From Patescibacteria group bacterium (GTDB lineage: Bacteria; Patescibacteriota; UBA1384; 2-12-FULL-50-11): 64,000 bases of DNA. Under the pieces are notes generated by a model, which did no database searches, was not told the DNA's origin, and saw only the letters and a program-made list of their open reading frames with translations. Positions within the stretch are counted from its first letter, which is position 1, and each line of letters opens with the position of its first letter. The translations under genes were made by a program, and so were the position numbers. This document shows positions 1 through 64,000 of the stretch, piece after piece. The stretch lies in assembly GCA_016861245.1 (NCBI GenBank), contig BOKZ01000001.1, positions 188,347 to 252,346 of the forward strand. The letters are read 5' to 3'.

Positions 1-90
1 AAACTTGTCATCGCATACTCCTAAGGGGCGATTTGATAGAAGTATCTTAGCTTACCCTAGATTAAAAATCACTATCCAGACCTTGCGCTA

Positions 91-501
91 CTATGACTCG
101 CTAGAAGGGACTTTCTTATAAGCAATAGTTAGAAGGATTGACGTAATAATCGCAAATGGAATCGGTAGGGTAGCCTCTAAGAATAAGACCCAATTAGGTG
201 GTGCACCGAGCGGAGGCCCACCGTCAAAAGCACCGTATAAAAACATAAACGATACCGGGAATGCCAGCGGTATAGTCAAAAACCAAGCCCAAAGTGACAA
301 CTTCCTTCTAAACCAAAACCCTCGCCCCAATAGATACAAACCAAAGGCGGTGATTATTCCCCCAATCATTACACTAATCCCGCCTACTTCGTAGTGGTTA
401 TAGAAAGATTGATATGAATAATACAGCACACAGAATCCGGCTAAGACACAAACTCCTGCCCAAATTCTCAGGAAAATTTGCCAGGGGTTCATATTATTCA
501 T
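91..501 (-). CDS. hypothetical polytopic membrane protein
   Basis: 136-aa ORF with several hydrophobic helices; no recognisable catalytic motif. Confidence 0.35.
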   Translation of the reverse strand: MNNMNPWQIFLRIWAGVCVLAGFCVLYYSYQSFYNHYEVGGISVMIGGIITAFGLYLLGRGFWFRRKLSLWAWFLTIPLAFPVSFMFLYGAFDGGPPLGAPPNWVLFLEATLPIPFAIITSILLTIAYKKVPSSES

Positions 502-556
502 AGTAACTCTTTTTTAACTGGCCTTAAATTGCTTAGCTAAGCGGTATTTAGAGATT

Positions 557-1012
557 TTATTTTTTACTTACATCCGGCAAGTAAATAATCTTTAACTCTT
601 CGGTATTGTTCCCAAAACCGTTGTCTGTGGTTACAAAATACTCACAATTTCTCTCAATCGCTGTAGCTAGATGGATGGCATCTGGCGGCTTTAGTCCATA
701 TTTAGCTCTGAGTTGAGCAGCTTTAAGGGCTATCGATCTATCAACGTTTACAACCGAAATAAGACCGCCGCCGTGGATAAAGTTTAGGTAGTCAGGCACT
801 CTACTCTGTGCTCCTACCTCATAGATTTTATTCAGCATTTCTGTAATTACGATCACCGATGCGTAAACAGTTGTTTTTGATTTTGGTATCTGGCGAAATA
901 GTTCCTGAGAAAGAGGAAAGTCATCATTCCCTTCCAAAGCGTAAATAAAAATTGGCGTATCAATCGAGATACGCCTGTTGTAAATTAGATCCGTGAGTTC
1001 TTTTGCGTCCAT
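557..1012 (-). CDS. vapC: PIN-domain ribonuclease toxin (VapC-like)
   Basis: Conserved acidic PIN positions (SIDT..., ITEML, DAIHLATA, FVTTDNGF); 28-nt overlap with upstream antitoxin ORF. Confidence 0.7.
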   Translation of the reverse strand: MDAKELTDLIYNRRISIDTPIFIYALEGNDDFPLSQELFRQIPKSKTTVYASVIVITEMLNKIYEVGAQSRVPDYLNFIHGGGLISVVNVDRSIALKAAQLRAKYGLKPPDAIHLATAIERNCEYFVTTDNGFGNNTEELKIIYLPDVSKK

Positions 1013-1236
1013 TGACCGCGTTCAGACCGTAAGTATCTAGCAACATTTATCTTCCCCCAGATGTCTTTCTGGGTTCCCAGATAAGAATCTGGCCACATTT
1101 TTTCTGGTGTTAGCAATATTGAACCATCTTCTATTTCCAGAACTTGTAATGTCTGACCTCTCTTAAGGTTTACGGCATCTCTAATACTCTTTGGAATTAC
1201 CACCTGGTATTTATCTGACACTTTTGTTTTATCCAT
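985..1236 (-). CDS. vapB: AbrB/SpoVT (MazE-like) antitoxin (VapB-like)
   Basis: N-terminal swapped-hairpin motif YQVVIPKSIRDAVNLKRGQTLQVLEIEDGSILLTP; overlaps the PIN gene. Confidence 0.7.
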   Translation of the reverse strand: MDKTKVSDKYQVVIPKSIRDAVNLKRGQTLQVLEIEDGSILLTPEKMWPDSYLGTQKDIWGKINVARYLRSERGQWTQKNSRI

Positions 1237-1283
1237 TTCTTACATTTTGAATAAACGTAAGAAATTGTCAATGTGCTTACATA

Positions 1284-1312
1284 TAAAAAAACGGTCTCGC
1301 GACCGCTTTTCT
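1284..1312 (-). terminator. rho-independent terminator downstream of groEL
   Basis: Hairpin cggtc-tcgc-gaccg flanked by A-run (1284-1290) and T-rich tract; reads as hairpin+U-run on minus strand. Confidence 0.5.
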
Positions 1313-1330
1313 ATTTTACTGAAATGTGGG

Positions 1331-2968
<1,638 letters not shown>

Positions 2969-3262
2969 TTATTTTTCGATAATGCCGATAATCTCGTCTT
3001 CACGAAGAATTTTGTATTCAAATCCGTCGGCTTTATAGTCTTTGCCACCCCAATTTTCAAACAAAACTCGGTCGCCCTTCTTAAGCTCGATAGCGACGCG
3101 TTTGCTAGTGGTAACATCGAGACGGCCTGGACCCACAGCCACAACTTCGCCTTCTTGCGGTTTCTCCTTGGCGGTATCTGGAATAATAATTCCAGATTTC
3201 AGCGTCTGCTCGGCGCTGACTAACTTAACAACAACTCTATCTGCTAGCGGACGTATATTCAT
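2969..3262 (-). CDS. groS: co-chaperonin GroES
   Basis: 97 aa; immediately upstream of groEL in the same orientation; mobile-loop and GroES core motifs. Confidence 0.95.
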   Translation of the reverse strand: MNIRPLADRVVVKLVSAEQTLKSGIIIPDTAKEKPQEGEVVAVGPGRLDVTTSKRVAIELKKGDRVLFENWGGKDYKADGFEYKILREDEIIGIIEK

Positions 3263-3301
3263 CGTTTACTCCTTTCGAATTGTTATTTATTTTCTAGGTT
3301 G

Positions 3302-3330
3302 ATTGTAAAGTGTACTTTACATAGAGTCAA
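3302..3330 (-). promoter_or_regulatory. sigma70-like promoter of groES-groEL (TTGACT-17-TACAAT on minus strand)
   Basis: rc of 3325-3330 = TTGACT, rc of 3302-3307 = TACAAT, 17-nt spacer; no CIRCE inverted repeat found. Confidence 0.5.
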
Positions 3331-3367
3331 TATTCGCATTAATAATGGCCCCAAACGGGGCCAGGAG

Positions 3368-3997
3368 TTACTTGAGAGCAACCTTGGTTGTGGCCAACGC
3401 ATCACGGAATACGAGCGCGTACGACGGGTGAAGAATTCGCGGAGCCAACGACGAGCCGCCGTCCATGTGCACCATCGCCTCAAAGCCCCACTGCTTAGCC
3501 AGTCGTAAACAGTCCCAACGATTCCCGCGCATCTTGACTCGAAAGTAGTAATTTCCTTTCGTCGCCCAGAATTGCCGCCAGAGCTTTTGCTCGGGAGCAG
3601 GCGGGATCGTCATGCCAGCTAACGCCCAATCCGGTGTGCCAGCAGCGAGACAGCTCGCGGCGTTTGGGTAGATCACAACTCTGCCGTTGCTGTAACCGGC
3701 CAGGACTTTGCGAGTTCCGCAATACGGACCGATCTTGCGGACACCGTTTTCGATCGTCAGGTCGACGCCGCAACGAAGCTTTCTGCCGTCGATCGTTCGT
3801 TCGCCGTAGAAACCGGCCACCGTCACGAAATCCGCGCCAGTTGCGGTTTGTACCCAGTTGGGGTACTTGCCACCGCGATAGTGGCGGACTTCGAGTCGGT
3901 CTTTAGTCATGTCGAATCGCTCTACCTCTAACGCGAAGCTAGCGGGGGAGACGAAAACCAGAAGCTGAATCAGCACGAGTTTGGATATTTGTTTCAT
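3368..3997 (-). CDS. secreted protein, phosphodiester-glycosidase-like (DUF2233/NAGPA-like)
   Basis: Start moved to MKQISKLVLIQLLVFVSPASFA (signal peptide) at 3997. HMDGGSS motif resembles the DGGGSS signature of phosphodiester glycosidases. Gene is visibly GC-richer than its flanks. GGCCCC-gttt-GGGGCC hairpin at 3347-3362 just downstream. Confidence 0.45.
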   Translation of the reverse strand: MKQISKLVLIQLLVFVSPASFALEVERFDMTKDRLEVRHYRGGKYPNWVQTATGADFVTVAGFYGERTIDGRKLRCGVDLTIENGVRKIGPYCGTRKVLAGYSNGRVVIYPNAASCLAAGTPDWALAGMTIPPAPEQKLWRQFWATKGNYYFRVKMRGNRWDCLRLAKQWGFEAMVHMDGGSSLAPRILHPSYALVFRDALATTKVALK

Positions 3998-4081
3998 GAG
4001 ATACGTCCTTGTATGTAGGGTGCGTATTGTTAACGCTACTGCATTTAAACCAAGGAGGAAAATTGTCAATACCTCTTTTGC

Positions 4082-4124
4082 GAGGGTAGGGGGACCTACT
4101 ATCGTAAGCGCTCCCCCTACCCTC
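4082..4124. repeat. perfect 13-bp inverted repeat (GAGGGTAGGGGGA / TCCCCCTACCCTC) with 17-nt loop
   Basis: Read directly; lies in the 316-bp spacer between the 3368..3997 gene and trpS. Confidence 0.8.
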
Positions 4125-4154
4125 AACCTCCCACCCCCTTGCACTCTTAGAGAC

Positions 4155-4191
4155 AAGAAACTTCGAGCCATGGGACAGCGAGAAGTTTCTT
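4155..4191. repeat. perfect 10-bp inverted repeat (AAGAAACTTC / GAAGTTTCTT) with 17-nt loop containing AUGG
   Basis: Read directly. Confidence 0.8.
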
Positions 4192-4230
4192 ACCACATCT
4201 CGCTAGAGAGCGTGCGGGGTATAGGGGTGT

Positions 4231-4271
4231 GGGGATCTAGGGACTGCTTCGCAATTAAGTCCCTGATCCCC
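4231..4271. repeat. 14-bp interrupted inverted repeat (GGGGATCtAGGGACT / AGTCCCTGATCCCC) with 12-nt loop
   Basis: Read directly; followed by acaatttt. Confidence 0.75.
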
Positions 4272-4313
4272 ACAATTTTAAATAAGTAGCTTAAACAGCT
4301 AGAATAGCTTCAA

Positions 4314-5285
4314 ATGAAACGACTGGTTAGCGGCTTACAACCAACGGGCTCACTGCACTTAGGCAACTACATCGGCGCGATCGCGCAATTTGTTGAGCTA
4401 CAACATCAATACGATTCGTTTTTTTTCGTCGCTGATTATCACTCGCTCACCGGCCGCCCAACTAAGAAAGAGTTAACTGCGAGTACTTACCACGTTCTAG
4501 CGATGTTAATTGCTTGCGGCGTTGACCCGCGCTCAGCGACGGTGTTTGTTCAGTCCCAGGTTCCAGAGCACACCGAGTTAAGTTGGATTTTTAGCAACTT
4601 CTGCTCGGTCGGGCAGCTGAAACGGATGACCCAATACAAAGAAAAGTCCGATCAGTACGGCCAGAACGTCGGCCTTTTCACCTATCCCGTCTTAATGGCC
4701 GCCGACGTGGCGCTCTATCAAGCTGAAGTGGTACCGGTCGGTGACGATCAAATTCAGCACCTAGAGCTCGCTCGTGAGATTATCCGCAGCGTCAACGCCC
4801 ACGCCGGCAACGTCTTTACCGAGCCGAAGCCGCTACTAACAAAAGGTTCACGAATTATGTCGCTCTCAGACCCAACCAAAAAGATGAGTAAAAGTCTTGC
4901 CGGTAGCGCTATCGGACTGCTCGACGACGAAGCGACGATTATTAGAAATATCAAGCGCGCCGTTACCGACTCCGATCCGAACTCCGCTAAGCCAAGTAAA
5001 GCACTGCAAAATTTATTCACGATTCTGGAAGTTGTCGCAGGACCCGAAGCCGTGAAAGATATGGAGGCGATGCGCAAAGACGGTAAACTGCGCTACAGCG
5101 AACTAAAGGAGCTACTTATCGAGGAGACACTGCACTTCTTAGAGCCGATTCAAAAGACCTACAGCTCGTTAATCAAAGATCCTAAAGCACTCGAATTAAT
5201 GGCGCTCAACGGCTCTAGGCGCGCCCGAACAATCGCCCAAGAAAACTTATCGATCGCCAAAAAAGCACTCGGTTTAGTTGGATAA
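4314..5285 (+). CDS. trpS: tryptophan--tRNA ligase
   Basis: Class I aaRS HIGH-type motif (GSLHLGNYIG) and KMSKS motif; TrpRS length and layout. Confidence 0.93.
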   Translation: MKRLVSGLQPTGSLHLGNYIGAIAQFVELQHQYDSFFFVADYHSLTGRPTKKELTASTYHVLAMLIACGVDPRSATVFVQSQVPEHTELSWIFSNFCSVGQLKRMTQYKEKSDQYGQNVGLFTYPVLMAADVALYQAEVVPVGDDQIQHLELAREIIRSVNAHAGNVFTEPKPLLTKGSRIMSLSDPTKKMSKSLAGSAIGLLDDEATIIRNIKRAVTDSDPNSAKPSKALQNLFTILEVVAGPEAVKDMEAMRKDGKLRYSELKELLIEETLHFLEPIQKTYSSLIKDPKALELMALNGSRRARTIAQENLSIAKKALGLVG

Positions 5286-5354
5286 TTAGCCGTTGATTTT
5301 CAGCCGGGATCGGATCAGGCTTTAAGCATCTAATGCGCCTGCTGGCGCAAGGAG

Positions 5355-5576
5355 GTGAAACATTTGGAAGCCAAACCATCACGAGTTCAGGGCGGCGATC
5401 AGTCAATAGAGCCTAGCCGCCTACTTTGCTTTTTTTGTAGGCGACAACAAAAATTGACGCCACTACGCGGAGCCTTGCAGCTTCGCAACTACACCGTAAC
5501 AGTAGACGGTACGACGTACGGAGTGTGCCCCGAGCATGAGAACGACTATCTGGCCTTGCAGAAACGACTATGTTAG
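5355..5576 (+). CDS. small zinc-ribbon-like protein (CxxC...CxxH)
   Basis: 73 aa; CFFC...GVCPEH. Start is GTG at 5355 directly abutting AAGGAGG, or more likely TTG at 5364 (9-nt spacing). Paralogous to the next ORF. Confidence 0.4.
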   Translation: MKHLEAKPSRVQGGDQSIEPSRLLCFFCRRQQKLTPLRGALQLRNYTVTVDGTTYGVCPEHENDYLALQKRLC

Positions 5577-5616
5577 GCCGCACCGCTAGCCGGGTTGGTA
5601 AGACCTGGCTAGATTA

Positions 5617-5645
5617 TTGAAATTTGGGCGATATTTTTTTATACT
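5617..5645 (+). promoter_or_regulatory. sigma70-like promoter TTGAAA-17-TATACT
   Basis: -35 at 5617-5622, -10 at 5640-5645; upstream of the second Zn-ribbon ORF (TTG start 5667 with GGAGGA RBS at 5656-5661). Confidence 0.45.
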
Positions 5646-5666
5646 ATTTGTTCTTGGAGGATTTTT

Positions 5667-5906
5667 TTGAACCTAGAAAGCCCAATCAGAATGAGTCACG
5701 CCCTGCCGACGGAGAAGCGACTGCCGGACGTCAGGATACCGGAAGGGGTAACTTTCATTCCCTTCTGCCGAGGGTGCGAACAACACAAGAATATGAGAGT
5801 GCGCGTCAACCAGCGAACCTGGAGTGAGGGGCGACGCGTCCGCCTAAGCGACGGCGTCTATCAAGGCGTCTGCACTCCATGCTGGAACTGCGGCGTTCGA
5901 TCCTAA
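5667..5906 (+). CDS. small zinc-ribbon-like protein (CxxC...CxxCxxC)
   Basis: 79 aa; FCRGC...GVCTPCWNC; same layout as the 5355 ORF (CxxC, about 30 aa, GVCxxC/H); TTG start. Confidence 0.4.
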   Translation: MNLESPIRMSHALPTEKRLPDVRIPEGVTFIPFCRGCEQHKNMRVRVNQRTWSEGRRVRLSDGVYQGVCTPCWNCGVRS

Positions 5907-5913
5907 CACCACA

Positions 5914-5938
5914 ACGGGCCTTCGGGCCTATTTTTTTT
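5914..5938. terminator. bidirectional rho-independent terminator
   Basis: GGCC-ttcg-GGCC hairpin (5917-5928) followed by T8 run; sits between convergent genes. Confidence 0.55.
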
Positions 5939-7283
5939 ATACGAGAAATTTCTTCAGCTCTTCCGTTTTAACGCGACAGAGTTCTTCGCTTCGTGCTTCA
6001 ACATTTAGACGAAGTAGCGGCTCGGTGTTGCTGGCACGCAAGTTAAAACGCCAGTCGTCAAAGCTAACAGATAGTCCGTCTGTTTTATCGAGCTCGCCTT
6101 TAGAATACGTTTTCTCAATCTCTTCGAGTTTTGCGCTGATATCGGTAACGGTGAAGTTAATCTCACCAGAAACAAAATACTTACTCCTAAGCGGTTCCAC
6201 GATTTGACTCATCGTTTTATTTGGATTTTCGGCAATGATATTTAACAGAATTAAAAAGGTTATTAGGCCGCTGTCGGCGTAGTAAAAATCTCGGTAATAA
6301 AAGTGTCCGCTCATCTCACCGGCAAACAGGGCATCTTCGCTTCGCATGCGGTTTTTAATAAACGTGTGACCGGCTTTATTAAGAATCGCTACACCGCCCG
6401 CCGCTTCGACAGTTTCGATCTGGGCCCAAATGTTGCGCGGGTCGTACAGTATTTTTTCGCCCGGATGTTTTTTCAACAAGTACTCTGCGATTAGCGCCGT
6501 CAGATGGCAACCCTCCACAAACACGCCGTTCTCGTCAGCCACATAAAAACGATCGCCGTCAGCGTCCCAAGCAATACCGATGTGCGATTTCGTCTCTCGG
6601 ATTAGCTCACTCGTTTCTTCTCTATTTTCTGGGACGAGCGGGTCCGGCCTGCCTTTGGGGAAAGTACCGTTTGGTTCGAAGTTAAGCTTAACGAATTCGA
6701 CTGTATCTAGACCTAGTCTCTCAAGTAGTTTTTCGGCGACAACGCCGCTCATGCCGAAGTTTGCGTTAGCAACAACCGTTAATTCTGGGATACTTTCGCA
6801 CTCGGCGAATTTACTTAAGAAATCCAAGAAATCTTCGGTAGTATCTTTTTCGTGGACGCTGCCCCTCTGTTCAGACGTAAAATCTTCGTCGCTGAACGCT
6901 AACTTTTTAATTTCTGGTAAGCCGTTCTCCGAAGATAGCGCCTCAACACCGGCCTTTATCATTTTCAAGCCGTTATATTCGGCAGGATTATGCGAAGCAG
7001 AAACCTGAATTCCGCCGTCGTAATGATAGTAACCAACGGCAAAGTAAAGCATTTCCGTTGGGACGACACCGATATCGACAACTTCGACTCCAGCCTCTGT
7101 TAGCCCTTCGATTACGGCCTTCTGCAGACTCTCGCCACTGACTCGAACGTCTCGACCAACCGCTACAACTTTTGGTTTGACGAATTCTGCGTATGCCTTA
7201 GCAATTCTCTTCACAGTTTTTTCGTCGATTTGATCTGGATAAGTGCCGCGGACGTCGTAGGCTTTGAAAATTGTTTCGTTCAT
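5937..7283 (-). CDS. phosphomannomutase/phosphoglucomutase (alpha-D-phosphohexomutase family)
   Basis: Active-site serine loop SASHNPAEYNGLK, GEMSGH sugar-binding motif, 448 aa. Confidence 0.88.
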   Translation of the reverse strand: MNETIFKAYDVRGTYPDQIDEKTVKRIAKAYAEFVKPKVVAVGRDVRVSGESLQKAVIEGLTEAGVEVVDIGVVPTEMLYFAVGYYHYDGGIQVSASHNPAEYNGLKMIKAGVEALSSENGLPEIKKLAFSDEDFTSEQRGSVHEKDTTEDFLDFLSKFAECESIPELTVVANANFGMSGVVAEKLLERLGLDTVEFVKLNFEPNGTFPKGRPDPLVPENREETSELIRETKSHIGIAWDADGDRFYVADENGVFVEGCHLTALIAEYLLKKHPGEKILYDPRNIWAQIETVEAAGGVAILNKAGHTFIKNRMRSEDALFAGEMSGHFYYRDFYYADSGLITFLILLNIIAENPNKTMSQIVEPLRSKYFVSGEINFTVTDISAKLEEIEKTYSKGELDKTDGLSVSFDDWRFNLRASNTEPLLRLNVEARSEELCRVKTEELKKFLV

Positions 7284-7319
7284 TGATCCGATGGTAGTAA
7301 TTTTTAGGGTAAAAGAAAA

Positions 7320-7356
7320 GCCGCCAACTCGCGAGGGTATGCGAGCGGCGGCCGGG
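7320..7356 (-). terminator. GC-rich hairpin terminator downstream of the 7374..7691 gene
   Basis: GCCGCCaaCTCGC-gagggtat-GCGAGcGGCGGC; on minus strand followed by ttttctttt. Confidence 0.45.
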
Positions 7357-7373
7357 GGAGGGAGGAGAGAAGA

Positions 7374-7691
7374 CTAGTTGTCGTAGGTCCACCAGGGGGT
7401 TCTGTCGGAAGAGGTTTGCGCTTGTTGCGGTTTTCGCGGCTGTTCGGCCGCTACCCTTGCCTGAACCTTTGGTCGGCCAGAATCGTACGAGCGCTTTGCG
7501 GCGCGGTAGCCTTCGTCTTGATTACGAATCTGCCCGCCGACGAGCTGTGTCGCCACCCTGTTCAGCACCACTGGGATGCTGGGGTTGTCGTAAGCGTAAA
7601 GTACTCTTAGTACCTTCCACTCCGTCTTGTTGAGCCATTCTGGCCGTTCGGTCAGACCGGCAAAGAACTCTTTTTCTTCCTGAAATGTCAT
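7374..7691 (-). CDS. hypothetical protein
   Basis: 105-aa ORF, no recognisable motif; flanked by its own terminator. Confidence 0.35.
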   Translation of the reverse strand: MTFQEEKEFFAGLTERPEWLNKTEWKVLRVLYAYDNPSIPVVLNRVATQLVGGQIRNQDEGYRAAKRSYDSGRPKVQARVAAEQPRKPQQAQTSSDRTPWWTYDN

Positions 7692-7765
7692 AGGTGCCTC
7701 CGTGCAGGATTGTGCACCCAGCCTATCAGAAATGCTCTAAAAAATCAACGGATTTATGACTAGTT

Positions 7766-9595
7766 TTACGGGGTTGGTGGCGGCGCTGGAAGCTCTTTAG
7801 TCCCAACTAAGAACCTGGCCGGCCAAGCTTTGTAGATAGATTTAAAAACTTGCTTATTGATCACCGCTCCAGCTCTTGAAACTGTATACGTTACAGTTGT
7901 TACCGCACCGTCGTGTGGCTTCTCGATCTGCTTTGTCTCACCGCGAAACAGAGTGTCGGTGTCGGCGTAAATCGGCTCGCCGGCCGGTGTAGTGCTCAGG
8001 ATTTGAGTATCGCTAATCGCTGAGCTCCGTCCGTCGCTCGTTCCCCAAAGCTCAAAGATTACTTTATTGCCTTCAACGCGTCCCTGAACCAAGATGTGTC
8101 CGGGCGTGTCGTTAAGAAATTTAAAGTCGGGTTTCGGTAAGTAAATCGTGGCATCGAGCCCGAGCGGCGGCTCGTAGTAACTAACGCGATACGAGTGGTT
8201 ACGTCGTTCGGTTACTTTGAGCCCAGCGTTTAATACCGACCTAAAGAGCGTCGTTGAGACTTGGCAAAGTCCGCCGCCGTACTCAGGGATCGTCCGGTTT
8301 TCTTTAATCACCAGCTCCGGCAAGAAGCCAGTTGAGGCGTCAACGGCGCCGAGCGAGTTCACAGTTGAAAACCCTGCCCCGGGCTTAATAAGCGCGCTTT
8401 GTAGTAGTTTAACGCCGTTAACGATGTTAAGTCGGCGATTCGTCGGCGAACCGGTGAAATCGGTAATACCCAAGCCGATTCGCTCCTTTATGCCAAGCGT
8501 AGCCAGATTTGCTTCGTTAATAATCGGCTGCTGCGGACCGGTAACCAACTCAGCGGTCGGTTTTTCCTCGGCTGAGTCGAGCGCCGAGAGGACACGTGCT
8601 GTTGACTCGGTAATATTAATAACGACTCCTTCTTTCGAAGCTTGAGCGATCGCTAGAACGCCGTTTCGGATAACTAGTTTTGGCTCCTGCGCCGGCTGAT
8701 CGACTTTAGCGGCAAGTTCTTCCAAGAACTTTTTTACTTGGTCTTGAGTGAAATCAGCAACCAGCGGATAGCGACCGTCAATTGATTCTGAGGCACCGAC
8801 AAATCCGATCATCTGGCGGATCTCTTTTGGCTGAAGTGTTTTCTTGGTCCCAAAATACGACAAGACTAATTGCTGTTTGGAGAGCTCCTCAACTTGAGCG
8901 TTAATCGTTGCTTCGTCTAATAGTACGACTCTCGGTGAGTCGACGACGGTGGTAACAGCGATCGTTGCGCCTTTAAACGACGTTAACGAACTAATTACTT
9001 CTTGCTTGAGAAGAAGTTTATCAACAACACTACCGACCTTCTCTTTTGTGTAAGTAACTTTTTCTCCATCGATCAGGCCGCTTGCGTTAACTGCCGGCTG
9101 ATCAACAGATTGCGCAACGATTTCAATAAACGACTCAAGCGCCTGCTCGTCGTAGCGTACAACCGGCTCAATTTGGTGGGTAATAAACGGCGCGCTAAGA
9201 TGCTGAACGAAACTTTGCCAGACGTCCTCGCCTCGACCGAAGCTATGGATTTTGTCAGTAGTCCCTTCAACGTCGACGTTCCAGTCTACTTCTTTTGGTA
9301 GTAATTCGTTAGCTGTCTCGCCGTGCGTTAAAACAATCTTTTGTTGATTTAAACTCTCACTTAGTTGTGAGACTTTTTGGTGAACTTGCTCGTAGGTTAG
9401 TCCGGCGAATTTCTGATCGCCGATCATTACTTTTGGATACACCTGTCCTAGAAACAGTAAGCTATAACCGAGGTATAGTAAGCCGATGGCAGCAGTGAAA
9501 AGTAACACTACCAACGAGCCTCTCTGAGGTTGGGGAAGCTTCTGTATATACGAACCTAGGCTCACGAGAGCTTTCGGCAATGGTGGTCGAGTCAT
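7766..9595 (-). CDS. VanW-family protein (N-terminal TM anchor plus VanW domain)
   Basis: Signature GGGLCQVSTTLFRSV (VanW GGG(V/L)CQVSTTL motif); N-terminal hydrophobic anchor. Confidence 0.8.
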   Translation of the reverse strand: MTRPPLPKALVSLGSYIQKLPQPQRGSLVVLLFTAAIGLLYLGYSLLFLGQVYPKVMIGDQKFAGLTYEQVHQKVSQLSESLNQQKIVLTHGETANELLPKEVDWNVDVEGTTDKIHSFGRGEDVWQSFVQHLSAPFITHQIEPVVRYDEQALESFIEIVAQSVDQPAVNASGLIDGEKVTYTKEKVGSVVDKLLLKQEVISSLTSFKGATIAVTTVVDSPRVVLLDEATINAQVEELSKQQLVLSYFGTKKTLQPKEIRQMIGFVGASESIDGRYPLVADFTQDQVKKFLEELAAKVDQPAQEPKLVIRNGVLAIAQASKEGVVINITESTARVLSALDSAEEKPTAELVTGPQQPIINEANLATLGIKERIGLGITDFTGSPTNRRLNIVNGVKLLQSALIKPGAGFSTVNSLGAVDASTGFLPELVIKENRTIPEYGGGLCQVSTTLFRSVLNAGLKVTERRNHSYRVSYYEPPLGLDATIYLPKPDFKFLNDTPGHILVQGRVEGNKVIFELWGTSDGRSSAISDTQILSTTPAGEPIYADTDTLFRGETKQIEKPHDGAVTTVTYTVSRAGAVINKQVFKSIYKAWPARFLVGTKELPAPPPTP

Positions 9596-9612
9596 CTCTT
9601 TTGCCCACCCTA

Positions 9613-9834
9613 CTACGTGCCAATTATTTCTTCAAGCAACGCTCGAGCTAAATTCTCTCGACGGACCTTCTCGTCTTTAGCAAAGTAAAACTCAGCCGTT
9701 AGAACATCTCCTTCTTTCGCATTCTCTGGCAGCTGGATTCTGGGAATCCGCAGCTCTTCGTCGTTATGTTTTAGCACGCCGGAACCGTTCTCAAAACGGT
9801 CGATCACCCAATGGATTGGCTTAAGCGGCGTCAT
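9613..9834 (-). CDS. small DUF3006-like protein
   Basis: 73 aa; VIDRFENGSGVLKHNDE...LPENAKEGDVL resembles the DUF3006 pattern. Confidence 0.35.
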   Translation of the reverse strand: MTPLKPIHWVIDRFENGSGVLKHNDEELRIPRIQLPENAKEGDVLTAEFYFAKDEKVRRENLARALLEEIIGT

Positions 9835-9894
9835 TGATCGCGGTGTTAGCCTGGCAGTCGTTGTGGTTTCTGACAGCCAGGCGATACATCGTAG

Positions 9895-11907
9895 TTAGCG
9901 GATAATAAGCGCAATAATTAAGATGGCGACGATATTCACGATCTTAATCATTGGGTTGATGGCTGGACCAGCCGTATCTTTGTACGGATCGCCAACTGTG
10001 TCGCCGGTGACCGAAGCTTTATGCGCTTCTGAGCCCTTACCGCCGTGGTTGCCTTCTTCGATGTACTTTTTGGCATTATCCCAAGCTGCGCCGCCGTTGG
10101 TCATTGAGAGCGCGACGAATAAGCCTGTAACAATGGTGCCGATTAGTAACCCGCCAAGCGCTGCTGGGCCAAGCAACCATCCAACTAGGATCGGGGCGAC
10201 GATCGGTAGAAGTGCTGGGATAATCATTTCCTTAAGCGCGGAACCAGTTACGATCGAGACTGCTCGGGCGTAGTCTGGCTTAACTTTACCTTCAAGAATA
10301 CCGCGTCGCTCTTTAAACTGACGACGAACCTCCGAGACTACGGCACCGGCTGCTCGACCGACTGCTTCCATCGACATAGCGGCAAAGAGGTACGGCAATA
10401 GACCGCCGATAAACAGCCCAACGATCACATACGGATCCGAAAGGCTGTACGCTACTTCCAATCCCTTAATCATGATCTCCTCGGTGTAGGAGGCAAACAA
10501 CACCAAGGCCGCTAAACCAGCTGAAGCGATGGCGTAACCTTTAGTTACGGCTTTTGTCGTATTACCGACAGCGTCGAGCTCGTCGGTCACAACTCGGACT
10601 TCGCTTGGCAAACCAGACATCTCGGCGATTCCGCCAGCGTTGTCGGTAATCGGACCGAACGCGTCGATCGCGACGATCACAGCAGTCAACGAGAGCATCG
10701 AGAAAGCAGCGATCGCAACACCGTAGAGGCCCGCTAATTCGTAAGCGCCGAGCGAGCCGGCAGCGATAACAAGAACGGGGAACATCGTGGAACGCATCGA
10801 AAGCGCAAGACCGGCGATAATATTAGTAGCGTGTCCAGTCTCGGACGAACGAGCGATGTGCTTAACTGGATTGAACTTCGTTGAAGTGTAGTACTCAGTA
10901 ATAACCATCATTAGCGCTGTGACAGCGATACCGATCACCGCTGTAGCGAACAATTTTAGCGTGTTTAAATCGGTCTGACCTTCGATTAACCACTTAGTAA
11001 TCGGGTAGAAACCGAGGATCGCCAATACGGCTGAGACCGCCAGACCGCGATACATCGCGCCCATAATTGTTGAACCTTCTTTATTACCAACGCGAACAAA
11101 CAGCATACCGATAATCGAGGCTAAGACCGAAGCCGCACCGAGCGCTAGCGGGAATAAGACGATATTAGCAACGTTCGGGAATAAAATAGAACCAAGCAGC
11201 ATCGCTGAAACAGCGGTAACAACGTATGTTTCAAATAGATCTGCAGCCATACCGGCACAGTCACCGACGTTATCACCGACGTTATCGGCGATAACGGCCG
11301 GGTTACGTGGGTCGTCTTCTGGAATACCGGCTTCAACTTTACCGACTAAATCGGCACCGACGTCAGCTGCCTTGGTATAGATACCGCCGCCGAGTCGAGC
11401 AAAAATCGAGATTAACGAGCCACCGAACGCTAAACCGACTAGCGCTGGGATATCTTTAGTAACCCAATAGAACACTGTGGTACCGAGCAGTCCGAGACCA
11501 GCAACCAATAGGCCAGTAACGGCGCCGCCGCGAAACGAGATATCCATCGCCGGGTGCAGCCCTTTTTTAGCAGCTTCAGCAGTTCGGACGTTGGCACGAA
11601 CAGAAATATTCATACCGATATAACCGGCAAAGGCCGAGAGTATCGCACCGATGAGAAAACCTGCCGCTAAAATCCAGTTAAGAAAGAGTCCGAGAGTAAT
11701 AAAAACAAAAAGCGCAACGATACCGATAGTTTTATACTGACGGTTAAGATATGCCTGTGCTCCCTGTTGAATTGCTTTGGCGATCTGAACCATTTTATCT
11801 GAGCCCTTCGGCTGCTTAGCGATCCATTTAGCTAACGCAAAACCGTATAAAACGGCAAGCAACCCAGAACCGGTCGCACTGTATAAGACGTACTGTTCGA
11901 TAGTCAT
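9895..11907 (-). CDS. hppA: membrane-bound proton/sodium-translocating pyrophosphatase
   Basis: [11 protein letters not shown] and [19 protein letters not shown] motifs; about 16 TM helices; GNTTKA (Lys) variant typical of K+-independent enzymes. Confidence 0.95.
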
Positions 11908-11983
11908 TCGTTTACACTCCTCTTCTCGTTTTTATCTGTGTTAGGCGTATTGTAACTGGTTTGGCTTCGAGAGACAAGATGCG

Positions 11984-13111
11984 TCAGTCCTGATGCAAGA
12001 CTTGCCTGTACACATCCTGCGTCATTTTTGCCATCTTTGCCCAAGAGAATTGTTTGAGCCGTTCTAATCCGCGACGCCTCAGCTCTTCGGCAAGTTTCGG
12101 CTGTAACAGTATTCGCTCGATCGCGTTAGCGATCTCCTGTGGTTTATGCGGGTTAATTAGTAAGCCGGCGGTGTCTACTACTTCCGGTAAGCTCGAGATG
12201 TTACTGGTAACGACCGGTACCCCTGAAGCAAACGCTTCGAGAATCATAATACCGAATCCCTCGTACCAACTCGGGTGAACGTACACAGAAGCGGCGCTGT
12301 ACATCGCAGCCAAATCTTCGTCGCTGATAAATCCGGGAGTAATAATATTAAGCCCAGCCGCTTGCTTGTCGTACACAAGCTGCGCCACCTCGGGGCTCTG
12401 ATGCGCCGGCTTACCGCAAATTACTAACGCCAGATTAGGGAACTTCGGTAACAGCGACTCGTAAGCCTCAATTAACGAGACAAGACCTTTATACTTCTCC
12501 CAACGACTCACGAATAACGCGTATCGATCAGGTAGATTATATTTTTGTTTAATCGCCTCGATCTCTTTCTGGGAGTGCAGTCTAAATTTCTTCTCACTAC
12601 CTTCTGGAGTGACAACAATATTTTCCGGCGAAAATTGGAGCATAGAAATAAGGTCTTGTTTGGTCGATTCGCTCGGAACGATAACCTTTTTAGCTCGTTT
12701 TGTATCGTTCATCACCAGTTTGTAGGCAGCCTTACGAATCGTCGAGCGCGTCTGAGCACCAGTTGGGAAGAGGTGCATAATCAGATCATGAATAGTAACG
12801 ACAAACGGTTTCCGGTAGAGAATCGGGTGGTTAAAGTGAGTGAAGTGTACTAAGTCAAAACGTTGCTCGTTAAGAATCTTTGGTAGCGCTTTTTGTTCGG
12901 CAACTGAGTAATGGGGGATATCAACCACCAGCGAACGGCAATTCGGCGCATCAAGCGTAAACTCTTTTTCATCGGCCGGCGTAATAATAACTGTGTACTC
13001 GTTTTCTTGATCGATCTTTAACAGCTCTGTTACCAAATTGCGTGCGTACCGACCGAGCCCGCCAGTTTCAGAGCGCCAAATTCGCGCGTCGATTCCGATT
13101 CTTTTACTCAT
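11984..13111 (-). CDS. glycosyltransferase family 4 (GT-B)
   Basis: EGFGIMILEAFASGVPVVTS nucleotide-sugar binding motif (E-x7-E). Confidence 0.85.
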   Translation of the reverse strand: MSKRIGIDARIWRSETGGLGRYARNLVTELLKIDQENEYTVIITPADEKEFTLDAPNCRSLVVDIPHYSVAEQKALPKILNEQRFDLVHFTHFNHPILYRKPFVVTIHDLIMHLFPTGAQTRSTIRKAAYKLVMNDTKRAKKVIVPSESTKQDLISMLQFSPENIVVTPEGSEKKFRLHSQKEIEAIKQKYNLPDRYALFVSRWEKYKGLVSLIEAYESLLPKFPNLALVICGKPAHQSPEVAQLVYDKQAAGLNIITPGFISDEDLAAMYSAASVYVHPSWYEGFGIMILEAFASGVPVVTSNISSLPEVVDTAGLLINPHKPQEIANAIERILLQPKLAEELRRRGLERLKQFSWAKMAKMTQDVYRQVLHQD

Positions 13112-14304
13112 TAGGTCGAATCATAGCGTCTGCCGCTGCTTTCGCAAATCTGCCACAGAGCTAACGCTAAAAAGAAGATAATCGAGAGATCGTTTTTAAA
13201 ATAGGTACTATCAAATAACCCATGGACCGCTATCGCTGCGACTGCCGCCAAAATCCCAACTCGTATTCGTGAGATATGCGACTCGACAATACCGGTAAAT
13301 AAAACGTGGAGCAGTAATAATACTAATCCGAGTAAGCCCAAAACGCCGGCGGAGAGCCACATCGACAAGTAAAGGTTGTGCGGGTGCAGGGCGTAGGCGC
13401 GAACGTCGCTTTGGTAATAGCTATCTGCGGCCAACTTTTTGTCTAGCTCGGTTTGAAATTGTCCCGGGCCGATCCCAGTTAGTGGTTCGTCAATCACTAC
13501 TTTTGTTGCTTCGCGCCAGATAAAAAGCCGTGCCTGATCACTAGTATTCTGTCGTGGTGCTGAGAGCGAAACAACCGCAACTGCCGCCAACAGGACTGCA
13601 GCCGTTACTAGCACTGCCTTAACACTACGACGCCATAATAAGCTGACTAAGCCAACTGTTAGTAGCGCAACCAAACCCGCTCGAGAGCCCGACAGGTAAA
13701 TCGCTGTTACAGCCGGCGCCGCCAATAAGACCACGACGATGATACTGCGAGTTCGGCTCCAAATATACGCAACACCTATGGCTAAAAGTGGAACAAGATA
13801 CATCGATACGTAGTTTGGCGATTCGAAGAAACCGAGCGCCCTACCCTGCTCGACGTACTGGTTTAAATCGCCCCCACTATTTTGGTGCGCGATCAGCGGC
13901 AGGTAGCCTGCCCACTGTAAAATAGTGTAAAGCGAGACTAGAAATACCGAAAAGATTATCGCCTGGAATAACCAGTGAGCAGACTTTTGGTCGAAAAGTT
14001 TCCAAGCACTCCAGCAAAACATCGCCGGGACGACAAACCAGCCTTTCAAAATTCCTAAGGCTGTGCGCGTATCGTCGGCGACCAGCGTGCCGATCGCGGC
14101 GCCGGATAATAACAACAAAGTGCCGATCACTAGTTGCGTTTTTAACGGCTTTGGCTGCTGCTCGCTAAACAGCGCGGCGACAAATCCTAGCACTATCAAG
14201 AGCTCAACGACATTAGTCGGCAACTCAAGAATCGAAAAACGGACGTAGTACAACGGTAATAGCGCGATCGCAACAACTAGTAGTAATCTTCCAAGCTTAG
14301 TCAT
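13111..14304 (-). CDS. O-antigen ligase/polymerase family membrane protein (Wzy_C)
   Basis: Polytopic; periplasmic-loop motif YALHPHNLYLSMWLSAGVLGLLG; 1-nt overlap with the upstream GT4. Confidence 0.6.
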   Translation of the reverse strand: MTKLGRLLLVVAIALLPLYYVRFSILELPTNVVELLIVLGFVAALFSEQQPKPLKTQLVIGTLLLLSGAAIGTLVADDTRTALGILKGWFVVPAMFCWSAWKLFDQKSAHWLFQAIIFSVFLVSLYTILQWAGYLPLIAHQNSGGDLNQYVEQGRALGFFESPNYVSMYLVPLLAIGVAYIWSRTRSIIVVVLLAAPAVTAIYLSGSRAGLVALLTVGLVSLLWRRSVKAVLVTAAVLLAAVAVVSLSAPRQNTSDQARLFIWREATKVVIDEPLTGIGPGQFQTELDKKLAADSYYQSDVRAYALHPHNLYLSMWLSAGVLGLLGLVLLLLHVLFTGIVESHISRIRVGILAAVAAIAVHGLFDSTYFKNDLSIIFFLALALWQICESSGRRYDST

Positions 14305-15492
14305 TTATTCCAGCATACGCTTTCGTTCTTGAGCGTTCACAGCCGAGGCTAAGAGCGCGAATAGGGTGATGGCGGTCGTTGGGTTATCGGCTAGCGGATG
14401 TAGAAAAAGCGAATTAACGGCAATCGCCACAAATACACTAAGAAGCGCGGTCGAGCCGCTTTGCGACAAGAGTCGAAGCGCCCCAACGATCGCAGCCAAT
14501 AAAGCAAACAGTCCAATTAAACCGATCTCGTGTAATACTTGAAAAAACCAGTTCTCAGGCACGAAGACTTGCTCGGTAACGAACGTCGACGGTCCAGCGG
14601 TCGTGACGCCGTGACCGAATAGTTTTACCGGCACACTGGCGCTAGCAAACTCGTTTATACTTCTTTGAAAAGCGCTAACGCGTTGATCGGTGTGACGACT
14701 ACTAACGAACGTTTGCTGCAGATCATCGGAGTAGCGAAACACTAACGGCAAGACTAACACTAAGCCGACAACCAGCGCCGCGCCAACCATTTTCCATCGA
14801 ATAAGGCTTCGACTCTGGTAAATAAGTACTACAAAACCAGCCAATAGACCGAGTAGGGCGCTTCTCGAAAACGTTCCGATCACCACCAGAGTGGCTGCCG
14901 CTAACCACCAACTGCCGATCTGGCGCTTGGCGTACAGCCAGAGACCCAAGCAGGCAACATACGTTCCTAGCTGGTTTGGCCCGATAAACGAGCCGTACAG
15001 CCGCGGCAAATCGCCGGCTAAATCTCGTTTCGCCAGTACCCAAAAATTGCTTTCAGCCCCAGCAAGCCAGAATACGCCTTGTGCTAGAGCGATAATCACG
15101 ACCAAATAAAATACTGTTTTTAATAGTTTCTTATTCACTTGCCACTGTGCGATCGAGCGAGCGATAAAATAAAAGACAATAAAACCAACGCCGTAACGCA
15201 AACCAATAACGTCGGTCCACCCTGTTGCCGGCGACCAGTACGAGCTGATTGCCGAGAGCGCTAACACCCCGAGCAGGAGCCAGTCAAACCAAAATAACTT
15301 ACGCTTGAGAAACAGTACTACTATGGCCAGTAGCGCTACTATTATTAGCAACTCGTACCAGTTCGTGAGTAAAAACACCGAGCGAGCCGAGGTCTCAAGC
15401 AACTCAAATGGTCGGATCCACAGGTACTGAAACGGTAAAATGAATAACGCTGCGCTAAGGATTAACCCGATAAAGCTGTAGTACCGATTCAT
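14305..15492 (-). CDS. O-antigen ligase/polymerase-like membrane protein (paralog)
   Basis: Polytopic; loop motif FQVLHEIGLIGLFALL; abuts the previous gene. Confidence 0.55.
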   Translation of the reverse strand: MNRYYSFIGLILSAALFILPFQYLWIRPFELLETSARSVFLLTNWYELLIIVALLAIVVLFLKRKLFWFDWLLLGVLALSAISSYWSPATGWTDVIGLRYGVGFIVFYFIARSIAQWQVNKKLLKTVFYLVVIIALAQGVFWLAGAESNFWVLAKRDLAGDLPRLYGSFIGPNQLGTYVACLGLWLYAKRQIGSWWLAAATLVVIGTFSRSALLGLLAGFVVLIYQSRSLIRWKMVGAALVVGLVLVLPLVFRYSDDLQQTFVSSRHTDQRVSAFQRSINEFASASVPVKLFGHGVTTAGPSTFVTEQVFVPENWFFQVLHEIGLIGLFALLAAIVGALRLLSQSGSTALLSVFVAIAVNSLFLHPLADNPTTAITLFALLASAVNAQERKRMLE

Positions 15493-16976
15493 TTAACACT
15501 AAAGATCTGGAAAACTCGCTGGAACGAACCTTTGAATGTTACTAGCAGTGCTAGGAAGAACACTCCGGCCACGGCTGTGAACGCGCCCAAGAGCCAACCG
15601 GCTTGCATCAGCTTGCCAGCGTCGGCGAACGTCTGCGGTTCGATTAACCCAAGCGGCAAGAAGTAAAGAATAATCCAGGTGGCCAGCGCCGCTAGTACCA
15701 CACGGCCGAGTACCGGCCAGTGGATAAAATCTTGGAAGTGTCGGCGACTGGCGCGAAGCGTATAAGCGAGTAGCACGACTTCCGTGATCACTGTTACGGT
15801 CGCCGCGCCGATGTACGAATATCTCGGAATGGCGTACAGGTTTAGGAGCACGTTCACGACAACCGCTAGTAAGTATCCGCGTACTAACACCCCTTGATCG
15901 CGACTTGCGATGATCGCTTGACTCAGAAGTGTTGTAATAAAGACAAAAACGATCGAGAGCATTAGTATTCGTAGCGGTGCGACCGAGAGTAAGAAGTCCG
16001 GCTGCGTTATGAAAACGATCGCCAGCGGCGCGAACGCCACTAGTGCAACAACGAGAAAGGCCGCAATAACAAACAGTATCGAACTAGATCGCTTTAAGAT
16101 CTGGCTAGCATCCTCACGTCGCCCCTCTAACATCACCGCGCTTAGTACTGGCAATAAGTTAGTAGCAAAAATCGACGGGATAACTAACACAACCTCAAGT
16201 AGTTTATAGGCGACGCCGTAGATACCGACGTCGGACTCGCTTTTGAAAAAAGTGAGCAGTAGCATATCGGTCTTGAAATGAACGAGTGCAAGCAAATTAA
16301 TTATCGCGATCGTGCCAAACTGCGGCAGTAGCCGACGCCAGAGCGAGAAGTCTAGTCGGAGCTTAATAGTTACTAAGCGCCGAACCAACAGGAAACTGAC
16401 ACCGAAAATTAAAATCTGGCCGAGCAGGTTTACGATTACCACCGACATCAGCCCGTAGCCCATTTTTAGCACCACGATCGTACCGATAGCGGTAAAAAGT
16501 TTGCCGATAGTTTCCGAGATAACAATTCGGTCTGCCAGTAGATTCGCCTGGAAAACGGTGGCGATAATCTGCGAGCAAAGCATCGAGAACGCGATAAAAA
16601 CGCCGATAATAATGCCTTGTTTGACGATCGCCAAGTACGGCAAGAACTGGTAGAGGATAAGAAAGAGAATTAAGGTAACCGCAAACAAAAGCAACCGAAA
16701 CGCTAAGGCGTTTCCGGCCAACTCGCCGGCCTCACGATGAGTTTTGCCGCTGATTTCTCTAACCAATAATGTGAACAAACCGAAATCCGCGGCCGAACCG
16801 ATAATCGAAACGTAGGTAAAGATAATCGTGTACTGTCCGTACCCGCGTAGCGCCGATCCTTCGACCAATAAGTGGTTAGCGATAAAGTTAACCGTTACCA
16901 GCGTGATCGCCAGACCAAGTAAGCGCCCAGCGATTTGAACGACGGTATTGTACGCGACTTTTGTGGCCAAACTCAT
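15489..16976 (-). CDS. polysaccharide biosynthesis flippase (MOP/Wzx-like)
   Basis: 495 aa, 12-14 TM helices, typical Wzx N-terminus; 4-nt overlap with the downstream ligase-like gene. Confidence 0.7.
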   Translation of the reverse strand: MSLATKVAYNTVVQIAGRLLGLAITLVTVNFIANHLLVEGSALRGYGQYTIIFTYVSIIGSAADFGLFTLLVREISGKTHREAGELAGNALAFRLLLFAVTLILFLILYQFLPYLAIVKQGIIIGVFIAFSMLCSQIIATVFQANLLADRIVISETIGKLFTAIGTIVVLKMGYGLMSVVIVNLLGQILIFGVSFLLVRRLVTIKLRLDFSLWRRLLPQFGTIAIINLLALVHFKTDMLLLTFFKSESDVGIYGVAYKLLEVVLVIPSIFATNLLPVLSAVMLEGRREDASQILKRSSSILFVIAAFLVVALVAFAPLAIVFITQPDFLLSVAPLRILMLSIVFVFITTLLSQAIIASRDQGVLVRGYLLAVVVNVLLNLYAIPRYSYIGAATVTVITEVVLLAYTLRASRRHFQDFIHWPVLGRVVLAALATWIILYFLPLGLIEPQTFADAGKLMQAGWLLGAFTAVAGVFFLALLVTFKGSFQRVFQIFSVK

Positions 16977-17021
16977 AATCTAGGCTAATTCTACCTATTT
17001 TGTCTGATATGCCAAAGAAAC

Positions 17022-17050
17022 CTTGATTAAGCTGCTATACTGTAATCAAG
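17022..17050. promoter_or_regulatory. 8-bp perfect inverted repeat CTTGATTA-N13-TAATCAAG in divergent promoter region
   Basis: Read directly; spacer contains TATACT; lies between the flippase operon (-) and the dockerin gene (+). Confidence 0.3.
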
Positions 17051-17136
17051 TAGGGGGATAACTGTCAGATACGATAAGGCTCCAAACAGAGAATAATAAC
17101 GGCTTTCGAAAGCTATTTTTCGTCGTTGTTGCAGCG

Positions 17137-18276
17137 ATGATGGTAACAGGACTCGGGCCGATTCCGAGCGCCAGGGCGATCGATACCAGTCTAACCAGCT
17201 ATCTCAACAATCAATATTACAACCAGCTAGCCCCTGACGGCGATTTTATTAACGTCAACGCGATGTCGGTTGCCGACATCCAAGGTTTCTTAGCTGGAAA
17301 AGGTAGCTACTTAGCAGTCGCGCCTTCGAGCCAGCTCGGTGACGGCGCCGCTGGCCGCTCAGCAGCCCAGATTATCTACGACGCTGCAAAGGGGTTGTAC
17401 GACGCTGCTGTTGGTTGCTCCGGTAGTATCTGTATCAACAGCACCACCGGCACTGTAAGTCCGAAAGCTATTCTTATTACCTTACAAAAAGAGCAGTCGC
17501 TCGTAACCAACGGCGCGCCGAGTCAGCGCGATCTCGACTGCGCGATGGGCTACGAGGGCGGCAACGGTTGTACTTGGATGTTTGAGAACCGACCGCAGTG
17601 GAAAGGCTTCTCAAATCAGGTCGGTTGGGCGGCGTGGAACCTTCGCTTGCACTACGAACGATCGGTTCGTCAGATCGAGCCGTACTACATGGGTAAGGTT
17701 GTAACGGTCACCGACTACGACGGCGCTCGTTCGGTTTATCTTTCTAATCACACGACCGCAGCGTTAATGCGTTACACCCCACACACGTACTACGGTAACT
17801 GGAATTTCTGGAAACTAGGCGTTGAGTGGTTCGGATTCGGCACCGGCGGGAGTTTTGGTGGTGGCGTTAACGATCTGTCCTCAGCTAGCGGACGAATGTA
17901 CGCATCGGGCAAGTACACCGTAAAAAGCTACAAGCAGACCGACGCTCGAGTGTATTTTGGTGATACGATTGTCGCCGAGTTAGGCTCCGGCTCTTGGGAA
18001 TATCAATTCGACCCGGGGATCGGGACTAACACTTACAATTTTACGTACAAACTCGCCGATGGCAGTACGCTCGGGGTTAAATCGATCACGATCGAAAAAC
18101 GCAAGAACGGCGACATCAACGGCGACGGCGGCGTTAACATCTTGGACTTGTCGCTGATCGGTGGGGCGTGGGGATATAAAACCAAAGACGACGACTGGAT
18201 GAATCTTAACCCCGAGGTTGATAACGAAGTAAATCTCTTGGATATCTCCATTTTCGCCAATTCCTGGGAAGGATAA
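17137..18276 (+). CDS. secreted protein with C-terminal dockerin-like tandem Ca-binding repeats
   Basis: C-terminus KNGDINGDGGVNILDLSLIGG ... NPEVDNEVNLLDISIFANSW is two type-I dockerin-like repeats. N-terminus uncertain: upstream in-frame codons encode a hydrophobic signal-like stretch but no ATG. Confidence 0.6.
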   Translation: MMVTGLGPIPSARAIDTSLTSYLNNQYYNQLAPDGDFINVNAMSVADIQGFLAGKGSYLAVAPSSQLGDGAAGRSAAQIIYDAAKGLYDAAVGCSGSICINSTTGTVSPKAILITLQKEQSLVTNGAPSQRDLDCAMGYEGGNGCTWMFENRPQWKGFSNQVGWAAWNLRLHYERSVRQIEPYYMGKVVTVTDYDGARSVYLSNHTTAALMRYTPHTYYGNWNFWKLGVEWFGFGTGGSFGGGVNDLSSASGRMYASGKYTVKSYKQTDARVYFGDTIVAELGSGSWEYQFDPGIGTNTYNFTYKLADGSTLGVKSITIEKRKNGDINGDGGVNILDLSLIGGAWGYKTKDDDWMNLNPEVDNEVNLLDISIFANSWEG

Positions 18277-18293
18277 TGAGGTAAGATAGAAGT

Positions 18294-19550
18294 ATGCTAC
18301 GTCGTTTTTTCCTTTCGCTTTCTATCGTTGTTGGAGTAATTCTTAACCTATTACCGCAAACAGCGCTCGCGGCCGGTAGTATCACGCCGAGCGGCGGCAC
18401 CAGTGTTCAGAACGGGCAGACGTTTACAATTACCGTGCGAGCGAGCGGCGCCACCTTCGATAGTTTGCAAGGCACAATCTCAGTGTCCGGGCCGGTCTCG
18501 ATCGTCTCGTTCTCAGCCGGCGGCGCCACCTGGCTACCAGGTAAGGCTCCAGCCAACAACACGCAGTTTGTTGGGATTGTCTCGCCAACTAGCAACCTAA
18601 CGGTGGCGACGATTAGACTTAAGGGAACCAAAGAAGGCTCGGGCTCGGTTTCTGTTAGCGGCGTCCGGTTAGCTAGATCTGGTGCGGAAGTCGGTAACTC
18701 GGGCGGCAGCACCAAATTTACAATTACACGGGCGCTGGTTGTACCGGGCGCGATCACCGTCAGCTCAGCAACCCACCCAGATCAAGCAATCGCTTACGAG
18801 GCAACTACGATTGATTTGAGTTGGGATAAACCTGCCGGCGTAACTGGTTTCTCTTACCTCTACGATGATATCGCCGATACGACACCGCCAACAACTGTAA
18901 CCTCAGCTGATACAACGAAGCGCTACGAGGGGGCCGCGATCGGTACACATTACTTTCACATTCGAGCACTAAACGCCGACGGCTGGGGACCGACGACCCA
19001 CTTTAAAATAACTATTAAGGAGCCGGACCCGAAAGTCGATGAGACGCTCGCTAAAACCACTCTTAGCTCAGTTCGCTTGGCAGATGTATACACAAATGAT
19101 GTCGAGAACGGCACTGTTGCTGGTGTGGTATTCGAAGGCACGACGGTTGCAGGATTTGCCGCCAACGTCACACTACTACCAATGCCACCGCTGCCAGCTG
19201 AGACGAAGCTAACGAGCGAAATCAGCACGGACGGTGCCTGGCGATTACAGGTTGACGCACCGATTCCAGCTGGGTTTTATACCGTTACCGCTCAGGGACA
19301 GAAAGAAAAAGTATTAACACCAGTGAGCGACAAGATGCGCATTCAAATTAGTGTTGCGGAAGGCGGCGCGATTCGTCTTATTACCAATGCCGATAAAGAA
19401 AAGCCGCCGAAAAATGACACCATCAAAGTTCTCGGCCTAACAGTTAAAAAGAAGACTCTACTTTGGACTGGTCTGGCGCTCGGAAATGTACTACTACTTG
19501 CTGGTGTCGCCTTCGGGACCTACTACTATCTGCGACGTAGGCTTCGCTAA
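18294..19550 (+). CDS. cell-surface protein: signal peptide, cohesin-like beta-sandwich, FN3-like domain, C-terminal TM anchor
   Basis: Signal peptide MLRRFFLSLSIVVGVILNLLPQTALA. N-terminal domain GQTFTITVRASGATFDSLQGTISVSGPVSIVSF resembles a cohesin. FN3-like segment (TIDLSWDKPAG...HYFHIRALNADGWGP). C-terminal hydrophobic helix plus RRRLR. Confidence 0.5.
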   Translation: MLRRFFLSLSIVVGVILNLLPQTALAAGSITPSGGTSVQNGQTFTITVRASGATFDSLQGTISVSGPVSIVSFSAGGATWLPGKAPANNTQFVGIVSPTSNLTVATIRLKGTKEGSGSVSVSGVRLARSGAEVGNSGGSTKFTITRALVVPGAITVSSATHPDQAIAYEATTIDLSWDKPAGVTGFSYLYDDIADTTPPTTVTSADTTKRYEGAAIGTHYFHIRALNADGWGPTTHFKITIKEPDPKVDETLAKTTLSSVRLADVYTNDVENGTVAGVVFEGTTVAGFAANVTLLPMPPLPAETKLTSEISTDGAWRLQVDAPIPAGFYTVTAQGQKEKVLTPVSDKMRIQISVAEGGAIRLITNADKEKPPKNDTIKVLGLTVKKKTLLWTGLALGNVLLLAGVAFGTYYYLRRRLR

Positions 19551-20566
19551 GCAACTTCTTTAGCGTACACGTTCTCGATAAACTTGATCGAGTTGATCGC
19601 GTCTTCCAGCTTTATTCCGTTTCCAGCACCTATCTCCTGATAAAGCGTTGGGTGGTTTGGGCACGAACCGGCGTGAGTTCCGTAAGAGTTCGGCTCGAGT
19701 GACTCGCCGTGGTTTGCAACGAGCTTCTCCCATTTTCTCGTAACTAGATCATTAGAGAACATTACCCTCTCAACTTGGTCAAGCGCTCGGCCACCTATCT
19801 TAATAAAACCCTCTGAGCCTAGCACGGCGATCGAGCACTCTAGGTTTGATGGCTCAGAAGCGATCGTTACTTCCAACGACCCCGACGCACCGTTTGGAAA
19901 TTGTAAAATCCCAAAAACGGTATCTTCAAATGTAACGTGCTTATGTTTGTTGTTAAAACTTGCCGAAGCTTTGACTGTTGGGACGCCGAATAGTAGCTGT
20001 ACGATGTCAAGATAATGAATACCCACTTCATAAAGAGTTCTACCACCAACATTAATATCGGCTCTCCATGACTCGAAGTAGCTCAACGGCCGCTGCCAGC
20101 GCTGGATCAGACTAACCGAACGAATATCACCAAATAACTTTTGGTCTAGTGCTTCCCTAACCATACTGACAGTTGGATTGTAGCGGACCTGTAGCACAGC
20201 ATACGCGTTACGTTGTAGCTTTTTAGCAACATTAGCTATCTCTTGTACTCGGGATTCTATAAAGTCGATCGGTTTTTCCACTAAGATATCGTAGCCAGCC
20301 TGAAGCGAGTCGATTGCCTGTTGATAGTGAAGGCTGTTTGGAGTCGCAATCGTAACCATAGTCATCTTCCCCTTCATCTTTTGCAACATTTCTTTGTAGT
20401 CGGTAAAGCCGGGAACTTGGTACTCTTTCGACCTATGCTCAGTCTTTTTTGGATCAATGTCGCATAGTGCCACTAGTTCAAAATGGTCGCTATTGGCATG
20501 AATGGCCTCAAGGTGACGATCAAATATCATTCCGCAACCGATAATGCCAACTTTGTATTTAGCCAT
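19547..20566 (-). CDS. Gfo/Idh/MocA-family NAD-dependent oxidoreductase (WbpB-like sugar 3-dehydrogenase candidate)
   Basis: N-terminal Rossmann MAKYKVGIIGCGMIFDRHLEAI; family-typical length. Confidence 0.85.
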   Translation of the reverse strand: MAKYKVGIIGCGMIFDRHLEAIHANSDHFELVALCDIDPKKTEHRSKEYQVPGFTDYKEMLQKMKGKMTMVTIATPNSLHYQQAIDSLQAGYDILVEKPIDFIESRVQEIANVAKKLQRNAYAVLQVRYNPTVSMVREALDQKLFGDIRSVSLIQRWQRPLSYFESWRADINVGGRTLYEVGIHYLDIVQLLFGVPTVKASASFNNKHKHVTFEDTVFGILQFPNGASGSLEVTIASEPSNLECSIAVLGSEGFIKIGGRALDQVERVMFSNDLVTRKWEKLVANHGESLEPNSYGTHAGSCPNHPTLYQEIGAGNGIKLEDAINSIKFIENVYAKEVA

Positions 20567-20568
20567 AG

Positions 20569-21675
20569 CTACTCCTTTGATAAATTAATAATTTCTTCTA
20601 CAACTTTTTGCCTATCTGTCTCTGACAGCAGAGGGTGAACCGGCAGCGACACAACTTCCTTGCAGAGCTTCTCCGCAACCGGAAAGTCACCTTCTCGGTG
20701 TCCCAAGCTCTTGAATTGTGGGAAGAGGTGAAGCGGCTTCGGATAGTATACGCCTACCATTATCTCTTTTGCCTTTAGTCGTTCGACAAACTGGTCTCGA
20801 TCTATCGGGAAGTCTTCGGTAATACGCAACGTGTATTGATGAAAAACATGAGTTCTATTTGGTGCAACCCTAGGGGTAATCAACCCTGGGATATTATTGA
20901 ATGATTTGGTATAGTAGGCGGCGTTTTCTTGTCTAGCTTTTGTGAACCGCTCTAGCTTCTTAAGTTGAGCGTTACCGATCGCAGACGCAAAATCTGTTGT
21001 CCGATAGTTATAGCCTAAATCTAAATACTCATAACGCTGACTCTCGGATTGCCCGTGATGTCTGAATTGTTTAGCCAGCTCAAATATTTTCTCACTATTA
21101 GTGGTAATCATCCCACCCTCACCAGTTGTGATGTTTTTCGTTGCGTACAAAGAAAAGCAACTAGCGTCACCAAATGAGCCAACTGGTCTGTCGTTATACG
21201 TTGCACCAATGGCCTGACAGGAGTCGAAAATCAATTTAAGAGAATGTTTTTTTGCGATTGATTCTAATTCTTGAACCTCAGATGGTTGACCGTATAGATC
21301 AACTGGCAGAAGCGCTTTTGTGTCTTCTCTAATTGCTTTATTAATTAGTTTTGTGTTGATACAGAAGGTTTCCTCGTCAACGTCAACAAATATTGGTTTT
21401 GCGCCTTGCATCAAAATTGCGTTTGCAGTGGCAACAAACGTAAATGGTGTCGTAATGACGCTGTCACCAGCGCTAACCCCAGCGGCATAGAGCGCCGCGT
21501 GTAGCGCTGTCGTACCGTTACTGGTTGCAACTGCGAACTTAGACCCGCACTGCTTGGCGAAGTTCTCTTCAAACTCTTTCGTAACTGGCCCTTGAGCAAT
21601 TATTCCGGATTTGAGTACAGCGACAACACCGTCAACCTCCTCGGCTTCGATAATTGGTTGAACAATTTTTATCAT
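20569..21675 (-). CDS. DegT/DnrJ/EryC1/StrS PLP-dependent sugar aminotransferase (WbpE-like)
   Basis: PLP-lysine region SFGDASCFSLYATKNITTGEGGMI; 2-nt gap to the oxidoreductase gene. Confidence 0.9.
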   Translation of the reverse strand: MIKIVQPIIEAEEVDGVVAVLKSGIIAQGPVTKEFEENFAKQCGSKFAVATSNGTTALHAALYAAGVSAGDSVITTPFTFVATANAILMQGAKPIFVDVDEETFCINTKLINKAIREDTKALLPVDLYGQPSEVQELESIAKKHSLKLIFDSCQAIGATYNDRPVGSFGDASCFSLYATKNITTGEGGMITTNSEKIFELAKQFRHHGQSESQRYEYLDLGYNYRTTDFASAIGNAQLKKLERFTKARQENAAYYTKSFNNIPGLITPRVAPNRTHVFHQYTLRITEDFPIDRDQFVERLKAKEIMVGVYYPKPLHLFPQFKSLGHREGDFPVAEKLCKEVVSLPVHPLLSETDRQKVVEEIINLSKE

Positions 21676-21766
21676 CCAATACGTTCATACCAATCATCCA
21701 CGCGCGAGTCAAAGCTTGAAAAAAATGTTTACAGGTTTATACTGCCACTGTTTGTACCTAGAAATT

Positions 21767-22858
21767 ATGAAAACTTACGACTTCATCGTCATTGGCGCAG
21801 GTGTAGTTGGTTGCGCTATCGCAAGAGAGCTCTCGAGTCACGGATCAGTACTGGTTCTAGAACGACGAGAGCGCCCGGGGATGGAAACGAGTCGGTATAA
21901 TAGCGGCGTCATCCACTCAGGCATCCATTTACCACCGAGCTTTCTCAAGGCACGGTTAGCGCGTGAGGGGAGCGCGCTAGTTCGAGAATTTTGTCAGCAA
22001 TTCAACGTCCCAAATCGAGAGGTTGGAATGCATATCGTCGTCACTGCGCAAGATTGCTTCACACAGGTAGGGCAGCTCAAACAATTCACCAAGCTACTAC
22101 AGCGCGCACGTGAACAAGACATTCGCATAGAAGTAAAAAGTGGCCGAGCGATACGTACCGTTGAACCATCTGTACGCTGCTTGCTCGGTGTCCACGTGCC
22201 AGGTGTTCGCATCATCGACCAGTGCGCCTTCCTGGCCGCCTTAATCGATGACATGGGAAATAGCAGCACAACTATAGACTGCTGTATGGAGGTAACTGCG
22301 ATCGAGCCGGTTAATTCAGGCTTAGTAGTTACTGCTGGCTCCTCGCGGTTCCGGGCGAGTCTCGTTATCAACGCCGCAGGTTTATACGCCGACCAAGTCG
22401 CTCGACTCGCTGATGTGCAATTCCAGCACTACTACTATCGTGGCGAATACTACGAAATCGAGCCATCGGCAGGAATTACGGCAAACGGTCTCGTCTATCC
22501 GCTCCCACCCAGGCACAGTAAGGGGCTTGGCATTCATCTCACACCCACAACCGATGGTCGAATCTTACTCGGGCCGAACACAAAACGCGTCTCAGGCCCC
22601 GACGACTACAGGTCGGACAAAACACCTCCAGAAAAGTTCCTTAGCGCGGTTCGGGCTTTCCTTCCGAGCCTAACAACTGCGGATATTTCTTGGGCGTTTT
22701 CAGGAATCCGACCGAAGACCACCGACGAATCGATCGAGAGCGATTTTGTCATCGAAAAACACCCGGAATTACCGCTAATAAACCTGATCGGGATCGAGTC
22801 CCCGGGTCTCACCGCGTCGCTGGCAGTTGGGAATTACGTTAGTCAACAACTTTCCTAG
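21767..22858 (+). CDS. FAD-dependent oxidoreductase (DAO family)
   Basis: Dinucleotide-binding motif at the N-terminus (MKTYDFIVIGAGVVGCAIA). Listed ORF starts at 21716, but the Rossmann motif favours ATG 21767. Confidence 0.75.
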   Translation: MKTYDFIVIGAGVVGCAIARELSSHGSVLVLERRERPGMETSRYNSGVIHSGIHLPPSFLKARLAREGSALVREFCQQFNVPNREVGMHIVVTAQDCFTQVGQLKQFTKLLQRAREQDIRIEVKSGRAIRTVEPSVRCLLGVHVPGVRIIDQCAFLAALIDDMGNSSTTIDCCMEVTAIEPVNSGLVVTAGSSRFRASLVINAAGLYADQVARLADVQFQHYYYRGEYYEIEPSAGITANGLVYPLPPRHSKGLGIHLTPTTDGRILLGPNTKRVSGPDDYRSDKTPPEKFLSAVRAFLPSLTTADISWAFSGIRPKTTDESIESDFVIEKHPELPLINLIGIESPGLTASLAVGNYVSQQLS

Positions 22859-24989
22859 GAGAAATCCTAGGACTTTTTAATAAACCGAATAATAGCAACG
22901 CGAGCGCTAAAGCCGAGAGAAGCATTCCGACTAAGTAGTAGTTTTGTGGTTGATAATAAATAGACAAGCTAACTGTTATAGTTCCATCTGGATTGCTGCG
23001 CACAGACCCCGGGGAACGACTCCGTATAAGCTCAGGATCAACTTCCCAGCGATTGCCAAAATCCTTGTAGATTGTGTGTGACTGCTCAAAAAAGCTTGGC
23101 TGCTTGAATTCCGGCCATGTTATTAGTCGATTACTGCTAGCACATTCAGTTATCTCCTGATTTACGCTAACAACTTCGCACGAAATTGCCGTACCCGAAC
23201 CAATCTTCCAACCATAGTGGAACGACTCTAAGAAATTTAGACTAAACTTTGTATAGTCACGGATAGTAACATCGACTCGATACAGTGTTTCGCTCTCCTT
23301 TACGAACATTAAAGTCGGCCCCGTTATCCTACTCTCCGCGCCAACGACTCTATAAATATTTGGAGAAACTTGGGCTAACCCATCAGGGTTAGCTTTAACA
23401 ACTTTAGCTATAAAGTCTTTATCGGTGTGAATTAGACTAACATCATTTCCATAAACCGCCGGGTCAGAAAATTTATCAAAGTTTGAGGCGTAAACACTTG
23501 ATAAATCAAGAATATAGCCAACATTCTTTTGTCGTAGTAGCTCAAGATCGTAGCGCTCCAAGAACTTTCGCTGCAACGAGTCTTGAAAGTCTATTGGAGA
23601 GACAGAATTCTGAATATAACCACTGCCAGAAAATATACTAAAACTATCCCAGCCACTATTGGAAAGCGGGGTGTTATTAATTACTCGTACTGGTTGATCA
23701 ATAAGTGAATATTGATTAAAAAACGGGTAAACCAAAACACGGCTACTATCCTCCTTTTGTTGCAGAAAATCTTCGTAGCTCTGGAGACTTGCTCTAGCGT
23801 CTGAAAAACTCACTTTCGGCAACCCCCGTAGGAATAGCGGGTAGCTAAGTGCTAGATAACTGAATAGTAGAATTGTTACAAGTGTACGACGGGTAGCCCA
23901 AAGTCCTACTATTGCTAATAGTAGGAATACGACTAGCAGCGGTGCTGCGTGACCAGCTTCTCGAAGCATTGGGTAGAAGTAGGAGATAACAGGTATAGGG
24001 ATTGAAGCGTAGTAACCGCTAGTAAGTATGACAAATGAGAAAAGGCCAATTAAAAAGTAAAGTACTATTTTTCTTTCAGTGTAAGTTCTCTTGAATACTC
24101 CCCAAATAACTAAAGTGAAGAATAAAATACCAAAGAGCGCTGATGGAGCACCAAAGAATTTATCGATAAAAGTAGCTGGAGAGAACCATAGAGTAAAAAT
24201 TCTTAAAAAATTCGTCCGACCTAAATCAGTGAATGAGTTTACGGCTGCATTTGACCGCAACGAATCAACGGAATTCGCCCCAAAGAGTATTGGGAGCAAC
24301 CAATAACAGTTAAGTAACAGCATTGCTCCGAAAGCAGATAGGATGATCTTTAAACGATCTCGGGTGTAGTTTAAAAACAACCAGATCAATAAAGTAAGTG
24401 GTGTAAAAATAAAAAATTGTATTTGTACTGTTGTCAGCCAAGCCAGAAGCATCAAACCAACTACTGTTCTCGTTGAGAAGACTTTTGTACTCAAGAGAAG
24501 ACTTACTAGCCATAAATAAGCTGAGTAGGAGAAGATATAACCCCAATGCCCTGCTAAAAACTTATAAAAAATTGCGGGATTAAAGATAAAGAGCAGGCTT
24601 ACAAGCACTGCAATCAAGCGCTGAGCCGGGAATAGTTTTGAAATTATTAGTCTCCCAGCAAGATAGATTGAAATAAAGAATAAAAGATGGATTACTATTT
24701 GCGTTAGCTCGGGGGTAACTGTTAATCGACTAATAAGATAGGTAAGTAATGGAAAAGGTGTAGAGCTGGCGTAACCAAGTGGCGCGCCCAGGCCAGCGTA
24801 CTGCCAGGCTGAGAGTTCCAGCTTTGGGAAAGTGGAGAAATGCCTAGAGAAATACGGAAAAGTTCCGTCCCAATTATTACCGATGCCACCCCAGGCAACT
24901 AATACGTATCCAATTAGTAAACTTGCGACGAAAATTAACTCAAGTACATTGTGGCGGACAGACAACCAGTTTTTAAGCTTAGTTATCAT
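22839..24989 (-). CDS. large polytopic membrane protein with C-terminal soluble domain (GT-C-like glycosyltransferase candidate)
   Basis: 716 aa; about 12 N-terminal TM helices then a roughly 300-aa hydrophilic domain; layout like ArnT/PMT/YfhO-type enzymes; no firm motif. Confidence 0.4.
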   Translation of the reverse strand: MITKLKNWLSVRHNVLELIFVASLLIGYVLVAWGGIGNNWDGTFPYFSRHFSTFPKLELSAWQYAGLGAPLGYASSTPFPLLTYLISRLTVTPELTQIVIHLLFFISIYLAGRLIISKLFPAQRLIAVLVSLLFIFNPAIFYKFLAGHWGYIFSYSAYLWLVSLLLSTKVFSTRTVVGLMLLAWLTTVQIQFFIFTPLTLLIWLFLNYTRDRLKIILSAFGAMLLLNCYWLLPILFGANSVDSLRSNAAVNSFTDLGRTNFLRIFTLWFSPATFIDKFFGAPSALFGILFFTLVIWGVFKRTYTERKIVLYFLIGLFSFVILTSGYYASIPIPVISYFYPMLREAGHAAPLLVVFLLLAIVGLWATRRTLVTILLFSYLALSYPLFLRGLPKVSFSDARASLQSYEDFLQQKEDSSRVLVYPFFNQYSLIDQPVRVINNTPLSNSGWDSFSIFSGSGYIQNSVSPIDFQDSLQRKFLERYDLELLRQKNVGYILDLSSVYASNFDKFSDPAVYGNDVSLIHTDKDFIAKVVKANPDGLAQVSPNIYRVVGAESRITGPTLMFVKESETLYRVDVTIRDYTKFSLNFLESFHYGWKIGSGTAISCEVVSVNQEITECASSNRLITWPEFKQPSFFEQSHTIYKDFGNRWEVDPELIRSRSPGSVRSNPDGTITVSLSIYYQPQNYYLVGMLLSALALALLLFGLLKSPRISPRKVVD

Positions 24990-25326
24990 CCGTTAAGCTG
25001 GATTCTGTTGTCATCTTAAACGAGTGATAGACATGCAGAACGATAGTAACTGCAAATAGAATGAATACAATTTTTGCTGCTTGTTCAGCTCGATCGGTCC
25101 TATTAATTGCCAGTAGCAGCGCTACACCGATTAAGCCCCAAACAGTCCCTAACGCAAACAATTTGGGCTGTGGCACTTCAACAACTAGCCAAACCAGGAA
25201 GACTAGCGCTACTACATCGCGTACTCTCCAGTTAAGATACATCGCCAAAAAGCCGAAAGCCCCGACAATAATATACGAACGATATCGAATAATATATGAA
25301 GTTATGTTTTTATATAAATCCGTCAT
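24979..25326 (-). CDS. small membrane protein
   Basis: 115 aa, three hydrophobic helices; overlaps both neighbours by a few nt (operon coupling). Confidence 0.35.
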   Translation of the reverse strand: MTDLYKNITSYIIRYRSYIIVGAFGFLAMYLNWRVRDVVALVFLVWLVVEVPQPKLFALGTVWGLIGVALLLAINRTDRAEQAAKIVFILFAVTIVLHVYHSFKMTTESSLTDDN

Positions 25327-26702
25327 TTCTTCAGTAGCTGTCCAGAGACCTTTAAAGACCGGAGACCAAAGTAAGGATAAGCTGTGTAACCCAACTCCTT
25401 GTTTGACACCCTAATATAAACGGTGTGAGAGTCATTATTATTGTCGGCTGAGCCAGAATACTGACCAGCGCCCAACTGCGAGTTCTCGTTAATGACGAAC
25501 CATTCTTGACCATCAAAGGACATCTCAAGCAGAACATCGTTGTACTCAGAGTAGAGACGACTAGCTTGCATCGAAGCTGATAGCACTGGCGACGACAATT
25601 CGCAAACAAAGGTAAAGGAAGCACCAATTGACTTGTTCATGATTAGCGACTTTTCTGAGTAGCTATACCTGGCAACAGCATCACCAGAAGTATCCAAGAT
25701 CATTAGACGATCCGTTGGCTCTCCGGAGGTGCTGCACGAGTATTGTTCTCGTGTTAAACTAATTTGATCAAGATATGTGCCTATAGAAATTAGTGACTGT
25801 TTAGGTCGGGATAGTCGCAACGAAACGCCCTCAATTGAATTCACAGTAGTACCATCGACTTTCACTCTAGAAGCCGCCAAGATACCGTTTATAAAAATGT
25901 GACTCATTCTGGTGGGACGAGACTGGGCTGGGGTAATAACAACGATATACTCCTGAGCGTTTTTAACTCTGCTAGCAAGTGGTAGATATATCCAACCATC
26001 TTTAATAGCACTCACACCAGTGAATTCGACTGTAGAAATGGCTTTCTCTGACGATAGTACCTCTAGTTTTTTTTCATAGAGACTTGCCTCATACCTCCCA
26101 CCGCCATTACCAATGTAGCCGCCTTTAACTGAGATAGATTGAAGCTTGTCAGTCTTGGGGGTAATAGAGAAAAAAACGGGAGAAAATATCGATACTTCTC
26201 TATCAACTTTTGGATCATTTTCAAGATAAACTTCTTGACTGTAAGGGCTGGCATAATCCGAGCTACCACCAGGAACATCTAGCCCAATCAGCCTGACTTG
26301 ATCGATAAATACTTTTGCACGGAGCTGGGGGTTTTTTTTGGCGACTACTATTGAGTCAACCGTTTTCCCATTTAGTTCGAAGTTCTTATAGAAGTATTGA
26401 GGTTCACCGGGGTGGACCGTAAAACTACCGATTAGCAGCGAGTCCGATCCAACAGTGTGAGTAATTAATTGCATCTCAACTAACTCAGTGCTCTCTGTTT
26501 TTGCAATAAAAGCAACTCGATATGAGCCATCACCAAGATTTGTATGGCTAATGATCTCAAGTGATGCGTTCGATTCTCCAAGTTCATAACTAAAGCTATT
26601 CTCTTTTATTTCTTCAAATGCGTTCGGACGTGCACCGAAAACGAGTAACAAAATGAAAAGCAGGGAAAGAAACCAGTACCGATTAGGTGTTAGTTGAAGC
26701 AT
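25323..26702 (-). CDS. secreted/anchored hypothetical protein
   Basis: Start reassigned to MLQLTPNRYWFLSLLFILLLVFGARP (ATG 26702) with a perfect AAGGAG RBS 6-7 nt upstream; beta-rich, no catalytic motif. Confidence 0.45.
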   Translation of the reverse strand: MLQLTPNRYWFLSLLFILLLVFGARPNAFEEIKENSFSYELGESNASLEIISHTNLGDGSYRVAFIAKTESTELVEMQLITHTVGSDSLLIGSFTVHPGEPQYFYKNFELNGKTVDSIVVAKKNPQLRAKVFIDQVRLIGLDVPGGSSDYASPYSQEVYLENDPKVDREVSIFSPVFFSITPKTDKLQSISVKGGYIGNGGGRYEASLYEKKLEVLSSEKAISTVEFTGVSAIKDGWIYLPLASRVKNAQEYIVVITPAQSRPTRMSHIFINGILAASRVKVDGTTVNSIEGVSLRLSRPKQSLISIGTYLDQISLTREQYSCSTSGEPTDRLMILDTSGDAVARYSYSEKSLIMNKSIGASFTFVCELSSPVLSASMQASRLYSEYNDVLLEMSFDGQEWFVINENSQLGAGQYSGSADNNNDSHTVYIRVSNKELGYTAYPYFGLRSLKVSGQLLKK

Positions 26703-28923
26703 AGCGACTCCTTCGATTATATCCGATCCACCAGATAACCATAAGCACGAATAGGAACCCAAACGAGATTATCTGACTGATTGCTGTCAGGATTTGTGGG
26801 TAAAAAGTAATCATAAATGAGTACTGTTCACCTGGTTTAAGACTGGGTTGGCTTATTAGCCAAGCACTTTCCTGTTTTCCCTCGACGGATGAGTTCAGCG
26901 AGCGAAGGCGAAGGCTAGAAGAAATACTTGTTGGGTTATAAAAACAATTTGAATTTCCAAATGAATCGGCACAATTCCCTGGCCTGATGAATAATCGATA
27001 GTTTTCTGAGACGGGTTCGTTCAGGGTAATACTAAGCGGTTGCTCTGTAGCAATAAACTCTCCACTCAATCGCCCTGGCGCGACTTCCCTAAAGGTGACA
27101 GAGTCACTCTCCGCACCGGTAATTTGTAAATAGTTTTGCTGCCAACCAGGTACTTCATAGACACTAATATCCCCAAACTCTTTAACTAACTTATAACCTT
27201 TACGTAATTCTTTATCTAAGCTTGTAACACTAGCTTCAGAAGCCGAAAAATAAACATCACTCAATTGAGTAAGCGGCCAGTTAATATCTTTGTGTAGCAA
27301 CACATATCGTACATTCGATCGTTTCAACTGTTCCATATTAAGGCTGGTAAACGGTTTGCCCGAGCTATCACTAGATTGTCCGGTAATAAAACGTTTGTCG
27401 GTCATTAGCATCAACGGATAAGTCCCCCAGTAACCGTCACTGCCAGATTGCCAGCGTAAAGAGGCTAGGCTTGTGTTTATAATCGGTAACGGTAAGACAA
27501 AAAAATGATCTGGCTGTTCGTTCAGCCAGGCGGCAAGCTGGGTATAGGAATCAGGTACTTTAACTTTTCTGGAGGGAATAACGTCGTTCCTGGCCGGAAA
27601 CACCTGATCCTTCCAAAATGGGGACGAATAAGTGAAAAGGTAAATGATGACTATTACCAGGACACCGCCAGTCTTAGCATATTTGGGCAACGTCGAGCTT
27701 GGGATTAATGAAACAACATAACCAAACAAAACTCCTACGGAGAGTAAGGTTAAAGGCATAAATCTTTGCCAAATTGACCTAAACACCTCACCGATCGCTG
27801 GAAGAGAATAGAAGTAGTTATTAATACTTTTCATTGGCGAGTAATCACCTAGAGTTAGCTGACCAAAAACCAGCAAAAGCACAAAGAAGAAGATTATATT
27901 TGGCGTGAGACGACGGCGTAGCATTAGCCAGCAAACCGTCGCAAATACGCTGACCCCGATAATTGAGGTGGCTGTGGCAGCGTATGTGCTAAACCATAAG
28001 TGATAGGGCTGACCACCAACTTTATCTCCCAAGAAATCTGGCCCAAGTAATTTAAAGTATTCAAGTGGGCGAGTAGAGTTAAACTTTAATAACGCTTCTG
28101 TAGTAATATCGCTGACAGCGCGACGCGACAACTCCCCGCCCACAAACAGTAGCTGTGGTAGTAGCCAAAAAAGATTAACAACAAGCCAAAAAACGCCCGT
28201 TAATCCGGTAAGAAGAAGAGCCCGATATCTTCGCTGTCTTGACTTCGTCCCAATTATCAAAAAGATGGCCAGATAAATGAATAAAACTCCCCAGGTAATT
28301 AGCATGAACGGCGGCGTAACATAGCTTGGAGTTAAAAGCAGTGACCAGGCTAGCGTAATAGTTACTGCGGACATAATAATTGGTTTGGTAGAGTGCAAGC
28401 GATTAATAAATAAGCCTAAAATTAATGGGAAGAAAGCGAAAAAAAACAGTATCCAAGAGAGCGCACTTAGCGCCACAACAGCGTAGACGTTTGTTGAATA
28501 GAGTAACCCAGAAACTACCGCTCCTGCTTTGGCCTTCTCCGGAAAGCACTGCCTAAATAAATAGTAAGTCGACAAACCGGCTCCGACGATAATCGTGTAG
28601 AGAAGGCACTTTTGGACAGCGGCAACCGACAAAACTAAGCCAATTTTTTGTAGAGCTAATAATAACAATCCAAACGGCAATAAAAAGGGGAACTTACTTG
28701 CATCCGGTGTACTCAACGCAATCTTCCCAGAAACTAGATGAAAATAGTCTGCCAAATAAACCTGTTGGTTAATGCCGAAAGAGGCGTCGTCACCCCAAAT
28801 GAATCCGTTAGCGGGGAACCAGGAAAATGCCACTAAACCTAATACTAGAAACACCAACCATGGCCTGGGAGAGATAAACGAGATTAAGCGACGAAATATA
28901 TTCCTACCAGCGCTTACCAGCAT
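26683..28923 (-). CDS. large polytopic membrane protein with C-terminal soluble domain (GT-C-like glycosyltransferase candidate)
   Basis: 746 aa; first extracytoplasmic loop carries WGDD (GT-C DD/DE-like motif); more than 12 TM helices then a roughly 330-aa domain. Confidence 0.45.
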   Translation of the reverse strand: MLVSAGRNIFRRLISFISPRPWLVFLVLGLVAFSWFPANGFIWGDDASFGINQQVYLADYFHLVSGKIALSTPDASKFPFLLPFGLLLLALQKIGLVLSVAAVQKCLLYTIIVGAGLSTYYLFRQCFPEKAKAGAVVSGLLYSTNVYAVVALSALSWILFFFAFFPLILGLFINRLHSTKPIIMSAVTITLAWSLLLTPSYVTPPFMLITWGVLFIYLAIFLIIGTKSRQRRYRALLLTGLTGVFWLVVNLFWLLPQLLFVGGELSRRAVSDITTEALLKFNSTRPLEYFKLLGPDFLGDKVGGQPYHLWFSTYAATATSIIGVSVFATVCWLMLRRRLTPNIIFFFVLLLVFGQLTLGDYSPMKSINNYFYSLPAIGEVFRSIWQRFMPLTLLSVGVLFGYVVSLIPSSTLPKYAKTGGVLVIVIIYLFTYSSPFWKDQVFPARNDVIPSRKVKVPDSYTQLAAWLNEQPDHFFVLPLPIINTSLASLRWQSGSDGYWGTYPLMLMTDKRFITGQSSDSSGKPFTSLNMEQLKRSNVRYVLLHKDINWPLTQLSDVYFSASEASVTSLDKELRKGYKLVKEFGDISVYEVPGWQQNYLQITGAESDSVTFREVAPGRLSGEFIATEQPLSITLNEPVSENYRLFIRPGNCADSFGNSNCFYNPTSISSSLRLRSLNSSVEGKQESAWLISQPSLKPGEQYSFMITFYPQILTAISQIISFGFLFVLMVIWWIGYNRRSRYASTNT

Positions 28924-30016
28924 ATGCCTTCATTTCACGAATAATATTCTGGCTTATGTCGGGTGCGTCGTAAGGGTTGCCAACTTCTACATATTTCTTC
29001 TGAAGCTCGTCGTAGTTATCCATAATATAATTCAGCTTGTCCTTAATTTCAGATTCATCACATTTTGCTAGAAAACTAACACCGTATTCAATTGGCTCTA
29101 GCCAAGCGGTATGGTCACGTAGAATTACACACGGCTTCTTGCTCCAGAATGCCTCTTTTTGTAGTCCACCTGAATCAGTAACAACGAGCTTAGAGTGCTC
29201 AACAAGCGCTACAATCTCTCGGTAGCTGAGTGAACGAATAAACTTAATATTTGAGCCGTCTTTTATAACATTTAGCTCGTCCATCCTTGCTTTCGTGCGC
29301 GGGTGGACTGGGAAGACAAATTGTAGATCCGGATAGTGCCCCACCGCACTAACTAGGGCTTGAAGTGACTCCTTAGTATCGACGTTCTTAGCGCGATGAG
29401 CCGTTAAAACAGCATACTCTCCCTCTTTAACATCAAACTCCTCTAAGATTTTCTTTTCCTCCGTCATATTTTTCGTACACCACTCATAAACTTCAAACAG
29501 TGGGTCGCCGACAAACTTAATATCACCAGCAACATGTTCTTTCTCAAGGTTCTTTGAAGAAATATCCGAAACCGTTAGCATTACATTTGAACAATGGTCT
29601 AGTAGCCGACGATTTATCTCTTCCGGCATATCCATCTCCCACTCGCGACAACCTGCCTCAATATGAGCCAACGGAATATTCATCTTTACAGCGGTAATAC
29701 CGGCTGCGAGTGAGGAGTTTGTATCTCCAAAGACTCCGACCATATCTGGTTTAAACTCTTCAAAATACTTCTCGAGCCTTAAGATAATATTAGCCGTCTG
29801 TTCGCCATGAGTTCCAGATCCAACGTTAAGATTAATGTCTGGCTCTGGCAAACCAAGGTCTTCAAAGAATATTTTATTCATTTCGTAATCGTAATGTTGG
29901 CCGGTATGAACTAACTTAAAATCGATATCGGGATCAGATTTAAAGGCAGGTATTAGCGTTGCCGAACGGATGATTTCTGGCCTTGTACCGATTATGTAGA
30001 CAATTTTTTTCTTCAT
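28904..30016 (-). CDS. wecB: UDP-N-acetylglucosamine 2-epimerase (non-hydrolysing)
   Basis: N-terminal KIVYIIGTRPEIIR (GTRPE motif); 370 aa. Confidence 0.9.
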   Translation of the reverse strand: MKKKIVYIIGTRPEIIRSATLIPAFKSDPDIDFKLVHTGQHYDYEMNKIFFEDLGLPEPDINLNVGSGTHGEQTANIILRLEKYFEEFKPDMVGVFGDTNSSLAAGITAVKMNIPLAHIEAGCREWEMDMPEEINRRLLDHCSNVMLTVSDISSKNLEKEHVAGDIKFVGDPLFEVYEWCTKNMTEEKKILEEFDVKEGEYAVLTAHRAKNVDTKESLQALVSAVGHYPDLQFVFPVHPRTKARMDELNVIKDGSNIKFIRSLSYREIVALVEHSKLVVTDSGGLQKEAFWSKKPCVILRDHTAWLEPIEYGVSFLAKCDESEIKDKLNYIMDNYDELQKKYVEVGNPYDAPDISQNIIREMKAYAGKRW

Positions 30017-31140
30017 TTATTTAATTTCTCCTTGATCCTAATCACGGTCTGCCGTAAATTTGCCTCACTGTAACGACTCCGTGCGTATTCTCTTGATGTA
30101 CTCCTCATACTATTTAACTGTTTTTCTTCTAGTGTGCAAAGGAACGAGGCGACTTCTTCAGGATTAAATGGATCTATAATCCACCCAATCTCTTTCGGTA
30201 CAAGATCTGAATCTATGGTAATCTTCTGCTTGATTTTTTCGGTTAACGCTGCGTATTTCGGAATAATAATTGGCGTACCACTCGCTAACGCCTCAACAGC
30301 TGGTAGGGTAAGGTAAGTCTCATCGGCGTATGACCATACCACATCAGCCTCACTAATTAAGGCGCTAATTTTCTCGCGATCACTTACGTAGCCGAAATAT
30401 TCGACCTGTTCATACATATCGGCTATTTTACTTAGTTGGTCTTGGAATTCCCCAACTCCAATAAATCTAAACTGTAAATCCGGGCGCTGCGTATCTGCCG
30501 CTATTCTTTCTGCCGCTTCAATGAGCGGTAAGCACATCTTATCGGAATCAAGTCGACCTACAAACTGGATAATAATCTTGCCGTCCGGTTTCGCTAGATC
30601 TTTCTCAAAAAAACGGTTTTCTGCGAAGTGCTCGTTGGTGACAATCCGCTCCCTGGGGATAAAGTCTAGCACATTCTCAACACTCCCTCGGGAGTTTACA
30701 ACCACCAAATCGACACCAGCACACCAAAATCTTAAGAAGGATGATTGCCACGCTACTTTCTTGGCAATATATCCGTGATACATAACAACCATTTTTCCCC
30801 CAAACAACCACCTAAACGGCAGGAGCATCAGCGCAATAGCAAAACCATTTGTAATCACCGCTTTGTTTCTTGAGAAGATACCAAATATGATGGCCAGCAA
30901 GAGCAGTGGCAAGTTCCAAAGCATTGAGATGAGAGCGCCAAGATTAGTGAGATAGCCCCATTTATCGTACCTAGGGAAAGGAATAGAGTAATACTTTATT
31001 TCTGGTTGGCGGTGGAATACCCCACCTAATCCAGCGCAAACAATTCGGTAGTCAGTTTGAAGTTGCTGCAGAATGCGCTCGATACAAATCCAACTACCAC
31101 CAGAGAATGCAGGCGTTACTACTAACAACTTACCCTTCAT
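30013..31140 (-). CDS. membrane-associated glycosyltransferase family 4
   Basis: C-terminal GT-B domain (FVGRLDSDKMCLPLIEAAERI); start moved to MKGKLLVV (31140) to avoid a 50-nt overlap with the upstream GT2. Confidence 0.75.
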   Translation of the reverse strand: MKGKLLVVTPAFSGGSWICIERILQQLQTDYRIVCAGLGGVFHRQPEIKYYSIPFPRYDKWGYLTNLGALISMLWNLPLLLLAIIFGIFSRNKAVITNGFAIALMLLPFRWLFGGKMVVMYHGYIAKKVAWQSSFLRFWCAGVDLVVVNSRGSVENVLDFIPRERIVTNEHFAENRFFEKDLAKPDGKIIIQFVGRLDSDKMCLPLIEAAERIAADTQRPDLQFRFIGVGEFQDQLSKIADMYEQVEYFGYVSDREKISALISEADVVWSYADETYLTLPAVEALASGTPIIIPKYAALTEKIKQKITIDSDLVPKEIGWIIDPFNPEEVASFLCTLEEKQLNSMRSTSREYARSRYSEANLRQTVIRIKEKLNK

Positions 31141-31966
31141 TCGTTGATAAATTGGAAAGGACAAGCCCAAGACCGCCAAATAAAAACTCGCAGGTTTTCA
31201 TGAAGAGCATGCCAAGCCCAACGATAGGATTTGCAAATAATTTTCCCGGTTTCGAGAAGAATAGTTTATATCGACCCAGAATTCCCGTTTGTTGGTTCAA
31301 CGAACTACTGCCTTTATTTTTTTGTGCGTATTTTGAGAACTTTTGCGCGTAGTAATACTTCTTTTTAATCGTCTTCCAAAGATTAATTTTACCCTCGTTA
31401 TGAAAAATATAGCTTTTAATACTAGCGATCTTTCCGGTTTTACCAGCGCGCTGAGAAAGGTCCCAATCTTCACCACTTATCAATTTTTCATCGTACCCAC
31501 CAAGTTGCTGATAAAGACTATGTCGAAAGAAGCGGGCGGCCTCCATCCAGCTCACGCCTACATAGAAACTGCGCTCCAGCTTTTTACACTGTGCCCAAAA
31601 GCCCTCGCCAAACGACTCTTCTGGGACTACAACAGCCGCAACATATGGCTTCCCTTCCATTGCTTCAACGCATTCCTGAACGACTGTTGCAGACAATTCC
31701 ATATCACTATCAATAATAAAAACGTATTCACCTCTTGCTTGAGATACGGCGTAGTTTCGTTGAGTGCTGCGCTCTGGACCTTTTTGGAAAAAGGTTACGC
31801 CAAGTTTTCGAGATATCTCAGGAGTCTTATCAGAAGAAAAGTTATCAACTACGATAACTTCAATATTCTTATATGTCTGATTTTTGACCGAAACTATACA
31901 GCGTTCAATGAACTTCTCAGAATTTTTAGTTGGGATAATTACCGATACTAGGACATCTTTCTTCAT
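31130..31966 (-). CDS. glycosyltransferase family 2
   Basis: VSVIIPTKNSEKFIERCIVSVKNQTYKNIEVIVVDNFSSDKT (GT-A motifs), DSD motif. Confidence 0.85.
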   Translation of the reverse strand: MKKDVLVSVIIPTKNSEKFIERCIVSVKNQTYKNIEVIVVDNFSSDKTPEISRKLGVTFFQKGPERSTQRNYAVSQARGEYVFIIDSDMELSATVVQECVEAMEGKPYVAAVVVPEESFGEGFWAQCKKLERSFYVGVSWMEAARFFRHSLYQQLGGYDEKLISGEDWDLSQRAGKTGKIASIKSYIFHNEGKINLWKTIKKKYYYAQKFSKYAQKNKGSSSLNQQTGILGRYKLFFSKPGKLFANPIVGLGMLFMKTCEFLFGGLGLVLSNLSTNEG

Positions 31967-33066
31967 TTGATAAACAGGATTTGCTTAAAACAATTGTAGC
32001 TGTTTTCAAAAGTAATTTCCTTGCTCCACTCCCACGCGGTGTTGCGTAGTCGTGAATATAGCGCCTTATCGTTATATAGAGCGATCACCTGCTCAGCCAG
32101 TGACGTCGGTGTATTGGAAACTGATACTAAACCAGTAACATTATTTTTCGTACTATCGCGTAGGCCATCTACATTATAGACAACAGCTGGCGTTCCTTGG
32201 CTATTTGCCTCAGTTACGATCAGACCCCAGCCTTCCTTGATTGATGTAACTAGAATAGCGTGAGACTGTTGCATAAGTTTTACTTTCTTATCAGAGCTGA
32301 CTCGACCAAGATATGTTACGTCTGAAGAGAATTGACTCTTTTTGATATAAGTCATACAGCGATTAAAATACCCTCCCTCGCCGGCACCAGCGATTATTAG
32401 TTTCAGTTCTGGGATTTTTGATCGCGCGTGCTCAAACGCCTTAATTTGATCAAGCGTACGTTTCATTGGTCTTATGGCGCCAAGAGAGAGTAGGGTGAAG
32501 TCATTAAATTTGGTCACTGACTTTAAACTCGCTACGGGTTCTAGCTCGATGCCGACTGGGACAATTGAAACATTTTCACCTTTAAAACCATATCTACAAA
32601 GATCGTTCTTGGTGCTCTCAGACACTACAATTGCCTTATTACTACTTAGGATCTTTAGGTAAAGAGGCTCTATTAAATAACCCAAAATGTTTAAAGGAAA
32701 AAACATTTGAAAGAACCAAACCTCACGAGCCAATTGATGGAAAAAAAGAGTACGTTTGCTCCTTAAACCATAAAACTGGGAAAAGAACGGGACGGTATTT
32801 ATTTCCTCAATCAGTAAATCTGGACTACCAAATTCCCCACGTTTAGCCGCCCTAAAGGCTTTCAAGTAAACTGAAAGTCTGCCGCCCGATCTAACTACCC
32901 GATATGGGCCTATCTCTCGATTGCCAGCATTTGGGTAAGATGCCGTAAATAGGGTAACATCATGTCCGTCTTTCGCTAACCTAGTTAAAAGCTGGTCCGT
33001 CACCACTTCTGCACCACCGGCCAACGGATGAAACTTGTCTTTCCAGCTCAGCCACAATATCTTCAT
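31963..33066 (-). CDS. glycosyltransferase family 4
   Basis: SIKEGWGLIVTEANSQGTPAVV (E-x7-E motif). Confidence 0.85.
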   Translation of the reverse strand: MKILWLSWKDKFHPLAGGAEVVTDQLLTRLAKDGHDVTLFTASYPNAGNREIGPYRVVRSGGRLSVYLKAFRAAKRGEFGSPDLLIEEINTVPFFSQFYGLRSKRTLFFHQLAREVWFFQMFFPLNILGYLIEPLYLKILSSNKAIVVSESTKNDLCRYGFKGENVSIVPVGIELEPVASLKSVTKFNDFTLLSLGAIRPMKRTLDQIKAFEHARSKIPELKLIIAGAGEGGYFNRCMTYIKKSQFSSDVTYLGRVSSDKKVKLMQQSHAILVTSIKEGWGLIVTEANSQGTPAVVYNVDGLRDSTKNNVTGLVSVSNTPTSLAEQVIALYNDKALYSRLRNTAWEWSKEITFENSYNCFKQILFIK

Positions 33067-33071
33067 GAAGC

Positions 33072-33809
33072 CTATTTAGTCGAACGGTAATAATTTAGGA
33101 TTCTCGCTCGATAAAAAATCGCCAATGTATCTGTTATCATTCGCTTAATGGTTTTGAAATTAATGCTCGATGCAGCGTTATTAAAATTTAACTCTACCGG
33201 CGCCTCAAAGATTCTTCTAAAACCAAATTGCTGAGCAATTACTAATAGTTCCAGATCGATTGCAAATTGCTTTACTAAAGCTTTTGGGAAAATGGTTTTG
33301 GCTACGTTTGCTTTAAAAAACTTAAGCCCGGCTTGGGTATCGGTAATGTTCAGCCCAAAGAGTAATCTAATTAGCAGCTGGTAGCATCGAGAATATATTC
33401 TCCTCAATGGCGGATAATGCACCTTCGAAGCTGGATGTCGTTTTGAGCCGATCACAATATCCGCATCGAATAACTCCATCAAACTAACATATTTATCGAA
33501 TTGCTCTGGGTTAAAGTCCCCGCCCGCATCAGTAAAAGTGATAATTTTCCCAACTGCCTGTTCAACTCCGTATTTAACAGCATATCCCTTGCCCTGATTT
33601 TTTTCGTAGTCAAGAACTCGGACGTGCGGTGAGTTAACCTTTCTTGCTTCTTCAGTAGTTTTGTCGGGTGAACCATCGACAACAACAAGTACTTCGTAGC
33701 TATATGGAAGTAAGTTGTGTACATCAACAATACGCTCAATGGTTTGTCGAACACTTTTTTCCTCTTTGTACGCCGGAATAACTATCGAGAGTTTTATTTG
33801 GTCTTTCAT
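33072..33809 (-). CDS. glycosyltransferase family 2 (polyprenyl-phosphate sugar transferase-like)
   Basis: LSIVIPAYKEEKSVRQTIERIV...VVVDGSPDKT; DAD motif. Confidence 0.85.
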   Translation of the reverse strand: MKDQIKLSIVIPAYKEEKSVRQTIERIVDVHNLLPYSYEVLVVVDGSPDKTTEEARKVNSPHVRVLDYEKNQGKGYAVKYGVEQAVGKIITFTDAGGDFNPEQFDKYVSLMELFDADIVIGSKRHPASKVHYPPLRRIYSRCYQLLIRLLFGLNITDTQAGLKFFKANVAKTIFPKALVKQFAIDLELLVIAQQFGFRRIFEAPVELNFNNAASSINFKTIKRMITDTLAIFYRARILNYYRSTK

Positions 33810-35086
33810 CGTTGAAATAACAAGCTTTTAAGCTGATTGCGTTTTAATATTAGGTAGTCTACAACCATCACACCCAGAAGTGCAATGAATCCCAAGCGTA
33901 ATTGATCTAGCAGTACCGCCACGTTCTGAGGAATTTTAAGACTAGTATAAGTTATGAGAATTAACCCAATTACTAACATCTCGGCAATAAACCAATAGCG
34001 TTGGATAGATAAGAAGTACTGGCTCATCAGGTTCACAAGGGACAATGATATTACTAGCACCGCAGAAATTGAAAGTAAGCTTGCTAGTTCTAGGTAATCG
34101 TTTCCATAAAGTACTCTGACAATCTCCCTATCAAACAACGCGTACAATACCAACAACACTCCCGAACCTATTAGAGTGATCAATATCGCCCCAAAAAGCG
34201 TTTGTACGTGTTTTTCACCGCGGCTTCTCTGTGCAGCAATCAAGGGAAACATGACAGATGTAATCGGTCCTGAGATATAGAATATTATTTTCGCCACTGT
34301 CGATACTGCTACATATTGTCCAGCAATTTCAGGTAGAAAGAATTTCTTTGCTAAAAGCACATCGATATTCATTAATAAGAGTAGGGCGAAGTTACTAGCA
34401 AGTGCGGGTAAGAAATATAGTAATACTTCCCGCTTCTGGGGGAAGTATTCTCCCTTACTTCGTACCGTAGTTTCTCCTTTTAGCATCCTTTTTAGCACTA
34501 CCCAACTCAGGGTAAGTGCACCAAGTGAACCAATAAAGATAGAGAATGTCGCTCCGGACAGACCCATTCCAACTTTAATAAAAATTACGGCGGCAATTAA
34601 CTTCACTAGATACTCAGTAATATTACTAACAGCTAACTGATCAAAACGCTGCGTTCCTTGTAAAACTCCTCGATTGACCGTGAGAACCAACGCAAGAACA
34701 ATTGAGCTAAGCGCTAACCCTAGTGCTTGCTGATTATTTATTGCGAAAAACTTTGAAGCATAAGGAATGGAGAATAGCGCAAGCATGGTAATAAGCACGG
34801 AGCCAAGAACCACCACTTTACTGAACTTCTGGTGAAAATATGAAATACCGGCGATATCTTTTTTAGCGAAGAGATTACTAACGAAATACATAGTCACTGT
34901 CAGTAGTCCACCACTAATAGCAGTGGTGAGCAAAAAATACGAATTAATGGCGCCTAGATCACCAAAATCGGCCGGACCAAGCATCCTCCCCATCACCGAG
35001 CTATAAACGTAGGAGAGTATCCCTCCAATTACTGTTCCAAATGTAATCACAGCGCTACCCTTCAGAAGTGCTGTTATCCTATTCAT
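33806..35086 (-). CDS. polysaccharide flippase (MOP/Wzx-like)
   Basis: Polytopic MOP-type protein; the listed ORF N-terminal extension (79 aa, non-hydrophobic) was trimmed to MNRITALLKG (ATG 35086). Confidence 0.7.
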   Translation of the reverse strand: MNRITALLKGSAVITFGTVIGGILSYVYSSVMGRMLGPADFGDLGAINSYFLLTTAISGGLLTVTMYFVSNLFAKKDIAGISYFHQKFSKVVVLGSVLITMLALFSIPYASKFFAINNQQALGLALSSIVLALVLTVNRGVLQGTQRFDQLAVSNITEYLVKLIAAVIFIKVGMGLSGATFSIFIGSLGALTLSWVVLKRMLKGETTVRSKGEYFPQKREVLLYFLPALASNFALLLLMNIDVLLAKKFFLPEIAGQYVAVSTVAKIIFYISGPITSVMFPLIAAQRSRGEKHVQTLFGAILITLIGSGVLLVLYALFDREIVRVLYGNDYLELASLLSISAVLVISLSLVNLMSQYFLSIQRYWFIAEMLVIGLILITYTSLKIPQNVAVLLDQLRLGFIALLGVMVVDYLILKRNQLKSLLFQR

Positions 35087-35121
35087 TACCTGTATTCTAG
35101 CGCAATAAACCTGATACGGAA

Positions 35122-35148
35122 ATAAAAAATCCCCGCCGAAGCGGGGAG
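35122..35148 (-). terminator. rho-independent terminator downstream of the acetyltransferase gene
   Basis: minus strand reads CTCCCCGC-ttcg-GCGGGG followed by ATTTTTTATTT. Confidence 0.6.
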
Positions 35149-35171
35149 CGATCACGGAGGTACCCCAGTGA

Positions 35172-35687
35172 TCAGGAAGTGAGCATGGGTTCCGCTGGCA
35201 GAGCCTTAGAGACCCAGAGCTCGCCGTCAGGAATATCCTTGACGACAAGTGTTCCAGCGCCAGTTCGCGCGCCTTCACCGATGGTGATGCCGCAACGAAC
35301 GACCGTTCCAGCGCCCAAGGCACAGTTTTTCTTCAGCAGCGTGTGCTCAAGCCACTCTTCCTTGGTTCTGGTGTCGATCGCGGTGGGGTTGCGGTCGTTT
35401 GTGAACGCGCAGTGCGGCCCGATGAACGCGCCGTCTTCGAGAACGATACCCTCGTACAACGAGTTTCCGTTCTGAACTTTGCAGTTGTCTCCGATGACGA
35501 CTCCGGGGCCGATGTAGCAACCCTGACCGATCACGCAATTGCGACCGATCTTAGCGCCAGGGCAGACGTGACTAAAATGCCAGATCTTGGTGCCCTCGCC
35601 AATCACGGATCCCTCGTCGACGTATGCCGACTCGTGGTAGAAATACCCTTCAGGGGTTTGGACGAGTTCTTGTGCTAGTTTTGACAT
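35172..35687 (-). CDS. left-handed beta-helix (hexapeptide) sugar N-acetyltransferase (WbpD/WlbB-like)
   Basis: Multiple [LIV]GxxxxI hexapeptide repeats; start at MSKLAQ (35687) with GGAGG RBS; gene is GC-rich relative to its surroundings. Confidence 0.85.
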   Translation of the reverse strand: MSKLAQELVQTPEGYFYHESAYVDEGSVIGEGTKIWHFSHVCPGAKIGRNCVIGQGCYIGPGVVIGDNCKVQNGNSLYEGIVLEDGAFIGPHCAFTNDRNPTAIDTRTKEEWLEHTLLKKNCALGAGTVVRCGITIGEGARTGAGTLVVKDIPDGELWVSKALPAEPMLTS

Positions 35688-35757
35688 GGTTCCTCCGTTA
35701 AGGTGCTTGGATATAATACGCAATTGTCAGAAATTGTAAAGACAATTGGAGATAATT

Positions 35758-36270
35758 TTATAGCCTAAGCAACCTATTCAATTTATCTGATACCGGCTCG
35801 TTGCGGTGAGGGTGATGGGGGAGGTGGTTAACCAGTAGTGTTACCACCGACTCGATTTTTGAAGCTGGGATCACAAACGAGAGCGTTGGACGGAAACCGA
35901 GCTGGTCTAAGTAAACGTGCGCTTGCCCGTTAATATCCGCTACCCAGAAGTTTTTAATCTGATGAAAGCCGATAAACTTATCGCCCCAGTAAACACCCTT
36001 CGACGTCACTTCAAGATTGCGTGATCCGGGCTTGAGACCGGCAAGCCGAAACACCGCCACGCCGATGGCGACAACGACGGCCGACATTAGGTAATCTTGC
36101 GATTGGATAGTTAAGAAAAGAAAACTAAGTAGTAGTACCCCTACGCCGATGTACCAGTAGTGGTTTTTTTCGTGGTAGACGAACTCTTTCGCCGCGAAAC
36201 TGTGGGCGGTGTGTTTTGAGCTCTTTTTGTGCTCTGAGCGCGGTTTCATCGTACTTTGATCGTACCACAT
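35758..36270 (-). CDS. hypothetical membrane protein (two TM helices then a small soluble domain)
   Basis: Start ambiguous (36270 or 36249); trimmed so it does not overlap the divergent phosphodiesterase start. Confidence 0.3.
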   Translation of the reverse strand: MWYDQSTMKPRSEHKKSSKHTAHSFAAKEFVYHEKNHYWYIGVGVLLLSFLFLTIQSQDYLMSAVVVAIGVAVFRLAGLKPGSRNLEVTSKGVYWGDKFIGFHQIKNFWVADINGQAHVYLDQLGFRPTLSFVIPASKIESVVTLLVNHLPHHPHRNEPVSDKLNRLLRL

Positions 36271-36304
36271 TGCCTTTCCAGGTGAGTTGGTAAACAATAT
36301 ATCT

Positions 36305-37330
36305 ATGCACTCGAACAAATTAAACAGGTTCTTCCTTTGGAGTATCGTCAGCTTAGCGCTTATAGCCCTCGGGCTTGGCAGCTATCTAAGTTGGACAATA
36401 TCGCAGCGGGAACCGGAGAGCGCTCAGACGCCGGTTGAGGAGCGAACGCCGCTACCAACCAAAGCTAGTCGGGTTGTAATTGTAAGCTGGGACGGCGCCA
36501 AACCCGTCGTTATGAAATCCTTAATTGACGAGGGCAAGCTGCCTACCTTTGCCAGCCTACAAGTCGGTAGCTACGTCGATTTCGACGCCCAGACCGTTGT
36601 ACCGAGTGTGACGCTACCGAGCCACACTTCGATGCTAACCGGCAGACCGATCTCGGAACACAAAATTACTTGGAACGACTACCAGCCAGAGCGCGGCTTC
36701 GTTAAAAGCGAAACTGTCTTTGAGCTAGCCAAAAAACAGGGGATCGGAACGGCGATGGTGGCAACCAAGGAAAAGTTTGCTCATTTAAACAAGCCAGAAA
36801 CTATCGACCACTATTTCCATGAGCGAGGAGACGCGGCTACCGCCACCAATCGAGCGCTCGAGATATTGGAAGACACCTCGGTTGGGCTGCTATTTCTTCA
36901 CTTCAAAGAACCGGACGCGGCGGGGCACGCCTACGGTTGGGGCGGCGGGTCGAAAGACGAGGCGTCGTCACAGCAGTACATGGCAGCTCTTCAGGAAGTT
37001 GATCGAGTAACAGGTTTACTACTGGCTCAACTAAAATCGGATGACTTATGGAACCAAACTGTGGTGATTATTACTTCTGATCACGGCGGGAAGGGTAAGA
37101 GTCATGGATCAGACAGCCCGGAAGATACGACCGTTCCTTGGGCAGCAACAGGCGGTGGGATTCAGCAGAAGTATCAATTTGCAAGCTCCGCTCTATCAGG
37201 AAGATCAATCTCGACGATGGACACGGCGGCAACCGCTCTTTCGCTTCTAGAAATACCGGTACCAACAGATTGGAGTGGGAAAAATCTACTTAGCAAAATC
37301 GAAGTACCGCTAGGTACTCCAACACAGTAA
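36305..37330 (+). CDS. alkaline-phosphatase-superfamily nucleotide pyrophosphatase/phosphodiesterase (type I)
   Basis: VIVSWDGAKP...TLPSHTSMLTG metal and nucleophile motifs, DHGG motif; N-terminal TM anchor. Start ATG 36305 preferred over TTG 36287. Confidence 0.75.
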   Translation: MHSNKLNRFFLWSIVSLALIALGLGSYLSWTISQREPESAQTPVEERTPLPTKASRVVIVSWDGAKPVVMKSLIDEGKLPTFASLQVGSYVDFDAQTVVPSVTLPSHTSMLTGRPISEHKITWNDYQPERGFVKSETVFELAKKQGIGTAMVATKEKFAHLNKPETIDHYFHERGDAATATNRALEILEDTSVGLLFLHFKEPDAAGHAYGWGGGSKDEASSQQYMAALQEVDRVTGLLLAQLKSDDLWNQTVVIITSDHGGKGKSHGSDSPEDTTVPWAATGGGIQQKYQFASSALSGRSISTMDTAATALSLLEIPVPTDWSGKNLLSKIEVPLGTPTQ

Positions 37331-37352
37331 GCAGGGAAACCTGCTTTTTTTA
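37331..37352 (+). terminator. rho-independent terminator
   Basis: GCAGG-gaaa-CCTGC followed by T7. Confidence 0.6.
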
Positions 37353-37396
37353 CTTGGTGAACCGAGATATAATACTCAGGTAATTCTTTACAATTT

Positions 37397-37488
37397 GGAG
37401 AGGTGCCAGAGTGGTCGAATGGAGCTCACTGCTAATGAGTTGTCTGTCGAAAGATGGACCCAGGGTTCGAATCCCTGCCTCTCCGCCA
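37397..37488 (+). tRNA. tRNA-Ser (anticodon GCT), type II with long variable arm, CCA encoded
   Basis: Manual fold: acceptor GGAGAGG/CCTCTCC, anticodon stem GCTCA/TGAGT, loop CUGCUAA, T-arm CAGGG-TTCGAAT-CCCTG. Perfect TATAAT at 37368-37373 upstream. Confidence 0.88.
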
Positions 37489-37524
37489 GAACTTATGACG
37501 AGGTAGGGATTTAGGGGACCGTCT

Positions 37525-37542
37525 TCCCTGCCTCTCCGCCAG
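37525..37542 (+). repeat. 18-bp direct repeat of the tRNA-Ser(GCT) 3' end (TCCCTGCCTCTCCGCCAG)
   Basis: Identical to 37471-37488 plus g; 36 bp downstream of the tRNA. Confidence 0.7.
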
Positions 37543-37548
37543 TTCTCT

Positions 37549-37574
37549 ACCTGCTTAGCGCAGGTATTTTTATT
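37549..37574 (+). terminator. rho-independent terminator
   Basis: ACCTGC-ttagc-GCAGGT then ATTTTTATT. Confidence 0.5.
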
Positions 37575-37602
37575 AGCTAGCGACAGAAGTACTATAGAGC
37601 TT

Positions 37603-37965
37603 ATGAATAACGAACGAGTTTATAAAATGGTGGTCGCCAAAGTATATCCGTTCTACGTAACTAAGGCCGAGAGAAAGGGGCGAGCGAAAAAGGAAGTCGA
37701 TCAGATTATCTGCTGGTTAACCGGATACAACCAAAAAGAGCTGGAAGCAAAGCTGGAACAGGGAACCGATTTTGAAAGTTTCTTCACTCAAGCTCCCAGG
37801 CCGAATCCTCTGCGCAGTCTCATAAGGGGCGTTATTTGCGGAGTTCGCGTAGAAGAGATTCAAGACCCAATTATGCGAGAAGTGCGATATCTCGACAAAC
37901 TCGTCGACGAGCTAGCTCATGGTAAGTCGATGGATAAAATCCTGCGAGCAGAACCCCAGAAATAG
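37603..37965 (+). CDS. DUF2200-like protein
   Basis: N-terminal [37 protein letters not shown] matches the DUF2200 consensus pattern. Confidence 0.45.
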
Positions 37966-37977
37966 CCCCTCAATCCC

Positions 37978-38006
37978 TTGACTTTTAACCAGTTATCTGG
38001 TATATT
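37978..38006 (+). promoter_or_regulatory. sigma70-like promoter TTGACT-17-TATATT
   Basis: -35 at 37978-37983, -10 at 38001-38006; AGGAG RBS before ATG 38058. Confidence 0.55.
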
Positions 38007-38057
38007 TCGGGCACAATTTCGCGTCCTAAAAAATGCGAAACGTACACAGGAGTTAAC

Positions 38058-38783
38058 ATGAAGATCGCTACGATTATCGTTCTCGCCATCTTGGCGAGCT
38101 TGGGCTTTGCCCAAAGTATCGACGACCTGGGCGGCGGCAACGCTCGCCCCACGACACCGCAAACGCGCGGGCCTATCAATTGGTCCGCCCCATTCGAACT
38201 CGCCTTGGGCGAAAACGGCTGGGAGATGTCCGGCGGGCCCTATTCCCGAGAAGTCCTCTTCGGCCTTGTGGCCGAGTTGGTGAACCAGGAGTGGGGCGGA
38301 CAAGTTGGTTCGAGTACGCTCGAACTACTCAACGAGGCCTCCCAGCGCGACGCGCTGTGGAACAACCGCTGGATTGCCGACTCTGCCAGACTGCGTGAGC
38401 GAACGCTCGAACCGAGCGAGTACGGCCTGGAGATCGCTACTGGCGGCTCCAACGGCGGCGGATCGCGCGGCATGAACCTCTCCTTAGGAGGAGTAAACAT
38501 CTCGCTCGAGTCGGGATCGGCCGAAGCGATCATCGTCGTCCATCTTAAGGATCTGGTAACAGGTCGGCGAGTGAAGACGTTCGTTGGTCGAGCCAAGTAC
38601 GGCTCCACCAACCTCGAGGGTCTGTCGGTTGATCGACTGTTTGCCGGCTTCAAAATCGGCAACCAGTTCCGGCTGGATCAATGGGATAACAATCCCGAGT
38701 TCCGGCGCGGAATGATCGCCACGGCCAGGGCTCTTGAGGACTTGCGCAAGAAGATGCGCGAGTTCAAATCCACTTCCCGGTAG
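38058..38783 (+). CDS. secreted hypothetical protein (GC-rich gene)
   Basis: Signal peptide MKIATIIVLAILASLGFAQS; about 60% GC by eye versus about 45-50% for neighbours; own promoter and terminator. Confidence 0.5.
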   Translation: MKIATIIVLAILASLGFAQSIDDLGGGNARPTTPQTRGPINWSAPFELALGENGWEMSGGPYSREVLFGLVAELVNQEWGGQVGSSTLELLNEASQRDALWNNRWIADSARLRERTLEPSEYGLEIATGGSNGGGSRGMNLSLGGVNISLESGSAEAIIVVHLKDLVTGRRVKTFVGRAKYGSTNLEGLSVDRLFAGFKIGNQFRLDQWDNNPEFRRGMIATARALEDLRKKMREFKSTSR

Positions 38784-38800
38784 GTTTCCTGCAGAAATGC

Positions 38801-38822
38801 AAAGGCCTACCGGCCTTTTTTT
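38801..38822 (+). terminator. rho-independent terminator
   Basis: GGCC-tacc-GGCC followed by T7. Confidence 0.6.
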
Positions 38823-38906
38823 ACCCTAAAAAATTGTTGACAACGGGGTTAACCTGTTGTTTACTTTACTTAATCTCAGTAGAGATCTGTACATTAGATT
38901 AATAAA

Positions 38907-38941
38907 ACAAAAAAGCCGCTTCTTCGGAGGCGGCTTTTTTG
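38907..38941. terminator. bidirectional terminator (A-run, 8-bp stem, T-run)
   Basis: aaaaaa-GCCGCTTC-ttcg-GAGGCGGC-tttttt. Confidence 0.55.
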
Positions 38942-39019
38942 TAACTGCGGAAGAGGTGAGATTACTCGCTCAGCTCGTACTTCTTACAGCCTGGTGGCTG
39001 TTCGCAGTCGAACTTTTCG

Positions 39020-39106
39020 CGGAAAGGGTGGGATTCGAACCCACGGAAGCCTTGCAGCCTCACCGCATTTCGAGTGCGGCGCACTAGTCCACTATGCGAC
39101 CTTTCC
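39020..39106 (-). tRNA. tRNA-Ser (anticodon CGA), type II
   Basis: Manual fold of the reverse complement: acceptor GGAAAGG/CCTTTCC, anticodon stem CCGCA/TGCGG, loop CUCGAAA, T-arm GTGGG-TTCGAAT-CCCAC; no encoded CCA. Confidence 0.85.
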
Positions 39107-39169
39107 GTACCTGGTTATTTTACCTTAAATTACAGCGTTCGTTGAGGGTATTTAGGCTACAATAAGCTA

Positions 39170-40747
39170 ATGGCGAGGGATTTGCGCTCAGTTGTACGGA
39201 GCTTCGATCGACAGCAAGAAGAAGAGCAGGTTGCGCTCTTTGCGTCGCAGAAGGGCTTGCCGTACGTTAACCTAGTAAATTACCCATTCGTCGGTGATGT
39301 CTTAAATATTATCCCCGAAGAGCAAGCGCTTCAGTATCGACTAGTGGCGTTTATGCGACTCGGTCAAACTGTGCGCGTTGCCACTCCGGATCCGTTCCAA
39401 CAAGGCTTAGCCGAGACGATGAACGAATTGGGCGCTAAAATCGGCATTACATTCGAGCCGTATATCTGCTCAAACACCTCGATCGCTTACGCGTTGTCTC
39501 GATATCCGTTACTGGTACAAAAGCCAAAACCAACTTCGATCCAACAATCGACAAAAGAAGAATTCGCTACTCAGATTACCGGCCTTAAAGATCTCCAGGC
39601 AGCGATCGGTCGGGTATCCACTAGTGAGTTATTAGATACGATCATCTCCGGTGCGGTTGCGCTTGAGGCGTCGGATATCCACTTCGAGCCGATGGAGTCT
39701 TCTGTCCACATCCGATTCCGTATCGACGGCCGATTACTACCGATAATCGAGATCCCTGAAAAGTCGTACCACGCGTTATCGTCCAGAATTAAAACTGCTG
39801 CCCATATTAAATTAGATATTAAGAAAGTCGCTCAGGACGGCCGAATGACGGTCAAGATCGGCGAGACTCCGATCGATATTCGAGTTAACGCCATTCCGAC
39901 AACGTTTGGCCAAACTATCGAGTTACGCCTCCTTGCTAACCACGAAATGCTCTCGATCGACCAGCTCGGTTTTGCGCCAGCAACGCTCCAGGCGATTATG
40001 CAGTCGATCGCCAAACCAGAAGGCCTTATTCTTTTTACTGGCCCAACCGGCTCGGGTAAGAGCACTAGTCTCTACTCCGTCTTACAGATATTAAACAAAC
40101 CCGATCGCAAAATTATCACCTTAGAAGATCCTGTTGAGTACCGGTTGGATGGGATCGAGCAGGTTCAGATCGAACCAGCAGGCGAGACGATTAGCGTTAG
40201 CCATAAAGGGAAGGACGGTCAGACCAACGAGCAGGTTAGCACCGGCGCCTTCGATTTTGCGCAAGCGCTTAGGGCAGCGCTGCGCCAAGATCCGGATATT
40301 ATTATGGTTGGAGAAATTCGCGATAAAGAGACCGCCGAGATCGCTGTGAACGCCGCGCTGACGGGGCACTTGGTCTTAAGCACGCTCCACACCAACAGCG
40401 CACCGGCTGCGTTTGCCCGTCTTATCCAAATGGGCGTGCCGAAATACCTACTTGCTGACGCAATTTCGCTGGTGGTAGCGCAACGACTTGTCCGTAAGCT
40501 CTGCCAGTACTGCAAGGGGACTGGCTGCGAGCAGTGCAACAACACAGGCTTTAAAGGTAGAATCTTGATCGCTGAGCACTATATCCCAGATCAACAGACA
40601 GTTGAGCTGATTAAACGAGAGGCGACGCTTGGCGAATTTGAGCAGCAATTTACTGCCGTAGGCAACAAGACGTTACTTCAAGATGGTTTGGAGAAAGTTT
40701 CTCAGGGGTTAACGACTGAAGCTGAGATTAGATCAGTAACAGAGTAA
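39170..40747 (+). CDS. GspE/PilB-family secretion/pilus assembly ATPase
   Basis: Walker A GPTGSGKST, Asp/His boxes, tetracysteine CQYC...CEQC motif, N-terminal T2SSE_N-like domain. Confidence 0.85.
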   Translation: MARDLRSVVRSFDRQQEEEQVALFASQKGLPYVNLVNYPFVGDVLNIIPEEQALQYRLVAFMRLGQTVRVATPDPFQQGLAETMNELGAKIGITFEPYICSNTSIAYALSRYPLLVQKPKPTSIQQSTKEEFATQITGLKDLQAAIGRVSTSELLDTIISGAVALEASDIHFEPMESSVHIRFRIDGRLLPIIEIPEKSYHALSSRIKTAAHIKLDIKKVAQDGRMTVKIGETPIDIRVNAIPTTFGQTIELRLLANHEMLSIDQLGFAPATLQAIMQSIAKPEGLILFTGPTGSGKSTSLYSVLQILNKPDRKIITLEDPVEYRLDGIEQVQIEPAGETISVSHKGKDGQTNEQVSTGAFDFAQALRAALRQDPDIIMVGEIRDKETAEIAVNAALTGHLVLSTLHTNSAPAAFARLIQMGVPKYLLADAISLVVAQRLVRKLCQYCKGTGCEQCNNTGFKGRILIAEHYIPDQQTVELIKREATLGEFEQQFTAVGNKTLLQDGLEKVSQGLTTEAEIRSVTE

Positions 40748-40758
40748 GTCTGACTACC

Positions 40759-40790
40759 AAAAAAGAGGGCCGAAGCCCTCTTTTCTTTTT
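40759..40790. terminator. bidirectional rho-independent terminator
   Basis: aaaaa-AGAGGGC-cgaa-GCCCTCT-tttctttttat between convergent genes. Confidence 0.65.
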
Positions 40791-40798
40791 ATACAATT

Positions 40799-41176
40799 TT
40801 AGCGTTCGCCCGTGAGGAATGTCCCAACGTAGCGCAGAACCAAGTAAGCAACGAGAATGATGATAATACCGATTAAGGCGTTAATAATCCCTTGGCGCGC
40901 GGTCTGGGCTTTACCGGCGTCACCGCCAGCGGTGATGTATTGGAAACCAGAGATAACTAAGTAAAAGAAGGCGACGATCGCAGCGATCGTTAGTACTAAA
41001 CCGATCACTTGACCGAGCAAGTTATTGAACCTGTTGCCAGCATCAGCTGCACTGGTTGGCTTAAACGGACGCAAAAAGTTAAAGTCTCCGAGCGTAAAGC
41101 CGCTGGTTTTGGCTGGGTCGCTGTTACCACCGAACTGTGCCTGCACCGTTGGTATTATGTATTCAGTTAGTTTCAT
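40799..41176 (-). CDS. VirB2/TrbC-like (T4SS-type) pilin family protein
   Basis: Two-helix hairpin with motif FQYITAGGDAGKAQTARQGIINALIGIIIIL; no type IV (class III) prepilin signal. Confidence 0.55.
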   Translation of the reverse strand: MKLTEYIIPTVQAQFGGNSDPAKTSGFTLGDFNFLRPFKPTSAADAGNRFNNLLGQVIGLVLTIAAIVAFFYLVISGFQYITAGGDAGKAQTARQGIINALIGIIIILVAYLVLRYVGTFLTGER

Positions 41177-41234
41177 TTATCCTCCCGTAATTAATCTACT
41201 CTTATTAAGAAATGAATTGTTCGCCTTGTCAAGG

Positions 41235-41603
41235 TTAGGCGTTTAAAACATTTTTTAGTAACTGCACGAGCAGATAGGAGAGCGTTGCGATAACTACACC
41301 TATCAGCGCGTACGTAATCGACTTCTTACCCTGTTCGACTTTTTTCTCATCCCCGAAAGCGGTCGTGTAAAGAAACGCCCCGTATAGCAAGTAAACAAAC
41401 GAGCCGATCGCTACGCCGAGCAGCAATAGACTCGTAAAATGGGTAATTGAGTCCGTAAGGCAGCTTGCCCCGGCGGTGCGAACCTTCTCTGGATCGGCAA
41501 TACACTCTGGAATAAGCCCGCCGCCAGTTAAAGCCGTGACACCGCTGCCGCTATCTTGCGCTGCCGCCGAACCGATCCCGAGTAGACTAAGAATTATTTT
41601 CAT
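41235..41603 (-). CDS. VirB2/TrbC-like pilin family protein (paralog)
   Basis: Signal peptide, two Cys, then FLYTTAFGDEKKVEQGKKSITYALIGVVIA core. Confidence 0.55.
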   Translation of the reverse strand: MKIILSLLGIGSAAAQDSGSGVTALTGGGLIPECIADPEKVRTAGASCLTDSITHFTSLLLLGVAIGSFVYLLYGAFLYTTAFGDEKKVEQGKKSITYALIGVVIATLSYLLVQLLKNVLNA

Positions 41604-42787
41604 GGCGCCTCCACTCTAATAACATATCTGGCTCCGGTTGAGGTCTTAATAATTACCTCGGCGGCTTCACCGCTTTGACCGTCTCCGGCGTAGCTAATAC
41701 CAAATAGTTGCGATTGTTGCCAGTTCTGGTCGTTGAAAGTAAATGTGTCTGGAGTAACAGTAACCGGTAGCTTGCCAGTTTTGGTAATCGTCACCGTCAC
41801 TTCTCCTGCCGGTGCGCTTAGCTGTAAGGCGAACTGTTCTGAGATCTGTGTGGTTAAGTCTCGAAGTAGAACGGTGCTTGGCGAGAAGTTGCTTGGATCA
41901 AAAACCAATATTGAGACACCGTTAGGATCGGCAGTAGCGCCAGAGGTAGCGGTGTTTTCGTTTGTAGTACTTGTGGAGTTATTATTATTGGCTGAATCAG
42001 GGATCTGAACTAGCGAGCCACGCTCGCCGATACCCGCAACGTAACGAACGGCAGCGAATGCTAGTAATGCAATGAGTATGCCAATAATCGCCCAGGTAAT
42101 ATTCTTTCGGGCTTTAGCCGTAACCGCCATATCGCCGCCAGATGTAATATATTGATAGCCGCTGTACATAATGCTAAAGAACGCACCAAGAGCGATTAGT
42201 ATAAGTAAGAGTTGGATCAACCTGTCAAACAGACCGCTTATTTCTAACTGCGAGAAACCCAGTCCCTTTAAGTCGTCAGTCGTAATGTTCTCAGCCAACT
42301 TTGTGGGATCACCGCCGCCTGAGCCGCCGGTGCCAGAACCGTTGTTATTACCGCTGCCGCCGTTATTTTCAGAACTACCTTCAACAGTAAATAGTATTTC
42401 TCGCGTCGATAAGCCGTTACCGGATATGATAATTCGCCCGCGTGCCCCGGGTTGGGCCGTCCCCTGGTACTCTAAAACAAGTCGACGACGGCGATTCCAG
42501 TCGTCTCGTGTAAAGGTTAAGTCGTTGCTGCCAGACCAGTAAAAAACGGCGGCGCCCTGGTGTCTGACTTCGAGCGTCACTGGGCTGCTCGGCGCCTCAG
42601 AGAGCGCGATATAAACCGGCCAACTCGATTGCCCAGCGTCTTTTGGCACCGTAAAACTACTTACCCCTTCTTCGCCGGTCGCTGCCTTAAAGATCCGGAT
42701 CGACGGCGCTGCCAACGCTTCGTGGGCAGGAAATTGGAGCGTAACTACACCAATAAGCGCAATGAGAGCGATAAGAATTTTTTTCAT
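41600..42787 (-). CDS. pilin-core protein fused to N- and C-terminal beta-rich extracellular domains
   Basis: Signal peptide; Ig-like domain; G/S/N linker; pilin core YQYITSGGDMAVTAKARKNITWAIIGILIA; S/T/N linker; C-terminal beta domain. 4-nt overlaps with both neighbours. Confidence 0.5.
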   Translation of the reverse strand: MKKILIALIALIGVVTLQFPAHEALAAPSIRIFKAATGEEGVSSFTVPKDAGQSSWPVYIALSEAPSSPVTLEVRHQGAAVFYWSGSNDLTFTRDDWNRRRRLVLEYQGTAQPGARGRIIISGNGLSTREILFTVEGSSENNGGSGNNNGSGTGGSGGGDPTKLAENITTDDLKGLGFSQLEISGLFDRLIQLLLILIALGAFFSIMYSGYQYITSGGDMAVTAKARKNITWAIIGILIALLAFAAVRYVAGIGERGSLVQIPDSANNNNSTSTTNENTATSGATADPNGVSILVFDPSNFSPSTVLLRDLTTQISEQFALQLSAPAGEVTVTITKTGKLPVTVTPDTFTFNDQNWQQSQLFGISYAGDGQSGEAAEVIIKTSTGARYVIRVEAP

Positions 42788-43080
42788 TGTAATCCTAGAA
42801 GCGGAATTAAAACTCGTATTAACAATAACAGCCCAAAACCAACAAGCGCTCCGACGATCATATCTTTGCCATCTTTAGCCTTACTCTCGTCACCGCCACT
42901 CGTTGCGTACTTGAATGCGCCGTAGACGATCATCAAAACGGCTAACGCCGCGGCGATATTTACTGCCAATTTAATTAGATCGAGAAAATACTCCTTAAAC
43001 GTAGTATACGTTCGCTTATCACCTGTTAACGGTACGTTGATCTCGTACGCTAGCGCCCGACTTACAAACCAGTCTAACAT
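42784..43080 (-). CDS. VirB2/TrbC-like pilin family protein (paralog)
   Basis: FKYATSGGDESKAKDGKDMIVGALVGFGLLLL core. Confidence 0.55.
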   Translation of the reverse strand: MLDWFVSRALAYEINVPLTGDKRTYTTFKEYFLDLIKLAVNIAAALAVLMIVYGAFKYATSGGDESKAKDGKDMIVGALVGFGLLLLIRVLIPLLGLQ

Positions 43081-44438
43081 TACGGTGTTACAAATATCTT
43101 GAAGCGCTCCGCCGCTGAGTCGGCGCTGTTTTGAGCGGTCTTCCCGAGTATTACAACTTGGCGGATCGCGTCTTGGAAGATCTCATCTGTCTGCTGCCAC
43201 TCAGGTTTTACAAATTGTTTTGCTGTTCTAAATTGAAGACGGACTAACTCCGCCGCTTCACTTGGCAGCTTGAGCGATGGCACAATAATTGTCGGGTTGT
43301 TGTATTTGGTCGCTGGTGGCTTATTAGTTTTTTCTGAGTATTTCTGCTGCACTAACTCGTTAGCCATGTATGATAGATAATTCCATGAGAGTTGCGGCTG
43401 CGTTGTTTCTGAGTTAACAATGAACGACCAAGTGGTGGCGTAATCAACTCGGTCTGTTTTTTCCTGTCGCTGGACCAACGGAACCACTCTAATCTCAAAG
43501 TTCGGATCTCGATTAAGTATGGTCTGTAACGTTGAGTAGTAGCCGATGAGGGCGCCTGTTTTTTGATTAACAAACGTATCGATCGGATTACCCATCGTAT
43601 CGTTCCAGGAGTAATTCGACTTATCGACTCTGGCAAAGCTGGTATAGAAATCTAGTACGTCGGTCGCCGGGAACTCGGCAACGCCGCCCTTAAATCTGGC
43701 CAAGTTAAAACCGACGTTCTTCTTGTCCTCGGTTAGAATAGCTACCTCGGCCTGAGTCATAAACGCTGTTAGCACGTCGCTTGGCGCGAACGTTGTGTCT
43801 ACTGTACCGAGTGCAATCGCGGAGCGCTGAATCGTTGCTTCCTTGCGCTGGCTAACTACTGCGCTCTGGCTTGATAGGTCGCTCCAAGTGGTTGGCGTAA
43901 CCCCGAGAGTCTTTTTTCCAGCCTCGTCAGCGGCGTTGGCGACGTTATTATAAAAATCTAAATTATAAAGCATCATCAGCGAGTCGGCTGTGAGCGGGAT
44001 ACCGTATAACTTATTCTCAAACACGTTTAGGTCCACCAGTGCTGGTTCGATTTTAGTTTTAGCTAGCGCGATCGGATCTTCCTCGGGGTTTGAGACCACT
44101 GCCGCCAAGCTTTTTGGTGCGTGCTTCGGAATCCAATCGTTTCGAACTAACCAAATATCAGGGCCGTCGCCGTCGGCGATGGCGTTAACTACACGCGCCT
44201 CGTACTCCTTGGCATCTTTGGCGTCGATAAACTCAAATTCCAAACCAACACCTGGGTTGGCGTCCGTAAAGTCTCTCGATATCTCCTGGTAAATCTTCTT
44301 TTCGTCAAACGGCGACCAGATTTTGAGCACTTTGTCTTTAGGCGCAGAGTCGCCGGCGCTCCGTACGAGAAAAATAATTAGCGCCGTTATAACAGCGGCT
44401 CCGATAAGACCAAGTAGTAATAAAACCCCTCGCTTCAT
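43080..44438 (-). CDS. extracellular solute-binding protein (ABC-type family 1-like) with N-terminal anchor
   Basis: N-terminal TM/signal, LKIWSPFDEKK...DGDGPDIWLVRNDWIP pattern typical of sugar SBPs; abuts the first pilin gene. Confidence 0.65.
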   Translation of the reverse strand: MKRGVLLLLGLIGAAVITALIIFLVRSAGDSAPKDKVLKIWSPFDEKKIYQEISRDFTDANPGVGLEFEFIDAKDAKEYEARVVNAIADGDGPDIWLVRNDWIPKHAPKSLAAVVSNPEEDPIALAKTKIEPALVDLNVFENKLYGIPLTADSLMMLYNLDFYNNVANAADEAGKKTLGVTPTTWSDLSSQSAVVSQRKEATIQRSAIALGTVDTTFAPSDVLTAFMTQAEVAILTEDKKNVGFNLARFKGGVAEFPATDVLDFYTSFARVDKSNYSWNDTMGNPIDTFVNQKTGALIGYYSTLQTILNRDPNFEIRVVPLVQRQEKTDRVDYATTWSFIVNSETTQPQLSWNYLSYMANELVQQKYSEKTNKPPATKYNNPTIIVPSLKLPSEAAELVRLQFRTAKQFVKPEWQQTDEIFQDAIRQVVILGKTAQNSADSAAERFKIFVTP

Positions 44439-44480
44439 ATACAGCTAGTGTAGAGCGAATACCGCTACTCGGCAACGGGA

Positions 44481-44864
44481 CTACCCAACCTGAACCTTAA
44501 GTACTCGGGTTTTGGTTTTCTCTTGTTTTGGAATCTTAATTGTGAGAATTCCGTTTCGAAGCGACGCCTCGGCTTTAGCTGCGTCTACAGATACTGGAAG
44601 GATGTAAGAGCGCATAAACGAGCCCCAGTAGCACTCTTGGACAAAATAGTTCTGGCGCTCAACGTCTGCCTCGTTACGACGCTGCCCCTTAATTGTTACA
44701 ACCTCATCAGTAATCGAGATCTCAAGATCTTCAATACTAACACCGGCGATTGGTGCCTTTAGTACAACGTTGTCCTCATCTTGATAGGCGTCGATCGCTA
44801 GCTGACCTTCTTCTGATTCGTCTTCGAGCCACTCCTCAGTAATGTGTTCTTCTTTACGTGCCAT
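44481..44864 (-). CDS. Hsp20/alpha-crystallin small heat-shock protein
   Basis: alpha-crystallin domain, GILTIKIPK C-terminal motif; start trimmed to MARKEE (44864). Confidence 0.85.
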   Translation of the reverse strand: MARKEEHITEEWLEDESEEGQLAIDAYQDEDNVVLKAPIAGVSIEDLEISITDEVVTIKGQRRNEADVERQNYFVQECYWGSFMRSYILPVSVDAAKAEASLRNGILTIKIPKQEKTKTRVLKVQVG

Positions 44865-44911
44865 TATAGATATATTATCCACTTGGGCGTACAAGTAAGT
44901 CAAGGAAAAAT

Positions 44912-45595
44912 ATGCTAAGAGCTCGTCAAAGTCGGTCGGTACTCGATTGGTTTAAGCGTTTACTATTTCCTGTTTATTGTCTGGGCTGTGGCTCCGAATC
45001 AGACTGGATCTGCCCACAGCGCCTGAAACAGCTGGAGATTATGAGTGATCGTCGCTGCGCGATATGTAAAAAGGCAGCGATCGGCGGGCTGTGCCCTAAG
45101 TGCCGGAAATTAACCCAACTAGACGGCGTTATCGCGCCGCTCGACTATCAGAACCCGTTAATAAAACAGGTGTTAAGTACTGCTAAGTACGACGGTGGGT
45201 GGGACGCTATTACCTGCCTGTCGGCTGCGCTGCACGAAGAGATAATCCGGCGACTACCAGAAGGTGATTGGTACTACGCTTATATTCCACAAACGAAACA
45301 ACGAAGCGCTAAGCGCGGGTATAACCAGTCGGAAATTTTTACTAAGCTACTTGCCAACGAGAGAATATTTCTGGGAATTAAGAAAATAAGAGAGACCGCT
45401 GCTCAGGCAACATTAACAAAGGCCGAACGCAGAACTAACTTGAAGAATGTGTTTAAGGTTGTTAATAAACCGCCTGAAGAGATCGTGCTTTGCGATGACG
45501 TTATTACCACTGGTAGTACTTTATCAGCCGTAGTAAGGCCGTTAAGAAAGGCGGGCGCAAAACGCATTTGGGCGATCACTCTGGCTCATGATTAA
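44912..45595 (+). CDS. comF: ComF-family phosphoribosyltransferase-domain protein
   Basis: N-terminal Zn-finger CLGCG...CAICKK...CPKC; C-terminal PRTase motif VLCDDVITTGSTL. Confidence 0.8.
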   Translation: MLRARQSRSVLDWFKRLLFPVYCLGCGSESDWICPQRLKQLEIMSDRRCAICKKAAIGGLCPKCRKLTQLDGVIAPLDYQNPLIKQVLSTAKYDGGWDAITCLSAALHEEIIRRLPEGDWYYAYIPQTKQRSAKRGYNQSEIFTKLLANERIFLGIKKIRETAAQATLTKAERRTNLKNVFKVVNKPPEEIVLCDDVITTGSTLSAVVRPLRKAGAKRIWAITLAHD

Positions 45596-45657
45596 CCTAA
45601 AAAGTAGTGACCCCACCCCTGATTTACGGTACAATACTCGAGTACCTTGCTCTTATT

Positions 45658-45744
45658 GGAGGCGTGGCTGAGTGGTTGAAAGCGACGGTCTTGAAAACCG
45701 TTGGGGGTGAAAGCTCCTCGTGGGTTCGAATCCTACCGCCTCCG
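45658..45744 (+). tRNA. tRNA-Ser (anticodon TGA), type II
   Basis: Manual fold: acceptor GGAGGCG/CGCCTCC, anticodon stem ACGGT/ACCGT, loop CUUGAAA, T-arm GTGGG-TTCGAAT-CCTAC; GTGACC-17-TACAAT upstream. Confidence 0.85.
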
Positions 45745-45763
45745 CGACGACAAAGTCATATTA

Positions 45764-45784
45764 GCGCTCGTAGCTCAGCGGATA
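45764..45784 (+). repeat. 21-nt copy of the tRNA-Arg 5' end (GCGCTCGTAGCTCAGCGGATA) without a tRNA body
   Basis: Identical to 45841-45861; what follows does not fold as a tRNA. Confidence 0.7.
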
Positions 45785-45840
45785 CTGCAAGTATTCGTTC
45801 CGCCCAAGCTACTAACGCATTCGTTCATTACTTCACTCAT

Positions 45841-45913
45841 GCGCTCGTAGCTCAGCGGATAGAGCGTCCGGTTGCGGTCCGGGAGGCCACAGGTTCGATT
45901 CCTGTCGAGCGCG
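45841..45913 (+). tRNA. tRNA-Arg, anticodon read as GCG (unusual; needs confirmation)
   Basis: Manual cloverleaf: acceptor GCGCTCG/CGAGCGC, D-stem GCTC/GAGC, anticodon stem TCCGG/CCGGG, loop UUGCGGU (G37), T-arm ACAGG-TTCGATT-CCTGT. Confidence 0.65.
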
Positions 45914-45922
45914 CTAAACAAT

Positions 45923-45947
45923 AAGCCCACTTCTGTGGGTTTTTTGT
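45923..45947 (+). terminator. rho-independent terminator after tRNA-Arg
   Basis: GCCCAC-ttct-GTGGGT followed by TTTTTG. Confidence 0.6.
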
Positions 45948-45980
45948 TTAATGTACTGGGCAGGAACTGAACACCTGGAA

Positions 45981-45998
45981 GATTCCTGTCGAGCGCGC
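45981..45998 (+). repeat. 18-bp direct repeat of the tRNA-Arg 3' end (GATTCCTGTCGAGCGCGC)
   Basis: Identical to 45897-45914; weaker similarity extends about 10 nt further 5'. Confidence 0.7.
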
Positions 45999-46001
45999 AA
46001 A

Positions 46002-46751
46002 TTACTTCTTTTTTGAACGAACTGTCACCGCCACTTTCGGCTTTGGAGCAACGAAGGTTTTCTGGATATAGAGCTGTTGGAGTAATTGGAACAGCGTTGA
46101 TGTTCCCCAATAGAGAGAGACGCCTGCCGGGAAGCTAAGCGCGAAGAAGTATGTCATTAACGGGAAGAGAAAGACAGACTGTTTCGAGATCATCACCATC
46201 GGATCTTTCGGATCGTTCGACACCGGTGGGTTTATCTTTTGCATATGGCGGGCTTGGAAGAATTGTAGGGCAGCGATTATTAATGGGAGGAAAATCCGAT
46301 CTGGTTTAGAGAGATCCAGGCCGAGGAAGTGAGTGTTTATAGTATCGAGATGCGGCGTAAACGAGTAGATAATGTCTGGTCGAATATCCTTCAAGCCGGC
46401 CACAAACACGTTGTAAAGGATAAGGATAACCGGCAATTGAATTAAGAGAGGTAAACAGCCCGCAAGCGGGTTCACGCCGTGCTCTTTGTAGTAGGCCATT
46501 AAAGCTTGGCTTTGCATCGCCCGGTCGTCTTTATACCGCTCTTGAATCTTCTTCAGCTCTGGCTGATGAACCCGCATTTGTAGCGGCGCGCGGATACCCT
46601 TAACTGAGGGTGCCCAAAGTAGAACTTTTACGACAATTGTTAGGAGAATTATCGCCCAACCGATACTGTGCCCCGGCACGAGCCAGGCGAAAAAGATGAG
46701 CAGGTTATATAACGGTTCGTATAGAATCGTCTTGAAGAACTCTTTAACCAT
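46002..46751 (-). CDS. yidC: membrane protein insertase YidC (short, Gram-positive/CPR-type)
   Basis: YidC/Oxa1 core (…LLIQLPVILILYNVF…); 249 aa. Confidence 0.85.
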   Translation of the reverse strand: MVKEFFKTILYEPLYNLLIFFAWLVPGHSIGWAIILLTIVVKVLLWAPSVKGIRAPLQMRVHQPELKKIQERYKDDRAMQSQALMAYYKEHGVNPLAGCLPLLIQLPVILILYNVFVAGLKDIRPDIIYSFTPHLDTINTHFLGLDLSKPDRIFLPLIIAALQFFQARHMQKINPPVSNDPKDPMVMISKQSVFLFPLMTYFFALSFPAGVSLYWGTSTLFQLLQQLYIQKTFVAPKPKVAVTVRSKKK

Positions 46752-46762
46752 ATGGTGGAATA

Positions 46763-47005
46763 TTACTTTTTCTCGGGTACGGGGTCAAATCCGCCCGGAT
46801 TAAACGGGTGACATCGCGACACGCGCTTCAATCCTAGCGCTAATCCTCGGTACGGCCCGTGGCGTTTTACCGCCTCTTTTGTGTACTCAGAGCAAGTTGG
46901 GTGGTGTCGACAAGCTCCTGATGGGAAGAAGATTCTTAATAGGCCATGATCCGGTGAAAGCGTCCGCTGATAAAGTTCGATTAACCAGACTACAGCGATC
47001 GCCAT
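46763..47005 (-). CDS. yidD: membrane protein insertion efficiency factor YidD
   Basis: CRHHPTCSEY...CHPFNPGGFDPVP signature. Confidence 0.85.
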   Translation of the reverse strand: MAIAVVWLIELYQRTLSPDHGLLRIFFPSGACRHHPTCSEYTKEAVKRHGPYRGLALGLKRVSRCHPFNPGGFDPVPEKK

Positions 47006-47319
47006 TGTTTAATAATTGGCTGAAAGTATCGATACGGGCTGGATGGATCGTCTGGTAGTCGAGTAATGGTTATTACAACGTCTTCACTAAGTGGTAGTTG
47101 TTGATAGGGCTCAAGGATCGCCAAAACGCTTCGTCGAATTTTATTACGAACAACCGCCTTTTTACTTACTTTTTTAGAAACAACTACTGCAAACCTAGGA
47201 ACTCCTAAAGAGTTGGTTAGTTGAGTAACACTAATCGATTCGTAGTTACGACGCTTTCCTTCTTTAAAGACGCGTAAAAAATCGGCCTGTTTTTTCAGGC
47301 GGTGCTGGCGTTTAAGCAT
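46990..47319 (-). CDS. rnpA: ribonuclease P protein component
   Basis: Basic RnpA fold motifs; position between rpmH and yidD. Confidence 0.85.
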   Translation of the reverse strand: MLKRQHRLKKQADFLRVFKEGKRRNYESISVTQLTNSLGVPRFAVVVSKKVSKKAVVRNKIRRSVLAILEPYQQLPLSEDVVITITRLPDDPSSPYRYFQPIIKQWRSL

Positions 47320-47329
47320 GGCGACACTA

Positions 47330-47449
47330 TCAAACCGCTAGACGAGCGCGCCCTTTGCGGCGGCGACGCTGGAGTACTACAACAGATCGACCACGAAAAC
47401 CGTGAACCTTATTGCGTTTGCGCTTATTTCCTTGATATGTCCGCTTCAT
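47330..47449 (-). CDS. rpmH: 50S ribosomal protein L34
   Basis: Not in the ORF track (39 aa). Translation [39 protein letters not shown] matches L34. Lies 10 nt upstream of rnpA. Confidence 0.8.
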
Positions 47450-47539
47450 TTAATCTTCGTTTGATTATTATTGTTCTGTAATTGTACTATTTCTCGAGAA
47501 GTAAAGCAACGATTAACTCCTATACTTCTGATTGACCCC

Positions 47540-47567
47540 TGTGGAAAACTCCTGTATTTTACCCACA
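47540..47567. promoter_or_regulatory. two DnaA-box-like 9-mers (TGTGGAAAA, TTACCCACA) just upstream of dnaA
   Basis: Each matches TTATCCACA/TGTGGATAA at 8 of 9 positions; opposite orientations; the second ends 1 nt before the dnaA ATG. Confidence 0.4.
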
Positions 47568-47568
47568 G

Positions 47569-48927
47569 ATGTCGAGTATTTTGTGGAAACAAGTTTTAGA
47601 CACCCTTGAGGCTACCACGAGCCGCCCGAACTTTATTACCTGGATTAAACCAACTGATCTACTTGAGTTAAAAAATAACTTGGCGCGCATCTCAATACCA
47701 AACCACTACGCTAAAAACTGGATCGAGAAGAACGCCACAAAACAACTTCTCTTGGCGCTACAGCAACACCACCCGGAGATCGAGAATATTGAGCTAGTTT
47801 TAGTAGAACCAGAGCCAAAAAAGGACTACGCCGAATTACCACTGCTTTCAAATCAAACAGAGGTGGAGCAATTTGAGACTGAAAACGTAGCTAAAAAAAA
47901 TGTGGAAGTACCTTCTTTCAACTCTCGGTATACATTTGAGAATTTTATTGTGGGCAATAACAATCGCCTCGCCTTCGCTGCCTCCCAAGCTGTGGCTGAG
48001 AAACTTGGTCAGGCGTATAACCCACTGTTTATCTACGGCGGTGTGGGGCTGGGTAAGACACATCTTATGCACGCCATCGGCAATAGGGTATTAGAGAGCT
48101 CCCCAAAAAAGAAAATCATCTACATTTCATGTGAGACTTTCACGGGAGAATTTATTAACGCCCTACAAACAAAGACCATCACCGAATTCAAGCGCAAGTA
48201 CCGGACCGCTGATGTGTTGTTAATCGACGATATTCAGTTTTTAGCCAACAAAGAGGGGACTCAAGAGGAGTTCTTTCACACATTTAATATCCTCCACCAA
48301 GCGAATCGTCAGATTGTCTTAACATCCGACCGCGTGCCAAAAGAAATGACTGAGCTAGAAGACCGCCTAATCTCAAGATTCGGTTGGGGAATGATAGCTG
48401 ATATCCAGTCGCCAAACTTCGAAACCCGTACTGCTATTTTGCAGTCGAAAGCGGAAGAAAAGGGCATTACTATTCCTCAGGAAGTATTAGAGTATATCGC
48501 TAATACTATCACTTCTAATGTCCGCGAACTTGAGGGGTCGTTAATTAAGCTTCATACCGCTTCGTTGGTTGAGGGTGAGGAGATTACAAAAGAGTTTGCC
48601 CAACGTGTTTTAAAAGACTTACTACAACAACCTAGTGGAGTGATTTCGAGTAAAAAGGTTTTGCGAGTTGTGGCTACGTATTTCAACTTAGAGGAGAGCG
48701 ATTTACTTGGTAATAAGAGAATTAAAGAGCTAGTCTACCCAAGACAGCTTATTATGTATTTTTTACGCGATAAACTCCGACAGTCGTTTCCACAAATTGG
48801 AGAAATATTAGGAGGAAAGGATCATACAACAATTATGTATGGGGTGACAAAGATTGAGAACCAAAAAAAGAAGGATCCTACTGTAGAAAAAGATATAAAA
48901 AATATACTAAACCTACTATATGAATAA
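47569..48927 (+). CDS. dnaA: chromosomal replication initiator protein DnaA
   Basis: AAA+ Walker A GGVGLGKTHLMHAIGN; sensor motifs; C-terminal DNA-binding domain. Confidence 0.95.
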   Translation: MSSILWKQVLDTLEATTSRPNFITWIKPTDLLELKNNLARISIPNHYAKNWIEKNATKQLLLALQQHHPEIENIELVLVEPEPKKDYAELPLLSNQTEVEQFETENVAKKNVEVPSFNSRYTFENFIVGNNNRLAFAASQAVAEKLGQAYNPLFIYGGVGLGKTHLMHAIGNRVLESSPKKKIIYISCETFTGEFINALQTKTITEFKRKYRTADVLLIDDIQFLANKEGTQEEFFHTFNILHQANRQIVLTSDRVPKEMTELEDRLISRFGWGMIADIQSPNFETRTAILQSKAEEKGITIPQEVLEYIANTITSNVRELEGSLIKLHTASLVEGEEITKEFAQRVLKDLLQQPSGVISSKKVLRVVATYFNLEESDLLGNKRIKELVYPRQLIMYFLRDKLRQSFPQIGEILGGKDHTTIMYGVTKIENQKKKDPTVEKDIKNILNLLYE

Positions 48928-48928
48928 T

Positions 48929-49168
48929 TGTGGATAAGATGTTAGTAAATATTGCCGAAACCAAACAAACATGGGATAACTGTCTTGAGATAACTGGTTT
49001 AGATTTCTATTCACAGACATTTCACAACTTTTCCACAATAACACCAATGTTTTCCACACTCGACAACCAAATAACTCCACAAACCCACAACACTTATAAT
49101 AATTACTTAGTCTCTTAACTACTTAACTAAAGAAATAAAAATAAACTCTCTCTCACTAAGAAATTAAT
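48929..49168. promoter_or_regulatory. predicted oriC: DnaA-box cluster plus AT-rich unwinding element between dnaA and dnaN
   Basis: Perfect TGTGGATAA at 48929-48937. TTTTCCACA at 49029-49037 and 49050-49058. CTCCACAA and ACCCACAA near 49074-49090. 49100-49168 is about 80% AT. Confidence 0.6.
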
Positions 49169-50251
49169 ATGAAATGTATTTGTGAAAAAGAAATTTTAAA
49201 AGAAGCAATTAATACCACGAGTCGATTAGTGAGTACTCGTTCAACCCTTCCAGTACTACAAGCGATCCTTATTACAACAGGGAAAAACAGCCTCATTCTA
49301 CGAACAACAGATCTTGAGCAAGCGCTGGAAGTGGAGATTCAATCCGAAATACAAGAAGGTGGTGCGGTCGCGGTTCCGGGTAAGATTATTACAGATTTTC
49401 TTCAGAATAATAACGACACTACCATTACTCTTGAGCTTGAAGACACTACTCTCGTAATTTCCTCTGCCAACCATAAAGCGAGGATTAAATCGTTCCCAGC
49501 CGAAGACTACCCAACCCCGCCGGTATTTACAGAAAAAACTTCCTTTAAACTACCGGCAAACTCACTTAAAAACGTTATTGAGCGCTGCGTTTTCGCCACA
49601 AGCCAAGACGATACTCGACCGATATTAACGGGGGTATTATTCCAGTTATCTAAAAATAAAATTACCGCCGTTGCAACAGACGGGTACCGATTAGCGATGC
49701 ATGAGTTGCCGCTCTCCCAAGAAGTTGAATCAGAATATATCTTTCCAAGAAGGGCGTTAGTTGAGTTGGCTAAACTTACTTCTGCTTCTGAGGTCACTTT
49801 TATTATTGGAGAAAACCAAGCTAGATTAGTAACGGGTAATACTGTATTAACAACACGTCTCCTAGATGGCGCTTTCCCGAACTATAAGGGGATATTACCT
49901 AAGAATCAGCGCGTTAAACTCCAACTTCGGTCGTCGGCTTTATTGCAAAATCTTCGGCTCGCCAGTATTTTTTCTCGGGACTCTGCCTATAGTACGAAAA
50001 TTGAGCTTCAAAAAGGAAGATTAATTATTAGCGCGGTTTCGGCCCAGGTAGGTGAAAGTAGTAACGAACTAACTATTAAGAGTACGGATGAGTTCTCTTT
50101 GTCTGTTAATGCACAGTATCTAATTGACGCACTCCAAGTAATTAATCAGGACATCACTCTTGGAGTAATCGATCAGAAGAGTCCAGTTGTTATTACGATT
50201 CCCGATGAGCCGTCGTATCTATATCTTGTGATGCCACTCAGGAATGAATAG
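49169..50251 (+). CDS. dnaN: DNA polymerase III beta sliding clamp
   Basis: 360 aa, three-domain beta-clamp pattern; position after dnaA. Confidence 0.88.
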   Translation: MKCICEKEILKEAINTTSRLVSTRSTLPVLQAILITTGKNSLILRTTDLEQALEVEIQSEIQEGGAVAVPGKIITDFLQNNNDTTITLELEDTTLVISSANHKARIKSFPAEDYPTPPVFTEKTSFKLPANSLKNVIERCVFATSQDDTRPILTGVLFQLSKNKITAVATDGYRLAMHELPLSQEVESEYIFPRRALVELAKLTSASEVTFIIGENQARLVTGNTVLTTRLLDGAFPNYKGILPKNQRVKLQLRSSALLQNLRLASIFSRDSAYSTKIELQKGRLIISAVSAQVGESSNELTIKSTDEFSLSVNAQYLIDALQVINQDITLGVIDQKSPVVITIPDEPSYLYLVMPLRNE

Positions 50252-51286
50252 ATGCTCACAACCCTATCGGTTAAAGATTTTCGAAGTTACGATAGCGCCA
50301 CTTTTTCTATCAAACCGCTAGTTATTATTACGGGACGTAACGGATCGGGAAAAACCACTTTAATTGAGGCGATTAGGGTATTATCGGTTGGGAAAAGCTT
50401 CCGTTCGAACCGGCTTGATGAAGTAATCCGGTTTAACCAGCCGTATCTACAAGTGACGGCAAATTGGAACGACGCCGAGTTAGATTTTTTCTACGGCACC
50501 CAGTTCACAGAGAATCCGATCAAGGAAAGAAGACTCCAAGTTAATAAGAAAGAAGATCAATATATCGATTATATCGGCCGTTTCCCATCGGTATTGTTTA
50601 TTCCAGAGCACCTAGAAATTATTTTAGGAGCGCCGTCAGAGCGCCGAAGATATTTTGACAGCGTTCTCTGGCAAGTTGATCGAGAATTTAGGCAGGCTCA
50701 CCTCGATTTACAACGCGTCTTAAAAGAAAGATCGGCGCTGTTATTTTTAATTAAAACAAAACGAGCCAAGATAGATGAACTCGAGCCATGGAGCGAGTTA
50801 TTAAGAGAAAAAACCGCGATAGTGCGCTCTGGTAGACAAAGATTCTCTGAGTATATCTCGCAAAAAATGGGTACCGATCTTCTCTATAGAGAAGATCTAA
50901 CGGTTACGGTAGTTAGTAAACCTGCTTTCACAGAAACTGAAGACTTAATTTTTCAAGAAATTGAAAGTGCGCAAAATCTGTTTGGGGCACATCGCGATGA
51001 AATCGAGATAGTATTTCAAGATCGTCCGGCGAGAAAATTCGCTTCTCGAGGACAGTCTAGAACGATTATTGCGGCTATTAAAGTAATCGAGGCACAGTTC
51101 TTGAAAGAGAACACAAATATAAAGCCCGTAATCTTATTAGATGATATTCTGTCTGAGCTTGATCAAACCAATACTGAGTTCGTGTTAAATAATTTCTCCA
51201 AAGATTTTCAAGTAATTGCCACGAGCGTCGAGCAAAGTAAGGAATTTAGTAATTATGAGGTTGTTGCAGTACAAAATGACGCTTGA
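50252..51286 (+). CDS. recF: DNA replication/repair protein RecF
   Basis: Walker A ITGRNGSGKTTLIEAI; SMC-like signature and Walker B (ILLDDILSELD). Confidence 0.9.
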   Translation: MLTTLSVKDFRSYDSATFSIKPLVIITGRNGSGKTTLIEAIRVLSVGKSFRSNRLDEVIRFNQPYLQVTANWNDAELDFFYGTQFTENPIKERRLQVNKKEDQYIDYIGRFPSVLFIPEHLEIILGAPSERRRYFDSVLWQVDREFRQAHLDLQRVLKERSALLFLIKTKRAKIDELEPWSELLREKTAIVRSGRQRFSEYISQKMGTDLLYREDLTVTVVSKPAFTETEDLIFQEIESAQNLFGAHRDEIEIVFQDRPARKFASRGQSRTIIAAIKVIEAQFLKENTNIKPVILLDDILSELDQTNTEFVLNNFSKDFQVIATSVEQSKEFSNYEVVAVQNDA

Positions 51287-51575
51287 ACGACTAAGTAATT
51301 TTTTAGGAAACGACTACCAAAAGAATTACCTGCAAAAAATATATCTAGCTCAAAAACTGCAAGAGCAGATTCAAAAAATCGTACCTGGTGAGTGCACGGT
51401 GATAATTAAGAGCCAGACGCTCGTAATAGAAGGGACGTCGTCAGTGTATTTACAGGCGCTAAAACTTCACCAGCGGGCTATATACGCTCAAATTAAGCGC
51501 ATTACGCCCGAACTCTACCGGACAGAGCGTCCAAAGTTACAGCTCCGACTAAAGCGATCTAATTATTCGTCGTGA
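51276..51575 (+). CDS. DUF721/DciA-like protein (putative helicase-loading factor)
   Basis: About 100 aa; overlaps the recF 3' end by 11 nt; pattern TVIIKSQTLVIEGTSSVYLQALKLHQRAIYAQIKRI resembles DUF721; start chosen at ATG 51276. Confidence 0.4.
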   Translation: MTLERLSNFLGNDYQKNYLQKIYLAQKLQEQIQKIVPGECTVIIKSQTLVIEGTSSVYLQALKLHQRAIYAQIKRITPELYRTERPKLQLRLKRSNYSS

Positions 51576-52161
51576 AATCAATAATAGTTGCTGGTATGGA
51601 ACTCGGGACTCCTCGCTCCTTTAACCAGTTCTTGGCGGCAGCCGCGACTATATCTCGCTCTTCTATATAGCTTTTTCCGTCTTTCGGGGTGGTAAAGCGA
51701 TGTTTCACTGAAACAGTAATCGCAGTAATTGACTCGTTATTATGGGTAGCTGAGATCAAGTAATCGATTGTTTCGTGCGGAAACAGCTCTAAATAGGGAA
51801 CTTTTTTAGAAGGGTCTCCTTGGTAGAGTTTAATAAAATCGTCTCCTGAGACCGGACGGAAGTAGAGCAATAACTTATTATCTTTCCCTCTTTCAACACT
51901 GTAGCTCACCGAAACAGGGGCTGAGCCGTTGCCCCAAGCTGTTACCGAGTAGCTTCCCGGTCTCACCCTAGTGCTATACGGTAACGAGCGACTATTTTTA
52001 TGAGAGTCTTTGCTAGTAGTTGCTACTAAACCGGTTTTTATTTGGCTACTTGGGTCTATGCCAATACTAAACGGTACTGTCCGGCTGTACCAAGTAATAA
52101 GCCAAACAAGTAGCCCAAGTGTCGCGATGCCCAAGACAATAATCACTTTTTTACTAATCAT
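51559..52161 (-). CDS. membrane-anchored hypothetical protein (T4SS-cluster associated)
   Basis: Start MISKKVIIVLGIATLGLLVWLI at 52161 with GGAGG RBS; ATGA overlap with the upstream gene stop. Confidence 0.4.
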   Translation of the reverse strand: MISKKVIIVLGIATLGLLVWLITWYSRTVPFSIGIDPSSQIKTGLVATTSKDSHKNSRSLPYSTRVRPGSYSVTAWGNGSAPVSVSYSVERGKDNKLLLYFRPVSGDDFIKLYQGDPSKKVPYLELFPHETIDYLISATHNNESITAITVSVKHRFTTPKDGKSYIEERDIVAAAAKNWLKERGVPSSIPATIIDFTTNN

Positions 52162-53423
52162 GGGTAGTTTACCTCCGTAGCGGCTGGCGGCTGTAAGCAA
52201 GGAATATGGCGCAAGAATTCGTACGGGTAATACCACGCGTCCCAATTGTACGTACCGCCGAGCGTTGGCCTATTATCGAGTCGTTTTGAGATACCAACAT
52301 GAAGGTGGTGAGCCTGCTCGCCGTTCGAGTTGCGTACGTAAACACCAACTTCCGCCAACTTATCACCCTTCTTTACCTGTTGTCCCTCTCTGACCGACGG
52401 CCGTTGCAAGTGGGTGTAGTACCAAAAGATATTATTTGTTTCTCTCACAGTTACTGACGTTGAGCTCTCCCCGTCACCGTCGTTATCGACCGAGACTTTT
52501 ACAACTTCGCCATCGCTGGCGCTAAAGACTCTAGTTCCAACAGGAGCCATTAAGTCGTAACCTTCGTGGCCGGCGTAGGTACCAGTTTTATAGGTACGCT
52601 TGCTAATTACATCACCCCAACCGCCGCGACCAGCGTTTCGGGCAGCCGATTCTTCCGCTACACAGGCATAATTACCCGTAGCCACACCAGCACCACCAGA
52701 AGACTCGCACTGTACCTGATTTTCGACTAACAACCTCACAATATTTAGCCTTTTGTAGTAAGGGTTGCCGTAAGAAGGATGTTTATACGACTCCTCCCAC
52801 CGTTTGCCGCTCTCGTCGTACTGCGTCCTCATAGCTGTAGCATAATTGTAAAACAGTCGAGTATTAATATTAGTTCCAGCTGGGCTGGCGTACATATCTT
52901 CGCCCTGCATCGCCCTTCGAACAGTTTTGTAAACACCCTCTAACTGCTTTTGCCAGCGCTCTTCAGTTGAGCCGCTCAAAACATCAGAACTAGCACCGCT
53001 GTCGTAATGCTTATAGCCAAAGGCTTTTTCTGGGTGCTTGAACTCCTGCTCACCCCACCAAATAGCGATTACGATAGCGGGGTTAATCCCCTCACTCTTA
53101 CCGCGCTCTAATATACTATTAATGTAATAGTCAAACTCTTTTGCGTCCGGCGTTTCCGAACGCATTTTGTTAATCTGGCTTAATCTGTAAGAATCTTTTT
53201 TTAAGATGGCGATCACTTCGCTAGGGTTAGCGCTAATCGAGGTGTCGCTAAAAGCGCTATCGGTTAGGAAACAACCATTACCCCCGAATGAGCCAGTCGG
53301 CTTATCAATCTTTGGTCCCAAGAATGTTGCTAAGAGGATAAACGGCATAATACTACCGACGATCAAGAGAATTGCGGCAAGCGCTACTATAACAATAACA
53401 ACGGCGTTGCCCCGGCGTTGCAT
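52158..53423 (-). CDS. secreted cell-wall hydrolase with C-terminal M23 (LytM) peptidase domain
   Basis: M23 motifs GYDLMAPVGTRVFSASDGEVVKV and AHHLHVGI (HxH); N-terminal TM anchor; start at 53423 forms a TAATG overlap with the giant gene. Confidence 0.65.
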   Translation of the reverse strand: MQRRGNAVVIVIVALAAILLIVGSIMPFILLATFLGPKIDKPTGSFGGNGCFLTDSAFSDTSISANPSEVIAILKKDSYRLSQINKMRSETPDAKEFDYYINSILERGKSEGINPAIVIAIWWGEQEFKHPEKAFGYKHYDSGASSDVLSGSTEERWQKQLEGVYKTVRRAMQGEDMYASPAGTNINTRLFYNYATAMRTQYDESGKRWEESYKHPSYGNPYYKRLNIVRLLVENQVQCESSGGAGVATGNYACVAEESAARNAGRGGWGDVISKRTYKTGTYAGHEGYDLMAPVGTRVFSASDGEVVKVSVDNDGDGESSTSVTVRETNNIFWYYTHLQRPSVREGQQVKKGDKLAEVGVYVRNSNGEQAHHLHVGISKRLDNRPTLGGTYNWDAWYYPYEFLRHIPCLQPPAATEVNYP

Positions 53424-56400
53424 TAGAAGAATCCCCCGAATGCGGCGTGAACCCAATCGGTGGTTTTTGTTGAACGCTGAGTGAAGCCAAGGCCGACGCG
53501 CGGGTTATTAGCTTCGCCTGGGCCAAAAACCTCAAGTGAGCGCGGGTAGAAGTACTCCGCGTTAGCTTGCCGGAAGGTAATAACCTGTACTGGCTTATTC
53601 GCACCTTGCTGTGATGCGCCGTAGTCCATGGTGGCTTCCAGAAGCTTCCCAGTAAAGTAGCGAGACCATGCCATCCAAAGTTTCGGGTCGTTCCCGTCTT
53701 TAAACGGTACGCCGTCGTCCCAGTCAAACGGATTCTCGCCCTCAGCCGGCGTGTCTTTAACCGGTTTATTTGGGTCGTTGTAGTAATCGCCGTAGTTGTA
53801 TTCCAGTTTGTCGTAATCTGGATCAAACTGGGCGTTAGCAAATCGATCTGGCGGCGGAATTGGGCAGAGATAGTCAACGCGGTACGTACCGAATAGGTAT
53901 ATCCCAGCAGCGATAATTAACCCTGCTGGTCCGAGTCCGGCTGCCATCGCGATCGCGCCGGCCACAGCGGCGTTTGTAAACCCAGGTGGCGCCTGGATGG
54001 CCTGGTCGATCGAGGCAAAGAACGCCTGGCAGGCTTCACATGCGTTTAAGGCGATGGTGATTGCCAGAACAGTCAGGTTTGCTTGCGCTTTTGCTAGGCT
54101 GGTCCGAGCGCTGTTAACCAGTGCGTCGCCGGTGCCCGTTAAGCCGGTCAGTGCTTGGACGGTTACGTTAATACCCTGAGCTGCGGCGTGAGCAGCGGTG
54201 AGCGCTCTTGAAGCGGTAATAATACCGTTAATTGCTTGATAAAGTTGGTAAACCGAACCAGCTGGTAGTCCGAGCGCTTTATCGGCCCATTGCGTAACTT
54301 TCCCGATAACAAAATCTCTTCCTAAGTCCGTAAGAGACGGGACGACGACGCGGCCGTCAATCACCAGACCCTTATTAAAGTCGAACCCATTTTGAGAGGC
54401 GTAGTAGATAGATTTAACAAATCCGCTCGGCAGTTCTTGGATCCCAAGGGTGTTAGAGAACCAGGAGTCTAGATAGTTCCACATCCCCTGATACTCGCTA
54501 GCAGTAAAGAAGTTGTCTCGGTTACTGTTTCTTACGAATTGGTAGAAAGTCTTTACGAAGTCACTCGTGAACGGACCGAGGCCGATATCAAGCCGGCTAA
54601 TGAAGGCCCCAACTATTCCGTCAACCTCACGTGAAGTTAACTCGCCTTTATATAACTTCTCGAGCATACCTATTTGGTAGCCTGGCACGAGCGCCGCTAA
54701 TTCTGGATCAAGGTAGGCAAAGACAGCGCTTGTTAGCATTGCCGCCCGCTCTTTATCTGAGCCGCTGAACATAACTCTTGAGAAATCAACGGGTACAAGA
54801 ATGCCGGCTTGACGGAGGAACGCGTCAGAGATTTTATATTTTGTGTTATCGCGTGCGGTTTGGGTTAATTCTTTTCGAGCGCTGTCCTGGTAGAGTTTTC
54901 GGGTCGATTCGGAAAGTTGCATAAACTCGTTAACTTCCATATTTGATCCAGTTTGCTCGTTGAAGAGCGCAACCGCCGCGGCGTTAATCGCATCGCTGTC
55001 GGCAAAGTTAAGTGCGCTTCGGAGCTCTTCGTACGAGAGCTTGCCCTCTTCTGGTAGATATTTATTAGCGAACTCGCTCCACATCGCCGAAGACCAGTGC
55101 TCTAAAGCTTGACGGTAATCACCGTCGATAAAGTTCTCGATGTCGTTGACGTACTCTATTGGAATTCCGGTCGCTTTTGCTAACTTCGCGATCAAACTTC
55201 GTTTCTCGAAATCATTTAAATCGCCGCTAAACGCCCGCGTGATCTGGTTGGCTAATGTCTTTAGCGCGTCTTCGTCGAAGCCGTCGAGTTTAAGCCCGAG
55301 CGCGCCGGCGAGCTGCTTTATCCCTTCGGCAATCAACAACTTAGTGCCGGTTTGTGTATCGCCGAGCGCAAACGCTAAGAACGTATCTCTAGTGAAATTA
55401 GCTTGTCGATCGAGAAACCGTCCCACGAGCGTCACACTGAAATTTAAGGCTTTCGCCCTATCTTCCAGGGGTGCGTTCTCCCAGTTACGAATTGTATCAA
55501 GCAGGAACTGCGCTTCCTGAGTTTTGATTCTAAGTGTTTCGTCAAGGTCGAAATAGTTCCAAATTTGGTCAACACCGATATTAATAAGATTCTCACCACC
55601 GGCTTTTTTAATTAGACTCTTAGTGTCGATCGCGCCGTTCACGAACTGCTCGGTCGTACCGATCGGGACACCAAGAATTAAGTCGGTGTACTCCCATTCT
55701 TCGTAATCGCTGCCAAAATACCGCTCCAGATCGTTACCAGAAAAACTGCCGGCGCTTGGCCGATCTTTCAGATAACCAGCAGGTAGCCCAAGGCGCTGCT
55801 CAACAATCGCTTGCCCGTAGTTTCCTTGAAGATCTCCTGTTAGCGGGATAGTGGTGCCCCGGTCTAAACCAAGTAGACTTGTGATCGAGTTGCCAAACAC
55901 CTCTTGCAGCGCGATTTCTAACTTCTTCTCACCCTTAATCACTTGGTAACCGGTACCTATGTTCCAGCCGATAATATTATCAGCTTGGGCGCCGCCGACT
56001 TTTTGCAAGACGCTTAAGCCATCACCCCTAACAACGGCTTGGACATCTTGCGCCGAAAGCTGGTTCTGTGGGTCGAGTTCAAGCTCCTTATTAATAAAGT
56101 TCGTTAGAACGCCGATTGACTTTGAGTTAAACTTGCCTCGAGTTAGATCGCGGGCGCTCGAAAAATCCAATCCTGTTTGTTCGGCGATAACGCTGGCGGC
56201 GATGTTATCCTTCAAATACCCAAGAGTTATCTCCTTGCCGGCTAGCAGGTCACGTACTACGCCGTTACCGATTGCCCGGTACTGACCCGGTATTCCTTTA
56301 ACAGCTGCTTCTCTGAGAAAGTTGTAGCCGTAGTCGCGTAGTTCTGTTAGTGCCGCCTGCTGTTTAGCTTTATCTTCAGCGAAAAGTTTAGCCAAAGAGG

Positions 56401-57712
56401 CGATCGGAACACTCCGATCGATCGGGGCGTTTTCGAGGGTGATAGGCGGCGTAGTTCTGGCTCTAGTTGCAGATTCTAACGCTTGGCGCTGTTGATCAGT
56501 TAGCCGAAAAGCGTCAGCTAAAACGTTGACGCCGGCCCAAATTAGCCCCTCTGTATCGTTTCGCTGGATTTTATCGATCGTACCGGTTATCACTCCGAAA
56601 GCCGCGTCTTTTTTCTCGAGAGCGCTAAAGACGCCTTTAACCGTTTCGATCTTGTTCATATCTTCGAGTGAGTGGGTGTCTAGAAAGAGCGTCGGTAGTC
56701 CGGTAGCGTTTTCGACTGTACGCTTACCGGCACTTTCCAGTATCTGTCGCCACCCACTTCCTCGGAGTGTTCCGGGCGGAACGCCGAGTAGCATCTCGAT
56801 ATTAGCGCGGGCGATCGCGATGCGAGTGTCTTGGTCGTTGTCAGCGATCGAGAAGCCTTCGGGTAGCCCAGGAATAATTTTGTGTAAATAGCTAGCACCG
56901 ATTGAGCGTATAAGTGAATCTGCTAACGGGTCGCTTGTAATCGAGCCACCGCCAAACTCCTTGAGTAGAATATTAGCGCCGACGTACAGTAAAACATCTT
57001 CCAACCGCAAGCCCTTACCGAACTCAGCGAGAAAATCCATCTCGCCAGATTCGTTTAACATCTGCATAATTCCGTCGGTACCGAGCGTACCGGCGATCTC
57101 AGTTAAGCTTGGTCCACGTGGCGTCGGGTTTCGAGCGATACCGTCACGGCTCTGCCAAGCCACTTTTATTGGCTTAGCGCGCTGAAAACGAGTTTTGTTA
57201 CCACCGAGATGCCGTCGCTCAACGAGTTTGCAGGTTATCTTACCGACTTCAGAGATATCGACCGCCTGGCCAGTGCTGTGCGCCGAGACAATTCCGACAT
57301 CTTCTTCGATCGCGTCGAGCGATTCTCGATCGTACTTACCACGTCCGTCGGTATCGTAATTTTTGAGTATCCGTTGGGCCTTAATGTACGGTAGCCCGGC
57401 ACCGCCGAACTCCTTTGGCTTAACGAGATAAATCAAGTAGTCGGTAACCCGAACGTCAACTCGACCCTCCTCGATCGCCGCTCGATCTTGTGGCGAGAGC
57501 TGAATCTTGTCTTCCGTATCGAAGATCCACTCAAGATCGAGAACTGAGTCGGCGTCGGCGGTAACCCCGGTTGGGGCGACGTCTTCTAGTGAGTCAAGTT
57601 CCTCTTCGCTTGGTTGCGCTTGTGCTAGTGCCGTGCTTGTAACAAGAATCGGCTGGAACCCAAGCGTTAAAGTAAGAATAGCGCCAATTAATAGTTTATA
57701 AGCCCCTACCAT
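53423..57712 (-). CDS. giant secreted protein (1429 aa), T4SS-associated; function unknown
   Basis: N-terminal signal peptide (…ALAQAQP); long largely alpha/coil body; hydrophobic helices near the C-terminus (AVAGAIAMAAGLGPAGLIIAAGIYLFG); 1-nt overlaps at both ends. Confidence 0.6.
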   Translation of the reverse strand: MVGAYKLLIGAILTLTLGFQPILVTSTALAQAQPSEEELDSLEDVAPTGVTADADSVLDLEWIFDTEDKIQLSPQDRAAIEEGRVDVRVTDYLIYLVKPKEFGGAGLPYIKAQRILKNYDTDGRGKYDRESLDAIEEDVGIVSAHSTGQAVDISEVGKITCKLVERRHLGGNKTRFQRAKPIKVAWQSRDGIARNPTPRGPSLTEIAGTLGTDGIMQMLNESGEMDFLAEFGKGLRLEDVLLYVGANILLKEFGGGSITSDPLADSLIRSIGASYLHKIIPGLPEGFSIADNDQDTRIAIARANIEMLLGVPPGTLRGSGWRQILESAGKRTVENATGLPTLFLDTHSLEDMNKIETVKGVFSALEKKDAAFGVITGTIDKIQRNDTEGLIWAGVNVLADAFRLTDQQRQALESATRARTTPPITLENAPIDRSVPIASLAKLFAEDKAKQQAALTELRDYGYNFLREAAVKGIPGQYRAIGNGVVRDLLAGKEITLGYLKDNIAASVIAEQTGLDFSSARDLTRGKFNSKSIGVLTNFINKELELDPQNQLSAQDVQAVVRGDGLSVLQKVGGAQADNIIGWNIGTGYQVIKGEKKLEIALQEVFGNSITSLLGLDRGTTIPLTGDLQGNYGQAIVEQRLGLPAGYLKDRPSAGSFSGNDLERYFGSDYEEWEYTDLILGVPIGTTEQFVNGAIDTKSLIKKAGGENLINIGVDQIWNYFDLDETLRIKTQEAQFLLDTIRNWENAPLEDRAKALNFSVTLVGRFLDRQANFTRDTFLAFALGDTQTGTKLLIAEGIKQLAGALGLKLDGFDEDALKTLANQITRAFSGDLNDFEKRSLIAKLAKATGIPIEYVNDIENFIDGDYRQALEHWSSAMWSEFANKYLPEEGKLSYEELRSALNFADSDAINAAAVALFNEQTGSNMEVNEFMQLSESTRKLYQDSARKELTQTARDNTKYKISDAFLRQAGILVPVDFSRVMFSGSDKERAAMLTSAVFAYLDPELAALVPGYQIGMLEKLYKGELTSREVDGIVGAFISRLDIGLGPFTSDFVKTFYQFVRNSNRDNFFTASEYQGMWNYLDSWFSNTLGIQELPSGFVKSIYYASQNGFDFNKGLVIDGRVVVPSLTDLGRDFVIGKVTQWADKALGLPAGSVYQLYQAINGIITASRALTAAHAAAQGINVTVQALTGLTGTGDALVNSARTSLAKAQANLTVLAITIALNACEACQAFFASIDQAIQAPPGFTNAAVAGAIAMAAGLGPAGLIIAAGIYLFGTYRVDYLCPIPPPDRFANAQFDPDYDKLEYNYGDYYNDPNKPVKDTPAEGENPFDWDDGVPFKDGNDPKLWMAWSRYFTGKLLEATMDYGASQQGANKPVQVITFRQANAEYFYPRSLEVFGPGEANNPRVGLGFTQRSTKTTDWVHAAFGGFF

Positions 57713-59025
57713 CAGTCTGCTCCGTACCTCTTGGCGCCGTTAAACTTATGAGTGGTTAGTGGTCGCTCTTTAATCGTTGTGGTCTGAGAGGACGAGTCGA
57801 TAATCTTACCGTTGCCGATATAGATTCCGACGTGGTCAAATAAGGCGCCAGCGTATCGTCGTTGGGCGCGACTACCGTTCCCAAACCAGACGATGTCCCC
57901 TGGCCGCATCACGCCCTCGTTGATCCGCTCGTTACTAGCAGTCTCAGCTCGGTCAATCACAAGTCTTAATACTTTATTGTTCCAAAGAGCGGTAGTGGTC
58001 CCGACAATTGCGTTTGGTACGCCAGATTCCCATAAAGTTGTGGACGAGAACGAGGCACAGGCTAGCTTATCTGGCGCACCAGTTATCCGACAGAAGTTAC
58101 CAGTAGGCTCGCCGACATGGGTTTTGGCGTTAGCTACGATCCATGTTCCAAACGGCAACGTGCCCTCGAACTCCAACATTTTTTTCTGCAAATCGTCGCG
58201 AATCTTCATCCGCTCAACTTTATTAGAGGTTTTAAGGAGAGAGTCTAAGATCGGTGTGAACTCTACGATCTTGGCATCAATTGCGGCGACTTTATTCGCG
58301 GAGTGCTTCTGAGCGTTGCCTTTAATCCGTTGATAGCGATCCTTCTCGTCCTCAACAACCTCTTTTACTGTTTTATCGTTTGCGATCTTATCGCCCGATA
58401 ACGCTGAGAGTAGTGTAGCCTGTTCTTGTTGCGAAACGCTGGTCGGATATCGCGCTGGTCCCTTGCCAGTGTCACCACTAAATGAGAAGAGGGCAACGAT
58501 AATGAGAACTATAATTATCACTAGCAGGATAATCCCAACCGCTAGCCACACATACGGATTTTTAGCGAGAAGCTGAGTTACTAGCTTTTTTATCGCTTGA
58601 CCGATCGCTTTACCTGCTTGTTTGGCGGCCTTTTTCGTTGCTTCGCCAGCGGCTCGAGCCGCTGCTCGGGCGCTTCGCTCACCCGCCTTTACCGGTTGTT
58701 GTTCAACTCTTTTGGCAGCGCTTTGTTCGGCATTTTTAGAGACGGTCTTTTGGGCGACTTGTCGGCCGGACTTTACCTCCTCGGCAATCTGCTGAGAACG
58801 CTCTAGTTCCTTCTGATGCAACTCCTGACGCTTAGTCGCCTCTATCGGGTCCGTTTTAGTTGGCGACTCAGTGCTGCGGCGCTGTCTAATCTCATCCCAG
58901 ACTTGTTGAAGATCAGGCTCGGATTCTTCTTGTTCATTAAGCTGTCCGACGAGCTCCTCTGGGGTATCGTCGAACTCCTCTTCTGGTGTTAGTGGTGGTG
59001 GTGTTTTTGGATCCCCTCCGGCCAT
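57712..59025 (-). CDS. bitopic cell-wall hydrolase with C-terminal NlpC/P60 domain (PrgK/VirB1-like role)
   Basis: Acidic and K/A-rich cytoplasmic N-terminus, one TM helix, C-terminal NlpC/P60 signature (…GAPDKLACASF…GDIVWFGNG…HVGIYIGNGKIID). Confidence 0.6.
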   Translation of the reverse strand: MAGGDPKTPPPLTPEEEFDDTPEELVGQLNEQEESEPDLQQVWDEIRQRRSTESPTKTDPIEATKRQELHQKELERSQQIAEEVKSGRQVAQKTVSKNAEQSAAKRVEQQPVKAGERSARAAARAAGEATKKAAKQAGKAIGQAIKKLVTQLLAKNPYVWLAVGIILLVIIIVLIIVALFSFSGDTGKGPARYPTSVSQQEQATLLSALSGDKIANDKTVKEVVEDEKDRYQRIKGNAQKHSANKVAAIDAKIVEFTPILDSLLKTSNKVERMKIRDDLQKKMLEFEGTLPFGTWIVANAKTHVGEPTGNFCRITGAPDKLACASFSSTTLWESGVPNAIVGTTTALWNNKVLRLVIDRAETASNERINEGVMRPGDIVWFGNGSRAQRRYAGALFDHVGIYIGNGKIIDSSSQTTTIKERPLTTHKFNGAKRYGAD

Positions 59026-59027
59026 TT

Positions 59028-61649
59028 TTACTCACTTATTCCGTAGAGCTCTAATAATTGCTTTGGATCGGTGGTGATAATCTGGTCTTCGGTGTACGAC
59101 GATACGATTTGAATGGCAGCGCGATTATTACCAGCGAAGAACAACCCCTGCCCAACCTCAGCTTCAGTCAAAAAGAACTTTTCGCCATCAGTAAGCTTGA
59201 AGGTCTCCGCAATTTTATCGATGGCGGAGGTAGATTGTCCAAGTAGTAGTTGCGTCGAAGAGTTGTTAACGACCGACCGACCGTAGTTGGAGCTCAAAAA
59301 ATCCTCAACGTCTTGGCTAATAACAGTTAAACCGAGGTAGTATTTACGCGCGCGTTTAGCGATCGCATTAACAAACTTCGCCGAATCTTCGTAGCGCATC
59401 ATAATCCAGCCCTCGTCTAGAATCATCATCCGTTTCTTGAGATCGCTTTTAACGCGGCTCCAGATGTAATTTAACGCCATATACATCGCGATCGGCCGCA
59501 GCTCCTCTTCCATATCCCGAATCGAGAAGACGGTGACTTTATTGTTCATATCGATATTAGTTTGGGCGTTGAAGAGACTGGCAAAGCTCCCGTCGGTGTA
59601 TTTAGCGAGCCGGTTCACGAGCGACTCGGTACCCGTCATATTTTGTAGGACTGTCGTAAGGTCGCTCAGTGTGGGGGGAGTATTTGAGTGGGTGGCGGCG
59701 TCGGTGGTGATGTCGCGAAGGGCGTACGTTTCGTAGAGCGCTTTATCCAGTAGGTTATCTTCCTCTGGGGATAGGCTTCCTGCCATTAGCGCGACCAGTC
59801 CATGAACTGACGTCACTGTGGCACGCAGGAGCTGCTCGCCGGTCTCGTCGCTTCCTTCTCGATACTTTGGCAGATCGAATGGGTTAATTTTTTGCTGCGA
59901 GTTGAGCGAGAGGTTAATGTAGGTGCCGCCGACAGCTTCTGCTAAAGATTTGTACTCATTTTCTGGGTCGATCACGATTACTTCAGAGCCAAGCATCAGC
60001 GATCTAATCGCTTCAAGCTTCACGGCGTACGATTTACCGGCACCGGATTTGGCGAAGACAACCTGATTAGCGTTCTCCATTTTGAAGCGGTCAAATAGTA
60101 CTAACGAGCTGTTATGGAGATTAATGCCGTACAGTACGCCGTCGTGGTGAGACAGCTCAGCTGAGGTAAACGGAAACGTTGTTGAGAGTGAAGCGGTGTC
60201 AAGATTTCGAACAACATCCAATTGGTCGTCGCCGAGCGGTAATGTCGAATTAAAGCCCTGCTCCATCTGTAGGAGCGCTTGTTTGGTGTAAATTAGCTGC
60301 CCACCTAGGATCGCCTCGAATTGCTTAGACATTTTATTTAGTTCGTCGATCGAGGTGGCGTACAAAGTGAAGTAAAGACTCATCTGGAAAAGCCGAGTCT
60401 CACCTTTTTGTAATGTGTCGCGAAGCTCTTCGATATCGCCGACGGCAGTCTCAAGTTCGGGATTTCTCACAAGTCCTTTTTCAGCTTCTATCTGTAAGCT
60501 CGACTGGAGCTGCGTAGTTTTTCGACGAAGTTGTCCGAGCAATACGTTCGTCTCGATCGGGTAAATAAACATACTAATGTCGAGCGTTGCGTCGTAGTTA
60601 ATAATCGGTGAAAGCCAGTTTGCCTGTAAGTATCGCGGGTACGTGTAGACAAACAGCGTTCGAACAAAGAAGCTGCCGAGCTGGATGTAGTTCGGTGTGA
60701 TATTCATACCGCCTGGTGCGATAATGTCTAACACACTAGCTACACCTTGACGTAACACCTCATCGGTACTCGTTGGGTCGCTATGCTTGACGCCCAACTT
60801 GCCGAATATCTCACTGACGGTGGTCTTTTTCATCGCCGACGGGTTGGCTAGTTCGATCTCCTCCTTAGTCGGAGCGTTTGCCGTTTTTTCTGGGTTTGGT
60901 GCCGCTTGCGCTTGTTGTAACTTAACGTCGGATTGCGGTGCGTTTTTGTTTGTCGCCTCTTCGAGCAACTTTTGGCCGTGCTCCAAGATTGGGGCTGTAA
61001 ACTGTTCGGGGTCTTTCAGATGCTGGGTATACGATTCTTCTGGGTTATAGGTGTTATAAAAGAGCTCAATAATCTCTTTAGTATCTAGCTCTTTAGTTGT
61101 AACGCCGAGCGAGTTTAAGCGACCGCTAATTGTGCGCGATCGCTCCTCGAGTATTTCTTTATAACCTTTAAATTCGTCGTCACTAATTGCAGTAACGCCG
61201 ACTTTCTTTCGTTTTAATACTTTGTCGATAAGCGTTTCGTTCTCGACAGCGCCTTTAGCGGTGTGACTGATAACGATGTAGATCGACTTCTCCATAATGT
61301 TAATCTGCTCACTCAGGGTTTTGACGAAATCTAAGTAGTCCTTAGCTTGCCTTTGGAGTAATTCATTAATCTCGCCGGCACTAGCGCGTTCGACTTTATC
61401 GATATACGCCGCTAAGTCGACTCGCCGCGACTGAACGACGATTTCTACGGGAAATTTCAGCGAATTTAAAAAACTTTGATACTGATAGATAGCCACTTCT
61501 TTCTCGTTCTCGCTTTTCAAATCGAAGTTAACTGGCACGGCTTTAATTACTTTTCGTAGGCGTCCGTCTTTGAGGATGATAATACCGTCTCGAATTCGTT
61601 CGATCTGCAAATACTTTTGTGTTGGAGCAACTAGTGGTTTTTTCGCCAT
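59028..61649 (-). CDS. VirB4/TrbE/PrgJ-family type IV secretion ATPase
   Basis: 873 aa; Walker A FAKSGAGKSYAVK, Walker B MMILDEGWIMM, typical VirB4 N-terminal domain. Confidence 0.85.
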   Translation of the reverse strand: MAKKPLVAPTQKYLQIERIRDGIIILKDGRLRKVIKAVPVNFDLKSENEKEVAIYQYQSFLNSLKFPVEIVVQSRRVDLAAYIDKVERASAGEINELLQRQAKDYLDFVKTLSEQINIMEKSIYIVISHTAKGAVENETLIDKVLKRKKVGVTAISDDEFKGYKEILEERSRTISGRLNSLGVTTKELDTKEIIELFYNTYNPEESYTQHLKDPEQFTAPILEHGQKLLEEATNKNAPQSDVKLQQAQAAPNPEKTANAPTKEEIELANPSAMKKTTVSEIFGKLGVKHSDPTSTDEVLRQGVASVLDIIAPGGMNITPNYIQLGSFFVRTLFVYTYPRYLQANWLSPIINYDATLDISMFIYPIETNVLLGQLRRKTTQLQSSLQIEAEKGLVRNPELETAVGDIEELRDTLQKGETRLFQMSLYFTLYATSIDELNKMSKQFEAILGGQLIYTKQALLQMEQGFNSTLPLGDDQLDVVRNLDTASLSTTFPFTSAELSHHDGVLYGINLHNSSLVLFDRFKMENANQVVFAKSGAGKSYAVKLEAIRSLMLGSEVIVIDPENEYKSLAEAVGGTYINLSLNSQQKINPFDLPKYREGSDETGEQLLRATVTSVHGLVALMAGSLSPEEDNLLDKALYETYALRDITTDAATHSNTPPTLSDLTTVLQNMTGTESLVNRLAKYTDGSFASLFNAQTNIDMNNKVTVFSIRDMEEELRPIAMYMALNYIWSRVKSDLKKRMMILDEGWIMMRYEDSAKFVNAIAKRARKYYLGLTVISQDVEDFLSSNYGRSVVNNSSTQLLLGQSTSAIDKIAETFKLTDGEKFFLTEAEVGQGLFFAGNNRAAIQIVSSYTEDQIITTDPKQLLELYGISE

Positions 61650-61651
61650 CG

Positions 61652-62068
61652 TTATTGTTTTGTCTCCGGATTATCTAAAACACTTGCTAGCTCGTTAACC
61701 CGAATCGGATCGAGTGTTTTCTTTGGTTGTTGCTCAGCTTTTTTAGTTTGTTTTAATGGCTGGGATTGTTGCGCCGGAGTGTAATGCTGCCAAACTCGAG
61801 CTCGAGGCTGAGACATGTAGCGAACCATCGCCATAAAGAAAACAGGGAACGGCCGATCTTGTATCTTTATAAACGCCATGCAAAAACTAAACACTCCGAT
61901 TGGGATGGCTAAAATCCAAAAGAGAAAAGAGAAGCCACTTAGAACTAATTTGCTAAATAAAATATAGATAATTAGTCCGCCAAAAAGTAAGTAGAAAAAT
62001 TGGCTCAAGGTTAACGGACCAATAATTCGGTCCTGCATATCTATATTCTGAGGAACTTTAAATTGCAT
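61652..62068 (-). CDS. PrgI/VirB3-like small membrane protein
   Basis: 138 aa, two TM helices, N-terminal VPQNIDMQDRIIGPLTLSQFFYLLFGG pattern; directly upstream of VirB4 with a 2-nt gap. Confidence 0.45.
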   Translation of the reverse strand: MQFKVPQNIDMQDRIIGPLTLSQFFYLLFGGLIIYILFSKLVLSGFSFLFWILAIPIGVFSFCMAFIKIQDRPFPVFFMAMVRYMSQPRARVWQHYTPAQQSQPLKQTKKAEQQPKKTLDPIRVNELASVLDNPETKQ

Positions 62069-62114
62069 TTCCCCCCATAGTTACAATCTACCGTATCAGT
62101 ATACTAGGCGCCAG

Positions 62115-62888
62115 CTAGCTACCGTACTGTTGTAAGTAGAGACCAGTTGCGGTGATTGCGGTTTCCTCGGAGACTTGTTTATTCTCTACCGCATCAAGCG
62201 CTTCAATAATGCGTTTTAGCCGAACTAAAAAGTTTAACTGTTCACCGAACATCTCAAATCGTTCGAGGGAGCCTGCTAAACCTAAGGATTCTAGCATCGC
62301 CACTAAACTATTTGGTATGGTGATATGGTTAAATGGCGGGTTATTGCCGTAGGCTGCTAACCCAGAAAAGAATTGTTCGATTCCACCGTAAAGAGCGAGG
62401 CGCTGCTCCTTTGTTGCCTGCTTTAGAGAGTTGTAGTAGGGAGCAACAAGCTCGAGGCTATTTTTGCGCTGGTAGTAGTTTGCGATGTTATCTTCCACCC
62501 TTTGATATAACGCTAGCTGCTCAAACACATTTTTTGTTATTGTGCTTTGTTTTAATTGACCGCCCGGCGCCACAATATTCGACTCTGTTGTTGGTATCGG
62601 CTGATCAATCCCAGTTCCGTATAAACTTCTAATAAATCCTTCCTGTTGTGTTCGATTAAGTTGTTCGCTGTTAAATAGATATTGTTCGCAAATAAACCTC
62701 CTACGCTCGGCCTGCTCATATCTAACTTGTGACAACGCGGACTCAAACAGCTCTTGTCTGATTTCGTCGCCAACCGAACCCAATAGCGTTTGGACCTGAG
62801 TAAAAATATCTCCGTCGCCGTAGTAAAGCAGCTGTTGGATTTGTAGGATAACCTGATCCTCGGTTTCGTTCCAAATTCGATCAGTCAT
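62115..62888 (-). CDS. hypothetical soluble protein (T4SS-cluster associated)
   Basis: 257 aa, no TM segment, no motif recognised; 8-nt overlap with the upstream ORF. Confidence 0.35.
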   Translation of the reverse strand: MTDRIWNETEDQVILQIQQLLYYGDGDIFTQVQTLLGSVGDEIRQELFESALSQVRYEQAERRRFICEQYLFNSEQLNRTQQEGFIRSLYGTGIDQPIPTTESNIVAPGGQLKQSTITKNVFEQLALYQRVEDNIANYYQRKNSLELVAPYYNSLKQATKEQRLALYGGIEQFFSGLAAYGNNPPFNHITIPNSLVAMLESLGLAGSLERFEMFGEQLNFLVRLKRIIEALDAVENKQVSEETAITATGLYLQQYGS

Positions 62889-63948
62889 CTTTCTTCGGAG
62901 TCTTTCCTAGATGTGAGGCTGGGGTGCCAGAAATTGAGTCGTGGGATAGTACGGCGTTTTTCATATCTTGTGTGGATAGCTTCTTATCCTTATCACCACT
63001 AAATAGTTTCGACTGGAATTCATCAAAATTATCAAACGTGTGTTCTTCGCCAGTTGTTCTGCTCTTAACAACGATTGGTTTCTCGCCATCTTTCATAATC
63101 ATGCTAGCGAGTTCCCGCAGTGCTTCTGGGCTTCGAGTGTCGCGCTGATTTTTGCCGATATCTTTTAGCGCTTGGATGTTTTTAATTAACGTGTTTTGGA
63201 ACTTTGCATCCATTCCAATTGTGTCGCTGTTAAAGAACTTCTTTTTAAGATTGGCGCGTTCAGTCTCGTTAAGATCCTTAAGGCCTTCGTTGATATCCTT
63301 AAGGATACTTTTAACGCTCCCATCGGCGAGCGTGTCCTCGTTCTGAGCTTTAATCCCTTCATTAAAGGCCTTGGCCTGCCGTTTCTCCTCAGCCTTCACC
63401 AGAGTCGAGAAGGTTTTATCGGTTTGATATTTCTGTACCATATCTTCGGCGCTCATGCCAGCCAAGTCGTCGTGACCGACCTTAAGCTTCTCTAGGTCTG
63501 CTAATAACTCGGAGTGGTAAGATTTCCAGAAAGTTAAATCGCCCTTTTCTTCATCGGTTCGTTCGGCCTCTGGTTTCTTCTCGATCTTGTCGATTTCTCC
63601 AGCGATATCGCCAGCCTCTCGAAGTTTACTAATAACGTCCTTGCGCCCCGTTGTGTAGATGCCAGTAACTTCACGCTCAGCGCTCTGTACTGCGTCAGCA
63701 AATGCTTTGTCTTTAGAACTTGCTGCCGCGAATTGCTCCATGAGTTTCTTGTTGTCATCGTTTTTAGTAAAGGCAACTCTTTTTCTATTCATCTCTATCT
63801 TTTCTCGAGCCTCTTCCAAGCCTTTGTTGTAGGCAGAGGATATTTGGCGCTCCGGCAGGGAACCGCCTCGGCGCTGCAGTCGGTCTAGGAAATTGGCAAG
63901 CTTGCCCTCCCCAGCCTTTGTGTTCGCCTTAGCTTGTTCGGCTGCCAA
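62881..63948 (-). CDS. highly charged (K/E/D-rich) hypothetical protein
   Basis: 355 aa, predicted coil-rich, no TM segment; the N-terminus may extend towards the window edge. Confidence 0.35.
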   Translation of the reverse strand: MAAEQAKANTKAGEGKLANFLDRLQRRGGSLPERQISSAYNKGLEEAREKIEMNRKRVAFTKNDDNKKLMEQFAAASSKDKAFADAVQSAEREVTGIYTTGRKDVISKLREAGDIAGEIDKIEKKPEAERTDEEKGDLTFWKSYHSELLADLEKLKVGHDDLAGMSAEDMVQKYQTDKTFSTLVKAEEKRQAKAFNEGIKAQNEDTLADGSVKSILKDINEGLKDLNETERANLKKKFFNSDTIGMDAKFQNTLIKNIQALKDIGKNQRDTRSPEALRELASMIMKDGEKPIVVKSRTTGEEHTFDNFDEFQSKLFSGDKDKKLSTQDMKNAVLSHDSISGTPASHLGKTPKKDD

Positions 63949-64000
63949 GTAGTTAGATAACTCCTCGCCGCGTTTGGTTGTGCGAGCGAATTTCCGATAA

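Follow-up and report, generated by a model that had tools for sequence, protein, structure and literature searches.

Integration at tRNA genes classically leaves behind a displaced fragment of the tRNA 3' end. Transposons or MITEs are characterised by terminal inverted repeats and a target duplication of typically 2-14 bp. Islander (Hudson, Lau and Williams, PMC4383910) describes tDNA-integrated islands with a displaced 3' tDNA fragment, and 1836 of its 3919 islands fall into the 'T-stem region' attP class. The Int/attP/attB system of phage mv4, a complete temperate phage of Lactobacillus delbrueckii, also has the 3' end of a tRNA-Ser as its target, with an identity block of 17-18 bp. The locus described here lies within a stretch of 64,000 nt (the window), and the nearest named relatives of its host are 'Patescibacteria group' and Candidatus Berkelbacteria.

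The inter-tRNA region of the window is bounded by tRNA-Ser(GCT) on the plus strand (37397..37488, intact, with the CCA encoded; Rfam RF00005, 55.7 bits) and by tRNA-Ser(CGA) on the minus strand (39019..39106), and ARAGORN and Rfam both call the two genes, in agreement with the earlier note. The 18-mer TCCCTGCCTCTCCGCCAG occurs exactly twice in the 64 kb, both times on the plus strand, as an attL-like core (copy 1, 37472..37489) and as an attR-like copy (copy 2, 37525..37542), with the 35-nt spacer AACTTATGACGAGGTAGGGATTTAGGGGACCGTCT (37490..37524) between them. The chance expectation is 0.04 matches even with up to 3 mismatches allowed, and none of 100 shuffles contained two copies. Copy 1 consists of the last 17 nt of tRNA-Ser(GCT) and the next G, so that it covers the final base of the T-loop, the 3' strands of T-stem and acceptor stem, the discriminator base, the CCA and one further base. 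Copy 2 is exact and begins 36 nt past the tRNA end called by ARAGORN, as had been noted before, and its position and orientation are those of a displaced tDNA fragment. A transposon or MITE insertion was considered and rejected, as terminal inverted repeats are missing from the 35-bp insert and the duplication, of 18 bp, coincides with the tRNA 3' end.

As in the islands of Islander, an intact tRNA has its 3' end exactly repeated downstream in direct orientation and an empty allele exists in related strains; the identity block begins at the T-loop/T-stem boundary, which places it in the 'T-stem region' class. Unlike those islands, the window has an interval of 35 bp instead of kilobases and no integrase, and it would not pass the integrase and length filters of Islander; the unit in the window is at best the relic of an island. 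The mv4 block is of similar length and lies at nearly the same position of its tRNA-Ser, whereas the window, in contrast to the complete phage, has no integrase and the sequences are unrelated. On balance, the 53-bp unit (18-bp core and 35-bp spacer) is considered most probably to be the leftover of a tRNA-targeting tyrosine-integrase element, with the genes that flank it being resident.

Strain comparison separates the locus into filled and empty alleles. Among loci encoding the identical 241-aa exported protein, the repeat is present in the window, L002, L003 and L007, and the spacer is missing together with one core copy in L001, L004 and L006, the DUF2200 and exported-protein genes being kept in filled and empty strains alike. 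Empty alleles read tRNA-core-TTCTCTACC and filled alleles core-spacer-core-TTCTCTACC, so that the chromosomal sequence beyond copy 2 is the one that empty alleles have directly after the tRNA. The filled L002 displays a 0.0% difference from the empty L004 and L006 across the adjacent 1150 bp, L001 has the empty allele on another haplotype, and one strain (L008) carries a point mutation in copy 2. The presence or absence of the 53-bp unit is a polymorphism on identical backgrounds. It is hardly credible that the extra 53 bp, or their absence, result from mis-assembly at a short repeat: several contigs do stop exactly at the repeat, as is also expected if a sample holds both alleles, but the empty allele recurs in 3 sequencing runs and the filled one in at least 9 runs as well as the window. 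Runs containing the species include SRR12234141, SRR25131603 and DRR258780.

A terminator-like hairpin with a T-run (37548..37566, plus strand), also seen in the trailer fold, follows copy 2 in filled alleles and lies directly 3' of the tRNA in empty ones; it is the predicted end of the tRNA-Ser(GCT) transcript in both. tRNA-Ser(GCT) is 100% identical in all same-species relatives and in the sister species (L014). In L014, DUF2200 begins 2 nt past the tRNA, with no spacer, copy 2 or terminator in between, so that the ancestral allele is not assignable. Nothing can be read from the perfect conservation of the 53-bp unit, whose carriers are all of one species, with adjacent DNA 96-98% identical. 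That the spacer is unchanged even in contigs 11-17% divergent was examined as a sign of age or selection, a reading that was discarded because the divergence is confined to the exported-protein gene.

In the metagenome collection, the same 18-mer is present as orphan copies. At two of these loci, L149 and L150, a tyrosine integrase comes directly after a tRNA-Ser (PF00589, E 1.8e-38 and 2.6e-33), and the orphan core lies 5.0 and 6.5 kb downstream, respectively. The identity block between the element ends is exactly the 18 bp in L149 and a 24-nt block that includes the 18-mer in L150, for which L102/L146 provides the empty site. As read from these ends, integrase elements elsewhere evidently use this exact core as their identity segment. 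L114 and L151 are probably further small integrase-bearing elements of the same kind, and L123 has a comparable scar without an integrase, which lies 157 nt beyond a tRNA-Ser(GCT). The L149 and L150 elements sit in tRNA-Ser(GGA), not in the tRNA-Ser(GCT) of the window's lineage.

These elements resemble the window in the identical 18-bp core at both ends and in an element-side flank that is similar to the spacer; at the orphan core this flank bears an inverted partial copy of the core, as the spacer does. They differ from the window in keeping an integrase, a regulator and replication-initiator-like and superinfection-immunity-like proteins, none of which the window has, and their right ends carry a conserved promoter-like TTGACA-17-TAACAT facing the orphan core, which is also missing from the window. 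Unlike mv4, they are 5-6.5 kb long, with no phage structural genes among the ORFs tested against PHROGs. The integrase had been reported absent from the window, and tblastn with two integrases of such elements bore this out (best E 0.3); no integrase or other element gene was detected in the window or the 15 related loci.

[quoted passage not shown] It is tiny and non-coding and holds direct and inverted (GAGGTAGGGA) copies of one tRNA segment, the same short repeats would account for its recurrent loss, and no element with this spacer was found in the viral or metagenome collections. The spacer with its junctions had no match in viral_contigs or metagenome_contigs, nor did the attL junction in metagenome_contigs. 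In viral_contigs, the orphan core was likewise not matched, alone or together with its tRNA context. The L005 junction, AAAAAATGTTCGAACTTCGTCCAAAAAACA-CCGCCAG, was also searched and had no match. Against a purely local origin, some 25 nt of the spacer are without a local counterpart, and a derivation from the DUF2200 5' region, based on 7-mers in common with L014 and the leader in the window itself, was rejected as not significant (p 0.09 and 0.15). Furthermore, the integrase elements share this 18-bp block and its limits, and the best local match of the spacer among 48 orphan-core flanks is an integrase-element end, the attR flank of L149, although this match is weak (19 identities in 23 columns with two gaps; corrected for the maximum over all flanks, p is about 0.034). 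The likeness to the L149 flank may partly reflect a common constraint, namely complementarity to the core. An origin by local error is therefore regarded as unlikely, though the most serious of the alternatives to an element remnant. For the putative lost element, the attP junction is predicted to be GGGGACCGTCT-TCCCTGCCTCTCCGCCAG-AACTTATGACG.

The structure of the trailer brings in a functional alternative. GAGGTAGGGA of the spacer can form a 10-bp helix with nucleotides 1-10 of the core, which is equalled in 137 of 20000 shuffles (p about 0.007), and the trailer folds with -35.4 kcal/mol (z -4.35), none of 200 shuffles being as stable. Spacer and copy 2 could then be a selected 3'-trailer RNA, with a minihelix and a CCA-containing tail, that affects tRNA-Ser maturation, termination or DUF2200 read-through, and the promoter-like motif directed towards the orphan core at the right ends of the metagenomic elements is in keeping with such a role. 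The unit is, however, dispensable, as near-identical strains without it keep the tRNA, the terminator and DUF2200, and the sister species does without it; its perfect conservation carries no weight with carriers from a single species, and the comparison of the trailer/spacer unit with Rfam gave no family above threshold. Selection for such an RNA is accordingly held to be improbable, and the remnant of an integrase element is retained as the preferred reading of the 53 bp.

The 1.5 kb between the tRNA genes contains only two ORFs, both predicted by the earlier note and confirmed by ORF and Pfam analysis. The DUF2200 gene (37603..37965, plus strand; PF09966, E 1.1e-51) has a GC content of 46.6%, and an exact look-up of its protein returned no record. 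The exported-protein gene (38058..38783, plus strand, 241 aa) had been put at about 60% GC; the computed value is 59.9% (GC3 73%), the highest among the 50 genes of the window (mean 47.0%, sd 4.6). The promoter-like TTGACT-17-TATATT, with a TG extension, was located ahead of this gene at 37978..38006 on the plus strand, and the terminator ascribed to it was recognised as a stem-loop followed by a T-run past the stop codon, at about 38803-38826.

The same note had taken the inter-tRNA segment for a mini-island, decayed or excised; in its full form, this reading makes DUF2200 and a foreign GC-rich secreted protein the cargo. The high GC of the exported-protein gene, the exchange of its segments with very divergent alleles and the lack of DUF2200 at the corresponding position of the distant locus L097 are compatible with this, but the repeat encloses just 35 bp. 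The tRNA fragments lie 36 nt from tRNA-Ser(GCT) and 55 nt from tRNA-Ser(CGA), both genes are outside both intervals, and neither repeat brackets the segment, each scar being on the tRNA side of the genes. All 15 related loci contain the segment irrespective of the repeat; L001, L004, L006 and L014 have it without the repeat, an outcome that the note itself had named as speaking against its proposal. By the measures of Islander, the segment has no bracketing fragment, no integrase and no empty site in relatives. L097 has an exported-protein gene between the same two tRNAs, its protein being 38% identical and its GC3 also 73%, preceded by TTGACT-17-TATACT. The GC richness is thus intrinsic to the gene, since the L097 ortholog has the same high GC3, and as every ortholog examined has kept the high GC and GC3, these values are no mark of recent import. 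The DUF2200 and exported-protein genes are resident chromosomal genes and not imported cargo, and an island of 1.5 kb is very improbable. The reading of the repeat as an att-site scar hence stands as the likely one for the 53-bp unit alone, whose 18-mer bounds integrase elements elsewhere, and fails for the 1.5-kb segment.

The opposite end of the region has a fragment of its own. tRNA-Ser(CGA) exists within the species as alleles A and B at one position, with matches in 61 of 92 aligned columns, and the window carries allele B. The orphan 17-nt AATCTCACCTCTTCCGC (38947..38963, minus strand) is located 55 nt downstream of the resident allele B and is the exact 3' end of allele A; it is a second tDNA-fragment scar, and its occurrence at the neighbouring tRNA is a point in favour of reading the 53-bp unit as an element remnant. 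This orphan fragment is polymorphic, and it is also present in L014 and decayed in L097. A scan of viral sequences with the tRNA-Ser(CGA) fragment yielded 75 matches, 69 of them in ordinary tRNA contexts, and was uninformative. Downstream of both the tRNA and the orphan fragment, a hairpin between an A-run and a T-run (38907..38942; inverted repeat with 16-nt arms, 94% complementary), resembling a bidirectional terminator and assigned to neither strand, is kept with both tRNA-Ser(CGA) alleles.

The exported protein has a signal-peptide-like N-terminus (MKIATIIVLAILASLGFAQS) without a cysteine lipobox. At E <=1, Pfam matched neither the protein nor the members of its family, 24 in all, and the family profile did not find CsgG among PDB sequences. 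When compared with the CsgG family PF03783, the protein has neither a profile match nor the lipobox cysteine, while the predicted structure has the CsgG fold. An AF2 run with a 9-sequence alignment gave an unusable model (pLDDT 57) and a 24-sequence alignment was needed; a CsgG/PelC-like fold is predicted. The CsgG-like family is confined to 28 clusters. Its gene is mosaic and hypervariable between strains, with segments swapped with very divergent alleles. Diversifying selection in the mosaic segments was rejected (dN/dS about 0.1, synonymous sites saturated), and the segments are imported, anciently diverged alleles. The scan of genome contigs with the neighbouring ATPase found 33-42% identical homologs in many phyla and no close relatives, because the universal QDPDIIMV motif swamped the matches. 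It is a speculative and rather doubtful suggestion that the protein, encoded beside the type IV pilus ATPase and pilin-like genes, is highly expressed and assembles as an oligomer into a CsgG-like channel or surface ring, that its diverged segments are swapped since they face phage or host cell, and that the two scarred, inward-facing tRNA-Ser genes mark a recombination hotspot. CPR/Patescibacteria are generally thought to have no outer membrane.

With the 53-bp unit taken as an element remnant, the history of the site may be outlined as follows. A small tyrosine-integrase element whose attP contained this 18-bp tRNA-Ser 3' end would have integrated at tRNA-Ser(GCT), thereby duplicating the 18 bp into an attL inside the tRNA and an attR in the form of the displaced fragment. 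Nearly the whole element, including the integrase, would later have been deleted, with about 35 bp of the attR-proximal end staying between the cores; for such a deletion to end right at the edge of core 1, a further event without explanation so far has to be assumed. The scar would now be both unstable and neutral; the 18-bp direct repeats would recombine or slip against each other and restore the empty allele precisely, a loss that the strong hairpin of spacer and copy 2 may favour, and filled and empty alleles would for this reason both circulate in the population. The origin of the spacer from such an element, as well as the direction and mechanism of loss, are what we infer from the strains and the elements compared.

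The scar in the window is a minimal, integrase-less example of a known footprint and in itself changes very little. It carries a caution, since a gene of unusual composition next to a repeat of a tRNA end is no proof of an island, and it was the comparison of strains that revealed the interval actually bracketed. The side findings, i.e. the CsgG-like family, the mosaic alleles and the two tRNA-Ser(CGA) genes at one locus, may merit more attention than the scar. The 18-bp core and the candidate integrases of L149 and L150 are possible integration tools for tRNA-Ser sites. For the biology of the host, the locus indicates that this Patescibacteria lineage, whose genome contig measures about 0.7 Mb, has been visited by small integrase elements whose scars are lost quickly.

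The two tRNA genes that bound the locus, tRNA-Ser(GCT) at 37397-37488 on the plus strand and tRNA-Ser(CGA) at 39019-39106 on the minus strand, were recovered by both ARAGORN and Rfam. Between them lie a full-length DUF2200 ORF (37603-37965; PF09966, E 1.1e-51) and an ORF of 241 aa (38058-38783), whose product begins with a hydrophobic stretch resembling a signal peptide and matches no Pfam family. The latter ORF is preceded by a TG-extended promoter-like TTGACT-17-TATATT site and followed by a stem-loop with a T-run, as seen in the sequence, and its 59.9% GC (73% GC3) is the highest among the 50 genes of the window (mean 47.0%, sd 4.6). The 18-mer TCCCTGCCTCTCCGCCAG, which repeats the 3' end of tRNA-Ser(GCT), is present as exact copies at 37472-37489 and 37525-37542, and no further copy with up to three mismatches occurs in the 64-kb window (chance expectation 0.04). 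All the features listed in the earlier note, namely the tRNAs, DUF2200, the signal-peptide ORF, promoter, terminator and 18-bp repeat, are present in the sequence.

The region was aligned with contigs (L-numbers) encoding the identical 241-aa protein or close variants. The filled allele, in which the tRNA is followed by a 35-bp spacer, the second 18-mer and the terminator, is displayed by the window, L002, L003, L007, L011, L012, L013 and L161; L008 has the same layout with a single substitution in the second 18-mer copy. In the empty allele (L001, L004, L006), the tRNA leads directly into the same terminator sequence (TTCTCTACCTGC...). The two alleles differ by exactly 53 bp, made up of the spacer and one copy of the repeat, and both retain DUF2200 and the secreted-protein gene. 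Filled L002 shows 0.0% divergence from empty L004 and L006 across the adjacent 1150 bp, and L001 is empty on a different haplotype, so that the change in the unit is recent and either recurrent or spread by recombination. All four combinations of the unit site with the two tRNA-Ser(CGA) alleles are found within 1.5 kb, which indicates frequent recombination or recurrent loss. Contigs L007, L009, L012 and L013 end exactly at the repeat and L096 stops at the tRNA 3' end, as expected of a de Bruijn assembler with both alleles in one sample; since both alleles recur across contigs of several sequencing runs, an assembly artefact is unlikely.

DUF2200 is called as 152-158 aa in the empty-allele contigs (L001 5432-5908; L004 1514-1972) instead of 112-120 aa; since the longer calls begin within tRNA-Ser(GCT), the added length is apparently an artefact of gene calling. 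At the end of contig L005 (1-36), 30 nt of unrelated sequence (AAAAAATGTTCGAACTTCGTCCAAAAAACA) are joined to CCGCCAG and the spacer, replacing the tRNA body. The 13-mer AAAAACACCGCCA of this end is found elsewhere only in L097, a distant relative, at 14303-14315 (minus strand), immediately 3' of its tRNA-Ser(GCT). The L005 end may represent a third allele; alternatively, it may be the junction of an element.

The inter-tRNA genes were also traced in more distant genomes. For the PilB-like ATPase encoded next to the locus, the closest relatives with a name come from 'Patescibacteria group bacterium' (71%) and Candidatus Berkelbacteria (63%), and proteins of the window are found on a 685-kb NCBI contig; the host is thus a CPR bacterium with a small genome. 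L097 (NCBI GCA_964599405.1) is syntenic, with a phosphodiesterase 55% identical, and its secreted-protein ortholog (38% identity, E 2e-45) is likewise flanked by tRNA-Ser(GCT) and tRNA-Ser(CGA), with a comparable promoter, TTGACT-17-TATACT, upstream of it. The block of tRNA-Ser(GCT), secreted-protein gene and tRNA-Ser(CGA) (L097 9981-14500) is arranged differently with respect to the flanking DNA; it is on the opposite strand, adjoins the ATPase gene and lacks DUF2200. After the phosphodiesterase gene come two additional exported proteins, one of 404 aa and one of 425 aa that weakly matches fn3. The L097 ortholog has 58.7% GC and 73% GC3 against a background of 51%, and the orthologs of L014, the sister species, and of L011 bear a like compositional signature. 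High GC3 in all orthologs examined is therefore a conserved property of the gene and not a mark of recent import, its source possibly being the codon bias of a strongly expressed gene. In L014, DUF2200 starts 2 nt past the tRNA, and the spacer, second copy and terminator are absent. The earlier note had taken the 1.5 kb between the tRNAs for a mini-island left by a decayed or excised tRNA-targeting element. Relatives (L001, L004, L006, L014) possess the same segment without the repeat, an outcome that the note itself had named as refuting its reading; the repeat brackets the spacer alone, and DUF2200 and the secreted-protein gene are resident genes. The extent and content proposed for the island are thus wrong, whereas the repeat itself is probably an att-type scar.

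A scan of a metagenome collection for the 18-mer without the preceding T-loop 'A' yielded 59 loci, with 48 orphan copies outside the tRNA T-loop context and 15 copies within tRNA-Ser genes; some of the 48 orphans, with GC-rich surroundings and no element-like flank, may be chance matches. In L150 (117-6744), tRNA-Ser(GGA) is directly followed by a tyrosine integrase (PF00589, E 2.6e-33), with an orphan 18-mer 6.5 kb downstream, and L102 and L146 present the matching empty site. L149 (949-6048) has the same layout (integrase E 1.8e-38, orphan 5.0 kb downstream), and the identity block common to both its ends is exactly these 18 bp. Their other genes encode a repressor-like HTH protein, a weak replication-initiator-like match, a superinfection-immunity-like protein and an NYN-domain protein, and no phage structural gene was detected among the ORFs compared with PHROGs. 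L114 and L151 look like further elements, of 3.9 and 10.5 kb. These small integrative elements (L150, L149, probably also L114 and L151) are ∼4-10 kb long and reside in tRNA-Ser(GGA) of metagenomic bacteria, with the integrase directly after attL. At their far end, a conserved TTGACA-17-TAACAT promoter-like motif is aimed at the orphan core, and in a circular form it would read over attP toward the integrase gene. In the groundwater contig L123 (1734-2018, minus strand), which encodes no integrase, an orphan exact core lies 157 nt downstream of tRNA-Ser(GCT), so that this is another short scar; at core position 5 the copy within the tRNA has a different base, placing the crossover 3' of that position. 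Integrase-bearing elements that use exactly this core thus exist, as do short remnants at other sites that lack an integrase. In position and length, the repeat block agrees with the 'T-stem region' class of attP sites described by Islander (PMC4383910) and with the core of phage mv4, which measures 17 bp and likewise lies at the 3' end of a tRNA-Ser gene (bioRxiv 10.1101/2023.11.06.565760).

Among the 48 orphan flanks, the best local alignment of the spacer is to the L149 attR flank (p ∼0.034 after taking the maximum over all flanks), with AACTTA-TGACGAGGT-AGGGAT of the spacer matching AACTTAGTGATGCGGTGAGGGAT. Within the spacer, GAGGTAGGGA is complementary to the initial 10 nt of the core, as happens in 137 of 20000 shuffles, and element flanks carry an inverted partial core in split versions. 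This is only suggestive of a spacer derived from an element. An intact element with this spacer was not found in any collection searched, and neither the window nor the flanks of the relatives encode an integrase. For the unit, a scar origin is more likely than not, and an origin by local replication error alone is unlikely. That the unit is a selected RNA structure is more doubtful still: the trailer RNA does fold at −35.4 kcal mol−1 (z −4.35), but near-identical strains lack the unit, and its perfect conservation is uninformative as all carriers belong to one species. Apart from the tRNA, Rfam gave no match above threshold; the tRNA with its trailer (37383-37569) matches the sRNA sX4 of proteobacteria below threshold (28 bits, gathering score 70, E 3.6e-4), which may stem from the tRNA part.

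As a scar, the unit would be neutral now. Integrase-mediated excision of a 53-bp segment seems sterically unlikely. The two 18-bp repeats, whose starts are 53 bp apart, would be drawn together by the hairpin and would thus lend themselves well to replication slippage or short-homology recombination. Either event would delete the unit precisely and leave the empty allele, while to regain it a strain would have to recombine homologously with a filled one.

Two very different tRNA-Ser(CGA) genes, matching in 61 of 92 aligned columns, occupy the same position in one species. In allele A (L002, at 6890-6977; L011, at 8892-8979; L004, L006, L012, L013), the tRNA is directly followed by a terminator. 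[quoted passage not shown] A partial 3'-end copy therefore lies on the inner side of both tRNAs, with the resident genes between the two scars. Allele B falls outside the standard integration model, as the whole tRNA differs and not just its 3' part.

The secreted protein belongs to a very small family (9 clusters at 90% and 28 at 50% identity among 1.84 billion representatives). With its AF2 model, built from a 24-sequence alignment (mean pLDDT 80), every one of the top 20 Foldseek matches is to the curli secretion channel CsgG (E 3e-7, TM 0.51). No relationship of the family to CsgG is detectable at sequence level, and the protein has no lipobox cysteine; it is predicted to adopt a CsgG/PelC-like fold and is not a demonstrable CsgG family member. 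Strains of one species carry mosaic versions of its gene, with the differences from the window confined to 38057-38416 in L161 and to 38237-38716 in L011. The replaced segments show 47-78% identity (60-nt windows) between flanks that are ∼100% identical. Their synonymous sites are saturated (pS 0.69-0.75) at a dN/dS of ∼0.1, and they are more diverged than the sister-species ortholog (pS 0.55). They are old alleles that were imported and did not arise by rapid divergence in place.

Further upstream, genes for glycosyltransferases and polysaccharide synthesis form a cluster of low GC (41-43%; ∼24000-34900), which varies in gene content among strains otherwise 95-99% identical and looks like a variable surface-glycan locus; for example, L001 and L014 have rml-type genes in it, and 33176-34420 is just 68% identical to L002 and L011. 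The 53-bp feature adds one small new case to a phenomenon that is well known. The locus is nonetheless a site of active recombination surrounding an exported protein of an unusual kind, which may merit a follow-up of its own.

Follow-up and report, generated by a model that had tools for sequence, protein, structure and literature searches.

The presence of a solute-binding protein (SBP) gene at the head of a tandem array of VirB2-like pilin genes raises the question of how the SBP is connected to the pilins, and whether the pilins are interchangeable copies or distinct parts of one structure. The array lies in a 64-kb window, the whole stretch of DNA analyzed here, and the genomes closest to it are Patescibacteria MAGs. 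A single operon on the minus strand, from 44438 to 40799, encodes a membrane-anchored, MalE-like SBP followed by four VirB2-like pilins, and all six open reading frames that the initial annotation placed here, counting a neighboring ATPase, are present at its coordinates. We consider it probable, if by no means certain, that this is the pilin operon serving a chromosomal monoderm-type T4SS, in a Patescibacterium that probably belongs to class Saccharimonadia. It combines four ancient pilins in fixed order with a MalE-like SBP, and its proposed product is a heteromeric structure. The features of the locus are as follows.

44481..44903, minus strand: HSP20 gene (PF00011, 73 bits), with the SBP gene 42 nt downstream on the same strand
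43080..44438, minus strand: SBP, first gene of the operon, 452 aa, MalE-like (family 1) by phmmer against the PDB, AF2, Foldseek and hydropathy
42784..43080, minus strand: pil1, p1-class VirB2-like pilin, 98 aa, PF18895 at 41.9 bits, two TM segments
41600..42787, minus strand: pil2, p2-class decorated pilin, 395 aa, PF18895 at 24.3 bits
41235..41603, minus strand: pil3, p3-class pilin, 122 aa, PF18895 at 36.2 bits, ATGA overlap with pil2
40799..41176, minus strand: pil4, p4-class pilin, 125 aa, PF18895 at 36.5 bits and PF04956 at 19.6 bits
40761..40784, no strand: G+C-rich hairpin flanked by an A-run and a T-run, resembling a bidirectional terminator, between the stops of pil4 and PilB
39170..40747, plus strand: PilB/GspE-family ATPase, 525 aa, PF00437 at 392.2 bits and PF05157 (MshEN) at 35 bits

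Three of the four gene junctions in the SBP-pilin operon overlap, by 1 nt between SBP and pil1, where TAATG holds both the stop codon of the SBP and the start of pil1, and by 4 nt each at pil1/pil2 and pil2/pil3. The pilins had been described as translationally coupled, which agrees with these three junctions and does not extend to pil3 and pil4; these lie 58 nt apart, and pil4 has a GGAGG ribosome-binding site of its own upstream. A promoter scan found 9 candidates against 6.3 ± 1.9 expected in shuffled sequence, and thus no enrichment. The HSP20 neighbor is conserved across related loci and may share a transcript with the operon.

Each of the four pilins has a signal-like N-terminus followed by two hydrophobic segments, in agreement with the hairpin topology predicted for them. 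Measured against the PF18895 (T4SS_pilin) gathering cut-off of 26.6 bits, pil1, pil3 and pil4 score above and pil2 just under; close homologues of pil2 are annotated with PF18895, and its 148.9 bits on an HMM of the four pilin cores are circular, its own core being among those used to build the model. TrbC (PF04956), also put forward for these genes, has a cut-off of 27.9 bits, which pil4 approaches best and does not reach, and pil1, pil2 and pil3 give nothing at E<=0.1. Aligned with one another, the four cores share invariant Y, T, G, D, I, A and G residues. The core motif originally written Y-x-T/S-(A/S)-GGD is indeed common to all four in the corrected form Y-x-T-(S/A)-(G/F)-G-D, because the loop of pil3 reads AFGD. 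No window ORF of at least 40 aa contains the type IV prepilin motif G-(F/M)-T-L-(I/L)-E. The PF18895 scores and the missing prepilin leader bear out the initial annotation in treating these proteins as T4SS-type rather than type IV pilins.

With the VirB2, TrbC and TraA conjugative pilins of Gram-negative T4SS, the window pilins share small size, a signal peptide, a two-helix hairpin, a short basic loop and an associated VirB4. They differ in that PF04956 is only sub-threshold, the host is a monoderm, and VirB5, VirB7, VirB9 and VirB10 were not detected; several obligatory paralogs here stand against one major pilin there, and the filament here is a predicted one. The Mycoplasma ICE pilin-like protein (NF045849, Mbov_0395 family) is likewise a two-TM, pilin-like protein of monoderm MPF-FATA-type systems, but all four window pilins score 19.9-30.6 bits against its cut-off of 40 and are not members.

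The presumed secretion machinery is encoded beyond oriC.

51559..63948, minus strand: monoderm-type T4SS cluster, presumed cognate, across oriC from the pilin operon
61652-62068, minus strand: PrgI/VirB3, part of the cluster
59028-61649, minus strand: VirB4, NF045971 at 388.8 bits (cut-off 325)
57712-59025, minus strand: TM and NlpC/P60 protein, part of the cluster
53423-57712, minus strand: 1429-aa protein with no family hit
52158-53456, minus strand: M23 peptidase, part of the cluster

A cognate VirB4 9 kb away beyond the origin had been proposed. Its position across oriC is correct; the distance from VirB4 to the operon start is 14.6 kb, and it is the 1429-aa ORF that lies at about 9 kb. 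The same VirB4 scores 288.3 bits on the Mycoplasma-type NF045975, below the cut-off of 590, and the scanned ORFs yielded neither a relaxase nor a coupling-protein domain. The cluster also holds small ORFs without assigned function.

For Patescibacteria, tandem arrays of VirB2-like genes close to dnaA have already been published (PMC10633639, PMC12102498). The survey counted 441 arrays, each of 2-11 genes, across 383 Patescibacteria assemblies, with a T4SS near dnaA, and defined an array as at least two tandem VirB2-like genes, also admitting those with a single non-pilin gene between them, in a genome with VirB4 (PMC12102498); the window has four adjacent pilins and a VirB4. In Southlakia epibionticum ML1, a six-pilin array (SEML1_0014-0019) adjoining Hsp20-ComF-tRNA-Ser is essential, as is each of its six pilins individually (PMC10633639). 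Both the T4SS and the array are required for the host-dependent growth of this species, the one genetically tractable Patescibacterium. The arrays of ML1 and Nanosynbacter lyticus TM7x and the one described here all consist of tandem PF18895 pilins with paralogs about 25-28% identical, and Patescibacteria arrays, this one included, sit on the chromosome near dnaA and a monoderm-type VirB4/PrgI cluster in which no relaxase was detected. The Hsp20-ComF-tRNA-Ser neighbors are also the same here as in ML1. The ML1 array lacks an SBP and comes immediately after a VirB6-like gene; the window array is headed by an SBP, comprises four pilins in fixed order (p1-p4) with a decorated p2, and has oriC between it and the VirB4 cluster. 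The MalE-like SBP heading this type of array and the fixed four-pilin order are possibly undescribed so far.

The identity of the SBP is supported by both sequence and fold, confirming that an anchored family-1 SBP-like gene precedes the pilins. Its best PDB match by phmmer is 5ysb (E 7.5e-9), MalE proteins were matched too, and hhalign aligned it to MalE at 97.6% probability; Pfam gives nothing for the window SBP itself at E<=0.1, and PF13416/PF01547 are annotated on many of its homologues. The AF2 model (pLDDT 92.2) has the two-lobe periplasmic-binding-protein type II fold, with oligosaccharide SBPs as the top Foldseek matches (E about 1e-21, TM 0.74-0.81). Hydropathy places a transmembrane anchor at residues 3-26, without a lipobox; membrane-anchored SBPs are typical of monoderms. 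Acidic and aromatic residues are conserved where the alignment puts the ligand contacts of MalE, a mapping that serves as a lead only. The closest known likenesses are oligosaccharide ABC SBPs of the MalE-like cluster (such as Atu4361, Lmo0181, the Listeria beta-1,2-glucooligosaccharide SBP and Xanthomonas MalE), which share the two-lobe fold and N-lobe similarity with the window protein but are about 15-18% identical to it; it has no adjacent permease or ATPase, and VirB2-like pilins are invariably next. SBP-fold proteins are tied to T4SS elsewhere, as PrgZ/TraC of enterococcal pheromone plasmids and as ChvE-VirA of Agrobacterium. PrgZ is a peptide-binding protein of family 5, ChvE belongs to another SBP cluster and acts via a sensor kinase, of which there is none at the window locus, and both are regulatory; to our knowledge, neither is co-translated with pilins.

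The linkage between SBP and pilins recurs in related loci. The array follows the SBP in 18/18 informative species-level genome loci, including ones at only 24-28% SBP identity with unrelated flanking genes, and, of 38 informative metagenome loci, 32 have the SBP ahead of the array, in a scan queried with p4-like sequences and thus biased towards p4 relatives. Confident assignments to the p1 class came from SBP-headed arrays only, covering 25 of 27 such metagenome arrays (margin +20 to +97 bits) and no SBP-less array. No VirB4 was found within 7 kb of the array in the divergent loci. From this pattern of linkage, the SBP belongs to the pilin module. It is not generally required, because arrays without an SBP exist, the essential one of S. 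epibionticum included. We tentatively extend the argument, as a possibility we would not yet bet on, to SBP-headed arrays being a distinct and widespread class (SBP-p1-p2-p3-p4) in which the SBP and p1 are physically part of the heteromeric T4SS structure or act as a receptor. Literature searches, whose coverage was incomplete, returned no link between an SBP and the T4SS or VirB2 pilins of Patescibacteria, so one may already be published. In the parts available to us, the text and supplements of PMC12102498 and the main text of PMC10633639 make no mention of an SBP at pilin arrays, and the solute-binding matches listed in the supplementary tables of the latter are unrelated transport genes elsewhere in the genome.

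The SBP could instead be the receptor of an ordinary ABC sugar importer encoded elsewhere, kept in the operon only for co-expression near the origin. It does resemble an ordinary, intact transport SBP, with a MalE-like fold and conserved ligand-site-like residues, and both the existence of SBP-less arrays and the chance that a permease sits elsewhere in the genome would suit such a role. We nevertheless think this unlikely. Mere co-expression would hardly preserve the linkage where all flanking genes have been replaced and SBP identity has fallen to 24-28%, nor does it fit the overlap of the SBP stop with the p1 start or the restriction of the p1 class to arrays with an SBP; moreover, neither a motif scan nor Pfam on selected ORFs detected an ABC ATPase or permease across the window and the first 29 related loci.

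The four paralogs differ considerably from one another. The N-terminus of pil1 is signal-like and atypically short, and its topology is uncertain. In pil2, a signal peptide is followed by a beta-sandwich, a G/N/S-rich linker, the pilin helical hairpin (about 183-253), an N/S/T-rich linker and a second beta-sandwich, an architecture taken from a low-confidence AF2 model (pLDDT 60; hairpin 183-215/220-253). Its N- and C-terminal domains are weakly alike (E 5e-5) and without matches in Pfam and NCBIfam, and a fold search with the low-confidence model gave generic Ig-like/PapD-like matches only; a PmoB-like match was rejected as one of topology alone (TM about 0.18). Proteins at the p2 position range from 93 to 915 aa in relatives, and the 395-aa form has only 7 homologues, full or partial. 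A clear signal peptide is present in pil3. The p4 class is the most conserved, with 54% identity among orthologues, and is duplicated in some lineages, its copy number being 1-4; pil4 is the candidate major subunit.

Between genomes, pilins at the same position are 46% identical, compared with 28% for pilins within one genome. The best inter-genome match fell in the same class in 110/110 comparisons for p1, 101/110 for p3 and 110/110 for p4, a positional orthology by which we rejected a recent duplication, and the p1-p2-p3-p4 order is kept in independent metagenome loci. These comparisons identify the four pilins as old, position-specific paralogs in an order fixed across many lineages, and such ancient divergence favors non-redundant roles, i.e., heteromeric assembly. 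The multiplication of pilin genes had been taken to suggest either surface variation or a heteropolymeric filament, and the second alternative is the one that the identities favor. The first, which sees in the paralogs exchangeable versions of one pilin that serve surface variation or host-range switching, an idea put forward for Bartonella and Anaplasma VirB2 and raised for VirB2 paralogs in PMC12102498, would account for the highly variable size and sequence of the p2 ectodomains and for the variable copy number of p4, but fits poorly with strict positional orthology and constant order, with a tight gene coupling that implies co-expression rather than switching, and with the individual essentiality of the six S. 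epibionticum pilins (PMC10633639); we give it little chance of being right. The conserved SBP and four fixed, non-interchangeable pilins thus argue for heteromeric machines over antigenic-variation cassettes.

For the heteromeric assembly that we favor, the pilins would enter the membrane via Sec as helical hairpins with both ends extracellular. The VirB4/VirB3/VirB6-type machine encoded across oriC would then extract them and assemble a heteromeric surface filament or conduit contacting the host bacterium. In such a structure, p4 would probably be the main building block, p2 may display lineage-variable Ig-like domains on the outside, and p1 and the SBP could act as a dedicated pair conferring carbohydrate recognition. 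We speculate that this pair may serve adhesion to or sensing of host envelope glycans, or the capture of host saccharides. If so, an epibiont secretion or uptake pilus would gain a glycan-recognition or nutrient-capture head, and the SBP would be the first protein of its fold to be incorporated in a T4SS pilus system. The locus thereby offers several handles: the SBP as candidate host-glycan receptor or nutrient catcher, p4 as candidate major subunit, and p2 as candidate variable display subunit.

The ATPase beside the array was correctly assigned to the PilB/GspE family, as its PF00437 score and Walker A motif (GPTGSGKST) show, but it is not part of the pilin operon. It scores 426.8 bits on TIGR02538 (cut-off 675), below the PilB and GspE equivalog cut-offs. 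Good evidence for its membership in the system is missing, because it is convergent with pil4 on the opposite strand, separately terminated by the intervening hairpin, and missing from the nine SBP-headed genome loci that diverge most, all of which retain SBP and pilins. For these reasons, and given the background synteny described below, we rejected PilB as a system component, and a functional link to the pilins is unsupported. The window ORFs that were scanned against Pfam include no gene for PilC, PilM or a prepilin. The archaeal bindosome (Bas) mounts sugar-binding proteins on the cell surface, and there too sugar-binding proteins, small pilin-like proteins and a PilB-like ATPase are encoded together. 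By analogy, SBP, pilin-like proteins and PilB might form a surface system independent of the T4SS, as the frequent proximity of PilB, the lack of PilC and prepilin genes among the window ORFs examined, and the conserved MKRGV N-terminus of the SBP in the near clade would allow, but we hold this to be very improbable, since Bas proteins are type IV pilin-like with class III signal peptides whereas the pilins here are VirB2-type, PilB can be absent and lies here behind a terminator, the SBP has no prepilin-type motif (a class III signal was rejected for want of E+5 and an invariant G in MKRGV), and the match to NCBIfam BasE reaches only 44 bits.

In 20/21 assessable SBP-headed metagenome loci and in all near-clade genome loci, the 3.5 kb downstream of the array include a PilB-like gene, convergent in every case, even with other genes inserted between. 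HSP20, at least, is conserved wherever PilB is present in the wider group of loci, and the closest relatives retain the dnaA-rnpA-yidC-ComF-HSP20-SBP-pilins-PilB block in full, so lineage synteny explains much of this proximity. As a separate transcription unit, the PilB-like ATPase would most likely serve a type IV pilus system encoded elsewhere.

A minus-strand run of five genes, read from 44438 to 40799, consists of a gene for a solute-binding protein (SBP) followed by four VirB2-like pilin genes, pil1 to pil4. The operon and the features discussed with it are as follows.

44481-44903, minus strand: HSP20 gene, 42 nt upstream of the SBP gene
43080-44438, minus strand: SBP, 452 aa
42784-43080, minus strand: pil1, 98 aa
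41600-42787, minus strand: pil2, 395 aa
41235-41603, minus strand: pil3, 122 aa
40799-41176, minus strand: pil4, 125 aa
39170-40747, convergent with pil4: PilB/GspE ATPase, 525 aa, behind a terminator
51559-63948: monoderm-type type IV secretion system (T4SS) cluster, across oriC from the operon

The first four genes overlap at their junctions (TAATG at SBP/pil1, ATGA at pil1/pil2 and at pil2/pil3), and pil4 follows pil3 after a 58-nt spacer with its own GGAGG site. Between the pil4 and PilB stop codons lies a G+C-rich hairpin (40761-40784) bordered by an A-run and a T-run. Beyond HSP20, the operon is adjoined by ComF (44912-45595) and tRNA-Ser (45658-45745). The segment is of a Patescibacteria-type chromosome and spans oriC, which has rnpA, yidD and yidC to one side and dnaA, dnaN and recF to the other. 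The closest relatives of its proteins come from metagenome-assembled genomes (MAGs) whose labels read Saccharibacteria/Saccharimonadales, Berkelbacteria or "Patescibacteria group", and the MAG DTUPAT3 carries a locus 98% identical to that of the window.

The initial annotation described the four paralogs as T4SS-type pilins, and profile searches bear this out. PF18895 (T4SS_pilin) scores 41.9, 36.2 and 36.5 bits on pil1, pil3 and pil4, above the gathering cut-off of 26.6, and 24.3 bits on pil2, slightly below it; PF04956 (TrbC) reaches only sub-threshold scores on the window pilins. Each protein has two hydrophobic segments preceded by a signal-like N-terminus, and in the alignment of the four cores the loop residues Y, T, G and D and the helix 2 residues I, A and G are invariant. 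The type IV prepilin motif is absent from all window ORFs, as the annotation had held for the four pilins, and the window contains no pilin ORFs beyond these four. The T4SS cluster encodes PrgI/VirB3, VirB4 (388.8 bits on NF045971, cut-off 325), a transmembrane protein with NlpC/P60, an M23 peptidase and a 1429-aa protein that fits no known family; the ORFs scanned yielded neither a relaxase nor a coupling-protein domain. VirB4 starts at a distance of 14.6 kb from the operon, where 9 kb had originally been given. The 1429-aa ORF (53423-57712, minus strand), between the M23 peptidase and the transmembrane NlpC/P60 protein, matches nothing in Pfam or NCBIfam; the T4SS cluster of Southlakia epibionticum ML1, a published Patescibacterium, contains unannotated proteins of 998-1113 aa, one of them weakly VirB6-like by structure. 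All four pilins also score below the cut-off of 40 (19.9-30.6 bits) on NF045849, the Mycoplasma ICE "Mbov_0395 pilin-like conjugal transfer protein", a sequence likeness that hints that VirB2-like proteins among monoderm-type T4SS may extend beyond Patescibacteria.

The SBP is part of the pilin module. Species-level genome loci encoding SBP relatives were scanned with an HMM made from the cores of the window's four pilins. In each of the 18 loci with sufficient downstream sequence, the SBP gene is directly followed by 3-8 pilin ORFs in the same orientation; the other three contigs stop within about 560 nt. At the nine most divergent of the SBP-headed genome loci, where SBP identity is only 24-28%, the flanks are unrelated housekeeping genes (for example gyrA, a ComM-like gene, an NTP transferase and a methyltransferase), and VirB4, PilB and ABC transporter genes are absent. 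In the reverse direction, among 38 informative unique metagenome loci fetched with a p4-like pilin profile, the SBP gene is immediately upstream of the array in 32; the other six comprise five arrays of 6-9 pilins, one with an ML1-like layout, and one single-pilin locus. A motif scan of the window and the first 29 related loci gave no ABC ATPase or permease candidates.

Sequence and structure place the 452-aa protein itself among the MalE-like SBPs. It has no Pfam match of its own at E<=0.1, its sequence matches MalE-type PDB proteins (5ysb, E 7.5e-9), and PF13416/PF01547 are annotated on many of 54 homologues. Its AF2 model (pLDDT 92.2, pTM 0.87) shows an N-terminal transmembrane helix followed by the full two-lobe fold, with oligosaccharide SBPs as top structural matches (E about 1e-21, TM 0.74-0.81). 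A profile alignment to E. coli MalE pairs several of the MalE ligand-contact positions with acidic or aromatic residues that are conserved in the SBP subfamily, which is a lead rather than a test.

The four paralogs are old and position-specific. Across 11 near-clade genomes, the best inter-genome match of each pilin stays within its own positional class (p1 to p4) in 110/110 comparisons for p1 and for p4, 101/110 for p3 and 67/110 for p2. Identity is 46% between genomes at the same position, 26% between different positions and 28% among paralogs inside one genome. Position-specific HMMs recovered the p1-p2-p3-p4 order in independent metagenome loci and assigned the first pilin behind the SBP to the p1 class in 25 of 27 arrays, by margins of +20 to +97 bits; no confident p1 was found among the pilins of SBP-less arrays. 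The most conserved class is p4, which is duplicated in some lineages. Decorations reside at the p2 position, where proteins of relatives are between 93 and 915 aa long. The low-confidence model of the window p2 (pLDDT 60) begins with a signal helix and has a helical hairpin between two beta-sandwiches, joined to each of them by a disordered linker; its fold matches are generic Ig-like folds, its two beta domains resemble each other weakly, and this form recurs in only a handful of close relatives. The signal-like peptide at the p1 N-terminus is unusually short (MLDWFVSRALA, then YEINVP), with no positively charged n-region and no in-frame hydrophobic extension upstream; W-(L/F)-V-x-R-A-x-A-Y is conserved in p1 orthologues of the window and of related loci L003 and L010-L013.

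The 525-aa protein is a genuine PilB/GspE-family ATPase, which the initial annotation had listed together with the pilin array. In a wider set, 20 of 21 assessable loci have a PilB-like gene no more than 3.5 kb downstream; it is encoded on the opposite strand in every case, and at some loci one or two genes intervene. In the near clade this adjacency lacks independent weight because synteny there covers the entire stretch from dnaA to PilB, and PilB is absent from the most divergent SBP-headed loci, which keep the SBP and pilins. Since the gene is also convergent and behind a terminator, we treat a functional link as unsupported and of low probability. The initial observation is confirmed; of the original interpretation, T4SS-type pilins headed by an anchored SBP, with a VirB4 system across oriC, are supported. 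Near PilB, with tRNA-Ser (39019-39106) between, a 241-aa protein (38058-38783, plus strand) begins with a hydrophobic, signal-like stretch, matches no family and is kept at the same position throughout the near clade.

Arrays of VirB2-like pilins are already known from this phylum. VirB2-like pilins are reported from 1,948 Patescibacteria assemblies, together with 441 arrays of 2-11 pilin genes at about 25% identity; the arrays are enriched in Microgenomatia and Saccharimonadia, and T4SS genes are often near dnaA (PMC12102498). In S. epibionticum ML1, the T4SS is essential, including the six-pilin array SEML1_0014-0019, which is followed by Hsp20, ComF and tRNA-Ser (PMC10633639), the same genes that adjoin the window operon. 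The window array as such is therefore of a published kind. The SBP in the module, the position-specific paralogs and the p2 decorations appear to go beyond the searchable literature, and the SBP-headed, fixed-order architecture is plausibly an undescribed variant.

The evidence supports reading the array as a heteromeric set of VirB2-like subunits, co-expressed stoichiometrically, that serves the VirB4 machine across oriC and is accompanied by the SBP as a dedicated, presumably carbohydrate-binding partner. By inference, p4 would be the major subunit and p2 a surface-display subunit, and the SBP could engage host envelope glycans as an adhesin or receptor, act as a sensor, or catch host-derived saccharides. 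To our knowledge, no filament from the VirB2-like family has been demonstrated in Patescibacteria.

Several neighbors recur around the operon. HSP20 is a conserved upstream neighbor (window and related loci L003, L005, L007, L052, L058, L070 and L103), and the ML1 Hsp20 adjoining the pilin array itself scored essential (PMC10633639); a chaperone link to pilin biogenesis is possible. A sugar-nucleotidyltransferase gene (PF00483), absent from the window, lies directly upstream of the SBP in L003 (7127-7996), L008 (2433-3293), L021 (6053-6952) and L023 (5975-6871), and ORFs of about 290 aa, matched by size alone, occupy this place in L052, L058, L062, L066, L070 and L103, some of them divergent. 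After the last pilin, where the window has no large ORF, one or two large same-strand ORFs of about 499 and about 415 aa, known by size, occur in the SBP-headed arrays of L062, L070, L087 and L103, and L008 has a 495-aa ORF (7005-8492) with no Pfam family on record; these may be extra module components in those lineages.

Elsewhere in the window, four consecutive minus-strand ORFs of 716, 115, 479 and 746 aa (22839-28923), with essentially no Pfam matches, adjoin a glycosyltransferase, epimerase and flippase block (28904-35323). The four ORFs lie in a stretch (about 24-34 kb) with a GC content of 0.41-0.43, compared with about 0.49-0.51 across most of the remaining window, and this low-GC stretch and glycosyltransferase block may constitute a variable surface-polysaccharide island.

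What the first reader, a model, noticed from the sequence alone, without database searches (positions are those of the whole stretch)
41600..42787. Chimeric pilin: pilin core sandwiched between Ig-like N-terminal and beta-rich C-terminal extracellular domains
This 395-aa ORF has a signal peptide, an Ig-like domain of about 130 aa and a G/S/N linker. A canonical pilin core follows (YQYITSGGDMAVTAKARKNITWAIIGILIA), then an S/T/N-rich linker and a second beta-rich domain. A pilin subunit carrying globular domains on both sides of its membrane hairpin would place adhesin-like modules on the filament or act as a tip/adhesin subunit. This is unusual for VirB2-family proteins.
Basis: seen in the sequence. 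Interest (0 to 1): 0.6.

Follow-up and report, generated by a model that had tools for sequence, protein, structure and literature searches.

The report
Ig-decorated VirB2-like pilin in Patescibacteria
A conserved gene of an ultra-small (CPR/Patescibacteria-type) bacterium encodes a conjugation-type pilin whose two-helix membrane hairpin carries an immunoglobulin-like module on a flexible tether at each outward-facing end. This layout has not been described for this pilin class and suggests a surface filament or anchor that displays its own adhesin modules.

Summary
ORF 41600-42787 (-) encodes 395 aa: Sec signal peptide, beta-sandwich (aa 27-137), G/S/N linker, two-helix hairpin (aa 183-256), S/T/N linker, second beta-sandwich (aa 283-395). 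It is not an artefact. The same reading frame occurs in independent assemblies and in orthologues at 80, 50 and about 28% identity, with far fewer amino-acid-changing than silent differences. The hairpin is paralogous to three small PF18895 (T4SS_pilin) genes in the same operon. The two beta modules are homologous to each other (hhalign 98.9%) and to repeats of giant surface proteins, with a generic PapD/MSP-type Ig fold.

New here: the gene is "position 2" of a conserved cassette (solute-binding-protein homologue, pilin 1, Ig-decorated pilin, pilin 3, pilin 4, convergent PilB-like ATPase). The cassette lies next to Hsp20, with yidC-rnpA-dnaA alongside wherever the contig reaches that far. In all ten cassette loci examined, position 2 carries at least one Ig module, although the number and side vary.

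The array type is known and essential in Southlakia epibionticum, but the pilins described there are plain (103-185 aa). The function is inferred: outward display of adhesin-like modules on a T4SS-type pilus or on the membrane. Verdict: real, a new variant of a known kind, moderately high interest.

The parts
41600..42787 (-). Whole gene: 395-aa Ig-hairpin-Ig 'decorated pilin' (position 2 of the cassette)
   Evidence: ORF. Identical or near-identical protein in independent assemblies. Orthologues at 80%, 50% and about 28% identity with the same layout.
42710..42787 (-). Sec-type signal peptide, aa 1-26 (MKKILIALIALIGVVTLQFPAHEALA|AP)
   Evidence: Hydrophobic segment aa 1-23 followed by A-x-A. 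No lipobox Cys and no prepilin G|F..E motif (read from the sequence).
42377..42709 (-). N-terminal Ig-like beta-sandwich module, aa 27-137
42242..42376 (-). Linker 1, aa 138-182: G/S/N-rich disordered tether plus a conserved pre-helix segment (ENITTDDLKGLGFSQLE)
   Evidence: pLDDT below 50. 79% G/S/N/T in aa 138-165. Indels and 48-77% identity between species.
42020..42241 (-). Pilin hairpin, aa 183-256: TM helix 1, basic loop with the SGGD motif, TM helix 2
   Evidence: PF18895 E 3.3e-5, aa 184-243. phmmer E 1e-14, 5e-11 and 5e-6 to the three neighbouring pilins. Helices 183-215 and 220-256. Hairpin-only model pLDDT 90.3. 1 of 74 sites varies among strains.
41942..42019 (-). Linker 2, aa 257-282: S/T/N-rich disordered tether
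   Evidence: pLDDT below 50. 18% identity with 10 gapped columns against the 50% orthologue.
41603..41941 (-). C-terminal Ig-like beta-sandwich module, aa 283-395; same family as the N module and as repeats of giant surface proteins
   Evidence: pLDDT 81-95. hhalign N against C 98.9%. Up to 39 tandem matches in 1000-7000-aa proteins. This is the fastest-evolving folded part (33% identity at 50% overall; 7 of 113 sites vary among strains).
42784..43080 (-). Pilin 1 (98 aa), plain T4SS_pilin; its stop overlaps the target's start (ATGA)
   Evidence: PF18895 41.9 bits. Orthologous group by position.
41235..41603 (-). Pilin 3 (122 aa), plain T4SS_pilin with signal peptide; its start overlaps the target's stop
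   Evidence: PF18895 36.2 bits. Orthologous group by position. The Berkelbacteria orthologue is 526 aa with extra domains.
40799..41176 (-). Pilin 4 (125 aa), plain T4SS_pilin; the most conserved member
   Evidence: PF18895 36.5 bits and PF04956 TrbC/VirB2 19.6 bits, below cut-off. Orthologous group by position.
43080..44438 (-). First gene of the operon: 452-aa membrane-anchored homologue of extracellular solute-binding proteins
   Evidence: N-terminal TM. Weak MalE N-terminal match. Orthologues hit PF13416 and PF01547. Present upstream in every cassette whose contig reaches that far.
40761..40784 (.). G+C-rich hairpin with T runs on both strands: shared terminator of the pilin operon and the convergent ATPase gene
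   Evidence: Terminator scan; sequence.
39170..40747 (+). Convergent, solitary PilB/GspE-like ATPase (MshEN + T2SSE), conserved neighbour of the cassette
   Evidence: PF00437 392 bits, PF05157. Same position in the loci that extend that far.
44481..44903 (-). Hsp20 gene, conserved neighbour of the pilin arrays
   Evidence: PF00011 in the identical JGI locus. Also next to the arrays in other lineages and next to the essential array SEML1_0014-0019 (SEML1_0020).
59028..61649 (-). VirB4/TraC-like T4SS ATPase (873 aa), about 16 kb away on the other side of dnaA-dnaN-recF
   Evidence: PF19044 TraG P-loop 93 bits, AAA_10. Named TraC by JGI.
52158..59025 (-). T4SS-associated genes next to virB4: NlpC/P60 protein (57712-59025), 1429-aa exported protein without Pfam match (53423-57712), M23 peptidase (52158-53456)
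   Evidence: Pfam; TM and signal-peptide scan. The arrangement mirrors SEML1_0006-0008.

Best explanation
The gene encodes a genuine, conserved member of the Patescibacteria-type VirB2-like 'T4SS_pilin' hairpin family that has acquired one Ig-like beta-sandwich module at each end.

Shown:
- The Sec signal peptide, the even number of membrane helices and the basic inter-helix loop (KARK) place both modules outside the cell and the loop in the cytoplasm.
- Each module hangs on a disordered low-complexity tether.
- The gene is co-transcribed (overlapping stops and starts) with three plain paralogous pilins.
- It is the fixed 'position 2' of an ancient four-pilin cassette.

Inferred: the hairpin co-assembles with the three plain pilins into whatever structure this cassette builds with the nearby monoderm-type T4SS. 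The most likely structure is a conjugative-type pilus, in which the loop lines the lumen and both termini face outward. The 395-aa protein would then be a minor subunit that displays adhesin-like Ig modules on the outside.

The conserved N module would contact a conserved partner or the cell's own envelope. The fast-evolving C module would contact the host-cell surface.
For: - Architecture and topology.
- Paralogy of the hairpin with the three flanking PF18895 pilins.
- One operon: ATGA overlaps and a single downstream terminator.
- Not an artefact and under purifying selection.
- Positional orthology: hairpin cores from four genomes fall into four groups by gene position. Scores are 54-139 bits within a group and 31-76 bits between groups; the two ranges overlap only for position 2, which is closest to position 4.
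- Position 2 is Ig-decorated in all ten cassette loci seen: window, L005, L007, L008, L009, L011-L015 (L016 duplicates L015).
- The Ig module is the same module that is repeated 8-39 times in giant proteins, several with signal peptides and some with C-terminal TM anchors, i.e. a surface or adhesin-type repeat.
- Differential rates: N 76%, hairpin 58%, C 33% identity against the 50% orthologue. Among strains, variable sites are 1.4% in the hairpin and 6.2% in the C module.
- T4SS context: VirB4, NlpC/P60 and M23 genes lie in the window across dnaA.
- Literature: homologous pilin arrays are essential for epibiotic growth in S. epibionticum and are thought to form a pilus (PMC10633639, PMC12857230, PMC12102498).
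- Established knowledge (F-pilus and T-pilus structures; not checked in a paper here): in VirB2/TraA pili both termini are on the outer surface and the inter-helix loop lines the lumen.
Against: - No pilus built from PF18895 proteins has been seen in any Patescibacterium. The filaments resolved so far are type IV pili and Pam pili.
- The link to canonical VirB2 is weak for this protein. PF18895 scores just under its cut-off and PF04956 does not hit.
- There is no sequence match to any solved pilin.
- The hairpin fold search is non-discriminating. The best conjugative pilin, 8dfu, ranks 12th at E 2.8.
- The position-2 hairpin is the least conserved of the four between lineages, which fits a looser structural role.
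- Rough geometry from my own arithmetic: about 650 square angstroms of pilus surface per subunit, against about 1500 for two Ig domains. This rules out a tightly packed homopolymer, so only a minor or interspersed role, or a brush on long tethers, is feasible.
- Hairpins of the same family are also fused to an NlpC/P60 hydrolase. That can equally be read as a plain membrane anchor.
- The cassette is about 16 kb from virB4, and its constant neighbour is a PilB-like ATPase, not a T4SS gene.
Confidence: 0.5

Rival explanations
1. Membrane-resident display. The hairpin is only a two-helix membrane anchor, possibly docking at the T4SS or at the solute-binding protein, and never polymerises. The protein is a cell-surface adhesin or spacer holding two Ig modules on tethers above the cytoplasmic membrane.
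For: - The same hairpin family is fused to non-adhesin domains, including an NlpC/P60 cell-wall hydrolase (L050), other large flanking domains (L061, L077) and 3-8 hairpins in one chain. That suits a generic membrane scaffold.
- The position-2 hairpin is the least conserved of the four between lineages.
- No PF18895 pilus has been observed.
- PmoB/AmoB shows that a beta-domain, two TM helices and a second beta-domain make a stable membrane-protein layout.
Against: - The hairpin keeps the family motifs and is the most invariant part among strains.
- The gene is locked in one operon and one position among three plain pilins across deep divergence. A simple anchor would not need that.
- A single TM helix or a lipobox would be a cheaper anchor.
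Confidence: 0.3
2. Pro-domains. The Ig modules are removed by proteolysis in the low-complexity linkers. The result is a small mature pilin, as with the long leader of TraA/VirB2 and the C-terminal trimming of TrbC, plus free secreted Ig proteins.
For: - Terminal processing is the rule in canonical VirB2-family pilins (established knowledge: VirB2 121 to 74 aa; RP4 TrbC trimmed at both ends).
- The linkers are disordered and exposed.
- The side and number of modules vary between lineages, as if they were dispensable for the mature subunit.
Against: - The modules are under purifying selection (nonsynonymous differences 0.07-0.11 against saturated synonymous differences).
- They are homologous to repeats of large surface proteins, so they have a function of their own.
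- No conserved cleavage motif is visible in the linkers, which differ in length and sequence between species.
- No TraF-like peptidase was seen in the ORFs of the window that were scanned; only part of the window was scanned.
Confidence: 0.1
3. Component of a donor-strand (Pam-type or chaperone-usher-like) pilus system. The two PapD-like Ig modules would act as a membrane-tethered chaperone, or as a PamR-like terminator and anchor.
For: - CPR Pam pili use membrane-anchored PapD-like chaperones and an RbmA-like anchor with a TM helix (preprint 10.64898/2026.03.03.709456).
Against: - The similarity is generic Ig fold only (9-15% identity).
- Pam proteins have a single C-terminal TM helix, not a pilin hairpin.
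- The operon holds only T4SS_pilin paralogues.
- Long disordered tethers argue against a rigid two-lobed chaperone. pTM is 0.36, with no confident inter-domain packing.
Confidence: 0.04
4. Artefact: three genes fused by a frameshift or misassembly.
For: None found. The low-complexity linkers are the kind of sequence where indel errors occur.
Against: - The same 395-aa product is present in JGI, Logan, ENA and NCBI assemblies. Fourteen full-length strain variants listed for a 23-member cluster are all exactly 395 aa.
- The frame is intact in orthologues at 80%, 50% and about 28% identity.
- Neither beta module has a start codon with a signal peptide of its own. The C module could not be exported without the hairpin.
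Confidence: 0.01

Closest known systems
VirB2-like pilin arrays of Patescibacteria (PF18895), e.g. SEML1_0014-0019 of Ca. Southlakia epibionticum (Wang 2023, PMC10633639; Quinonero-Coronel 2025, PMC12102498)
   Same: - Same hairpin family and tandem arrays of divergent paralogues.
- Location near dnaA, Hsp20 and a monoderm-type T4SS (VirB4, cell-wall hydrolases).
- No relaxase or coupling protein was seen in the ORFs scanned here.
   Different: - The described pilins are plain, 103-185 aa. Here one member is 395 aa with an Ig module on each end.
- The array here is a fixed four-gene cassette with positional orthologues, headed by a solute-binding-protein homologue and followed by a convergent PilB-like ATPase.
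- The long plain arrays next to Hsp20 (L021, L026, L065, L068), which resemble the Southlakia arrangement, showed no Ig-decorated member.
Canonical conjugative pilins VirB2 / TraA / TrbC (PF04956) and archaeal CedA1/TedC
   Same: - A small hydrophobic two-helix hairpin with a short polar or basic loop.
- Membrane topology with both termini outside (established knowledge).
- Leader peptide removal.
- A paralogue in the operon gives a weak PF04956 hit (E 1e-3).
- A. pernix CedA1 (8dfu) appears among the hairpin fold matches (TM-score 0.58).
   Different: - No significant sequence or fold match for the target itself.
- To my knowledge, no known member carries a folded extracellular domain.
- The known ones work in diderm bacteria or archaea, and adhesion there is provided by separate proteins (VirB5, TraN, PrgB-type adhesins).
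Modular type IV pilins (e.g. Streptococcus sanguinis PilB/PilC with grafted vWA or lectin modules; recalled from Raynaud et al. 2021, not checked here)
   Same: Same design principle: a pilin polymerisation module fused to a functional, adhesive globular module, incorporated as a minor subunit. It works like this if the pilus model is right.
   Different: - Unrelated pilin fold and machinery: a single N-terminal helix, prepilin peptidase and PilB/PilC assembly.
- The module is grafted at one end only.
- The target lacks the class III signal peptide (read from the sequence).
Repeats of giant bacterial surface proteins (relatives annotated PF17766 fn3_6 or PF03160 Calx-beta)
   Same: The C module, and through it the N module, matches 8-39 tandem repeats in proteins of 1000-7000 aa (E down to 3e-94 for the whole protein). 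The shared motif is 'LtFTpxNWxxxQ..V.Y.GdG..G'. The fold is a beta-sandwich.
   Different: - Here there are single copies flanking a membrane hairpin rather than a long stalk.
- No Pfam model reaches significance on the target's modules.
PmoB/AmoB subunits of particulate methane/ammonia monooxygenase
   Same: These are the best Foldseek matches to the whole model because of the identical layout: beta-sandwich, two TM helices, beta-sandwich (E 2e-7).
   Different: TM-score is only 0.18 with 11% identity. The domains are cupredoxin type and belong to a metabolic enzyme. This is a topological analogy only.
Pam pili of CPR bacteria (preprint 10.64898/2026.03.03.709456)
   Same: CPR-specific surface filaments built from Ig-like domains. 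The accessory proteins are PapD-like or RbmA-like and membrane-anchored.
   Different: Pam pilins are soluble two-domain proteins joined by donor-strand exchange. They have no helical hairpin and no PF18895 genes in the operon.

Membership tests
Pfam PF18895 T4SS_pilin (monoderm/Patescibacteria VirB2-like pilins) | Match to the family HMM at or above the gathering score (26.6 bits) | tested here: inconclusive
   The target scores 24.3 bits, E 3.3e-5, covering positions 6-64 of 71. Orthologues P0020, P0077 and L013 score 27.3-29 bits, above the cut-off. The three operon paralogues score 36-42 bits. The target hairpin matches them at E 1e-14 to 5e-6.
Pfam PF18895 T4SS_pilin (monoderm/Patescibacteria VirB2-like pilins) | Two hydrophobic helices joined by a short polar/basic loop with the (S/A)GGD motif | tested here: met
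   Hydropathy segments at about 181-212 and 228-255. The loop QYITSGGDMAVTAKARKNI carries 3 K/R against 1 D/E. AF2 helices at 183-215 and 220-256. Hairpin-only model pLDDT 90.3.
Pfam PF18895 T4SS_pilin (monoderm/Patescibacteria VirB2-like pilins) | Gene lies in a tandem array of divergent pilin paralogues near T4SS genes and the replication origin | tested here: met
   Four consecutive pilin genes at 40799-43080. VirB4, NlpC/P60 and M23 genes lie at 52-62 kb, and dnaA/dnaN/yidC lie between. This matches the published description.
Pfam PF18895 T4SS_pilin (monoderm/Patescibacteria VirB2-like pilins) | Small single-domain protein (about 90-190 aa) | tested here: not met
   395 aa with two extra folded modules. 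The experimentally studied array members are 103-185 aa.
Canonical VirB2/TrbC/TraA conjugative pilins (PF04956) | Sequence match to PF04956 or to a solved conjugative pilin | tested here: not met
   The target gives no PF04956 hit. The 125-aa paralogue scores 19.6 bits, below the 27.9 cut-off. Profile searches of PDB sequences found no pilin.
Canonical VirB2/TrbC/TraA conjugative pilins (PF04956) | Helical-hairpin fold superimposable on solved pilins | tested here: inconclusive
   Foldseek of the hairpin model gave no hit below E 0.8. A. pernix conjugation pilin 8dfu ranks 12th (E 2.8, TM-score 0.58) among generic hairpins such as ATP synthase subunit c and histidine-kinase DHp domains.
Canonical VirB2/TrbC/TraA conjugative pilins (PF04956) | Polymerises, usually with phospholipid, into a hollow helical pilus on a T4SS | not testable with these tools
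   Needs filament isolation, cryo-EM or multimer modelling. The literature only speaks of a 'potential to elaborate conjugative pili' in Patescibacteria.
Ig-like repeat of giant surface proteins (fn3_6 / Calx-beta-like) | Sequence homology of the flanking modules to the repeat, and to each other | tested here: met
   phmmer finds 8-39 matched stretches per giant protein, e.g. P0008 at E 3.3e-94 (confirmed with domain HMMs). N against C module: hhalign 98.9%, E 2e-17.
Ig-like repeat of giant surface proteins (fn3_6 / Calx-beta-like) | Beta-sandwich (Ig-like) fold | tested here: met
Ig-like repeat of giant surface proteins (fn3_6 / Calx-beta-like) | Match to a curated Pfam model (PF17766 or PF03160) | tested here: not met
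   No Pfam hit on aa 27-137 or 283-395 of the target. Only more distant relatives carry precomputed PF17766 or PF03160.
Type IV pilins (T4P, class III signal peptide) | N-terminal prepilin leader ending in G, followed by a hydrophobic helix with E5 | tested here: not met
   The N-terminus MKKILIALIALIGVVTLQFPAHEALA|AP is a classical Sec signal. The pilin-like helices are internal. This family was considered because a PilB-like ATPase is the constant neighbour.
Pam pilus system of CPR bacteria | Two-domain soluble pilin with a donor strand, or PapD-like chaperone / RbmA-like anchor with one C-terminal TM helix, in a pam operon | not tested
By description the architecture differs. Only generic Ig-fold similarity was seen.

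The most novel reading that the evidence does not exclude
The cassette is solute-binding-protein homologue, pilin 1, decorated pilin 2, pilin 3, pilin 4 and a convergent PilB-like ATPase. On this reading it is a distinct, anciently conserved surface organelle of a subset of Patescibacteria. Its four hairpin proteins have fixed, non-redundant structural roles rather than being interchangeable antigenic variants.

The hairpin would be a general display scaffold that puts folded modules on the outside of a conjugative-type filament:
- Ig adhesin modules at position 2;
- an HExxH-motif domain at position 3 in Berkelbacteria;
- NlpC/P60 hydrolases in other arrays.

The 395-aa protein would then be the host-recognition subunit of the structure through which these epibionts attach to, and perhaps breach, the host envelope.
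Probability: 0.25. Interest if true: 0.8.

Novelty: new variant of a known kind. Interest (0 to 1): 0.6.

Why it matters
T4SS-linked VirB2-like pilin arrays are among the few gene sets shown to be essential for the epibiotic life of Patescibacteria. What they build and how they touch the host is unknown.

A conserved array member that carries adhesin-type Ig modules on both outward-facing ends gives a concrete handle on this. The modules can be expressed alone for binding and antibody work. Their presence on a filament or on the membrane can be tested directly.

Their evolutionary pattern (constant N module, fast C module) points to where host specificity may lie.

The positional orthology of the four pilins argues against the current 'antigenic variation' reading of these arrays and for a hetero-oligomeric structure.

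More generally, every characterised conjugative pilin is a bare hairpin. A naturally domain-decorated one would widen what this filament class is thought able to carry.

Tried and rejected
1. Frameshift or misassembly: rejected.
2. Type IV pilin, considered because of the neighbouring PilB-like ATPase: rejected, no prepilin leader.
3. Searching for a solved relative by sequence, with the whole-protein profile and a 32-sequence hairpin profile: nothing usable.
4. Fold search of the hairpin alone, to test VirB2 membership: non-discriminating.
5. AFDB50 fold search: library not available.
6. Profile search of the 5.8-billion-protein set with alignment A2: the word pre-filter limited it to 17 hits and added little.
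It was replaced by a scan with the conserved position-4 pilin (A5). That also removed bias towards decorated proteins.
It was rerun as A4.
9. Naming the organism: the record is only 'MAG: bacterium isolate DTUPAT3'. There is no paper and no taxon in the cluster names. Assignment to Patescibacteria rests on three things: contigs carrying these proteins of no more than 685 kb, the T4SS/dnaA layout, and a syntenic orthologue in Candidatus Berkelbacteria.
10. Looking for paralogues of the Ig modules elsewhere in the window: none.
11. Literature searches for any domain-decorated VirB2-like pilin: none found in the held library. This is not proof of absence.
Full report

The minus strand carries an ATG-to-TGA ORF of 395 aa at 41600-42787. 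It has a plausible AGGA ribosome-binding site. ATGA overlaps join it to the gene upstream (98 aa, 42784-43080) and the gene downstream (122 aa, 41235-41603).

A 19-residue hydropathy scan finds exactly three hydrophobic stretches: aa 1-23, about 181-212 and about 228-255. The 19-residue loop between the last two holds three K/R and one D/E. The stretches at 138-165 and 255-295 are 79% and 54% G/S/N/T.

AlphaFold2, run on a 16-sequence alignment of relatives, gives this picture:
- an all-beta domain at 29-135 (pLDDT 83-92);
- two long helices at 183-215 and 220-256 (pLDDT 71-76);
- an all-beta domain at 283-393 (pLDDT 81-95);
- two linkers below pLDDT 50.

Modelled alone with 26 hairpin sequences, the hairpin reaches pLDDT 90.3.

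The signal peptide, the even number of helices and the basic loop together put both beta domains outside the cell. Two corrections apply: the N module is about 110 aa rather than 130, and the two beta domains are copies of one module rather than two kinds (BLASTP E 5e-5; hhalign 98.9%, E 2e-17 over 100 columns).

**2. Is it an artefact?**

No.
- The identical or 99%-identical 395-aa product is called on contigs from JGI sample 3300072978, from Logan runs SRR12234141 and SRR25822372, and on NCBI MAG contig JAJTYJ010000001.1.
- Its 90% cluster has 23 members. The 14 full-length variants read are all exactly 395 aa.
- Orthologues at 80% (P0002), 50% (P0003) and 26-30% identity (P0077, P0020) keep the same tripartite frame in the same operon.
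- Against the 80% orthologue, synonymous sites are saturated (proportion of differences about 0.78). Nonsynonymous differences are 0.07 (N module), 0.10 (hairpin) and 0.11 (C module), against 0.15-0.18 in the linkers.

Linkers change in length and sequence between species. They do not change in length between strains, where they merely carry the highest density of substitutions together with the C module.

**3. What are the parts?**

The hairpin matches Pfam PF18895 (T4SS_pilin) at E 3.3e-5 and 24.3 bits, just under the 26.6-bit gathering score. The three small neighbours score 36-42 bits. NCBIfam gives sub-threshold hits to the Mbov_0395 pilin-like conjugal-transfer family for all four. Within the window the hairpin finds the three neighbours at E 1e-14, 5e-11 and 5e-6, and nothing else.

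The beta modules have no Pfam match. An exhaustive phmmer search of 1.84 billion representatives found 4646 relatives. Among the top hits are proteins of 1000-7000 aa in which the C module is repeated up to 39 times. More distant relatives are annotated fn3_6 or Calx-beta.

**4. Context**

The window is a chromosomal origin region. It holds dnaA, dnaN, a recF-like gene, rpmH, rnpA and yidC.
- On one side lies a monoderm-type T4SS set: a VirB4/TraC-like ATPase at 59028-61649, an NlpC/P60 protein, a 1429-aa exported protein and an M23 peptidase.
- On the other side lie Hsp20 and the operon that holds the target.

This is the arrangement published for Patescibacteria. Arrays of 2-11 VirB2-like pilin genes sit near virB4 and dnaA (PMC12102498). 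In Ca. Southlakia epibionticum they are essential for epibiotic growth (PMC10633639; review PMC12857230). In that organism the six array members are 103-185 aa and are followed by Hsp20.

The record behind the window is an unclassified MAG. Its exact proteins occur on a contig of 685 kb. A syntenic orthologue of the target belongs to Candidatus Berkelbacteria.

**5. What is new**

Comparing the operon across four lineages (window, L007, L008, L009) shows one fixed gene order:
1. a membrane-anchored homologue of solute-binding proteins (about 450 aa);
2. pilin 1 (91-98 aa);
3. the Ig-decorated pilin (360-395 aa);
4. pilin 3 (122-150 aa, or 526 aa in Berkelbacteria);
5. pilin 4 (113-130 aa);
6. 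a convergent, solitary PilB/GspE-like ATPase.

A BLAST matrix of the 16 hairpin cores splits cleanly into four groups by position, not by genome. Scores are 54-139 bits within a group and 31-76 bits between groups. The overlap between the two ranges comes from position 2, which is the most divergent group and sits nearest to position 4.

To avoid bias towards decorated proteins, I fetched 80 metagenome loci using the conserved position-4 pilin and annotated them with my own domain HMMs. Six loci carry the SBP + PilB cassette (L015 and L016 appear to be the same locus). In each of them position 2 is decorated, but in different ways:
- hairpin + Ig (245 aa);
- Ig + hairpin (236 and 260 aa);
- Ig + hairpin + 2 Ig (625 aa);
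- Ig + hairpin + Ig (360 aa).

The other loci hold long arrays of 5-10 plain pilins. Several of these are next to Hsp20, as in Southlakia, and none has an Ig module.

Among the best 150 representatives there are at least 22 clusters at 50% identity that combine Ig modules and a hairpin. They include 1+2 and 2+1 arrangements. So decoration is a constant property of one cassette position, while the detailed module count is fluid.

**6. Mechanism**

Shown: export signal, topology, tethered Ig modules outside the cell, co-transcription with three plain paralogues, and purifying selection on all three folded parts.

Inferred: in solved VirB2/TraA-type pili both termini lie on the outer surface and the inter-helix loop lines the lumen (established knowledge, not checked in a paper here). 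Published outer diameters are 74-87 angstroms (PMC9905601). If the cassette builds such a filament with the nearby T4SS, the modules would project outward.

My rough arithmetic gives about 650 square angstroms of surface per subunit, against about 1500 for two Ig domains. This argues for a minor, interspersed or terminal subunit, or a brush on the 45- and 26-residue tethers, not a homopolymer.

The evolutionary gradient fits a conserved partner for the N module and a variable ligand, such as a host surface, for the C module. Between species, identity is 76% for the N module, 58% for the hairpin and 33% for the C module. Among strains, 1 of 74 hairpin sites varies, against 7 of 113 in the C module. 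I put this model at about 0.5.

**7. Rivals**

- **Membrane-resident display without polymerisation (0.3).** It is supported by the family's other fusions: an NlpC/P60 hydrolase C-terminal to a hairpin (L050, above the Pfam cut-off), large non-Ig flanks (L061, L077) and chains of 3-8 hairpins. It is also supported by the lack of any observed PF18895 pilus.
- **Removable pro-domains, by analogy with VirB2/TrbC processing (0.1).** Selection on the modules and the absence of any conserved cleavage motif weaken this.
- **A Pam-type or chaperone-usher-like role (0.04).** This rests only on generic PapD-like fold similarity.
- **Artefact.** Excluded.

**8. Membership**

The protein meets three features of PF18895: the hairpin, the loop motif and the array context. 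It fails the 'small single-domain' character and narrowly misses the HMM cut-off, which its orthologues pass.

For canonical VirB2 (PF04956) the sequence test fails and the fold test is uninformative. The A. pernix pilin 8dfu appears only at rank 12, E 2.8, among generic hairpins. I therefore file it as a decorated member of the Patescibacteria-type T4SS_pilin family that probably works like a VirB2 pilin. I do not file it as a demonstrated VirB2 homologue.

**9. Novelty and score**

The array type, its genomic setting and its importance are published. I found no report of Ig-decorated members, of the four-position orthology, or of the SBP/PilB-flanked cassette in the searchable library. Every database copy read that carries a name is called 'hypothetical protein', apart from one truncated 232-aa member with a DoxX/SURF4-type name.

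This is a new variant of a known kind. A T4SS specialist would find it surprising, and it gives an experimentally approachable handle on an open question. Its function is still inferred. Interest 0.6.

Noticed in passing
window 43080-44438 (-) and 39170-40747 (+); L005, L007, L008, L009, L011-L016: A membrane-anchored solute-binding-protein homologue is always the first gene of the four-pilin operon. A solitary PilB/GspE-like ATPase with an MshEN domain is always convergent to its end, across lineages as distant as Berkelbacteria. In L048 an SBP gene also precedes a different pilin array. A functional link, for example the ATPase or SBP acting with the hairpin pilins, is possible but untested.
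   Followed up: partly
L009:11076-12656 (+) and protein P0047: The position-3 pilin is 122 aa in the window. In Candidatus Berkelbacteria it is a 526-aa protein. It has an N-terminal region of about 290 aa with a conserved HELLHS(F/Y)VP (HExxH, zincin-like) motif, then an Ig module of the same family, a G/T linker and the hairpin. P0047 (517 aa) has the same layout. No Pfam match for the N region.
   Followed up: partly
L050:378-1580 (+); L061:4981-6975 (+); L077:1459-3021 (+): Other hairpins of the same family are sandwiched between non-Ig extracellular domains. L050 has a Cys-rich N region and a C-terminal NlpC/P60 hydrolase (27.3 bits, above cut-off). L061 (664 aa) has flanks of about 330 aa and about 260 aa, the latter with an 'SNHGVGYACDLH' motif. 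L077 (520 aa) has Cys-rich flanks.
   Followed up: partly
proteins P0026, P0028, P0032, P0042, P0048 and many others: 'Poly-pilins': single chains with 3-8 tandem T4SS_pilin hairpins. Examples are P0026 (552 aa, six hairpins, PF18895 236 bits) and P0042 (820 aa, eight hairpins). Covalently linked pilin subunits are hard to reconcile with a classical helical pilus.
   Followed up: no
proteins P0008-P0155 of 1000-7000 aa: The Ig module is the repeat unit of giant proteins, with up to 39 copies in 4700 aa. Many look high-GC and end in ...RW/...RF-type C-termini suggestive of outer-membrane beta-barrels. So the module is shared between diderm giant adhesin-like proteins and CPR pilins.
   Followed up: no
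window 52158-61649 (-): T4SS block across dnaA from the pilin cassette: VirB4/TraC-like ATPase (873 aa), NlpC/P60 protein (437 aa), a 1429-aa exported protein with one C-terminal TM and no Pfam match, and an M23 peptidase (432 aa). The two ORFs at 62115-63948 also have no Pfam match. No relaxase or coupling protein was seen among the ORFs scanned.
   Followed up: partly
window about 24000-34000: A stretch with lower G+C (41-43% against 49-51% in the flanks). It spans ORFs of which two (22839-24989, 26683-28923) have no Pfam match. Glycosyltransferase, epimerase and polysaccharide-synthesis genes lie in and beside it. It may be an acquired surface-polysaccharide island.
   Followed up: no
window 37397-37488, 39019-39106, 45658-45745, 45841-45914: Three tRNA-Ser genes (GCT, CGA, TGA) and one tRNA-Arg (GCG) bracket the pilin cassette. 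A tRNA-Ser also follows the Hsp20 and pilin array in S. epibionticum (SEML1_0022).
   Followed up: no
window 13111-15492 (-): Two tandem paralogous Wzy_C (O-antigen ligase/polymerase-like) genes, 397 and 395 aa. They sit next to a GT4 glycosyltransferase and a Polysacc_synt flippase, downstream of an H+/Na+-pyrophosphatase.
   Followed up: no
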